A DNA stretch of 64,000 nucleotides. Origin: Takakia lepidozioides. Lineage: Eukaryota; Plantae; Bryophyta. Position numbers and translations under genes: made by a program. Below the pieces are notes generated by a model. It worked only from the letters and a program-made list of their open reading frames with translations. It did not search any database and was not told where the DNA came from. The stretch is from assembly GCA_030704615.1 (NCBI GenBank), contig CM060731.1, forward strand, positions 38,316,001 through 38,380,000, given 5' to 3'. Below, piece by piece: positions 1 to 64,000 of the stretch (within the stretch, counting starts at the first letter, position 1; each line of letters starts with the position of its first letter).

Positions 1-127
1 ACCATGGGTACATCAAAACAATGCTGACTTTCTCGAATATTCACACTTTGTTACTATCTCAAAGTCTAACTAACACCTCTATGGGATAGTCCAAACATTA
101 ATTTGAGAGGGAGTGAGAGAAAGAGAC

Positions 128-9019
<8,892 letters not shown>

Positions 9020-9517
9020 GATGTCTCCCTCCTCCTCACCCCGCTTCCCACAAATCCTTTCCACAATACTAGAACATTACTCGCACACTGTCATGAATTC
9101 CCCACCCCCCTGCACCCTCTGTCGGATCAATCCGGTACACACCAAAGCTCTGCGACGACGGGCAGGGCAGGGCTCCGTCAGCACAAGCTGGGCAGCAGCA
9201 ATCGTGCGAAGAGGCACGATTGTCCGCAGGCCTGCATCCCTGTGTGTGTGCGCTGCTTCAGGCCCGGACCCTCGCTCCCCTCCCTCTTCCACCTCTGCTG
9301 CTCTCTGTCAGCGACCCAGCCAGCTTCCACCCTCGCTGTGATTAGGGCTCCCCGCCCCACGTCTGGGGCTCGAAACCGCAAACCGACGGAATCCAGATCT
9401 AATCCGCCGACAGTGCACGTGTTCGAAGACCGTCCGTGTAAGTATTTGAGCTTTATTCCACTAGGGAAAAGACACAATCAATGCAATTTTCCTCTATGAC
9501 ATAAATTCTTTTGGTTT

Positions 9518-9827
9518 TTTAAAGGAAAGGGGACAGTGGCCCTTTTAATCAAATTAATAAAAATAGAGTCACATCAGTGGAAAAAATAACCACCATAGAG
9601 GCCGTGTGGGGGGAAACTTCCCCCTGACCCTAGTAAAAAAAATAAAAATAAAGAATCTGAGTTCTCACAATTCGGGCTCCGCCCTTTTATCAAAAAAAAA
9701 AAAAAAACCTTCTTTAAGAAAAAAAAGTGGATCGGAGTGGAACCTTCTATCCTCGCCTTCATGGCATTGTAAGGTTATTTTTTTTACCTTCATAAATTTA
9801 TCAGGGCCTCTGTCCCTGTTCTCTAAA
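9518..9827. mobile_element. Fold-back/MITE-like element upstream of CUL1
   Basis: Imperfect inverted ends: gggacagtggccct (9530) vs agggcctctgtccc (9803-9816). Internal inverted similarity (aaaaaataacc/ggttattttttt). A related remnant lies at ~60641-60670. Confidence 0.5.
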
Positions 9828-10769
9828 GTTAAAAAATTAAAAAATGGGGTCCAAATTATATGTAGTGGGGTCCGACCTAATGTTTAGTTTCCATAGAAAA
9901 CAACTAAGAAAATAAAACTAAGAAAATTTGTCTTTTTTTCTGGTGCTGAAAGATAGTGAGCAAGTCCGTGGGAAGAGACCAGTTGGATAGTCCACTAGGT
10001 GGCAGACCTAGCTCCCACGTGAGCTTGCACCTTGATAGGTTTGGTGATGGCCTAGCTGTTGAGGCAACTGGGGCCTACCACATGACCATGGCACCAAATT
10101 GATGAGAGATAATGTGATAGCTTGGGGACCAACACAATTTGGAAGAGAAGATGAGAGAAACAATAACATACATAAATCAGATCATAATGCTTTATCCAAA
10201 GATCACGGGAAGAAGCCCATGATTAATATAAAAGTAAGTTGTCCAAAAATGAGAGCACATTCACCGTTCACGTGAATGAACATGTCAAACTACAACTACA
10301 ATCCCACTTGGTAAAACTATAGGCGCAAACCCGATCAGGCCCTATCATACACATAAACGCCTCTCATTTTACAATATTAGGGTCTTTATTGCGAACGCGA
10401 GCTGACCGCTGGGCCTGTCCCCCCCCCCATCCAGTCCGCTGTGCCAGTCCCCTCACGTCCACTCTGCCAGTTTGCCCGCCAGTCCGCTGCCCATGAGTCC
10501 ACTTCCCTCCAGTCCGCCAGTCTGCTGGCTAGGACGCTGCTGGCCAGTCCGCTCCGCCAATCCCCCAACTTCCAGTCCACTGACAACGCCCGGATTTGGA
10601 CCATCCGTTCCGAAAACCCATTTGAGCCCTCTGTTTTTAGGGCATGAATCCAAACCTTATCCCTACCGCCTGCCACTTGCCACTTGCCAGTAGCCACGAA
10701 CGTGCGCACTGTTGTTCCTTGCACGTTGTCGATCGTGTCCAGGGTACTGGTGCGCATTTCTTGCAGTTC

Positions 10770-13700
10770 TGAAGCGTGTCATTTGTACTGTACAGGGCAT
10801 GGACGTGGAAGCAGAAGACGATGATATATTGAAAACGGAAAGTCCGCTTATACGGCCTCTTTGACAATGTTTGCAAACACCAAAACCAGGACCTTTCAAC
10901 ACGAAGGACCTCAATGAGTGAGACGCAATATGGGTCTGGGTGTGCAAATGGATGTTTACAAGGCCTGCATACCTTGGGATAGAATTGATGATTTTGTCCT
11001 TGGAAAAGAGAGTTTGGTGGACTAACCCACTCAGTTTTGGGTGAATGTCCATACTAAAGTGGAACCCGGCGTGCGAAGAGCGCCCAGAACCAATACATTT
11101 CTAAACAGTATCAAGTGTGCACCATCCTCACCGTCCTTTTGTAGACTCATTGCATGTCTGTTGCCATTTTTGTTTCCTACATATTATGATTTCATGCTTC
11201 CACAAGTCGATGGATATCGATTTTGAATTTATGTCCAGTATCAATGCTGCTACGGTCCTGATGACAAACACACCAACAATGCAATAGTGGAGGATCCAAA
11301 ACTGAAGTGTGGAGGACCTCTTGTGGGTGCTGGAACATCTCACTCTCATAAAGGCCCAAGGAGAAAAAAGTCGGAGTATGGATGCAGTCTTACGACCGTG
11401 GTTGCCAATATTGTTTCAAGGTCCAGCAATGTTATCTCGCCCCTAACATTTGTGTCCTCACGTACTGTAACAACAACATGGAGCATACAGATGCAAAAAG
11501 GAAAGCCTCAGCTGAGTTTAGGAACATTCGCCACACCTGTGTACCACACATTAGTGAGGAATTGAAATTCTGGGTCGTCGAATGTTTGTGTCGAGGCCTG
11601 TCAGTTGCCCAAATCATGATGGAACATAAAGAGCACGTGATGAACAACACCGGGTTGGGAGATGCATGGACATGAGATGATTTCTTGTTGGAGCAAGATG
11701 TCCGCAATCTGGCCGAGAAACGAGCGTGACAAACATTCAAAAACCACGCCAACGATGTGGAAAGTGTCTACATGTAGAAAGACCAGAACCCCGCGTCGGT
11801 CTTCTTCTATCAAGAGGAGAAATTGGCGCCAACATTCAAGCATTACGATGGAGACTTGACATTCACAATTGGCATACAGACTGAGCGGCAAAAGAAGCTT
11901 CAATTAGGTCATCCCCGTATTGTTGCATGCGATGCAACCTTCAGGACAAATCATCACAAAGTATTCTTCATCTCTTTCACTATTTTTTTGCTTGCACAAC
12001 TTGTGGGTGTGAGCACATTGGCTGCATCTGACTTCTGCATCTAAACAGTTTCCATTGTACATATTGATGGTCTTCGACCAGTGGCTTAACGATATACCAG
12101 TTGTCTTCATCATATCCGTGCGTAATCGGACAACAGACGTGGTGTCATGGATGACAGCCTTGCGCGACTCATTCCTCACAGATATGCCAAATTGGCGACC
12201 CAATGCCTTCATTGTGGACGATGGCAACGCCAAAATAAACGCTATTACATAAGTTTCACATACCCTACCTGTACACCCGCGTCGAAGTCCGCTGCGTTGG
12301 TCCACTGTCAGTCTCTTTGGCAAGTCCCCTGACGGGCAAGTCGGCAAGTCCGTTGCCAGAGTCCTTTCTGCATGTCCGCTGGCAAGGAAGCCCGCTCAGA
12401 AGCTCATTTGGCCACGTCCGCTGGCAACCCAGTCCGCTTAGAAATGTCCTCTGGGCAAGTCGCCTGGAAGACTCAATTGCGCAAGTCCGCTGGCAGGTCA
12501 GTGTGGTCAAGTTTGCTGGCATGTAAGTGTAGGTACGTCTGCTGCCGGCCTCCTAAGGGCAAGTCCTGGCAGAACAGTGTGGGAAGCCTGCTTGATGACT
12601 CCTGTAGGCCAGTCCGTCGGCTGGCTCCTTTGTGCAAGTCTACTGGCAACTCAGTCCACTCATAATGTCTTCCGGCCAAGTCCGTAGGATGACTCACTTG
12701 CGCAAGTCCGCTGGCAGATCAATGTGGTCAGGTCTACTGGCAGGTGAGTGTGGGTAAGTTTGCTGCCGGCCTCCTAAGAGCAAGTCCGCTGGCAGAACAG
12801 TGTGGGAAGCTTGCTGGAGGACTCCTATAGGCCAGTCTGTCGGCTGGCTCCTTTGTGCAAGTCTACTGGCAACCCAGTCCACTCAGAATGTCCTCTGGCC
12901 AAGTCCGCTAGAAGACTCACTTGCGCAAGTCCGTTGGCAGGTCAATGTGGTCAGGTCTAATGGCAGGTGAGTGTGGGAAAGTTTGCTGCCGGTCTCATGA
13001 GGGCAAGACTCATGGCAGGTCAGTGTGGTGAGTCTACTGGCGGACTCCATTGGGCAAGTCCACTGGAACAAACTAGCAGACAAGTCCATTGGGACAGTAC
13101 ATTGGGTTAGTGCCGAAGTCCACCGGCAAGTCCCATCTCAAGTCTCTCATGTGGACATGTGTATTTTGCAAGGTTGTTTTTCGAGGAATGCTCATTTTCA
13201 TGTGCGGCCTTTGGCATGTCCGGAAGGCTTGGGTAAAGTAATCATGCAAGAAAACCAAAGATCATGTCACTGCAGCAAACTTGTTGAAGATATGGAAGAC
13301 CTCATGTACTGTAGAGGTGGACCAAATGATCCAAAAAAAACTCTTGCGTGGGTTGCAACAACAATCCGAGGTATGAGAAAGAAATATCCGAATGGGCATG
13401 AATTTCTGGACTACATCGACATTGGATGGGCTCCTAGAATAGCAATTTGGTGTACAATAGCTCGTCATGTTCCGTATGCCAGTCAAGACACAAACGTTAG
13501 CATTATTTCCTCTCAGATCCAGTCAAAGCTGCCTAGTCTGGTTATACTAGAAGATGCAAAAACTGCCACTACTCACTGGTCGTGTACTAACACACTACTG
13601 GTATGCCAGGATGCAACGGAAGAGTAACATTGCAAAATGGGATGTCGTGTGCCGCAAACATAGAACTCGACATGTATTTTTAGGACTGTTTGTCATTTCT

Positions 13701-14388
13701 TATGAATCCGTGCGTCTTTAGGTGAATTGCCAGCTATGAACTCTCAGTACCAATCACCCAAACATAACTTACATTGTTTACAACCCCGGATGCGATTGGG
13801 CTTCTTGCACTTGCCCATGGGCAATGAAGGGTAATTTGTCACCAAGTCCGAGTTCTGAAGTTGCATCATCCACACTTGCAGGATGGACTCATAGTGCGCG
13901 CTTGTGGCACGACGCTGGGAACCATTCATGGAGGATTTCATAATCTGCTATTGCACAATGAGAGCGGCGGCGATCAAGAGGGTTTGAAAAATGCAGCATA
14001 CAGACCTTCCACAGATTATTTTCCTTATGATGTCGAGTCTATCCTCGTACCAGCCTCCATGGACGAAGAATTTGCAGACATACTTTGCATTGTTGGTGAT
14101 GACAAATACCTGGAGAAACATGTGTCCTATCTTCGAATCTGTAGGGGTCAACTTGTTGATATCCTGGCCAAGAGTACTGTAGGAATGTTGCACCCTGCGG
14201 CAGCAAAAAATTTCCGTTCTGTAAATGACAATAAAAACATGTATTTGAAAAAAAACGAGATTTCGTCGAGGCATGTAAAACGCGACCCAGAGTCTTGTGG
14301 AAAACATGCAAGAGGGTTGGTGCCCCAACACCTGCAGCACATATATACTCCACAATTCGTAAGGTTGCAGACCATATATCTATTGTAA
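10770..14388 (+). pseudogene. Degenerate MuDR/MULE transposase with SWIM zinc finger
   Basis: Fragments in several frames: ACDATFRTNHHK (first catalytic D region), ILMVFDQWLNDIPVVFII...WRPNAFIVDD, LWHVRKAW (~13210), YASQDTN and SWIM-like CTCPWAMKGN (~13807). Multiple stops and frameshifts; boundaries approximate. Confidence 0.8.
12280..13140 (+). repeat. Internal tandem repeat of the MULE (~222-bp unit, ~3 copies, built from caagtccgctggcag sub-motifs)
   Basis: gactca(a/c)ttgcgcaagtccg recurs at ~12470, 12691 and 12914 with conserved intervening sequence. Confidence 0.85.
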
Positions 14389-15413
14389 AATACACTCCAA
14401 AATACAGGAAATGCTACAGTATGATTTTCTTGATGAAATAAAAGATCTGTAGTATGATTACATGTGCACAAGACTATAGACATTCAGTCTGCCCAACACA
14501 CCAAGTGAATACATTCATGTTGCCCATCGTGTGGTGTAAGATCTGCTGGATTCAAGAGTAAATCTGCTGAATTCAATCTGTTAGCTGTCACTGGTCTTCT
14601 GTTCAGTCTGACAGTTTTCGAACCAGTCTGCCAACATGTCTTCTAACTCGTCTGCTGAATAGTCTGTCAAGCAGTCTTGTACCGAGTCTTCGCGGTCTTC
14701 TGACAGTCTTCCAACCCGAGTATATTCTGCAGTCTTCTAACCAGTCTGTTCACTGTCTTGTTACTAGTCTGTTGACTGTCTTCTAACCAGTCTGCTGGCA
14801 GTCTTCAAACAAGACACATTGGCGATATCGAACCAGTCTGCTGGCAGTCTCCGCAGTTTGTTGACAGTCTTCTAACTAGTCTACTCATAGTCTTCTAACC
14901 AATCTGACATGTCCATCACCAGACTGACCACTCTATGTAGTCTGCAGGTGGATCCATTCATATGTAGTGTTTATTCATGCAGTCGGCCGACCAGTCTCCA
15001 ATCAGCAGATTGACAGTGCTGAAACGACCTAAATTGTCTACAGTCTGCTACCGAGACTGCAGTCAATCAGTCTACTATTTCCAGTCTGTCTGCTCAAAAT
15101 CGTAATGGATACGACAATGGACCATATAACAAAACAATGCAGTACCCAGAGGCAACAACAATATTCATCATTCACCAATGGATGAGTAAGCGAAGGCATC
15201 AACATGTTTTTTCGGTACAAAGACTTCACATGACACGTACAAATACTACACAAGTCTGCCAACTATCTGTCATGAGCAGCTTTCTCCAAATATTCCAAAC
15301 CGTGCACGATATATTTTGCACATTGCAGTCACTGGCTAAGTGCAAACTTAAAAGTAAACCACGTCGTAGTGAAAAACACTCATCTCTTTGTTTTTTTTAT
15401 TCTTATCAACATT

Positions 15414-17540
15414 TCATTTGGTTTTTACCCATTCATAAAACACTTGAATGAATGACATGACGTAAAAGCCACATTCCCAACTGAATGGTTGTTGTGGCAC
15501 TTTGGGTTGGTGGAGTTGACATGCACAAACAACCTCCTGCCACTCTGGTGTCAAATCCGAATAGCCCAAGCACTCTACATGCAGCTTCCGAATCCATGGC
15601 AGAATAAATGGAGCATGATGCAGACTCTTGATAGAATTCATGTGAGTGTAGGACCCTTTCCGAAGGTCGATGCAAAGAAGACTCTAGTGCCCCTTGCATT
15701 AATGGTATCAAATAACATTATGTCACGAAAGGTGCATATTCAGCTGCTGCAGTCCAAGCAGTGCCAACAGAGTTAGTAGACGCAACACGACTCAAACTAT
15801 CCAGACGCACTCACCAGTCTTCTGTCCAGTCGTAGACCAAGCAGTGCCAAACAGAGTCAGTAGACGTAGCATGACTCAAACTATCCAGACACACTCACCA
15901 GTCTTCTGTCCAGTCCACTTACGCTTAGCATACTTAGTCTTGTAGGCAGTCCAGGAGACAGACAATTTAGCGGACTCAACAGACTCAGCAGACGAAGACT
16001 CGGACTCAACAGACTGTGAGTTCTTATGCGAGTTCTTACTTGTCAGCAATCGGGACCAAAATAAACTCGCAGTCTTTTATGTCTTTGCCAAGACCAGACC
16101 ATCTTGAGGTAAGACCCCAGTACTTTATAGACAGACGAGAAGACTAAGCAAACCGAGCAGTCAGAGCAGACTAAGCAGACTAAGCAGACCGAGTACAGCA
16201 GACTCGACAGGACTGAGAAGACTCACACAATGAATCGACAAAACAGACCAACGCTACTCACTGCTGGATCTCTCGACAAAGACTGACTTCCCTGTCCATC
16301 TCGAAACCATTTTGTGGTCTTTGTTCATAAACACAAAGGACTTTTTCTTGGGATCAAGTTTCTTGGGATCAGGACCCTCCCCAACCTCTTCGGCGAGGTC
16401 CACGACAGCCCGCTTCTTCGCTTTGTCTCTACCTTGGGAAGCAGGCGGTGCTGCGGACGGGTTGGATTGAGCAGACTCACGCAGTGCTGCGGTCCGGCTC
16501 TGCAATAGAACCGTGTCTTGAGGTTTGTTGACACTTGCTGGACCGGTCCTCACAACCTCACGCGAGGCATGCGTAGAACTCACCGGCCTCACATCCCTTG
16601 CACATCCGGCGGCATACTAAAGACTATGTTACCTATCTTTGTCGTCAACCCGACGTTGGGTGCATGGGCAGGTGAGTCCACTGCGACCGATGGCGATGTC
16701 ACAACGTCCACATCCATCATGGGACCAACATCCTCCAAGAGCAATAGCCAGAGTTACTGTGACTTTCAATAATTAATGAAGGTGCAACATCAGCAAAAAT
16801 AATGCTTAAATAATGTATGAACAACTTGAGTGGGTGGGGCCGTTGTTGGGTCGTCCATTGTGGCGTTATGGGTACTCACTGCAAACAAGCTTGGTGCACA
16901 ACAGACCTGGCCAGCAGAGCCACAACAAATAGACTCTTGTAGCAGAACAAACTGTTAAATGACAGTCTAACAGACTGATATTGATAGAGAACGAGTGTCC
17001 AATAGATAGACGGTTCAACAGACTGAGGAAAGAAGAAGCGAGAAGATTGACGGGAGAATAGACTGAGGGTAAATCAGGAAAGTCGATTGTCCTCAATTGT
17101 CAAATTTCAATGGACATGATCCAGTCCGCCGGGCCTCAAACATCCACGCGGACTTGCGGAATGCACATGTCTCAGCCTGGTCCGTCTCCTTGCAAATTGG
17201 GCAATCACCCGAATCTGCTCCTGATCCTCTCTTGGTAGACGGTCGTGGCTGAGGCCTTTGCATTCAACAAGTTTTTGTGGATGTTTGAGGACCTTAGGAC
17301 TAGATCTTGTCCGTTGACGCGATGAGCAGTAATGCTGGAGTTTACTGCCAACCCCTCTATTATATGACCTGGATCCTTCACAATGCATTGTTTCTTCGGG
17401 ATCTCCATTTTGCTATATTTCTGCACGCTCCCTGCAAGTCCTTTTAATTGGTCCCCTAAACAGTCCCATCGTCTGATATGATATCTGCAATGTATACACG
17501 CCTCTATGTGCATATGCTTCCGCGATTTTCGCCATCATGG
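15414..17540 (-). pseudogene. Degenerate ULP1/C48 SUMO-protease-like gene carried by the MULE, convergent with the transposase
   Basis: Minus-strand peptides RWSGLGKDIKDCEFILVPIADK (~16040-16110, followed by a gtaag donor) and VPQQPFSWECGFYVM (15414-15641 ORF) match the C48 peptidase pre-His strand and the Gln/Cys catalytic motif. The upstream extent to ~17540 is inferred. Confidence 0.65.
15752..15915 (+). repeat. ~83-bp tandem duplication inside the MULE
   Basis: ccaagcagtgcca...gactcaaactatccagac.cactcaccagtcttctgtccagtc occurs twice in tandem. Confidence 0.85.
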
Positions 17541-19016
17541 GTTCCGTTGACGAAGGGGGGAAGCGTATCATGAGGGATCAGAAGCAGATGACAATATGGA
17601 GGACAGATAAGGCAGTAGCGATTTTATGACATACAACCATACCATAAAGCCTAACCTTCCCTAAAGCACAACAAGAAGACAAAAATAGTGGAAGCACATG
17701 CACAATGGTGGCTGTAAAGCTCGCCCCGCCAGTCCTGCCATGTTCAGGCACACCCTTCACTATCATGAATGTCGCTCGTGCACAAGAAAAACACGGACGT
17801 GCGTGGAAACGCCCACCACAACATTTGACAACAAAGAGCCCTCACAAGAGAGAGGCCGGATTTGGTGGCAAGGCCTAGATTTTCCCAGCCCTAAAACTAG
17901 AGGGCTCGGATGGATTTTGAATTGGATGGTCCAGATCCGACGCCGTCAGCAAACTGGATGACAGGGGACTGGCTGATGGACGCGGGGTAGCGGACTGGAC
18001 TGGACTGGCAGACTGGAAGGCAGCGGACTTCGGGCGCGGCTGGTCCATGCGTGGGGCCCACGTGTCACCTCGGGCAATGAAAACCCTGATATGGTAAAAT
18101 GAGAGGCCACATAAACTCAAGCACTCCCTAATGTCTATTTATTGGAGTGCAATGGGATTGCGGTTATGCGCAATGTCTAGGAAATTAATAGCATCTGTAA
18201 TTTGTTTGATTGATCATTCCATAAACATAAAACTATATCATATGATACCTGAAAACTTTTCGTTTAGAGGACGGGAAACAGGCGTGAGATTTGAACCCCT
18301 AAGACTCCGGTCTATTATCCAGGAGACGACCAAACTGGCAGTCAGCATCAATATTAAGGGGGAAAAATGGTGAAAATGGACAAACCTTGAAACACGGATC
18401 TCTGCATATGGAGGAGCACGAGATAAATCCATTACTTGTGAGAACGCAATCATCTTGCCTTCATGTATCCTGGGTTGTCAATTTCTCATTTCACTTATCT
18501 GCCCATTATAATTTTAGATTAGCAAAAGGCCATCATGGAGCGGTGCATGACAAAGATTTTTGCAGCCAACCTTGTCATTTTAGACATTCCCCATGGCCTC
18601 CTTGTTTTGATTGTCCTCCCCACTTATGCTACAATTTCATGGAATGCACACGACACTTGATATTGGTCGTGGGTCTTTGGATTTTGCAAACTTTTCTTGT
18701 TGGATGGGGGAGTTCCACTCCTTACTCTTGGGACAACCGGTCTTGTGGGGAACTTGCTACCTAACTTATCATATCCAATTGTGAGGGCTCAGTATTCTCA
18801 AATCATGGATCTGTGCGTATAGGCTACCTCTGGAAAAATTGGATTTTCCTGGACAGGAAGGTACTGTCAATCCTCTAGCTTTCATTTCCTTTGATGTTCT
18901 TATAATTGCAAGGTATATTCTTGCTGCGTGTTAACTGTGGCTCTCACTCGTATTCTTCTAGACATAGGGCTTCTTTGCAGGATGTCTCACCAAGGTGCGC
19001 AAACCCTTCAAGTTAC

Positions 19017-21553
19017 CTTATCATCTCTTGATAAAACAAGATAGACTAAGCGCTCCTTCTCCAACAGCTGGTTCTCATACTGAGTAAGCAACTCATGCTG
19101 CACTTTCTGCGCAGTTAGCAAAAAGACAATGTTTAGCAGGAAAAGATATACTTATTGTCTTTACTCTAACGAGCGTACTCAGGTGTTCCAGATTGGAAAG
19201 AAGACATGTTGTTGTCAAGAGGCTGACAGGGACACTACTCAGCACGAGGGGAAGCAGCCCTACCAGTGCCATCCACCTCTCATGGCCAGGCTACCAGCAC
19301 CTACTCCCTTGAAGGGCGGACTCAACATACCAAGACCACACAAGATTGCTATCCACTGAAGCCCAGCCATTCAGCACTTGCTGGCAACCTGTGACGAGGA
19401 CTCTATCACCAAAACCCTAACTGCAATGAATGTTGTACATAGGGGCCTTCAACTGAACAATGACACCAGATAGTCTTTGCATAGTAACTTGAAAGTGGAA
19501 CAGATGGACCAGTAAAAATGGAATTTGCCCAGAATTTTCCAAAACCCTAGAAAGAACAAACCGCTACAATCGGAACATGCTGTATAAATTCCACAACAAA
19601 TTGATGGTAACAAGTAATAGTAACAAGAAACAGGAGGGCCTTACCTCAAGCAACTTCTGCTCACTGCTGGCATGCAGATAATGCCCAACCCTTTCTTTCT
19701 CTCTCTTCAAACACTCCTCAGCCTGGAGTTCATGAGGCAGTTCATTAGCAGGAACCAGTTTAATATTCAAGCTGAGTACAAGTCCACAAGCTTCCATGCA
19801 TCTTAAAAACCTAAAAGAACAAGGAATACAACCCTGAGCTAAACATGAGTGGTTTAGCTTCTCCATACCTTAAGCATGTAGTCTGGGCATGAGGCCTCCT
19901 CAATCCAAGATGCTGCCTTACGAGCATAATAAGCAGCGGTGTCTTCGAGCATGTAAGTTTCAAAGTCAGTCTCATATGCATTCATGTTACCCATACCGAT
20001 CTCCATGAAGATGCCAAGCACATTCTTCAACAGTGCCCGATCAATCTGCTCGCCTTCACGCTCACGATCAACCCAGAATGGAATACAGTCAGGCAAGGGT
20101 GAGTTGAATCACAGAAAGAATCACCATACCCTAAAATTTCTGACATTTGACAAAAACTATACCACCTACGGAGCTCAGTCCACTAAAAGTCATGGAAAGA
20201 TGCAGAGTATGCGGAGAGCAGTCGTACCAAGGTGATTACTGCATCCTTCACAGTAGTTTTCATCTCTGCGTACACCTGCACTTACAAGGTACCACAGACA
20301 CCCCACGTCAAGCATGTGGCAGATGAAAATTGCACCACCAAACAACTCTAACACAATCTGCAATCACCTTCACAGCTAATCTCACTAAGAAATGTCAAGA
20401 CGAAGTATATATGATTTACCAAATAGAGGAAGGAATTGGATCAACAAAATCTCAAAACAGATTTGAAAGGGCTAAAGTATTGCCTCAAGAAATCCAATAA
20501 TAGCACTACAATCCCACATGCACAGTACACATATTCAAACACAAGGGGCTGCAAGAAGGGACACTACTAATTCCGAATACAAAATCCGTGGGCCCCAAAA
20601 GAACATACCAGGTCACGAAAACACATTAACCCCACTTCCCTCAGGGCTGGCACTTTCCGCTTAACAATGAAGTAGCGATCTAGATAATTGAAAAACCGTG
20701 ATAACCACCGCACCATAAGGTTATGATTGTCCCACCGCTTGACAAGCTCCCTCAGCATTAATTCGTCATGCTTTTCTCTTAGCGCAGGTAAAACCTGTTG
20801 AATACGTAGCCACTTCCATCGTTAGCCCCTAGGGAACTGCGAGGAAGCCATTCAAGAAAATAATCTGAAGTTCAAAATCGCACATGTACTAAACATCAAA
20901 TTGCATCAGTTTAAGCCCGGTTTCATCATCCACCCCGAAGTACTCAGCTCTTTCCAAAACGTCTACCCATCAGGTCCCTAACCCCAACTTGTTCCCTCCG
21001 CCTCTTAAGGTTACCCTATCCCAAAATTTTGTTCTTCACACTGATCGGTAACAGCTTTGCCAAAGGTCAGTAATTGTGCGGCGAGGCGAAATATAGTCCT
21101 TCGCCACGCCCTATCAAGGGAGATGATAAGACAGGTCCAAGGACATCCATACATACATTTGCATTGATGTACTTCTCGAATGACTCCCTGTATCTATCAT
21201 AAAGCTGCCGGGAGTAGCCGTACGGAGATTTCGGTTTACACATTTGGTAAACTGCTCTATAAACTCCCAGTTAAGAAGCACGTTATAACTTCCCCCAGTA
21301 ATTGACAGAGATTTACAGCACAAAACAGCATATGACGAGGATCGCATCACAATCCGTTACGAAAGCACAGATTATACAAGCGACCGAACATGAAGATGAC
21401 TACGAAAGGATACGTGTAATACATAATATAGTCCTCCGAGGTCACTTGGTCCGAGACACCTTCCAACATGTTTTCTAGCTTGGTGATCCCCTTCTGCACG
21501 ATTGCCCATCCCTCCTCCAGCTCCATCACCTTCCCCTCGTTGTTCTTAGGCAT
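19017..21553 (-). CDS. Truncated CUL1 paralogue (exons 1-7 only, ~280 aa N-terminal domain); functional or pseudogene status unresolved
   Basis: Exons 21414-21553, 21157-21256, 20609-20794, 20228-20275, 19869-20072, 19645-19722, 19017-19106 are colinear with CUL1 exons 1-7, including introns, with no internal stops or frameshifts. Homology ends at ~19006. The native exon-5 acceptor is removed by a 10-bp deletion. Confidence 0.85.
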
Positions 21554-22352
21554 GATGTCTCCCTCCTCCTCACCCAGCTTCCCACAAATCCTTTCCACAA
21601 TACTAGAACATCACTCCCACACCGTCATGAATTCCCCACCCTCCCTGCAATCTCAGTCAGATCAATCGCTACACACTCAACCTCTTCTGCCACAGTGGCC
21701 CGAGACCTTCGCTTCTTCCTCGAACATCCTCTTTCCCTTCTCTCATTTCTTGTTAACAAAGTTTTTGACTGAGGGATTAGATTTGGTTCGTTAGGTAGAG
21801 TAGCTCCAGCTCAACCATTCGATCGCCAAGCAAGGTGTGGAATGAGGTGACAACAAGGAGTGTGCACGAGCTAACGCTGCGCTCGCGAGAACGGTCACTT
21901 TTACGACGGGTAAAAAAAGTTTGATACTCTAGTTGACAAACCGTTGCGGGCGATTCATGGATGACATTCATCCATAATTCATCGCGGGTTGGAAGGTGAC
22001 CCGAGGTGCTGCCCGGCGAGGTGTAGGGTGGGCGCCCTCGCTCGGTCTCATTCTCGTCTCGAGTCCGAGGGAGGGGTGCCAGGCCGATCGACGTCCTTCC
22101 TTTGTGTTTGCTTGTGGGGAAGGAGCGAGGCCATCAGTAATAGTGTCGTCAGGCACTGGCATGCAGTAAAGGCGAGGGAGGGGACGGCTGAACCCTGGTT
22201 TGCGTAGCATTGTTGTGGCAACTTGGTGCCTTCCTGTCAAGCAACAGGCTGCAAATTTGACGCTTATAGGCGCATGCCACAGTGCTGTGGGTTAGGAAGT
22301 CTAGGTTTTTTTCTTCTGATCGAAGGATATATCCACATCTGTGCAAGCGGGG

Positions 22353-25300
22353 ATGATGGAGGATGAACATGAGGTATACGGAGGAGAAATTCCTGAGGAG
22401 GTGGAGGGGGATTTGGAAGGGGACGTGGATGGGCTCCCCGACGATGGAACCTCCAAGGTGGATGACGTCGTTACAGACGATGCAGCTTCTAAGGTAGTTC
22501 GGACTCGGGTGCGATGTACCTTTCATGGAGTGGATGCGGAGAGCTTAGCCGGAAATTTGTCGTGATGGATCTTCTGGCATTGTCCGTGCCAGTTCACAAT
22601 GATAAGAATGGAAGCTCTGTATGCAGAAAGCGAGGCATGACTTTTTAGGGTCTTTTCTAGGTGTTGCAATTCTTGAGTTCGGGCTGTACAGAAGCCTTTG
22701 GAAACAGAGTTTGAGAATAACGTCTGCGTGCATTTGTCTATGCAGTCCAAGGAATATAGATCACGTTAGTAGAGACACAATCCTTAAACCTTTGCCAATC
22801 CTTTGAGAGATTGACGTTCTGTTTGCAATTCTCATATTCGAGTGTGAACAACGAATAGTATGAGCAGCAGTGGTGGTGCACATGAGAAGCTGGTTGTGGC
22901 TTGGAAGCTAACTTCACATGTTTGAAGATTTTGGATGATATTAAGGCTTCGCATTATGCAATTTCTGGGAAGCTAAATGGCGATAGACAAGCCTGTCCAT
23001 CAAGAAAATGATCACGTTTCAGCATACTGCAGGATAACAATGTTGCCCAAGTCCTCATAATTAAGCTAGGGTGCATGTTTTGGTTAGGGGAGGGCTGATG
23101 CTAGGTATGCATGTTGTGAGAAGCCACATTGGTGAATGTTGCTAGAGCTTTTAGCACTACAATTCTTTCACCATATGTCCAATGAAATATTGGAGGAATG
23201 ATTGGTTGGATGTATGTTTTGGAAAGCTGAGAGGTCTTGACATACTATCTGGCAATTCTTGTGCTGGAATGTGCTGGAAGATATCTGTTCAGAGAGAGCC
23301 TTGAACCGTTCCGTGATTGGCGACATTCCAACCACATGGATTGGTGTAGTGTTTTGTTTAAAAATGAGTCTTTGTGGGTGTTTTTAGATAAGGTGGTACC
23401 TGGGAATGTGGTAAAGACTCTGCTTGGATGCTGCTGAAGACGTATTGAGGCTCAATGGTTTCTGAAGTTTCCTGGCATCAATAGATGCGATGCCATGTAA
23501 TGGAGTGCCCATGCAGTCCAAGTGGTAAGGGATAGAGTATGCTACATACTGAAGTTAGGGCACAGAATCATGGACAGCTGCACAAATGTGTATGAGCTTA
23601 CCGGTTTTATAGGATACTAATTCTTATTCTCACTACATGTTTTATGTATGTGGTGGCTTAGGAGTTAGAGGAGATGAAAAAGCGTTTAAAGGAAATGGAA
23701 GAAGAAGCTGCTGCACTTCGTGACATGCAAGCTAAAGTGGAGAAAGAAATGAGTGCTGTTCAAGGTGTGTCCTCACAGCCTGAGCCTTGAGCACTCAATT
23801 TCCTGGAAGTCAGAGTAGTGTATTTTCTAGCATCAAGAATTTGCACCTTTACTTGCTTGTAAGCTTCGACTTTTAAGTCAAACAAAACAGTTGCGTCCTC
23901 ACACTTGTTCGTGGTGTGTCTATCAACAGCTCATGTTAGATTGCCATCATGGTAATATTGCAGATTGGGTCTCTTTATTGATGGCCTGTAAGGCACAGAG
24001 CCACAGTTGGTTGTGGATCCGTGACGGGTACATATGACCCTTCTCTTTCTCTCTCCTTCTGGACGAGAGAATTTGTTGTGAAAGATTGGGTAAGAGTGAA
24101 ATGGGATATGAAGTTGTACCATGGCCATGCAGATCCAGCAAGTGTGGCAGCATTGCAAGCAAATAAAGATGAGGCAGACACACGCTCTGTTTTTGTTGGC
24201 AATGTAAACCCTTCACTTCACAGCTGTAAACCTTTTTTGTTGTAGTTTCCTGGTTAATGGTTGGTATCTAGTTGGGAATGAATTGATGAAGCTTCTTTAA
24301 ATAATCGTGAAACAGTAGCATAAATTTGTTTAAAAGTCTTAAGGTGACCTGTAAATTTACTCGGCTCTTGAATGCTGCTTTCTATTATGAAAGGAATGCA
24401 CTGGAGTTGGTTCTAGTTGCTTGTAATGGTTGTTCCAGATAATTTGTCCCCCTCTATCTGTTATGATCTCTCAGTGACTTTGAAGAGCAGTACTATCGTA
24501 TTTTGCATTAGGACAGCTCAATTTTGAAATTTCCTGAAGAAAACTCCCAGTAGTTGAATCTAGTGGAGAGAATGTAGAAAGCTGGGAAATGTGAGTTTAA
24601 CTAAAATGAGTAGGAATTTCTTTGACAAAATGGGGACTCCACTTTTCAGGTGGATTACTCTTGTACTCCTGAAGAAGTGCAACAGCATTTTCAGTCGTGC
24701 GGAACAGTAAATCGAGTCACAATTCTTACAGACAAGTTCGGACAGCCAAAGGGGTTAGTGCTTAAGACCCCTCATCAAGTCTTCACATCCATTTGACTTC
24801 ATCATCGGTATTTGAAGTGACATGTGTGTAAGGAGGTAAGAGTAACCAACATGTGATAGATTAAGTTGCTGTAGTTATCCATATGTAGAATTTTCAGTGA
24901 TCAACGGATAGCCCATGGTTATACCTCTGTTGCGATAGTGTTGGTGACAGTGGGTTGAAGTGGCAAAGAGTTGTTATCAGCATAGTTGTGTTGAGGTCAA
25001 CCACCATGCTGGGGTGGGGTTAGAAGCTCCTCAAGTTGGGTACCTTGGGATTTTTGACTCTCTGTATGAAGAAATTGCAACCAAACTTTCGTGGGTGCAC
25101 TAAATCCGCCATTGTAACTGAATGGTAACTGTGTTTTGTGGCTATGTCAGTTATGCGTATGTGGAGTTTTTGGAGGTTGAGGCAGTGCAAAATGCGATAT
25201 TGCTAAGTGAATCGGAGTTACACGGTCGCCCACTCAAGGTGTCCATATTCCCGTGCCCATTTCCTGCTGATCTATAGGGTGAACAACTGTGAAGTCCTGT

Positions 25301-26116
25301 GTTTCATGTGGCTGGCCTTACCAAGTGGGTAGACGTCTGCAGCTGCGAGTGTCATGGTAGTTGTGTGGAGTCTGCCTCACCTGGTTGCTTGAACAACTTC
25401 GTATGGATGGATTGGGAGTGCCAGGTTGTGGGTAGTACCCATGCTGCACTTGAACCAGCTGTAAACACGTTTTTTCTGTCAACATCATAGCCAGTTCCTA
25501 TTTGCTGCTGGATTGCTTTTGGGCAGTGGACAGTGACTGGGAATGGTGTTTCCAGGTCGGTTAGCTGACAAGTCTGTCTGTGGAGACTTGGTTGCAGGTG
25601 ACCTTAAAGAGGACCAATGTGCCAGGAATGAAGGCATTTCGAGGCCGCCGATTCAACCCTTATTATGGGTACCGCCCCAGGAGGCCCTATCTGCCTCCCT
25701 ATGGGTATGCCCCCTATGGTTATGGGTGGGTATCCACAACGGATTTCCATTCTGACTCATGTGGTGTGCATATTTCATGGCTGACTTTAATCTTTATTTG
25801 TTTTGTGGTGAGGGTAACTTGATAGTTTTCAACTTGCAACAACGGTCACGTGGGCTGCACACTGTCTAGGTTCTCATGCTGTCGGTTTTTAAGGGTGCCT
25901 GCAAGCATGCATATGTTGCCCTCTTATCTGTCAGGAGAACTGCCTTTTATGGATTAGAGGAAATGTATCCGAGTTATATGCTTTGCTTGCCACATAAACT
26001 TTGAGGTCGAGAAACTCAGATGGAGTGGTCCTGAAATACTGATGCCTGTTGGGTGAATGCATGTCAGGAAGGTGGCGATGTTCAGGAGACCTATGCGCTA
26101 CAGGCCCTACTATTAG
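22353..26116 (+). CDS. PABN: Nuclear poly(A)-binding protein (PABN/PABPN1 family), 227 aa, 7 exons
   Basis: Exons 22353-22493, 23662-23764, 24133-24203, 24650-24753, 25151-25238, 25598-25725, 26068-26116. Contains [10 protein letters not shown], coiled coil [23 protein letters not shown] ([21 protein letters not shown]...PKGYAYVEF), KRTNVPGM and a C-terminal RYRPYY. Confidence 0.95.
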
Positions 26117-27152
26117 GCAACAATTTTTACGGTGGTTGTTGTAGTAGATTCAGCTACTGGAGGTAGCAGTAGCAAAAGCAATAGTCCAGCCAAGTGCAAA
26201 TTGTGATTTGGGACCCACTCTTCAGTTGGACAATTGGTCTGGTATTTCGTATTTGAAGCCGCATCCATCACCCTCCGTTCTGTGTTTACTGTGTTATTAT
26301 GTGTGCTTTTTGGGCAACCCTTGGACGCTGGTAACGTGTGACATGTTGATGTGGTTCCTGGACTGCATGTTGGGAATAGTTACACCTGGGTGTGCCAAAT
26401 GGCAAAGTAGTGTGCCATGGTTCTGTAAGTAAGCACTGGGTAAGCAAGGTCTGAGAAGAGTTGGTCGGGCCTTCGCAATGATGGGGTAGTTGTTAGCAGT
26501 GCACGAAGTTTTTTGTATTTGCCTAGTTTGCTTGAGCCTCTTTTAGACAAATTTTGCAAGGCATGTCTTGTGTGACAGATAGTACCAGTGTTGGGCGCAT
26601 ATCAAGGTCGGGGTTTATGATATACCCTGGCCCGCCAATTGCTTGATATCCTGACCCGGGTATTGAACTGCGTCCTTACCCGAACTCGACCCTATCCTGA
26701 ACCCAAGCCTCTAAGGATACCCTGACCCTACAGGTTTATATCTGTTTTACACCCACAGTAGCCCACCGCACCTCACCTACTGCGTCTTTTTCTATTGGAT
26801 CACACACAAATATGCTAAAAAGATAATTACTTACTCCCTTTTTCTATTGGACGTAGATGTGTGGTACTTGCTGTTTCTCCCTTTGATTTTGGCTGGGCTC
26901 GTCCTCATCCGGATTCCGGGGGTGTGTAATCTAGTACCTTATGGCTTCTGGGGTTTTACTTTTTCAATCTTCAATAAAATTATATGCCAGTGGATTTATT
27001 TTATTTTAGTTATTTAAAAAGAGAGCGGTGCCCGATAGTTAAAAAGGAAAACAACAAAAAAAGAACCGGGGTGAAAGATATTAGGGTCTTTAGGAGGTTT
27101 GGTTTTCAATTCTTGTCAAGTGGTAATGTGTGTACCGCGAGGGTGGGCGAGG

Positions 27153-27698
27153 GTGGGCGTGGTGGACTCAATTGGGTCTTGTGACTTCATATGCACCAGC
27201 GGATGGACATCCCAGCCTTGAATTGCAGAGTGGACCCTCTCCAAAGGACTCTTTCGGGGGCAGTAGCCGTGAGGCGAAGTGGTCTTAGTTACGCCGCTTC
27301 GGCCAGAGTCCTCTATCTCTCTTTTAAAAACGAGAGCCCCCTCCTATGCTTAGCTTTCTTCAACCTCTCTCTCTTGTATATTAAGGTCTTCAATGCACCT
27401 ATGGGGCCCGCCAATACTGCCCTACATGGGTCACCTCATAAGCCTAGTGCCCGTCCAACGAGTCCACTAGAGGGTCCATTGGGCATTCCACTCCATTCTC
27501 GAGAGTTTGTTGGAGGGTCCACTCGCTTTGCTGAGTCCATTGGAGGGTCCATTGGACGGTTAGTCCATTCTCTAGAGAGTCTGCTCGAGGGTCCACCCAC
27601 TCTGCAGAGTCCGCTAGAGGTTTAGTCTCCAAGGCTGGGGCGTCCATCCGCCGGTGCATGTGAGGTCACAAGACACAAGGCGAGTCCACCACGCCCAC
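27153..27698. mobile_element. MITE / fold-back element with ~65-bp terminal inverted repeats
   Basis: gtgggcgtggtggactc...gtcttgtgacttcatatgcaccagcggatggacatcccagccttg is the reverse complement of caaggctggggcgtccatccgccggtgcatgtgaggtcacaagac...gagtccaccacgcccac. Internal repeats of gagggtcca. Confidence 0.8.
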
Positions 27699-27854
27699 GT
27701 AGAAGAATAAGGAAGAAAGAACAAGTTGCAAAATGATTCATTATCAATAAACATGACACCCAATAAAAATTGAACACCAAACCTCATACATCTTATTTGT
27801 TGCTCTTAACCATCACACTACCCTGTGCTTTCCAAAAACCAATGAAATGCATTA

Positions 27855-27940
27855 TAGGGCCCACCCCCGAAAGGGGGCAGTAGCCGTGAGGCGAATTGGC
27901 TCTTAGTTACGCCGGCTTGGGCCGGAGTCTTTTCTCTCTC
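27855..27940. mobile_element. 86-bp structured insertion flanked by a 10-bp direct repeat; second copy of the core at ~27256-27320
   Basis: aaatgcatta at 27845-27854 and 27941-27950. The core gggggcagtagccgtgaggcgaa..gg.tcttagttacgccg..gagtc is shared with the copy inside the MITE. Confidence 0.65.
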
Positions 27941-28558
27941 AAATGCATTACTAGGCTGGTCATGGGCCCTCATATCGGAGTGGACCGGTGTGCGGTCTAA
28001 TGAATCTAGCTCCCGCACACCGAGGAGCCAACACCTTGAGGCGGTTGCACTACACGTGGGCCCCGCCACAAGCACCCGCCTCTGTTACTCAGAAGCACAA
28101 CGGGAATACCACCAGGAAACATTTGTTCTTAAAAGTGTTGAAAACATGAATTTGTGCCATTTTCTATTGGACTGTTTTAAAGTTTTATTGTTTTTGTTTT
28201 TATTTTAATTTTTAATTTTTATGGAAACTTGGGAGCGACCCGCTCACAACCTATCCAGGCCCTTAAGGAGGGGGAAAAATTAACCCCCTTACAGATTTGT
28301 TTTTCCTTATTATTGTGTTGTGCCATTATTTATTTAATAAGCCCACCCCCACCCTTAATTTACCTTGGGCCCGGAGGGAATGTTAGATGAATACCCGGAC
28401 ATACCCTGACCCAGCTCATTATTCAAATCTTATCTTGATTCGACCCGGATTGTATGTGCACACAAATTTGAAATCCGGACCCTTCGGCCCGTTTTTTTAT
28501 TGAAGGGTAACTCGGACCCCAGGGCATATTGAAATCAATATACCCGCTCAATGGTGGC

Positions 28559-29900
28559 CAGTGTTGTGCGGGTAAATAAATTTTTGCTTACCCTCCGGGT
28601 AAGGGTATATAGAAACCATTCTCCAGATAAGGGTGAATTATTTATATGTCCATTTATTTATCCTACGCGTAAAGGGTGAAGGCCAATATTTTCGACCGGG
28701 TAAGGATAAATGCAGGTAAGGATAAATGATTTACCTTTCTATACCCGCCAAGTAAATTTGAAAGGATATAGTGAATATACTTTTTGGTTTGTTATCAAAA
28801 AAATAAAAAAATAAATAATGCAATTAAATTTTTGGTTTATTTTTTGGTGTAGTATGAGGCTGAATGTATCATAGTTCTGAATAATATGACGGATGATCAT
28901 GAGCCTGTTTCTCTTCACACCATAGGTAATAATCAAACAAAGACAATCAGTATGTAGCCCAGTTGTAATGGGCACATACTGTGTTGGATGTCGTTCTGGG
29001 TTCAAACCACGGTCTGGTGTGTCATGAAGGTGTACACCTTTCAGCTGGAAGTCACTAGCCCTTGTGGTGAAGTGACACCATAAGTTAAGCTCCCTTTGGG
29101 AGGCGTCATACTTTTTTTACTTTAATCAAACAAAGCCAAATAAGACCATGTATGAGTGCCTCCCATGAAACTAGGGTAGATTATAGTGCCTATGACCGAT
29201 CACCTCATAATTGCTGGGCCCAAGTCTGCTCATTTTTGCCACTTGGCAAACTGTTGTTTGATAGAACCCCAAAAAAATGTGATTGGTCATAGGGCTCAAG
29301 GTTCACACAAGCATTCAGACTTTGAAACCCCACAACTTTGTGTGGACTTCATGAAATCACGGACTTCCAAGTGTGTTGGGATGCCCAGGATGTGGGGCAT
29401 CTTATCAATTTTAACTGGGTAGAAACGACAAAAATTCACCATTAGATCTTCCGCCATTACCATAGTGCCTCCGAGATCCATGTTGAGTTGATAGCAATGA
29501 AAACTTGCCCATGCATTATAAGCAAAGTGACTCTTACAAACCCAAAGCTTTTCATAGAGATGAAGCCCTTTTATGGTACGTAGGACAATGGTAACCCCAC
29601 TTATATGGTGCATGATAATGGTACGCCCTTGGAGATGGTGATAGAGGGAGGATCCTAAGTGGACGAAGAGATTTTTATTTATCTTTTTGCTATCTACCCT
29701 CCAAAAATTTATATTTAGCTGTCAATAGAGGGTCTATTATACTTGTACCCTTCATACGAGTAAGGGTAAGGGTATCTCAGATAATTTACCCGTCTTAAGG
29801 ATACTTGTAAATGAAATGGGTCACTCTGGGTAAATCATTTACCCTAACCCGGATTTACCCACCAAGTAAAACTAGGTAAATGATTTACCTACACAACCTG
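28559..29900. mobile_element. Degenerate non-autonomous hAT-like element
   Basis: cagtgttgtgcgggtaaat at 28559 vs atttacctacacaacctg ending at 29900 (inverted). Multiple gggtaa/ttaccc subterminal motifs at both ends. No TSD. Confidence 0.45.
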
Positions 29901-30636
29901 GTCGATACTCAATACCTACAACTCCCCTTCCACTGTCGTAAAAAGCCTCCAATTACTTGGCTTTTGGATTGCATCACTTTGATATATATAATGTGGATGG
30001 AGAAGACGGAGGTTTTCCAACTGCAGCCACTCCCTCCACCCATTATCAAGCTTTTTTTTCACTTACCCCAAGAGGTAAGTTGAGAGTGTCACTGACCCAT
30101 ACGTGTCCAAAATATTTCTACATGCATGCACGTTCGTCTCTCTCCACTGCATTGACACAAGCCCACCAGCCTCCTAAATACTGGACTTTTACGGTCTGCC
30201 TGAGAAATCAAGCAGCACAAGAACAGTCTGATGTAACACCGAGTTCCCACCTTATTCACTCATATCTTCTCTTTCAAGCGGAGGTACCGAATTGCAGTAA
30301 AGGAGACCGTGGAAAAATCACCATGGATGTTAGCAATGAGGCATATATCATCCGGATATTTATCCTTCTCATCCTCTACATTTCAACATGATCTTCATAC
30401 CTTCTTTTATGCATTCTCCGTGTTCAAATACACTATGTTCGACTGCAATTCGACCCGTGAGACTCTGACTGTATCTCCACAGAAGAATCAGGCCTCATAA
30501 GCTTGAGTTCACAATTCAATACCAACTACCTCATTGGCAGACAGTTGCTCTACACAACTGACTCTGGCTCAAAAAGCTCTCATTCCATATGTCAAAGAAA
30601 GAATCAAGAATTGATAGTTTGCCTCGGGTACAGTAA

Positions 30637-30899
30637 AGTGTTGGACTGGTATACCTGGTTGAACCTAGGTATGAAGTATAGGTATGAAAATATATATTGA
30701 AGAACATACCAGTCGGGTATGAAGTGTACCCATGTGATACACGTACTGGGGGAGTATGTCTTTAGGATTTCCCCCCACACATACATACCAGTCTGGGTAT
30801 ACGGAGCCCAATACCAATATTGTGGTGAGTTCATGGCGAATGGAGAGGAGTATATGTTCGTGCAGCTAGTTATAACCAGTACATACCACTCCAACACTG
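30637..30899. mobile_element. Small hAT-like MITE
   Basis: Inverted ends agtgttggactggtat / ataccactccaacact; interior rich in ggtat/atacc motifs. Confidence 0.5.
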
Positions 30900-31321
30900 G
30901 ACTAGACCATGGCTGCCACCTTTCACTACACCACACGCACACTAGTACACAGAACGAGGTATGTATTTATGATCACCCATGTATACCATGGAATTGTAGT
31001 CTTTCCTGATTGCAGTCTCGTGATAGACGGTAGGCTGGCATATAATAAGCCTAGCTTCACTCCCAAGCAAACTCCAATCCTCCATTTCATTTCGCCTCGT
31101 TATTCAAAATTTGAAATCTAGGGGACAGCAGATCCCGCAACTTTTCCTGGAACTTCTTAATATCCTACCACCTCAAACTCGAGTTATACACATATATGTA
31201 CACTGTAAGCTGTCTTTGGAACATTGATAGATCAACTATGCATGACCTCGAAGATTGACATGCTACTTTGCAGTTCCTATCGCCCAAAGCATTGTTGTCA
31301 TTCAAACCACCTGCTTGCTGC

Positions 31322-32159
31322 TCAAACCGAAGCTTCGTCTTTTGGATCTTTCTGAACCTGGCCTGCTGAAGTCTCTTGCGACGCTCCACCAGACCCGGGA
31401 CCGATTTCAATCCTGCGTGGTTCTGGTTTCTTGGGGTGTTCTTTGGGCACTCTGATGGTCAAAACACCATCCTCATACTCAGCTCTGATATGGTCCAAGT
31501 CGGCGCCGTGTTTCGGCAGCTTCAACTTTCGCATGAAACGCCCTCGCGCACGCTCCACTCGGTGCCATGTCTCACCGTCTTTCGCTTCCTCTTTGGGACG
31601 CTCGCCACTGATTTTGAGCGTGCGGGGAGGCTCTACCTCGATTGTCACATCCTCTCTTTTCACGCCTGGATGCACACACAGGCACGCTCACAGAAATATC
31701 AGACAGACTAACAATCGCATCCCTCCATTGCCTCATAATGGTCTCAACAAAATTCAAGGAATCACTTTCAAGAAGAAACACACTTGATGATGTCAAAACG
31801 CAAATCCTGGGCCTGTATTGATCAGAGGTCTGGACTTGTACAAGTTTGCCCCAATTCTGGAAGACAGTGACGAAAGGTGAAGATCAAAGACGATGGAACA
31901 CATTATTCAATGAATTCTAGGAGGGACAGCATATACCAGGCAGGTCAACCTTGAAGATGTGCTCTGAAGGAGTCTCGACCCAGTCGACATTGGTATTGAC
32001 TATGGCGCGACGATCCCGTGCATGCCTCCGTCGGGGAGTGTCCACGACACCCAACTCTCGAAGATCGTCCTGATCCAAGAGAGAAAACACAGTCTCCATC
32101 GGATCCATATCCCACTGGATGTCCGACCCTTTCCTTCCCCTCCACTGTTCAAATGCCAT
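31322..32159 (-). CDS. Small heat-shock protein (HSP20/alpha-crystallin domain, cytosolic class-I-like), 188 aa, 2 exons
   Basis: Exons 31937-32159 and 31322-31665 (phase 1). Motifs [53 protein letters not shown]. Confidence 0.93.
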
Positions 32160-32668
32160 CCTTAGATACTAGCTCACTAGGAGAGATCAGGCAGCTTCCA
32201 AATCAAAGTGACTACTAGCAGCTCACTGAGGAATTCAACCCAACAGCAGATGAAGATGCAGCAGCTACACAGCCAGTTATTCACGACCCAAATTCTTAAG
32301 AGGACGAGTGAGAGAGAGGAAGGAAGAACGAAGCATCTGGAAGAGAGAGGACAGGAATATGTGTCAGTCGCTGCGCGTACCAGCGCTTCCAAGGCATGCA
32401 AGCTGAGCACTCTCAGTTGGACACAGTCAGCCTGCTTCCCATGCTGGCCTTCAAGGATCCATCGTCTGCCTTTCATGCATCCACGGATCCAGCCTCTCAA
32501 AATTTTCGCAAGCTATGATTATACGATTATACACTTTGCTCGGTTCTATAATCACACTTTGCGTTAAACACGTTAAGTTAGTGCTAATCTTGGGTTATGA
32601 GTGGCTGGCTGTTGTTTCTGCTGTTTGGGTACAGAGCAGCGGAGGGGGAGAGGAGGGTGAGTGGAGCA

Positions 32669-32902
32669 ATGAAGGTGCGAGCAGCGGTGCGGCGGCTGTG
32701 CGAGTACTGCAAGGTGGTGAAGCGGCGCAACCGTGTGTTCATACTCTGCTCCGTCAATCCAAAGCACAAGCAGCGCCAAGGCTTCTGCGATTTCGCTTAC
32801 GACTCGCCTCTGCCTCCCATGTTCTCTCTCCATCTCTCTTCCACTCCCTGGTGGAACTTCTTTATGTTGTGTGTTGATGGGCTCGCGTCCTTGCTTGTTT
32901 AG
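32669..32902 (+). CDS. RPL36: Nucleus-encoded organellar (probably mitochondrial) ribosomal protein bL36
   Basis: [38 protein letters not shown] is the bL36 zinc ribbon, followed by a C-terminal extension ending GLASLLV as in plant mitoribosomal bL36. The exact C-terminus could differ if ~32821-32902 is an intron. Confidence 0.88.
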
Positions 32903-34268
32903 GTCGAGGTTTCCTTAGATGTTCTGGTCTGGACATCTACGCCCCCAGTGCATTGTGGGAGCTTTAGGTCTTCTTCGTTTCATAGATCCTGCGCCCATAC
33001 CCAGATTGGACCGAGAAGAAGGTGGAGGAAGAGAGACAAAGATGTGCTGATTGGGGACATAGCTGTGGGAACCGTGCAGTGCTGGTTCATACCTAACGAC
33101 ATTCCTTGACAGACATCTGGTGTGGAATCATTCTATAAACAAAATGCTGAACCCCAGCATTCCTGCTCTAGCCTCGGATTCAGCCAACATACAAGCTCTT
33201 GGTAGGAAGGGGATGTTGATGTAGCTTTGCGGTTGGGCATGGGGAGACAGGCCCTTGGAGAGCAGCAGCGAAGAGCCAAAGACAGCAAGGAGTAGTGAAG
33301 TACCGAAGACATCAGGTGCGGGTGAAGGCGTTGGGCTGGCCTCCCTCCTGTCCAAGGATTAGTTGTAGCGAGCTTCTCTGGAGTTCAACAAGAAAGGCAC
33401 TTGTTGCTTTCTCAAAGACGCAAAATGGAAGCCAAGATGCAGGGAAGTGTCTATTGCGATTCAGGCTCTGAGATCAGCAGCATTCTCAATTGTACTTATG
33501 ATGCAAGTGATCAAACCATGAACTAGAGTCTTTTGATGAAATACCATTGCAAATTGAGTGTACCTTTGGCTTTGCTGCAAGGGTGTGGCTTGCCAGCCAC
33601 TGTGAGCCACTGTACACCTGCGTTGGAACACCTCTGCCAAATGGAATCATGGCAGGATTCATCTACAACCTGACCTTGTAGATGGTGGAGTGATTCTTGT
33701 CACCCATATTATGCAGCTTCTTGGTTAGAGCGCACTTCTGGCTTTTTATCGTCTCTTGCACTAATTACCATACGGTATCTTGATAGTCTGATGCTACATG
33801 GTAGCAGGATCCCTTCACTGCCTGAACTTGGTAGGAACATACCTCTTCAACAGCATTGCAAAGGGAGTCAGGAAAGTTTGGCATGTTCACATCAGAGAGG
33901 TTAATCACAGAGCAGGATTGCATGACATAGTTGTCTCAACAATTCTGTCTTATTCTTTAGTACAAATGGATGTCTGATAGAAAAGGTACTCTGACCTTGA
34001 CATATTCCATTTTTTTTCTGATGTTGACAATGAATATTAACTATATCTTCCAAGACAAGATACCTTCTTCGAAGCAGTCCACTGACCTAGCTCAATAAGG
34101 TGGATACAAAGAGTTTTGTGGTTGGTACCCCCTTTTCTCAAAGAATTGACACCTGCTTACAGGATGCCCTTACTAATGTGCCTACCCATGGTCAAGTAAA
34201 CCTGGAGAATGATAAATGTATACCCAACTGTGGTGGGCCTCTGCCAAATACGGAGAGTGTGTGCAGAA

Positions 34269-37200
34269 CTAGACCATTTTTTCGAACTTGTCGAGGTTTT
34301 TTACCCTCCTCATGCCACGCACCAATAGCAGCAGAAATACACCTGGTGATAACACCCACGGACATGGCCAACAGCAGCTAGGTAGTTAGCCAAGATTTAT
34401 GATGTGATATGCAAGGTGAAATGCGACTCTATGCTGAAACACATCTCAGCTGTAATCAAGTGCAGCTGCAGATTCCATGTACGCAAGCAGGCCACTGCCT
34501 AAAACCTTGCCAACATTTGTTGAGTCGATGGTGGCAGTCCAGGCACCTTTCACAGAGAAATGGGTAGATGGACAGATGTTGCCATGAGCTTATTTGCTCT
34601 GAAGTTCCCACTGTCTTTAACCATCGACAAGGAGGTCACCCTACAACAAGTGGATGACAAGTCCAAGCTTGGTTGCTTTACAAAGGATGGTGGGTTCCAG
34701 TCTTGCTCACCAGCACCCACAAAGGATGTGTTTGAAAGCAGAGTCGTGCCTTGTGCAGTGGAAAGTGTCACTCCTATATTCAGGAAACTTGCTGCAGCCA
34801 CAGTATAGAGGGTGACCATCTGTAATATCGAGGCCCGCCGTGCCGCCCGCTCTGCCTGTGTCCGCAAACAAACAAAGACTTTCTGTTTTCAGCCTCAATG
34901 GTCCATATTGAACACCACTAATCCACAACTCCCACGGACACCACCTAACAAAGCAGAACAGGTATGTTCATCTTCTGCACTTCTTATATCACTGAAATAG
35001 TACGAGTTTCTTCTTCGCAATGTGGAAGTTTCAAACCAACACCTAGCATTGTAAGCATCATCTCACATATAACAGGCCCCCTTCCTCCTCAGCTGTGGGC
35101 AACTTGTCTTGTTCCCAACATAACCTTCAACATGAACCTCTCCAGGGTAACAGAAAACATGTCACCTCACCATACCGCGTTAAAACATTCAAATGAAGGA
35201 GGTGAGCCAGGAAGCCAAGCAAAATCCAGAAGACATACCTCAAGAACTCGCACCCGGAGCTTCAGATCACCTGCTTCAAGCTGGCGCATAAATTCGTCCA
35301 CCCGTTGCATCCTCAAGGGCATAGCCACCGTTGCATCTCTTGCCTGCCTCCTCCCACATAAGCCCCACCCACATTTTCAGTGATCCTTTCCACCCGACAG
35401 CATTCTTCTTGTATGACAAGCAGAAGTGGTAATTTGACACTGAAGGTAGTGTACTCTTTCTTTTCCTCCTTTCAGAAACAGGTAATGAAATCAGAGAAAT
35501 GGAACTCAAAAGCCACATCAATCAATCCGAGAATAGGTGCATTCTTGGGGACCAGATCAAGGACTCCACTGGCCGCATCCTTAACACATGACACAAGTCC
35601 TGGCTACACTTTAGAAACTGGCCTCACAGATGAGGTGGATTTGTAGGCTCAAATTTATTCTTAACCAACACACTTTGAACTAGCCACGCTCTAGTGGCTC
35701 ATTGGGTCTCCCGCACTTGACAATATTTGAAAGAGCATTGGTGGCTGCTTAGTGTTGGTGATACCAGTTTGGGTTTTTGCTGCCGGTTGGTATCCTGCAG
35801 TATTTCTTCAGGGGAAATCTTGGCAAGGATCCAGCATCATCGGTCTGTTTTCCCCTAATTTGGGCACAGTAGAGAATGTACTCATAAAACATTGTTTGCT
35901 AGGCACAGTAGAGGGAGATGGAGTGGAAGTACATCAGCTGCTTGCCGCTGCAGTTCTTGCACAAAGTATTGCCCATTCTTTTGCCCTTCCCGTGCATCCA
36001 GCAGCTCCTGGTCGGCAAAATGAAATTACACGAATTTTAGATACCTACATCTACCAGCCAAGGTAGACAAGTATAGATTTTCATACTTTGGAATCTATTA
36101 TGACAGAACCCATCAGGAATTACTGCTGTTGTATATATGTCAGGTAGTAACTTGTATTTAGGAACAATTTCAGATTATATCATCAAAAGAGTGCAGAACA
36201 ATGCCAGTAGAGAGAACACTGCGCATGTGGCTTTAGTCTCTGAGACCCTGCTATCATTGCTGGAATTTGCATTGAATTTTATCTTCACACGTTGACGTAT
36301 GTGCTTAGATATTCCTACACAGACACCCACCAGTATGGAAATTTAACAAACTTATGTGGATGGCAAGAGTCTGGGACAAGGATAGCAAAGGTCAAGAACA
36401 AATAACCTGAGCATATGGAGCAGCTATTTTGGCAAAGGAGAAGTTGGGATCCAGTATGTTACCGATTCCTGCTATCACATACAACAACAGAGCAACAACG
36501 CAGTGTTTCCCTGACTTACAACAGATTTAATAGCGCAATCTCACTGAAAAGTTTTGCTGCACATCCATTTCCTTTTCTTCCAGACTTTGTGAGCTGCAAA
36601 AGGCAGTTGTGCCTTTTGACTTCAGTTAAGTTCGCTAGGTCACCTGTAATGTACTCAAAAGACGTTTGCCAGAGCCCCTCTGTATAATACAAAGAATGTA
36701 CTCATTAGACGTTGTTTGCGGTAGCCTTGTGGCCATTGACCCCGCGCTCAGTTTGACCCGAACTGTATACTACAGAATGTACTCATAAGACGTTGTTTGC
36801 CGTAGCCGTGTGGCCATTGACCCCGCACCCAGTTTGAGCGGAAACCAAAGGGACAGAACCTACAACCGTCAGGGGCTGACATTGGTAGTAAGACTTACCT
36901 TTATAAATAGAATTAATTCGGGTTTTCCAGATATCCTCTAGAAATCCCTTCACACAAGCATCAATCCGCTGTGTGTGATTTGCCCAAAAACTAGGCCTCA
37001 GAAGGGCCTGGGCTTTTGGCTCAGCCTCGAGACTTTCAAAGTTGGTAAACAGAGGTACAGGCACAATTCTCTTGATAGATTGGAGGAGAGCTTCTCTCTG
37101 GTGAGAGTACCCCGGACAGTGAATCAGAAAATGAATATTGTCTTCGGGTTGCCCACACAACGGGCAATTGCACTCTCCCTTCCCTCTCTGCTTCTGTTTA

Positions 37201-40200
37201 CTGTTCAAAGGTAGGCTTCCTGCCCTGAGTTTAAATTTCAGTCTGGTGCCGAGAGTGGGTAGACCCTTGAGGTCATCCATGATATCCTCCCCCATGTCAC
37301 AGACTGGAAACAGGTTCAGGGAAGTTTTCTGCCTAACTTCATTTGCATCAGACAATTTGCTGGTAACAGACATGGCTTTGGACACTACAGTCTCTAAGTC
37401 AGATTTATCCAGCAAGGTCAAGACTTGCGGGTCCAGATTCAGATCCTTGAGAATCTCTTCTACTCTCTTCTGCCAGGACTTAGCCTGTTTGACAGGGCGG
37501 TCCTGTTTCCAAGATATAGAGTCGATTAACTGCCAAACTCACCCCGAACAGCCACATTGGCTGTTTTGGAGCATGCTGACATGCACTCCTTAAGCATCCC
37601 CACTTGAATGGATTCTAGAGACTTAGCCTGGTTGGAGTTATCAACCCATATAGCAGATCCGTACTCCAAGGCAGGTCTAATAACGCGGCAAAGTAAGGTT
37701 TTCTTGACCTCAGAGTTAATTCCTTTGCAGAGGGAAGGAAAGAAAGAACTTCCATTGGAAGCCGAAGGGACACAATTGAGACGACCAAGAGAGAGTAGAA
37801 ATAGGCGCGAGAAACATCATAACCTCCACCTGGCACCCCAAGAAAAGGGAAGAAAGCGGTACCTTCAAGGGTGGAAAACGCTCGTAGTACAAATGTGAAT
37901 GTTGAGGGGAAGCGGAATGGCTGATCCAACGCAATTGCAAACAAGTCCTGGGACCAGTAGAACAAGCACTTCAATTTCAACAATCTACTCAACAGGGCTG
38001 TGGACTTCTCAACAAATGGACAGTACTTCCAAAGAGCTGTTCAAAATATAAGTTTGACATTACACCTCCCCAATTGCTGAAAAAGTAGTTGCTTGGTCAG
38101 GCCTCTGGTCCATCAAGTTGTCCAGAAAAAACTGCACAGATCGCCTCACCTAGCCAAGAAAGGAACAAGGAATGTACATGATCAAAAGCAAAGACTGTAA
38201 CTGCATGAAATAAAGACACAAGAAACCAGCATAACCCTCCAAAAAGAATGCAGGTAATTTGTAATGCCAGAGGTCTAATAATGAGGTTGGAATCATCCAC
38301 AAAGACCATGTCTGCCAGCCACTCCCAAGGCCTCGAAAGCCATCCACAAACACCATAGCCTGGAGGGTAGCATCGCCTGCCATCATTCCACATCTTCCAG
38401 GAATATAAGAGAGGGTGGGTGAGAGTGCAGCCCTGAGATGTTCCCTGACCTCTATTGGAGTATTGAGACATCTGGCCATTGACCAAGATGAATCTCATGG
38501 TATTGTTGCATAGATTTTGAAGGCCCCAAGGCTAAATGAGAGTCCCCTCCAAATCCTCATATCTTTTGTTGATTATGTGCAACTCATCTCCGCAATAAAG
38601 GTCTCTAAAAACCTACCATTACAAGAGACAAAGGTTCCACTATCTATTTTTTGGGGGAGAGAGAGTTTTGACTGAAATAACAAGCACAGAGACATGCGTC
38701 AACTTACAGATCCCATGTCTCCAGTTGGCACCAAAGCTCCCAGCTCCACTAGTGCTTTAATAACCTGTATATCATCCCACTCTAAACCTGTCAAAGCAAT
38801 ACCATGAGTAAACATCAATGAGAAACAAGAAGGAGGCTAACAATGTTTGGCAACAGGACAAATTCTGCATATACTTTTAAGGGTCAGCACTGGAGAATAG
38901 ACTGACCTTCTTTGCATCCTTCTCATATACAGCGTAGAACATCTTAAGTAGTTTTTCCTTTGTGAAAGCCTTGATCTCACCCATCATGCCAAAATCATAG
39001 TAGATAAGCGAGCCATCAACATCAACTGCCAAGTTACCGGGATGTGGGTCCGCATGAAAAAACCCCGTCCTTAATATCTGTAGAGAAGAAGAATGCAAGA
39101 ATGTTGCAAGTTAACAGTCGTACTTAAAGTGGACAACAGAACCAAGTCATATGTACACCGACAGAGTTTAAGGTCATAACCGACCAAGACTATTAATATA
39201 GGAGCAGAGCAGGCCACCAGACACACAACCTGAATGAGGTATGCCTCAATGGCAAGGCTTGCAATCTTTGAACGGTCAAAACCACCCGTTTCCAGTGTTG
39301 CAACATCATTAATTTTTATGCCTGCACACCAGTAACAAGCCGCCTTAACTATTGGATATGCTGAAAGGGCTTTGAAATGTTGGTGAACTCAACATGTGAA
39401 TAATAAAAATAAGACTTTTTGCTCTTCATCCCCAAAAACTTTTCGTACTTCCTCCACAACGCAGCGTTTCTCCTGGACATTCGTTTTCCTGGAGCTGATC
39501 ATGATCACCACATGCACAGCTGGCTACAACGTGATTACCCAAAAGAGGAAGAGATAGAACAAAAGAAATGAAAGAAACATAATCCATCCCATGCACTAGC
39601 CAGAACTTGATTACACCATGCTCTGTCTCAAGGGCGTATGTAAGCAAGTGGCAAAGTTGTAAAGTTAATGTCAACAACTTTACAAACACATGAGCAGCTC
39701 TGCTATGCAAACCACCATACCTGGCACATATTCTAGGGTCAGCACCTTGCGGGATGCATAATCCCAAAACACTTCCTGCCACATCCAAAGATAAAAAGGA
39801 GCTATGGCATGAGAGGGAAACAGCACATAATTGTTCTCTCTGTTGGACCTAGTGGCTAGAATATATTTTTGCTTCTTCATCACTCCCTCTGTCTTTCCAA
39901 GACCTTCGATCCACCCCTCTACTGGTTTTTAAGAAGATAAATATTTGGCAGATACCAACACGGGGCACTCCATCTACCCGTAGCGATTGAGGTCTGCGTC
40001 ATAATTGTTTCTTTGGTGAGTATCACAGACATTATTTGGTTCCTTGCTTCTTTGTCTCAGGGAATCCCTCACTAAGGTCCTTCCATATCAAGGATCAGAC
40101 AATCTCTTGATGTTCAATTGTAGTTTTTGGCCTGCTTTGTTGAGTGCCCCACTTTCTCATATACTTCTTTTGTTTGTCCCATATACTCATTTGAGCTTCC

Positions 40201-43200
40201 CATGGACATTATACTTCACCTCTGCCACTCTTGTTCTCCCTCCGCAATTCTTTGTAACATAAGGCCACGTGCTGGATACTTCACTGCTGACTCTGCTAGG
40301 GTCAACGTCATGAAGATCTTTCTGCCAGTGTAGTTATTACTGGCCTACTCTTGAAAATGCCTGAATCACGGATGTCTTAACAGCCCCCACCTGTTTGTAT
40401 GTTCCTCTGACTTCCTTGTTAGCATCTGTATCAGTATCAGTATCTGTATCTGTATTTTGCATTAAGTTAACCCAGATTCCCAGAAAATTTAAATTCTCAG
40501 CATCCTACTCCACAGTACTTTCTCACCCCATTCCCTGCCTGTGGATGCCCAACAAAAGAAGGAAAAAGGATCTTGGTTGCACAGAAAGTAACATACAGGC
40601 ACTCGAACCCACTTTTGTCTTCGAAAGTCACGCCTGAACCTATCTGCATTGCGGCCTTCGTTGAGGTAATCAATCTCCTGGTACAATATCCTGTAGTTGC
40701 AACAGATCCCACCACAGTTTTTAGCCACCCTTTTCAAACTCGAGCACCCTCATGAATAGAAGAGAGGAAGACTAAATAGTTTTTTTCTCATTCTTATGTG
40801 CCCATCTGCCCCTTTCCCATTCTCCTCCTCTCCATCCATTTCATGAAACAGGACTCTCATTATCGGGGGCCTTTGCATCAACTTGATGCAGAATGAACTA
40901 GGTGCAAACATGAAAGAATGTCATCGAGTTTATTGACTTCTCCTCGTACTGGGCACAGGGTCTAGGGCTGCTAAGACTCAGAAAACATCCCCCATTCCAA
41001 ACGAGGCACCATCATCAGACACTGGCGTGGACGGCTTATCATACCATGTATATCTCTGTTAACCCTGTCAGTGTTACCCACTTTGAGCTACAACAAGGAA
41101 TTTATTAAGAGCAAGAGCAAGTGAAGCAAGAGACCCTTGGAGTATATACAATAAAATTTCACATTTCTACATCTAGGTCTTAAGGGCTTGTCATAAAGCT
41201 TACGTGGCACATTCCTCGTAAATACCAAGCCAGTCTCTAGTTGGGCCTCCCATTGTTTCACTGCTCTGGAAATACTCTGCTATTACCTTGAGATTGCCTG
41301 CACCAAACTCCAAATTCTGTCAAATTACAGATTTTTTAAAGGATATATCAACTTGGCTCTGCACTCTGACTCTACACAGAGCTGAAAGTTTTATACGACA
41401 GCCCAAGATGTGGTGCCTGTAGAAATTCCCAGTCAGAGTGCAATAACCGAACTCAGATCAGTTTAAACAACTTAGGGCCTGTCCACACAAGAGGAATGCA
41501 GCTCATAATTGTGGCTAACTTGGCGGAAGCTTTGTTAACTTGGGTGCATTGTTTCCAAGGGTTCACACTTAGGTGTGTTAAATCTGCTGACAATAAGTCG
41601 GGGTTTCACACATCAAGTAAAGATAATCATGCCTCACTTAACCCTAGCTAGCTCGCAACACAAAAGGGTACAGAGGAGGACAGTAATACACACGATAATG
41701 AGAATTGGATAAAGTCATCAAATATAAAATCAACTAACTAAATATCTACAAAATTACATTATGCTAATGTACTTAATAGGAGCCTTTCGCAGCTGTGACG
41801 GTAGCAGTGAAAAACACGGAGTCAGCTGCTATGTTAAACTTAGCTGCATGTGAGAACCGGCCCTCAGGGAGGTAGCTACTAAGCAAGCTAATCCTTGTGG
41901 ACTGATGACTGCAGCATGGCAATTCTCACGGCCCCTGAGAAAGTTAAAGGAGGTTCTCACTCAGATCAATGTCAAAAAGCTTTTTCAAGCCAGGCCTCTG
42001 AACTTTCACCACAACTCGCTCCCCATTAGGCAACACCGCCCTATGCACCTGTACAAAGCATGCGTACACATTCACTCAGATATGAACATAAGACGGGGAA
42101 GAGCGCAAACCATTCTGCCAGAGAGACCATCAAAATGGTCAGGTAAAAAAAAACGCTGAAAAAGGGTGTGTCTGTGTGTTACTAGTTCTTACCATGGGAA
42201 AGGAGACAGCTTGGCCATAAGGGAGAGGCAGAGAGATAAACCAAGCGGATCACATAAGACATAAGACATGTTGTACCTTATCCTAGCACTAGTCTTCTAT
42301 CAAACCTAATTCACTGTTTCGGATGGTCACCTGTCCAAGACTGGCAGCAGCAATAGGCTGTCTTTCAAACTTTGCAAACAACACGTCCACAGGCTGCCCT
42401 AACTCTTTCTCAATGAAGGCAACTGCTTTCTCTGCCGAGAAAGCTGGAACCCGATCCTGAAAACAAACATCAACAACACGTCAAGAGACAACCAGAACAC
42501 CACCAGAACTACAAACAAGAGTTCGTAGCTGCAATCTATCCACATATTTGTATCTCCCTTCCTCTCGTGTGCGCCAAACCCCCAATTTACCCAGCTCCCT
42601 TCCCACGGTCTCAGCAGGGAAGCCCCAGATAACACTCATCTGTGACAGGTAACTCTCACCATGCATAAATTGTTAGGATCCAAGCCACATGGGTCAAAAT
42701 AATACCTGAAGCTTAGACAACTCCTCCACAAACTCCGCAGGAAACAGGTCTGATCTTGTTGATGATAGTTGACCTAGCTTGATGAATGTAGGCCCCAGCT
42801 GCAAGATTTTCTCTCTCACCCAACCTGCTGTTCGTCGTCTTCGTGCACTCTGACATGCACATGTCTCAGTATTCCACAAATAACTGTAGAGTCTTTCTAA
42901 GAGGAGAGGAGGAAGGAGGCTGTGAGAGTGGCAGGGGCATAAGGGCATGAAACATTCATTAGCACAAGCCACCCACTCATTTCCACTCTGCATCCGTTGA
43001 GAGCAACCAATTCATGGATGTGAAAGGAGGGTCTTTAAACACCGTGAAGGAGTTCGTTCTTGCGTTGCATCTTATTATTTGATGGAGATAACGATGGTAC
43101 CATGTGATAATTGCACAACGTTATTTTAGCACAACGTTAGTACCTTTCTGATATAATATTTGCAAAAATGTAAAGTTTATGGTGGAAGAGAAGAACCCCA

Positions 43201-44898
43201 CAGCCTACCTGCTTCTCCTCAGTGAAGCCACCAACATATGTCCACTTGGCACTTAAAAGCCAAACTTGAGCTCTTAGGCTGAGCACAAAACTCCATATAT
43301 CAATTTGCCTTTGTGTGCTGCTGTAGTTGTCCTTTGCCCAACTGAACCCTTCATCTGATGGTAACACCTTTAATGTGTCCTCATACACGATGAGATTTGT
43401 GGGAGGCTGCAATAGTTTTGTCCCATTATTCACTTTTGGCATTACTGCACCTGAACTAGAATTCCCATTCAATCCAACAGTTCCTCCATTTTTACGAGCT
43501 AAAGCTGTTGCTGTGCCATTTACGCTGCCATGTGTGGACCCGTTGCCAGCTCTGCTTGCAGCACCATTTGAGGATGTTCTAATTCCTGCATCCAGTTCAC
43601 CACTATTTAAAAAGAACACTCTGCCATTGTCCAAAATAGGCGTATCATGAGTGACTCAGAATCCATAGCCCATAATTGGGCAAAGACAATGAAAAAACTC
43701 AAAGAGATCATAAAGGATAAGGGACTATGAGGCTGTAAAGAGAAGCAGTTAAACAGTTGCATAATTGAGGAAAACACCATACTGGACTGGTGAGGCCAGC
43801 ACCGAGGGGAAGAGAGAAAAAGGGCAGGGCACTTCTGGCACTGGAGAAGACCACTTGTTCTACTTTTAAAAGTATGTAAAACAAGTAGACTGAATTATAG
43901 ACTGATGTTAATGATAGAATCACCAATCATTGATTAAAGTGGGGCAGCCAAGATCCAATTGGAATGTACAGCCTTCTCGCAATGCAGTCTGTTGACAGAG
44001 AGAGAAGAAAACATATTGCTTCCGGGAGAAAAAGAGAGAAAGAAGAGTGAATGAGAGAAATTTAGTATATCCGCGAAGAGACAGAAGTGCGCAATTCCGT
44101 GGTTTTGACTAAATTCCGCCGCTTGGTTTGGAGAGAGAAAGAAAAAGAAAAACTTTAGAAGTCCACGGGAAGCTCAAAGCGCTTACGGGACGAAAGAAAG
44201 CAGAATACGTGAAAGGAAGTTAGCGAGAGCCTCATGTAGATAGTCAGCCAGGCAGCTGTGATCCTCGTAATGAAACACCGTCATCTCTTAAAATTGAAAT
44301 AGTAGCGCTCCCGAATTTCATAGTAGAGGCGACAGTGAAAGAAAGAATATTCTCCAGTCTCAGCCTCTAGACTGTCTTCTCTAGCACAAGCTGAGCACAA
44401 CGTTCGGCACGATGCAGAGAGAGAGAGACAGAAAGAGACCAAGTGAATAAAATTCTACTTGTTACAACACTCCAATCATAAATTGAAGGAAGATAGCGGA
44501 GGAAGAGGAATACCATTGGTGCTGCCATTAGACGGGGAACCGTTACCAGACCTGCCAGCCAAAAACCCGGTATCCGCGATCTTGAGAGCTTCTTCTATAG
44601 GAACCATTCGCGAACCAGCTCCATTCGAAGGTTTATCTCTCTCAACAGCTTTTCCATTACTCGAAGCCCGAGAAACTATCCGTAAAGGCGACGCTACATT
44701 CCTGATACCAGAGCTGAAGAAACAATTCCAGTCACCCCCTCCATAATCTAGTCTACGTGCACTAATTTTCGCACTACGTAGTGGCAGTCGGACTCCCCGA
44801 AGACCGTTACACTCCTGAAATCCTCTTCTACCGGTCTCACTACTTGTGTTTCGAGAAACACCAGACCCTAGGCTAGAGTGAGTGAGGCCGGCCATCAT
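34269..44898 (-). CDS. ABC1K7: Plastid ABC1/UbiB atypical kinase, ABC1K7 (SIA1) type, 18 exons
   Basis: Exons 44514-44898, 43209-43585, 42706-42849, 42331-42456, 41961-42048, 41204-41297, 40597-40690, 39721-39775, 39230-39321, 38907-39077, 38708-38764, 38066-38149, 37863-37947, 36407-36468, 35933-36007, 35239-35343, 34711-34855, 34269-34342. Has a transit-peptide-like N-terminus, SDEGFSWA, LGPTFIKLGQ, VVKVQRP, FFHADPHPGN, YYDFGMMG and a C-terminal LDKFEKMV. Confidence 0.95.
35875..35901 (-). mobile_element. Micro-insertion: extreme 3' tip of the LINE family with a 12-bp TSD
   Basis: ggcacagtagag at 35863-35874 and 35902-35913 flanks aatgtactcataaaacattgtttgcta, which matches the LINE terminus at 36776-36800. 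Confidence 0.75.
36680..37760 (-). mobile_element. 5'-truncated non-LTR retrotransposon (RTEX/RTE- or CR1-group-like ORF2 C-terminus) in ABC1K7 intron 13, with duplicated 3' end
   Basis: Peptides VIRPALEYGSAIW...SLESIQ...KTANVAVRGEFG and zinc knuckle CPLCGQPEDNIHFLIHC (ORF 36783-37421). The last ~80 bp are present twice (36680-36762 and 36763-36842). Confidence 0.85.
38230..38520 (-). mobile_element. Degenerate LINE reverse-transcriptase fragment in ABC1K7 intron 11
   Basis: ILVNGQ...RGQGTSQGCTL...MVFVDDSNL resembles the QG and (Y/F)xDD RT motifs. Confidence 0.5.
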
Positions 44899-45088
44899 CC
44901 AAATTGAAGCCGAGAGAAGTTCTAAGTTGTGATGAATGATGCTCCCGAGCTCTTCAGTATCTCTACAGTGTGAGAAGAACGAGAGCTAAGTAACTTGGCG
45001 TGTCGTTCTCTGTGGGGCCACTGCAAGCTTCACGCCATCGACCTTCGGGAAGAAGGGACCCCTCGTGTCTGTCAAGGTGCGAGACACG

Positions 45089-45545
45089 TACCATTTCGTG
45101 AGAGGATTGTGCTCCATTAGCTAACGGTATTCTTCAGAAAAAGTAGTTAGTAAATGGGAGAAAAAACAGGTGCGCTCTTAAAGGAAACCGTTTGTAAGTA
45201 GATGGAGAGGATTGTTCTCCAATAGCTAACGGTATTCTTCAGAAAAAGCAGTTAGTAAATGGGGAAAAACTACAGGTATGGAAACCGTTTGTAAGGTAGA
45301 TGCAAAACGGACCATTTCGTGAGAGGATTTTTCTCCATTAGCTAACGGTATTCTCTTGAAAAAAAGTTAGTAAATGGGGAAAAAAACAGGTGCGCTCTTA
45401 AAGGAAACCGTTTGTAAGTAGATGGAACACGTACCATTTCGTGAGAGGATTTTTCTCCATTAGCTAACGGTATTCTCCAGAAAAAACACGTAGTAAATGG
45501 GAAAAAAAACAGGTGCGCTCTTAAAGGAAACCGTTTGTAGATGGA
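45089..45545. repeat. Tandem repeat, ~4 units of ~105-120 bp, immediately upstream of ABC1K7
   Basis: gagaggatt...tagctaacggtattct...tagtaaatggg...ggaaaccgtttgta recurs four times. Confidence 0.9.
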
Positions 45546-45569
45546 TAACGTTACACCGCAGGTGGGGCC

Positions 45570-46195
45570 TTGGAGCTGGTCTCGGTTGGGAAGATGTCCG
45601 CGAGAAAGGATTTGTGGAAAGGAGGACGGCCATTTAGCAGAGAGAAGCAAAGCGAGCCCCTGTGAATTCGAGGAGGTGGCCACATTGCAGAGTTTTTTGC
45701 GCACCGTTTCGGTGGTCTCACCAGTTGTTGTTGCTGCACACATCAAGAAGCAAAACTGTTTTGTCTCCATGCCGAGGTACATTACATTCCTCTATGTAGT
45801 TTGCAAGTTTCTTTAAGTAAATGTCCAGCTATGAGGTGTTTTGGGAGTTGAGTTTCTCGTGTGGGACTTGATCGTATCTTTCCAGAAGAATTACTTCGAA
45901 GGATGGAATTCGTGGAGGGTTGATTCTCATTGGGTCCAGTGTTTTGTTTCCCTGGTTTCTGTGATTGAACTAGTTCGCTTCTTTTGGATTGATGCTACTG
46001 GAATTTGTTCTCTCCCATCTACGAATCTGTATCCCTCTCAACCTTCTTCTGCAGGCTTCATACGGTTGGATGTCCAGTGAACTTCCGCATTTGTCGTCGT
46101 TGCTCATATGTGACGAAATGGTTCCTCTGCTTCTGGTTGAAATTGTTCTAGGCGCAAGGCGTTGTCTGAAGATGTCATGAGGGCCCATCGACGAC
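45570..46195 (+). repeat. Direct-repeat copy of the 5' leader, micro-exon and first intron of the SWIM-RING gene (other copy 57711-58350)
   Basis: Near-identical sequence from tggagctggtctcggttggg to gagggcccatcgac. A 10-bp deletion (gaaccccctg) frameshifts the copy into a 25-aa peptide MPRRKALSEDVMRAHRRPQMHYMIV*. Confidence 0.93.
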
Positions 46196-46366
46196 CCCAA
46201 ATGCATTATATGATTGTCTGACAGTGAGCAACCCAAGCTAGCTGAGTAGCTGACAATTTCAAGCTATGATAGCCTTGAACTCGGTCGACTTGTAATACAT
46301 TGTTCATGACTTTCCTTCCAAAGGAGGCTTGCAGTGAACAATGATGAGATCTGATGGGGAAATTGT

Positions 46367-48776
46367 ATGAAACAGGAACTACCAAGACAACCTGCCTCTA
46401 TCAGCAATGAAACTGCCGATGGAGAACCTATAACAGTTGAAGAAGTGATTGAGAGAATTGGTAGGTTTCTCTGCGTCATCTTTGAATTAGTGTAACTCTC
46501 TGGTTTCTTTGTATGTGTAGATCCAACCCTTCAATGAGGGCTCGGATGGGAACAGATGTGATTGCTGATTGAAGCGTCAAATGGGTAGGGCACAGGATTT
46601 GGAAGGTTTCAGCTAGGGTTGGTGACATACACAGGCCTGGCATGGCTAGCTGACGCAGCTGAGATGATTCTTCTCTCTTTCATTGGTCCTGCAGTATAAG
46701 CCTGTCATTTCATGCATGATCCTTAATGCAGAGGCTAGTCAGTGCGCATTTGGTCATTTGTTTCTCAGTGACATGGGGCATGTGTGAAGAGAGCAACTTG
46801 TAACAAATATGTGGTCAATCACCTGAGGGTCCATACAAGTAATTTAACTTAGTTCTCTCAAATTAGTCCTCTAGCAGTTTGTTGGGGCTATCTCGTGTCA
46901 CCCCTCAATTATGAGTTCAGAGTTTACAAGGCTCCTATGTTCATGTGACTTGACAGATTCCACCTAAAATACCATGTAAATGTTGCAGAACTCATTGCAC
47001 ACGTGTGCAGTGCACAGTTTAGTGATTGTTGGATTGGTGTCTGATGTTGCAAGGATGGTATGGCAGGCAAGGTGCGAGTGGCAGCTGTCCTCATTTGGAG
47101 AAAGCGCCATCTCCAGTGCTGTTTTTGCTGGCTTCATCCTGTACCTCCTCCCCCGTTCATCCATCTCCAGCCTCTTTATATACGAATTTAGCTGTGAGGA
47201 GTACACTTCTTGTATGGTTTGTCCATTGAATTGAACAGCGTTTTGTCTACGGACTTCTCTCTTACCCATCCGCCCAGTGCCCCCTTCCCCCCCCCCAACC
47301 AACAGACATAAGCACATGCACACACACAACATCCTGGACCCCCCTCAAGTATTAGTGTGAATGAGCAGGTTCCAAGACAAGGAAATATTTTCAGTAGATA
47401 TAAATTGCAACCTGGACTGGCTGCATTGGTTGTCTGGATATATTTGCACATCTACTACCTTGTTAAGTACCATGAGATGTTTTTTAACATCACCAGGCTT
47501 GAGCTGCCCAGCTGTAGGTTCTCATCTGACAACCTTCATGGTTCTTATCACTTCAACTTCATTTGCTTTACTCAGAATACCTTGATTATAGGTGACAAAG
47601 TGGATTAACAAAATGATCTACAGCTCTTGCATGGGGTGAACTAGACCTCTGGTTGCTTGCCCTTCATCCTCTACCATGAAAAAGCTTTAGGCTAAGCACT
47701 GTAAAGTTTGGCTTGAATGCAAAGCAACCAGGTATTGATAGGCGTCGGGCTGTGATGCAGAGATGCTTATTGTTGGGGTCTTGTGTCTGATGTAAAAGGG
47801 CGTCGACTTGGATTTCTCACAACAGCTCTCTTTGCATTCTTCTTTGGTATCTTAAGGTATATTTCTTCCTTATGTCTCCCGACCTTCCTTACTAAGTGAA
47901 CCGTCATGACATTTCCGCGCTACTAAGTTTGTGTCCCTTGTTCTTCTTCACTCTTCTTTGGAAGAGTGATGTGATTCCCTTCCTCTTTGGGGAGGATATC
48001 GCTGAAAATCTGTTACTAGGTTCGTCCCAAATGTCCAGTAAGGTAGTTGAAACGAACCCTATAACTATCATGGAATCACTTCTGCCAGTGTTGTTGAAAT
48101 CAGATTGAGACAAAGGAGATTTAGGCACGTTGGTAACAGAGGAAATATTGCTGAAAGCTTGAGTCGAGTCCTTGATAATCTACTCTGAGCTTCCTTGCAG
48201 CTCAGCTACTTTCAGGGTGGAGCCCTATTTTGCACATTGCTATTCAGCTCAGTTTTGCAAAAATTAGTTGTCTGCATAGGTGGATTCCACTTATCTTTTG
48301 CTGATTCTCAGCGTCTCTTTAATCAATTCCTTCTATCTGGATTCAATGTTTCACGATTCAAAGTCAAAAACTGCTAACGTCATTAACGGCTTTTGCAGTG
48401 CTTGGTCTCCAGCATTCTGGTGGCTTCTGCTGTCTCGAGCATTTGTTGGTTTTGGACTTGGTGGTGCATCTGTAAGGCCCCTTTCAGCACACTGTTTGAA
48501 GTTATGTCGGATGAATTAGTTATCTACACTAACTACATATACATGTTACTGGTAGACAGCAGGTGACAGCCAGCTGCTCTCGGTCATATTATCTCTTAGA
48601 ACCATGCAAGAACCACATCAGCCCTTCAGTGTTTGAGATGTGTCTTGACACTTCCATTACTAGTTTACCACACGATTGGGGAAAGAGAAGAGGGGGCCTA
48701 GGCTGTGTGCTTAGCAGCATGTGGTTCCGTTTTTAGTTTGTAAGTCTACGTTGGTTTGGTGATGCAGGTTGTGTAG
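46367..48776 (+). CDS. N-terminal part (TM1-4, ~145 aa) of an SVOP/OCT7-like MFS transporter; truncated or chimeric
   Basis: Exons 46367-46460, 46596-46693, 47067-47140, 47761-47856, 48399-48471 splice in frame: [15 protein letters not shown]...[15 protein letters not shown]...[24 protein letters not shown]...[15 protein letters not shown]. The next acceptor (48767) gives VV-stop directly before the nuclease ATG. No later transporter exons were recognised. Confidence 0.8.
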
Positions 48777-49695
48777 ATGGCGTTATACCATGGCGGGGAG
48801 AATGACGTCGCGTCTGTGTCATACCGTCCAATTTCGAGGGATACAAGTCCAATTTCGGGATATCCTAACATTCGTCCACTCCGTTTCACAGACTTGGGTG
48901 CTTTCCAGGAGATATGCATGGCGCGCTTGAGGAGCTTGATTGAGGGAATAGGGACATCTCAGCACTTGGCTTTTAGAGATGTCAGAAAAGAGACTGTTGA
49001 TGAGATTGACAGGATGCGCCAAGAGGGACATGGATGGCTACCCCAGATGACCATTCTGTACGACGGGAGCGATGAGGCTCTCATTGTGACTCTCATGGTT
49101 GGTGTAATACATGAGCTCGGGGCAACAGAATTTGCTACGATGTTCAGAGGTAAGTTGACTGATCTAGGCCTTCCCCGAAATGCCATTGCGGATCTCGGAA
49201 GCTCAAGGTGGGGAGACTCTTCACGCAGATCGAAGGAAGGGGATGTAGCCTTCAAACCTAGGTCTCGTAACAGGCAAGGGGATTGGCCAACTTTGGTGAT
49301 TGAAGTTGGTGTGTCAGAGTTGCTTGCTGAGTTGCATGCTGATGCAGAATTTTGGCTCACCCAAAGTGGTGGACAAACTCGCATTGTCATCGTATTGAAG
49401 ATCAACAAAACGACACAAGAAATTCTTATCGAGCGGTGGGAGACTGTTCCTAGGACACGACCAGCTCGTTCCACTGCTCATTATCATCCCAACATAGGAC
49501 TTATGCAGTCTATTACTTTGCAAGCCAATGCTCCATACCTAGGCTCTCCCTAGGCTCTCCCTAGGCTCTCCGCTTGTGATTCCTGCTGATAAATTCTTTG
49601 ATGTTGTGCCCCAAGGTATTCCCCCAGGCAAATTTCAGTTCACTAGGCAGGACCTCACAGAATTCAGGAATAACTATTGGTCAATGTTGCATTGA
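48777..49695 (+). CDS. Intronless restriction-endonuclease-fold (PD-(D/E)xK/Uma2-like, fungal/Crinkler-type) protein, copy 1; C-terminus cut at 49553 by a repeat-induced frameshift
   Basis: Motifs HE, SKEGDVAFKP, WPTLVIEVGVSE, DAEFWLTQSGG. ctaggctctcc x3 (49539-49571) shifts the frame; the homologous tail (LVIPADK...YWSMLH*) continues to 49695. Confidence 0.75.
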
Positions 49696-52600
49696 GCAAG
49701 TAGGCCAGACCTGGACGTAGGCTTTGCAACTCGCTCCGATATTGTCCAAGAAACTACAAATTCAACAATATCTTTATTTTAACATTTTGATGCTAAATTT
49801 TGAAAAATGCTTGCACATATTGCAGGCTCCATAAGCACAAGACATGATGGGGAGGCTAATTTACATGTTACCATGGATTTCACTGCTCAAAACCTACAGC
49901 ACCTGACAAACCACCTACAAACTTGGGAGAGCTGATCGACAAAGGTTAACTCTTGTTGGTAGCTAAATCGTTCACTGTAAGTGTTGGGACTTGCTGCTCC
50001 CGTCATCTTAAAAACTAGGGGTTTTGCCTTAAGCCATCTGAGATTGGACCACACGACGTAAGCCATGGACAGAGGTCAGACGCATCGCACAGGTCATCAA
50101 GTGAGGCCTAAGCAGACTCTTCCTGGAGAAGTTTCTTGGCAAGGTGGATACATGATGATCATATATCATACCTTCTCCTAGTAAAGCTTAGAAGTACTGT
50201 CTGGCCTGGTACTGTTTTTTGGCTGGGTTGCTGAAAGAACATGTCATTGCCCTTTGAAGAAAAATTTGTATCCAACAGCCATAACTGCTAGCCTTGAATT
50301 GGACTGGATATGCAGGATGAGAGAGAGTACGTGTCAGCAGGTTCTGCCAGCACATTTATGAAGAACTTGGCCTGTACCAAGAATGTGAATAATTCAGCAG
50401 ACTCTAAAGCATTATGACCTGATTTTCATGTGTCAAGACTAATGTTTCCATCCATCTCACCAGCCTTATTTGCCCAGAGACTTGGGTTTTGGCTGTTCGT
50501 GGTTCTGGCATTGCCACCAACGCAGACCGAACCCAATCCTGGTCCTAACAATCCTTCACACTCCCTGAAAACTCTTAAGAGAGCTACTCAGAAGAGGCCT
50601 GCTGCTAATGAAACCATTTTCCTTCTGAGGAGGTACCAAATTCTCAGCCACTCTAGTGATCCTAGTGTGTCTAGGATTTAATCGTGATGGTCTGCTAGCT
50701 TTCATAGATTCTTCTACTGCAAGGCCTGGCAACACTTCTGAATAACCATTTTCAGAATCTTTGCATTCTGATAAAAGCTACGAAGCCTCTCCCACCAGTT
50801 CAAAAAAATGGAGTAAAGGATATGTACTGTAATATCCATCCATTGACAGCTTGTCAGTTTTTATTCTTTCAGTAGGGCTCAAGTAGTAATGTCACAATTA
50901 TGTACAAATAAAACTCGAAAGACCCTCTCAGGTTATAGTCAAAGATGTAGAGGAAGGTACATGCTTGACAAATCACCACTCAGTGCATATTTTGCCCTTG
51001 AATAGTGCTACAGTGGCGACAAAGTTCTGGTGGTTGACGTTAAATGAGTATCTATGGCCAAGCGTGGCCTGGCTCAAAATCTCTTTCCATGCTCTTCCAA
51101 TCACTTCTATTGGAACTTTTTGATGTCCTCATTGGCTAGTCTAAAAGGTGTGTAAAGATGATTGTGTGTGTTTACATCAGTAGGAACGTATGGCAGAAAG
51201 GTAGTCCACATTGCACTTAAGGACAGAAAACCCTGTGTGGCAAGCTAGAGAGCCTTACCGAGAGATTATGAACCACTACATTCTGAAGGCTCTGCATTCA
51301 CAGCTCTGCCTGCACACCAACCAGATCTATTATGGCATCACAATGGCCACTTATCTGTTGACCAACTTGAAGTTCATCCAAATACGTGTATGACGAAAAA
51401 TAACTACACTGCCCATGCAAAAAAGGCAGATGAGCTTATCCTTCACATGTGGGTAGAAGTAGCTCCATGTGTTTCTAGGAGAGTCCAACATGTGTGGGGA
51501 CTGTTGGTCAGCCAAGCCCCAGGGTTGAAGGGAAAGATCTCTAAATCCTGGAAACCTAGAGTCTCCTCTCTGACATATCTATGTGGTCAAACAATGAAAC
51601 GAAACAAATCTTGATGGGCTACCAAAATTGCATTGCATTTGCTAGCAAGTCTGTTGCGCATAACTGAATACATGTTTATACTAAATATATTCAGCTCACA
51701 AATAACTGGATAACGTGAAATTTTCTGTATTAGCTTTTCATGAATATGATAGCATCTATCTGAGTAGTTGGCCCAACTAGAGGGAAAAGAAGGTGGGGTG
51801 GAGTTGCAGGTTCGCAGCATATGGAGCTACCAAACGCAGCCTCACCCAATTCACCAAATCTCTACCGGTTTTTGCATCCTCATCTTCTCCTTATTCAGAG
51901 CTTAAGAAATCAAGAACACAAATTTCTGCCCAACTCATCATACATGTTGAAGGAAAGGAAGCAGATTGATGTCCCACAAGAACATAGTCTCTCAATATCA
52001 TGATCAACTACATCAGCTGACTAGACTGTACTTGTATGCCAATGTCACGAAAGTAGACAAAAGGGTGATTTCCCAAACCTAGGAGTCGGATTGCCATCAG
52101 CACCTGCACCGTCCATGTTGAAAATATGCCCCCCCTGAGGTTGCTCCCTCATTAATCTAATAGCCTGTTCCTCGAATCCCAAACTGCACCCTTGAGACTC
52201 TCAACAAACCTCCCCACAATCACTGCATCCAAACCATGTCTGCTTTTAGTTTAAGAAGCTCTGGGTCAATTGGCAAAGTGAAGGCCCCATGTTGTTGATG
52301 AGAGGGTCCTGCTTTCTCTTCTCTCTCTTGGGTCAATCCTAGTCTCTGACACATGCTACATGGCCATTACCACCTACAGAAGTGAGTCCTACTACTGGCT
52401 CAGTAACAACAGTACTCACTTCCCTATTGTTCCCTCTCCTTTCTGATTGCTTGCACCCAGAATGGCGACTTTAGTGTGATTAGTTGATCACTCTTATTAT
52501 CTCTTTCTGCCTCTACCCCCTTCAATACTACTGAGGCTTGCACAAGGCACTTTCCAGCATAGCCAAATGTACAGGCTGAACCATACATTATTTGGAAATA

Positions 52601-53020
52601 ATTTGCCCAAAGGTGGATTTGGGAAGTCCTTGTGTATCGGTTTGTGGGCTGTGGCCAATCCATGATCACATTGATATAAGTGGTGGTCAAAGAAGGAAAG
52701 GGTAGATCAATTTATGTAACCAAAAGAGATTCAGAAACATGGCATTTGAGCAGTGTCAAATACAGTCACCCTTCACTAGCTAAAGTACCAAGCTGCAGCA
52801 CTGTGCAATGCTTTGAGAGATGATACCTGTCGGCAACTAAGGATTACACCAAGTGTGTTTGTCTCAACAATCTCCCTGCCAAACAAAAGTATGAAGGTAA
52901 GACTCAAGGAAGGGCAAGAACATATGGAATCCATCTATCCTACCTATCCTAGACATGACAAGTATTCAAAAGCACTACTGCTACCTCAAGTCAATGGTGA
53001 ACCCACCAGGAGAAAAACCC

Positions 53021-53860
53021 AGAGAATGTACTCGTAAAACCTTAGCCCCTTTCACGGCACTCTGAGAACAAAACAGGGGGTACCTCAGTGGTAGAGCACC
53101 CCACCGGAATGGGGGAGGTCCTAGGTTCAATCCCTAGCCCGACCACAAATCAGCCTCCACGTCAGCTTCATTTAGCGGAGTCGGTCCTTCCTGCCAAGTA
53201 TTCCAGTACTTGAATATTTCCTCTACCTTTTCCCGCCAGGACTTGGCCTGTTTAACAGGAAGGTCACGCTTCCAAGAAATAGTCGAGCATCTTAGGGTAT
53301 CTGGTATTAGGCATGCGAATCAACTGACCCCACCTTCTGACGTTGAGCTCATCATGTCGAGAGCTCAAGGGTGGTACAAACTCGCCCCGAACAGCCATGT
53401 TACTTATAGAGCATGCGACATGCTGTCTTTAAGCACCGAAAGCTGAATGGGTTCCTACAGTTTTAGCATGGTTGGAGTTGCCCACCCACACAGCAGATGC
53501 ATACTCCAAGGTAGGCCTAATCATGTTGCAAAGCATGGTCCTTTACCTTCAATATTAATCCCTCTGCAGTGGAAAAATTGAGTGAGACAAAGTGTTTTAA
53601 CAACTTTTGGCATATGTGCATCTGAGTTACAACTGGCGGAAAACTCAACAGCAAGATATGGTGAGGTCATCCACAAACATAAGAGCTGGTATGGTGGCAT
53701 CCCCCACCTTTAACCCAAATCCCTTGCTTTCCACCTCTTCAAGGAGCTGATTCATGAAAACCTTGAAGAGCAGTGGGGAGAGGGTACAACCTTGAGCTAC
53801 ACTTGTGGTCAATGTCAAGGAAATTAAACTTGTGGCCTTTGACCATAACACAACTTGTCT
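53021..53860 (-). mobile_element. Internally deleted, degenerate copy of the same LINE family with RT core
   Basis: QGCTLSPLLFKVFMNQL...LMFVDDL (53645-53851); ccaggacttggcctgtttaacagg and actccaaggtaggcctaat match the 36.7-37.7 kb copy; terminal agaatgtactc at 53023. Confidence 0.8.
53074..53145 (+). mobile_element. tRNA-derived SINE head / pseudo-tRNA nested in the LINE remnant
   Basis: A box tacctcagtggtagagc, B box ggttcaatccc, T stem ctagg/cctag and terminal cca. The acceptor stem is broken and the anticodon loop lacks U33. Confidence 0.6.
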
Positions 53861-56403
53861 GCATACAGGTTGAGAAACTTACATGGTGTCAGCATTGCTA
53901 GAATCCACCAGTGGCTTGTATGTATATGCATTCGTGTCGGCATTGTTTATCTGTCCCAATTTGAGCAATCCCTCACAATCAACATCAGCATCTTGCCTGT
54001 TCCCAAATTACTCCAGTGTTTCCAAACATGGGATCATGGGGTTATATCTCACCCAACTTAGCTTAGAACTCCATCAATCACAAAACCAAGAATGTCAATG
54101 CCCAACTTACAAGGGTTCCACAACCATGCTCAAACATTGTGTGAGTGTAGCAGAACAACTGCAAAAATACAACAGTAGAGCCCAGCCAACAGAGAGAGAG
54201 CTGAACGAAGCCTACCCAAATGTCAACATGACCAAGCTTGCTCTTAGCCAAATCAGTTAGTGCTTCTAAGCTTTTCGCATCTCGAACATCACAAGCCTTC
54301 CCCTGCCAGCACGAAAAATGAAGTGACTACTACTGCCCACCTGTCCCATAGGGGCCTTCCAATTGCTACCTGGGTATACAAGCACAACCTACACAAGTAA
54401 AACTATAACCACACTTGGTGAAGAGTGACTTAGGACATGTAGATCTTAGAGAGGGATCACTTGGTACCAAGGGTAGCTTGTTACTTAATCTTAGATATTG
54501 TTCCGGGGTTTGAGACCTGCAGTTTTCTAGACAATGGCTGGTCGGGACCCTTTCATCCAACGAGAGAGGGGAATTAGAAAGGACAAACCCACCCAGACAC
54601 GTTGCTCCCCAAACTCCCCTTTGAGCTCTTGCACTGTGTTCTGAACCCGCTCCTCTGCAAGCAGCGATTGAGAAAGGCCAAATCCAGCCAATTAAAGCCG
54701 GAAAAGAAACAAAGAAAGAAAATTATCATATGATAAGAACGGCAGAGGGATTGCAACCACCACAGCACTGACAGATGGCCATCAACACTCGTTCTGCCTG
54801 AAGCCTGGCTTCCTAGCTAGTTGCAGAAGTGGATGATTACTTGCCATCCATTCTCAGATAATCAACAAGCAAACCTGGAGAATAGTATGAAACTACAGAG
54901 TCCTTCCCACACAAATTGAAGGTCCATCCCTGATTCCAATTAGAATGTACTCATAAGACGTCGTTAGCTGCTCACCTAGTGCTCACCTAAGACTTCCTAC
55001 TGCTCACCTAAGACCTCTGCTACTTAGTCAGTGAGGTCATGAAGTGTCCTGTACATGGACATGTGAAGAAGAGCAGTTTGATGGAGAGGAATTTGAGCTG
55101 ATTCAATTAATGCAGCTATCTCCTCCCGTAGTATTTTCTGTGCTCTCCATCTTGAATATTGTCAATGCCTGCCAAGATAGTGGCCACGGAACCATCCCAT
55201 GGCACCTCACCAGGGAGAACAACCCATGCTGCAGCAGCTTCAACATTTTCTGCTTCAGCCAAGATACCAACCACAACGCCTATCCGTTGGACCTCAGATT
55301 CACTTGTCTCTAATTCTGCCATTGTTGTGGCCAACGACCCATCACCTGACATGACATCTGGGAGAGCAGACAGGGAGCAGACAATGCGTCTTCAGAATCA
55401 ATTGCTTCCAATTTGCCAGAACTGTGGAAGGCAAATCATCTTCTCTCATTCCCTCCAGGGTAGCCATCAACAGTGCAGCAGCTTCGCGTCCTTCAGCCGG
55501 TCTTGGAGATGTTGCACTACCTAATCCTGTGGGTGGCGGTTGTGGCACCATTTCCCTCACTAGTCTGGCCAGGTTTTGAAACTTTCTGTAGATAGACGGC
55601 ACAAAATAAACGGGAGGCTCCAGAGCAAGGTTGTTTCTTATGAAGTTGAATGCTGCAGAAGAGAACATGTACTGATTTTTTCTAATTTCCTCAGTTGGGC
55701 GGATGCCTTGGCTGCTTTGGAAAGAACAGCCTCAAAGGTCTTGTCAATTCCACAAATCAACGCCTTACTTAGTTTCTGTCACAGTTTTCTGTCACCAAAA
55801 TGGTACAACCAAATGTGTTACAGAAGAGATGCATCTATGCAGAGAAGGTACCGAAATGTGCTAGTTGTTATTTCTAAGTTTTCCACTGTGGTTGGACACT
55901 TCTTTTCATAGTCAAATGTACTCAAAGCCTAGGAAGCACTCACACAGAAGAAAAGCAAGTGATCAACTTATGACAGCAAGCAAATCCACTCATCTGCAAT
56001 TGGGAAACAATGACCATCTCCGACCGGCAGCAACCATACAGATAACCTCCAAGGACATTTTGTCCTCTCAATTGACCTGCTCTTTGCTTTCCGATACCAA
56101 TTGTACACTATATTAATTGCGAATACATCCAAATACATACTTTCCTCAACTGCAACCATGTAAGAAAGTGAGTTCCACACTAACATTTGTAACCAGTCCT
56201 ACATCATGGTGAATGAGGGGGCCAGGTAGCCGAGAATCCTGACTGAGACCTCAAAAAACTGAGTTGGCTGATTATGAGTCTGTTTTTTTAGAGACAAACA
56301 AGAGAGAAAGCCTGTCCAACATATGACACTTGCAGAAGTTGCAAAAGTTTCGCAAAGTCAACCTCCAAGCACCTGCAATTTACTCCAAGTCTGGCCTATT
56401 TGC

Positions 56404-57297
56404 TCAATGCAATACTGACCAATAGTCTTCACTGAATTCTCTGAGGTCCTGCGCAGTGAACTGAAATTCACCTGGGAGAACACCTTGGGGCACAACATCA
56501 AAGACTTTATCAGCAGGAATCACAAGCTGAGGGCCATTATATTGAACATTGGCTTGCAAAGTGATAGACTGCATAAGTCCTATGTTGGGACAAGAAGTGG
56601 AACCAACCGGTTGTGTCCTAGGAACATTTTCCCACCGCTCGATAAGAATTTCTTGTGGCCTTTCGTTGATCCTCAATATGATGACTATGCGGGTTCGTCC
56701 ACCACTTTCGGTGAGCCAGAATTCTGCATCAGCATGCAACTCAACAAGTGACTCTAACAGGCCAACTTCAATCACAAAAGTTGGCCAATCCCCTTCCATG
56801 CAAGGAGACCTGGGTTTGTAAGCCACATTCGCTTCCTTCGATCTGCGTGAGGGGTCTCCAAATCTGGTTGATCGAAAATTCACAATCACATTTCGGGGAA
56901 GGCCTAGATGACTCAGCCTATCATTGAACATCCTTCCAAACTCTGTTGCCACGACCTCATGCACTACACCAACTATGAGCTTCACAATCAGAATCTCTTC
57001 TCTCCCATCGTATAGAATCGTCATGCATGGTAGCCATCCATGTCCCTCCTCGCGCATCATGTCAATCTCATCAACCGTCCTTTTTTTTACATCTCTAAAA
57101 GCCAAGTATTGAGATGTCCGTATCCCCTCAATCAAACTCTTCCAGCGGGTCATGCAAATCTCTTGGAAAGCAACCAAGTCCGTGAAATGGACTGGGCAAA
57201 TATTAGGATATCCGGTGAGCACTTCTTTCAAGTTTGAATCCCTCGAAGTTGGACTTGGATCCCTCACGACATTCTCCCAGCCATGGTATAACGCCAT
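56404..57297 (-). CDS. Intronless restriction-endonuclease-fold (fungal/Crinkler-type) protein, copy 2, 297 aa, full length
   Basis: Open ORF from MALYHG, paralogous to copy 1 over its whole length. Motif variants SKEANVAYKP and EVGLLES. A probable 5'-UTR intron acceptor (gtgcag) lies just upstream of the ATG. Confidence 0.8.
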   Translation of the reverse strand: MALYHGWENVVRDPSPTSRDSNLKEVLTGYPNICPVHFTDLVAFQEICMTRWKSLIEGIRTSQYLAFRDVKKRTVDEIDMMREEGHGWLPCMTILYDGREEILIVKLIVGVVHEVVATEFGRMFNDRLSHLGLPRNVIVNFRSTRFGDPSRRSKEANVAYKPRSPCMEGDWPTFVIEVGLLESLVELHADAEFWLTESGGRTRIVIILRINERPQEILIERWENVPRTQPVGSTSCPNIGLMQSITLQANVQYNGPQLVIPADKVFDVVPQGVLPGEFQFTAQDLREFSEDYWSVLH

Positions 57298-57914
57298 CTT
57301 GCAGATACTGCACCTTAACAAGCTCAAAATTTACATCAACACTTTAATCATCTTGGAAACAAACGTTCACACAGTCTGTAAAACAACTGCATCAAGTCGT
57401 TCTCAAATGCGAAAGAATTGACAGAAGAATCAGCAACCCTAACCACTCCCCTAAAACTAAACATAACGCTGCCCCCAAACAGACATCCAACCGCAAAGGA
57501 ACCAAAGGAGACCACAGGCCATAATTGCAACCTCTTCTGCTCCCCTCCACTTCACCGCTCACTGGTGCCGCCCCCGACCTACGAAGCCCAAAAAGGCCAT
57601 ACTCGTATACTATAACGGGATATGAAATATTCTTGATCCCGGGTAAGATTCCAAAAGCCCGGGGATAAGATTCTCATGCCTGTGGTTTGATTGAAGAACT
57701 CTAATATTCTTGGAGCTGGTCTCGGTTGGGGAGAAGATGTCCGCGAGAAAGGATTTGCAGGAAAGGAGGATCGAGAGGACGGCCATTTAGCAAAGAGAAG
57801 CAAAGCGAGCCCCTGTGAAGGTGGCCACATTGCAGAGTTTTTTTGCGCACCGTTTCGGTGGTCTCACCAGTTGTTGTTGCTGCACACATCAAGAAGCAAA
57901 ACTGTTTTGTCTCC

Positions 57915-59646
57915 ATGCCGAGGTACATTACATTCCTCTATGTAGTTTGCAAGTTTCTTTAAGTAAATGTCCAGCTATGAGGTGTTTTGGGAGCTGAGTT
58001 TCTCGTGTGGGACTTGATCGTATCTTTCCAGAAGAATTACTTCGAAGGATGGAACTCGTGGAGGGTTGATTCTCATTGGGTCCAGTGTTTTGTCTCCCTG
58101 GTTTCTGTGATTGAACTAGTTCGCTTCTTTTGGATTGATGCTACTGGAATTTGTTCTCTCCCTGCTACGAATCTGTATCCCTCTCAACCTTCTTCTGCAG
58201 GCTTCATACGGTTGGATGTCCAGTGACCTTCGCATTTGTCGTTCTTGCTCATATGTTCGGACGAAATGATTTCTCTGCTTCTGGTTGAAATTGTTCCAGG
58301 CGCAAGGCGTTGTCTGAAGATGTCGAACCCCCTGATGAGGGCCCATCGACCTCAGGCACCAGGAAGGTAAAGAAACCGCGCAAGACGGTCAAGGAAACAC
58401 CTGAGAAGAGAATGGCGCGGTATGTCGCGAATCCCTCAAAGGCAGTGATGGAGAGAATCGAGAGGGCCTTCCAGCACCGGCTCTACCTCATTCACAAGAA
58501 GATGATAGGTGCAGACGCGGATGCCCCAACTGGGTGCGAATTCTTTGTTTTGGGAGCCACGGGCAATGTTTACACTGTAAAGTTGCAGATGAAACCTTCC
58601 TGTTCTTGTCCTGACGCAGCAAGAGGAAATACTTGTAAGCACGTTCTCTTTGTCATGTTGCGGGTCCTCAAGCTGCCGCAGACGGATCCCCGGGTGTGGC
58701 AAAAAGCTTTGCTCTCGTCAGAGCTTGATGATCTTCTGCACATTTCAGCCATCAACGAGGGCGTGCTAGCAAGCCAACTAGTGCGGCAGCGGTTCAATGA
58801 AATCACAGGTAGCAAAATGCATGAGCTTGTCGGTTATATTGCAGTTGATTTTCAGAAGATTTTCACTCCTTTTGTTGTAGAGATGACTTCCATCGATGGT
58901 GAGTGTTGGAAGGAGCTTAGTCCAGATACTCATGTCATCAATCCTCCTATGTTATATCATGAAGTGGAAACTCAAAAATTGAGTTCTGGTTCACAGTGAG
59001 TTTGCGCTTTTGTTTCCACTGTCCTAGTTGGGTGGGCGTATAGTAGTGACCAGATTGACGCGGAAGAAAAAATCGCCAATGCTATGGATTCCTACCTGTA
59101 AATCTGAAATTCTGAATATAATATTGTTGCTTTAGCAACCTGTGACCTTGCGCGAGCCCTGTGAGGCGGACATTGTGCCCATCATGGCATGGTCCCAACA
59201 CTGAATATTACTGTCTTTGTGATAATGCAGGGCAGGCATCGAAGGAGGGCAGTGATGCAGCAGCTGAGAGGGGCCTTCAAAGAGACATTGATGGAGACTG
59301 CCCCATTTGCTATGAAAAGATGTCGGGTGGTGGTGGCAAACCAAGTGAAGCCATTGTCTTTTGCATGGCATGCGGCAACAATGTGCACCGGGATTGCTTT
59401 GACAGATGGAGCCGCAGCAAGAGGGGTTCAGGGGCAAAGGTTACTTGTATTTACTGCCGAGCTGTATGGCAAGATAATACGAAAAAGAAGGACAAGAATG
59501 TAGAAGCAGGGCCTGGTGGCTATGTCAACTTGGCATCTTATTCAGAGAACCATGGGGCAGAGGAGACAGGTCTAGAGGCTCTCTATCCCAACACTTGGGA
59601 GTGGTTTAGCCCTGGTGGGAGCAGACGGGGTCGATCTAGGTCTTGA
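57915..59646 (+). CDS. SWIM zinc finger + RING protein (MEKK1/ZSWIM2 N-terminus-like), probable E3 ligase
   Basis: Exons 57915-57922 (ATGCCGAG|gt), 58300-58808 and 59231-59646 are phase-compatible. SWIM: FVLGATGNVYTV...CSCPD...CKHVLFVML. RING: CPICYE...CMACGNNVHRDCF...CIYCR. Confidence 0.9.
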
Positions 59647-61926
59647 AGTTTGGTTGGCATTTGGATCAAACTGTACGTTTGTCTGTTCAGTGCAAACAGG
59701 TCGAGGGTCTACCTGAAAGTTAGGGTATGAAGATCCTTCTCATTTCACGCGACGCAACCCAGTGATGGTGGAAGCTGCCGGTGCCCTGCACACCCCCAAG
59801 CCTGTCATTTCGGTGGTAAACGCCGGGCTATAGAAATCAATAACTCTGCAACTGGGCTATCGAGTTTGCATGTGGGACAATTGCCTCTGTGAGCGCCTTG
59901 ATGGCAGCTGCGGGAAATAAGTTTATACTTGTAGCTGAGCTGCAAGGATAAGCTAAACCTGGTAGGTGTGAACCCCACAAAAGGCTCCGGGGGGGTTAGC
60001 TTCCTGCAGGGTCAATGGCTGTAAGGCTATGACAAGCTAACGTTTGCAGGGAACGGCATGAGTAAATCTTTTCACGTGTTTGTATCGATACTGCCCGACA
60101 ATGTAAATAGACAGCTCTCACAGACTTAATTTTGTCAACATCAACTGCCTTTCTGGGTTCAGGCATCAGTTCTTTAGCACAAAGTGGGTGTTGGGCAGGG
60201 AGAGGCAGACTGTAAATAGGGAGGGGGAACAGAGTGGGTCCAAACTGGAAGCAAAGCCTCTTAAGGAATGTTGTGTGACACTTATGCTGATGCATGGTTG
60301 TGCTGTGGTCATTTATCACAGATTTTCCTCAAGAACATGAGAAATAGGAATTTTGCTAACACTTCTTTACATGTGGCTGCATTGATGGCAATGTGTATGA
60401 GCTCTCCTTATTAGACTTTCCTCTTGCATTGTATGTCTCACTCCATCTTTCTTTTCTTTTGGAAAGAAAATAGGCTAAACTGCCTTAATATGGCAGTAAC
60501 TATCAAATGAGGGAATCCAATTGGGTGTCCAACAGAGCCAACATCAAGTTTCCTTTCCCTGACTTGGCTTCGCACCTTCCTTTGGGAGCTTTGGCCCTGT
60601 CTGTTCTGCTTTCTGCTTGGGTTCGAGATGGTTTTCACTCAGGGCCTCCTGGTGGTTATTTTTTCCACAGCTTTCTATTCGAATTCAGGCCTCTGCAGCC
60701 TTCCTTTTTTTTTCAAGTCTAGGCAAGCCAAGTGGAATGCCGTGAGCACTTTGAACCAGGTAGGTGACCTGGTGAAAACAGGTCCATACCAGCCATGTTG
60801 GACAAGAAGCTACAACCCAATCTACCTTTTCATAACCCTGGCAACTATCTCCCCTGCCCTAGGTGGATCCACATGAACCCGAGGAGTTGTGAGGATTTGC
60901 AAGTGAATAGAAAGAAGCTTGCAGTTCCCATTTCTCTTCAAATTGAAGTTTGGGAGGGTGTGGCTTTGTGATTCCAAGTAGCACTTGAACAAGTTAGGCA
61001 AGAGGAGATTGCAAATACTTAGAGAGCGGTAAAATACGTTTGGATCATTGGGGGACTTAGTTTTTTTCCGCTTGTCTGCTTCTCTTCCTCTCGTCTTCTC
61101 TGCCTTCACACTCAGTTCAGAGGGATCGCTCGCTATACCTCTGCAGGAGTGGCATTGGGCCGTTTGGGTTCTGTTCGCTGTGTTTAATGCTTGGTGAGAT
61201 TCCTTTGTTTCTGTCTCGAGATAATTGCTGTCCGGTTTGGCTCCTGCTTATCGCTCTCCAGCTCGGATTTGCGTCGTCTCTGGTGTTTCTTCCGTTCTGT
61301 CCGCCTCTTTAGAGTTCCCTCTTGTCTGGTCTGTTCACTTCGTTCAGTCTACGGTGCCCCTCTGTGAGCCGCCAAGGCACTGCCCTCCTCTGCAGGTCAG
61401 CACATCAGCACCTCCCACACTTGGAGGGTACTCTCTGTCGGCTGGGCTTTATGAAGTATACCTGTCGGGTTCGCTTTCAGTCGCCATTCTGGATATTTGT
61501 GTGGCGTATCCTCCCGCCTTCTTAATTTGTCTTTGCGGGTCCGTGAGTCTGCCTTTCGCGTCCGCTGAGTGTTTTGGAATGGGGTTGGAAGATGCTTCGG
61601 CCTCTCTTCAGGATGCAGCTGATGACGCTCTGGCGTACAATACTGATCTCTCTGATGTCCCCATCTTCCCTTAGTCCGAAAACTGGGGACACAAGGATGG
61701 GCAGACCTTGCAAGCCTCGCGCGATTGCCATCCTTATCTCCCTTGCCGCCAGTACATAGTTTCCCTCCCTGAGATCGGAGCCAGTTTCGGAGATTATGTT
61801 GGCTGCATCGACGTGCTTGACCCAGAAGCTATCAAAGCTGTGATTGGTGAGATGACAGGTTGGAGCAGGTTCTCTATCAACAGCACGGTTGGTGGAACCT
61901 GCGCTCCTATAATAGTGGTGATGGCA

Positions 61927-62042
61927 TAATGAACTTAGCCACCAGAGCTGGAAGCTTGACGGCTGTGGTGATGATGGCAGATCTGCCGTCGTCGCCATCC
62001 CCAGAGCCATCAAGCTTCCTTCTTTGGTGGCTAAGTTCATTA
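61927..62042. repeat. Near-perfect 116-bp palindrome (hairpin)
   Basis: taatgaacttagccacca/tggtggctaagttcatta and ggaagcttgacggct/agccatcaagcttcc arms, centred on gatggcAGATCTgccgtc. Confidence 0.85.
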
Positions 62043-64000
62043 CAGTTTCTATTTTTGAGGAACAGTTGGATGTGATTTGTCATATTGTAGAGGGGCAGGT
62101 CATTACAAAGCTAATTGCCCCAGCATGAAGCGGGAGTCGATCGAACCGTAGATTTATATTCCTGCTTCCTCGTCTCCTCTGCCCCTTCCTTCCTTCCCCC
62201 TTAGTAACTCTGGCCATTCATAATCAAGCTGTGCTTTCTATGTAGCCAGTTGGGCTTGTCCCATCCCTCCTACTTGTTTGCACTACTCACCCTTCTCACC
62301 CATTTGATCAAATGTACAACAACGTTAATACTTAGCATCTCATTTTCTGAAAATCAGGGTGTGTTGTATTCCTGCTTCTTTGTATAACTAGTGACTCTCG
62401 TGTATATATCATGACATTACTCTCAGTTGGATATGTATAAGAAACAAGCATGATGTTTCCCTAAGTCATAGACTGCCCAATAGATCATTTATGGTGCACT
62501 CCCTGTGGAAGCCTTGTAACGTACTTACCTCGTCAACTGCACTACCTTGACGATGTGGACACGCTGATGGCCGCAGCGTACCGCTGGTTGATAGGGAATT
62601 CGACGAACTGCCAAGATTTGATGCGGACACCGAATGGAGTACGAAACTGGCAAGACGTGGTAGTCAAAGCAAAACAATCGTAACTCACTCAAGCTGGATC
62701 AGCGACCAGAGGAAACAACTGCAAGTGGCACGACACCTGGGAGTTCGACGCATATGTCCACAACGAGAAGAGCTTTTGGGCACACCTTGGCCAGTGGGGA
62801 ATAACCTGGTGCAATCTAGAAAGTAGCTGGCAAGGTTGTCGCCAAGTTCACTTTCTATCAGAATACTTACGAGCGCGCAATGCATGCCCCAGCTCACTGC
62901 CGGGAAGTATTATGTTCCTTGTCAACTGCCACTCTCTGCATTCGTCTCTATAGATACGAACTTGTTGCAAGTTGGAGACCCTCAACCAAAAACCAGGAAA
63001 CCCAGCAGGCAAGCCAAAATGGATAGTGCGTAAAAAGTAAAAAGCCGGGACAACACAGCTTTCATCAGGCGCAGGCATGCCTGAAAGGAGGAGATCCTTT
63101 ACAGCATGCCTGGATAAGACCCTCTTATCTTGGCCAAGGCGCTACCCATTTTGCCTAGCTCGCCGGCCTTCCTGTCTTTCTGAAAACCCCAGCCCTCCAT
63201 GGCAAGCTACATGAAGGTGCAGGTGTAGCCAGTTGACGCACCCCACAAGAAGCACAATCGACCAGCTCAACAAAGGTAGTAAGAACTTCGGGCGGTAGCG
63301 TGAGGAAGCTAGCCTACTAGTCTTGAACACCTCAAGCACTGGTGCGTTCCCGCTTTATAGCAAATGCAACTGGAAATGGGACGCAAGATACAACTGGGCC
63401 CCGCTCCAGAAATCATACCGGCCACCAAACCCCGGAGACTTCATTGACTTTCCTCGGGAAAGCATCGGACACATTCCCTATCCCACGTGGAGAAGTCCGT
63501 GCTCAACAAAAGGCTGGACTTGTCATATTTCATTGTGGTAGCGGCAAACATGCATCCAGCAAAGCAAAGGCCGAGCTACCGACTGGGCTACCCTACAGGA
63601 GGAATACTGAAAAGAGCACAATCAGGCACCAGACCCACACCCACCGAGCAAAGAGACAAGACGGTGATTGGACATGGGAAGTTGGCGCACTGCACAACCT
63701 GTGCAGCTATTGATGAGCACTACTCTGATCACATGTCTCTGCCAAGTTCATGCCCACCAGTCCAGAAGATCCTCGCGAAGATGAGTGCTTCCATGAGGAT
63801 GGTTTCAGCTCAGCACCGCGCATTCAAGTGGGGTCTGTTATAAAGAAAGGAACAATCCACCTTGTCAATTATAATGCAGGGTTGACCATGAGCCTCTGGT
63901 TAGGAGCAAGGCCAACATCCTTTGTCAACTTAAATTGTTTGACAATGTTTTCTTAAGCTTACATGTACAGAAGTGTGTGCTACATTTCCACATTCATTTC

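What the first reader, a model, noticed from the sequence alone, without database searches (positions are those of the whole stretch)
19006..21690. Truncated CUL1 duplicate with accelerated change in the adaptor-binding helices: candidate decoy or dominant-negative cullin
Seen: exons 1-7 of CUL1 are duplicated with introns and have no stops or frameshifts. Intron 2 is identical to CUL1 for over 80 nt next to exon 3 and exon 6 encodes an identical peptide. Yet exon 2 differs at 12 of 33 codons ([15 protein letters not shown] becomes [15 protein letters not shown]), exon 1 ends IMYYT vs IMLYT, and exon 3 has YFIVKRKVP vs YFIARRSLP. Established: helices 2 and 5 of cullin repeat 1 bind SKP1/adaptors, and N-terminal CUL1 fragments lacking the RBX1-binding and neddylation domain act as dominant negatives. 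Inference: exons diverging faster than introns fits positive selection better than neutral decay, so this may be a natural SCF decoy or a cullin re-specified to another SKP1/F-box or pathogen partner.
Basis: partly seen in the sequence, partly recalled or inferred. Interest (0 to 1): 0.82.

Follow-up and report, generated by a model that had tools for sequence, protein, structure and literature searches.

The report
Expressed half-length moss CUL1 duplicate
A moss carries a young, transcribed half-copy of CUL1, the scaffold of the SCF protein-degradation machine; it keeps the adaptor-binding half, lacks the enzyme half and has changed unevenly, so it may be a natural SCF inhibitor, though it also shows signs of decay.

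Summary
The duplicate is real: CUL1 exons 1-7 (minus strand, 21685-19004), about 12.5 kb upstream of an intact CUL1, with no later exons. Two independent RNA-type runs hold copy-specific spliced contigs that read through exon 7 into a new 3' UTR. The product is 284 aa: cullin repeats 1 and 2, without the RBX1 or neddylation part. All amino-acid changes lie on the copy's branch. Repeat 1 has 36 changes in 133 codons, repeat 2 has 6 in 134 (p=2e-7), and 7 cluster in the new tail. Uniform neutral decay is rejected; positive selection is likely but depends on the neutral yardstick (p 0.004-0.22). Helices 2 and 5 are not singled out (p=0.45), and the known SKP1-contact tyrosines are kept. Sphagnum independently has an expressed copy ending at the same repeat boundary. 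Best reading: a ligase-dead, adaptor-binding cullin fragment shaped by selection and now partly decaying; binding is untested. The scan has no earlier cullin note in this genome.

The parts
19004..21685 (-). Partial duplicate of CUL1: 132 nt upstream of the ATG through 13 nt of intron 7
   Evidence: BLASTN and alignment to 6347-9151
21554..21767 (-). 5' leader of the duplicate; the transcript reaches at least 82 nt beyond the homology breakpoint
   Evidence: X5 contig 21568-21767
21414..21553 (-). Exon 1 (helix 1, start of helix 2); 15 aa changes and one codon deleted; L46Y creates a cryptic GT donor at 21422-21421
   Evidence: joint 20792-21421 in X5
21157..21256 (-). Exon 2 (end of helix 2, H2-H3 loop, helix 3); 12 aa changes in 33 codons
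20609..20794 (-). Exon 3 (helices 4, 5); 8 aa changes, 5 of them at the end of helix 5 and the following link
20763..20876 (-). 114-nt run identical to CUL1 across the intron 2/exon 3 border (short conversion tract or splice constraint)
   Evidence: p=0.0008
20228..20275 (-). Exon 4 (repeat 2); 1 aa change
   Evidence: copy-type exon 3-4 junction in X5 and X6
20073..20227 (-). Intron 4, whose 3' AG is removed by a 10-nt deletion in this genome; next AGs at +12, +24, +27 (in frame) and +19 (out of frame)
19869..20072 (-). Exon 5 (repeat 2); 5 aa changes versus 8 synonymous changes
   Evidence: copy-specific contig with 0 differences in X5
19645..19722 (-). Exon 6; peptide identical to CUL1
19017..19106 (-). 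Exon 7; 7 clustered changes at codons 272-279, just after the end of cullin repeat 2, making the tail more hydrophobic
19008..19016 (-). Read-through of the exon-7 donor: Val-Thr-stop, giving a 284-aa product
18342..19007 (-). New 3' UTR (about 640-670 nt), unrelated to CUL1
   Evidence: contigs 18342-19095 (X5) and 18370-19095 (X6); no similarity elsewhere in the window
128..9019 (-). Parental full-length CUL1 (last exon runs off the window start); retains the ancestral residues
10359..18107 (.). 7,749-bp Mutator-like insertion between the copies: imperfect long terminal inverted repeats and an exact 9-bp target-site duplication; no transposase recognised
22036..26117 (+). Head-to-head neighbour, an RRM gene of nuclear poly(A)-binding protein type; its promoter region probably drives the duplicate
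   Evidence: RRM_1 hit, spliced RNA contigs; PABN identity from sequence and own knowledge; shared promoter inferred

Best explanation
A 2.7-kb piece of CUL1 (exons 1-7) was copied next to the promoter of a neighbouring RRM gene, became transcribed, and acquired a stop and 3' UTR by reading through the exon-7 donor (shown). The product is cullin repeats 1+2, the part that binds SKP1-F-box adaptors, without the domain that binds RBX1 and is neddylated (shown by sequence and model). For most of its history it was under selection as a protein: the frame and repeat 2 were kept while repeat 1 and the orphaned tail changed fast (uneven change shown; positive selection inferred). It most likely works as a ligase-dead competitor: it holds a subset of SKP1-F-box modules, with shifted preference, away from full-length CUL1 and so stabilises their substrates (inferred, not tested). 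Selection now looks weak or variable: this genome has lost a splice acceptor, and one RNA sample makes an out-of-frame isoform (shown).
For: Copy-specific spliced contigs and 3' UTR in two independent studies. All aa changes are on the copy's branch, while synonymous changes split 11 versus 9. Repeat 1 has 36/133 changes versus 6/134 in repeat 2 (p=2e-7); branch omega is 2.0-2.6, 0.24-0.32 and 3-4 for repeat 1, repeat 2 and the tail. In 75 other plant CUL1-like proteins the two repeats diverge equally (0.27/0.27) against 0.26/0.05 here. At intron rates, keeping an open frame has P about 0.013 (no frameshift) x 0.13 (no stop). There are 13 multi-hit codons versus about 2 expected. The adaptor-facing tip including loops is enriched (20/49 versus 16/84, p=0.006). 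Residues matching human Y42/M43, needed for SKP1 binding, are unchanged, and the human N-terminal 249 aa carry SKP1 binding (PMC4737497). The fragment ends just after helix 245-267, the end of repeat 2. An independent expressed Sphagnum copy stops at codon 269.
Against: The single-ratio branch omega is 1.04. Omega>1 in repeat 1 is not significant from coding sites alone (p=0.13) or against the two fastest introns (p=0.22). The exon-5 AG is deleted in this genome. In X5 the exon-2-skipping, out-of-frame form has higher contig depth than copy-type exon 2 (15.1 versus 8.2; depth is a poor measure). Changes hit strongly conserved positions (T49, Q56, K106) and could simply abolish binding. No protein or binding data exist, and no orthologue in a sister species could be examined.
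Confidence: 0.42

Rival explanations
1. Transcribed pseudogene: expression is a by-product of the neighbour's bidirectional promoter, the copy drifts neutrally, and the uneven pattern comes from local mutation-rate differences and patchy gene conversion.
For: Overall branch omega 1.04; acceptor loss and out-of-frame isoform; introns differ in divergence (7-17%, p=0.003) and one 114-nt identical run suggests some conversion; exon 1-2 nonsynonymous divergence equals intron 1 divergence; short cullin N-terminal models are common in plant annotations.
Against: All-neutral codon model rejected (p=1e-6). Repeat 2 has normal synonymous but low nonsynonymous divergence, which conversion would not give (p=0.001 under equal branch rates). 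The frame is kept. Seven exon-7 changes fall at codon position 2 (P=0.003 for that position; cluster p=0.004).
Confidence: 0.25
2. Escape from toxicity: the new fragment was a harmful dominant negative in a haploid plant, and selection favoured changes that weaken its grip on SKP1-F-box modules or spoil its splicing.
For: Explains fast change in repeat 1, hits at conserved positions, the donor made by L46Y, the acceptor loss, and similar changes in Sphagnum copies.
Against: One early stop or promoter loss would do this faster than 36 substitutions. The key tyrosines are untouched, repeat 2 is conserved and expression persists.
Confidence: 0.13
3. Remnant of a once full-length CUL1 paralogue that specialised for another SKP1/F-box partner (as self-incompatibility CUL1s did) and later lost its 3' half.
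For: Fast repeat 1 with conserved repeat 2 is what adaptor re-specification of a working scaffold would give; present-day decay fits loss of function after truncation.
Against: No trace of exons 8+ at protein or DNA level. The transposon has an intact target-site duplication and so did not delete them. The tail changed exactly where repeat 3 would begin and is still polymorphic (G274 in X5), which suggests long life as a truncated gene.
Confidence: 0.12
4. Bait or binder for a non-SCF partner, such as a pathogen effector that targets CUL1, with repeat 1 changing in an arms race.
For: Fast surface change around a kept core, with continuing nonsynonymous polymorphism between samples (Q20H, Q64R, G274V).
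Against: No immune-receptor domain is attached or adjacent, and there is no evidence of any such partner.
Confidence: 0.08

Closest known systems
Engineered dominant-negative CUL1 (human residues 1-452; PMC4737497)
   Same: N-terminal fragment that includes the SKP1-binding region and lacks RBX1 binding and the neddylation site.
   Different: Natural, shorter (repeats 1-2 only), with 36 substitutions in repeat 1; binding and dominant-negative action not shown.
Small N-terminal-only cullin-like genes of plants (mentioned for Arabidopsis in PMC2785787; e.g. Arabidopsis OAP14984.1, Fragaria XP_004301752.1, Acacia KAK4265739.1)
   Same: Short CUL1-derived proteins with only the Pfam Cullin N-terminal part, often changed around helices 2 and 5.
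   Different: Those diverge evenly over repeats 1 and 2, and many may be annotation fragments; no function was found in the papers searched. This copy is young, shown transcribed and strongly asymmetric.
Sphagnum magellanicum CY35_12G069100 (KAH9545863.1) and a 400-aa S. jensenii copy
   Same: The S. magellanicum-type copy is a spliced exon 1-7 transcript reading through the exon-7 donor and ending at codon 269. Changed positions overlap (9 of 20 Sphagnum-changed sites also changed here, p=0.026).
   Different: Independent and younger origin: each copy is far closer to its own species' CUL1 at synonymous sites. The metatranscriptome contigs may be chimeric.
Truncated-duplicate inhibitors (human SRGAP2C, plant microProteins) and Solanaceae/Rosaceae self-incompatibility CUL1 paralogues (from own knowledge)
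   Same: A partial duplicate that keeps an interaction domain and loses the effector part; or a CUL1 paralogue specialised for an adaptor.
   Different: Those have demonstrated functions; the self-incompatibility CUL1s are full length.

Membership tests
Plant CUL1 (cullin) family, by descent | Cullin-repeat N-terminal domain (Pfam PF00888) and CUL1-type sequence and intron positions | tested here: met
   Exons 3 and 5 pass the PF00888 cut-off; colinear exons, 83% aa identity to the adjacent CUL1
Functional SCF scaffold (CUL1) | C-terminal cullin-homology domain (RBX1 binding) and neddylation site | tested here: not met
   No exons 8+; the transcript ends in a new 3' UTR after exon 7
Dominant-negative / decoy cullin | Lacks the RBX1 and NEDD8 part | tested here: met
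Dominant-negative / decoy cullin | Transcribed and spliced in frame | tested here: inconclusive
   Copy-type exons 1, 2, 3, 5, 7 and in-frame junctions 3-4 and (by exact depth sums) 4-5 are seen in X5; an out-of-frame isoform also exists; the acceptor is lost in this genome; no contig spans the whole frame
Dominant-negative / decoy cullin | Known SKP1-binding residues retained | tested here: met
   Y43/I44/Y47/T48/Y51 match human Y42/M43/Y46/T47/Y50 and are unchanged; helix-5 core unchanged; neighbouring residues changed
Dominant-negative / decoy cullin | Protein made, binds SKP1-F-box and stabilises SCF substrates | not testable with these tools
   Needs proteomics and binding or degradation assays
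Unprocessed pseudogene | Disabling lesions | tested here: inconclusive
   No stop or frameshift in exons; one lost acceptor with in-frame alternatives; the two RNA samples appear to splice there normally
Unprocessed pseudogene | Neutral, uniform divergence (omega near 1 throughout) | tested here: not met
   The mean is 1.04, but the all-neutral model is rejected, p=1e-6
Positively selected gene | Omega significantly above 1 in a region | tested here: inconclusive
   Repeat 1: p=0.004 (with introns), 0.01 (equal branch rates), 0.13 (coding only), 0.22 (fastest introns)

The most novel reading that the evidence does not exclude
Early-diverging mosses repeatedly evolve natural, expressed two-repeat CUL1 fragments that are kept by selection and retuned on their adaptor-facing surface, and that act as selective SCF inhibitors by sequestering particular SKP1-F-box modules.
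Probability: 0.28. Interest if true: 0.8.

Novelty: new variant of a known kind. Interest (0 to 1): 0.52.

Why it matters
SCF ligases control auxin, jasmonate and many other plant signals through one shared CUL1 scaffold. Dominant-negative CUL1 fragments are laboratory tools; the papers searched gave no natural example kept by selection. Short cullin-like genes are annotated in many plants and usually set aside as fragments. This copy offers a clean test of whether such genes are regulators: it is young, sits beside its near-unchanged parent, is expressed, has a short list of substitutions, and has an independent parallel in Sphagnum. If it proves to be drift or detoxification, it is still a clear case of how a potentially harmful partial duplicate evolves in a haploid plant.

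Tried and rejected
Alternative-frame or antisense ORF as the cause of the position-2 cluster in exon 7: other frames are closed by nearby stops or give only a short antisense stretch; rejected. Chimeric continuation into downstream exons: RNA shows a plain read-through UTR; ORFs in the intervening element gave no Pfam hit. Deletion of the 3' half by the transposon: target-site duplication intact. Specific acceleration of helices 2 and 5: p=0.45. Gene conversion as the cause of repeat-2 conservation: synonymous sites and flanking introns are not homogenised. X5 contig 20607-20794, which looks like a copy/CUL1 hybrid, was treated as a probable assembly chimera and not used for allele calls. Synteny with the RRM neighbour: absent at the Physcomitrium and S. 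jensenii loci fetched; the S. magellanicum chromosome locus could not be fetched. The word search with exon 3 found no protein with the copy's residues; this search sees only similar lengths, so the blank says nothing about orthologues. PDB search found no plant CUL1, so contacts could not be computed. Paper searches for Arabidopsis truncated-cullin loci and CUL1 interface alleles gave nothing, and four classic papers were not held. The big protein search was not used. The joined spliced model was not sent to any search or folding tool.
Full report
Observation. The window holds a full plant CUL1 on the minus strand (ATG at 9019, exons traceable to 128 against Physcomitrium CUL1). A second copy of its 5' part lies at 21685-19004 and aligns to 9151-6347. 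The copy has exons 1-7 at 21553-21414, 21256-21157, 20794-20609, 20275-20228, 20072-19869, 19722-19645 and 19106-19017. Exons 3 and 5 pass the Pfam Cullin cut-off. Similarity ends 13 nt into intron 7, and no exon 8+ sequence is repeated in the window. The next AGs lie at +12, +24 and +27 (in frame) and +19 (out of frame); upstream AGs, or retention of the intron, truncate the product.

Organism and setting. The intact CUL1 differs from a Sphagnum CUL1 transcript at 5 of 264 residues but from Physcomitrium at 28 of 283, so this is an early-diverging moss. About 5,079 windows of 64 kb give 325 Mb, the size reported for Takakia lepidozioides (PMC13120521); this identification is an inference. Between the copies lies a 7,749-bp Mutator-like element (10359-18107) with terminal inverted repeats and an exact 9-bp target-site duplication, so the copies were about 2.1 kb apart before it inserted. 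Upstream, head to head, is a spliced RRM gene of poly(A)-binding type. The copy's transcript starts at or above 21767 and the neighbour's at or below 22036, so a shared promoter region is likely (inferred).

Expression. Two runs from different samples and studies cover exons, leave most introns empty and show GT-AG joints, so they behave as RNA (contigs only, no strand or level). Both hold contigs that run from exon 7 into sequence found only behind the copy (18342-19095 in X5, 18370-19095 in X6). The exon-7 donor is therefore read through, and the frame closes after two more codons at 284 aa. Both runs show separate CUL1-type and copy-type exon 3-4 junctions (depth 30.2 and 27.9 in X5; 119.1 and 54 in X6). 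The exon 4-5 junction lies at the normal place, with depth equal to these sums (58.1; 173). I read this as both transcript types splicing normally there, so the acceptor deletion is probably private to the sequenced individual (inferred). The DNA run lists no insertion at that place, which fits a real deletion. X5 also has copy-type exons 1, 2 and 5, and a joint from a new GT at 21422, created by the L46Y change, to exon 3. That isoform is out of frame and gives 48 aa. The X5 allele has ancestral Gly at codon 274, probably ancestral Gln at 64, and a private Q20H, so the copy is still changing between samples.

Pattern of change. With moss outgroups, every assignable amino-acid change maps to the copy, while synonymous changes split 11 to 9 between the branches. 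Pairwise dS is 0.146 and introns differ at 10.2% of sites. A structure model of the natural Sphagnum fragment P0199 (pLDDT 92.8; 257 of 283 positions identical to this CUL1's exons 1-7) places helices 1-5 at 12-30, 40-55, 63-87, 91-115 and 117-127, and ends repeat 2 at 267. Repeat 1 has 36 changes in 133 codons, repeat 2 has 6 in 134 (p=2e-7), and the 16-codon tail has 7. This is not the usual cullin profile: 75 other plant CUL1-like proteins diverge equally in the two repeats. A three-sequence codon model gives branch omega 2.0-2.6 for repeat 1, 0.24-0.32 for repeat 2 and 3-4 for the tail. One shared ratio (1.04) and the all-neutral model are both rejected (p=2.6e-7 and 1e-6). Which part departs from neutrality depends on the yardstick. 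Omega>1 in repeat 1 has p=0.004 with all introns, 0.01 with equal branch rates, 0.13 from coding sites alone and 0.22 against the two fastest introns. For exons 1-2 to be merely neutral, the copy would need about five times the parent's synonymous rate; the 11:9 split does not suggest that, and repeat 2 would then be under strong purifying selection. Simulation at half the intron divergence expects 9 changes in exons 1-2 (27 seen), 2 multi-hit codons (13 seen), about 4 frameshifts (none seen, P=0.013) and a stop in 87% of runs. A 114-nt identical run suggests a short conversion tract or splice constraint (p=0.0008). Conversion cannot explain repeat 2, where synonymous sites diverged fully.

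Where the changes fall. Helices 2 and 5 are not richer in changes than the rest of repeat 1 (p=0.45). The tip that includes them and their loops is richer (p=0.006; a partly post-hoc grouping). Alignment to human CUL1 pairs Y43/I44/Y47/T48/Y51 with Y42/M43/Y46/T47/Y50. Y42A/M43A abolishes SKP1 binding, and the first 249 residues carry that binding (PMC4737497). All five residues are unchanged, as is the helix-5 core, while flanking conserved positions changed to residues absent from 120 relatives (T49A, N52Q, T55K, Q56P, D61G). That fits retuned rather than destroyed binding, but does not prove it. The tail changes begin where repeat 3 would start and raise the mean hydropathy from 0.5 to 1.7.

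Relatives. Short N-terminal-only CUL1-like models are annotated in many plants, and small cullin-like proteins were noted in Arabidopsis (PMC2785787); many may be annotation fragments. Sphagnum has its own copy (CY35_12G069100). Its transcripts splice exons 1-7 (one retains intron 1), read through the exon-7 donor and stop at codon 269, followed by a 16-nt deletion. One form, and a 400-aa S. jensenii copy, changed repeat-1 positions that overlap those changed here (9 of 20, p=0.026). These copies are much closer to Sphagnum CUL1 at synonymous sites, so the origins are independent, unless an old copy was repeatedly converted, which I could not test.

Mechanism and verdict. Shown: a transcribed, spliced, two-repeat CUL1 fragment without the catalytic half, with strongly uneven amino-acid change and damage in some alleles. 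Inferred: selection on the protein, positive selection on repeat 1, and action as a competitor that holds SKP1-F-box modules away from full CUL1 (0.42). Rivals are a transcribed pseudogene (0.25), selection to disarm a harmful dominant negative (0.13), a remnant of a specialised full-length paralogue (0.12) and a pathogen bait (0.08). It is a CUL1 by descent, not a working SCF scaffold, and not yet a demonstrated decoy.

Method note. The joined protein was not sent to any search or folding tool; exons were joined only inside local scripts for codon counting, and a natural Sphagnum transcript product stood in for the fold. The big protein search was not used.

Noticed in passing
window:10359-18107: Mutator-like element with long imperfect terminal inverted repeats, an exact 9-bp target-site duplication and internal tandem repeats (12360-13060, 15751-15915); no transposase domain found by Pfam in the ORFs tested.
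   Followed up: partly
L008:1-1841 and L009:97-903: Sphagnum transcripts of an independent exon 1-7 CUL1 duplicate ending at codon 269; the two contigs differ in repeat 1 (alleles, paralogues or assembly chimera).
   Followed up: partly
L010:10079-14783: Sphagnum jensenii 400-aa CUL1-like gene with changes in helices 1-2 (W16R, L46F, T48K, N52K) and a stray exon-6-like piece at 16851-16928.
   Followed up: partly
L005:1078-2505: A plant CUL1 locus from a metagenome in which the introns between exons 4-7 are missing while introns 1-3 remain (partial intron loss).
   Followed up: no
P0296, P0311 (Acacia crassicarpa): Annotated proteins carrying both a SKP1 POZ domain (PF03931) and a cullin N-terminal domain, with locus tags close to a short cullin model; could be fusions or mis-joined models.
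   Followed up: no
window:20763-20876: 114 nt identical between the two copies across the intron 2/exon 3 border; a conversion tract or a constrained splice element.
   Followed up: partly
window:48775-49715 and 56384-57299; 45569-46192 and 57709-58350: An inverted duplicate (80% identical) and a direct duplicate (92%) in the right half of the window.
   Followed up: no
window:23662-24205: DNA and RNA runs hold other contigs matching the RRM gene's exons with different joints, suggesting further paralogues or retrocopies elsewhere in the genome.
   Followed up: no
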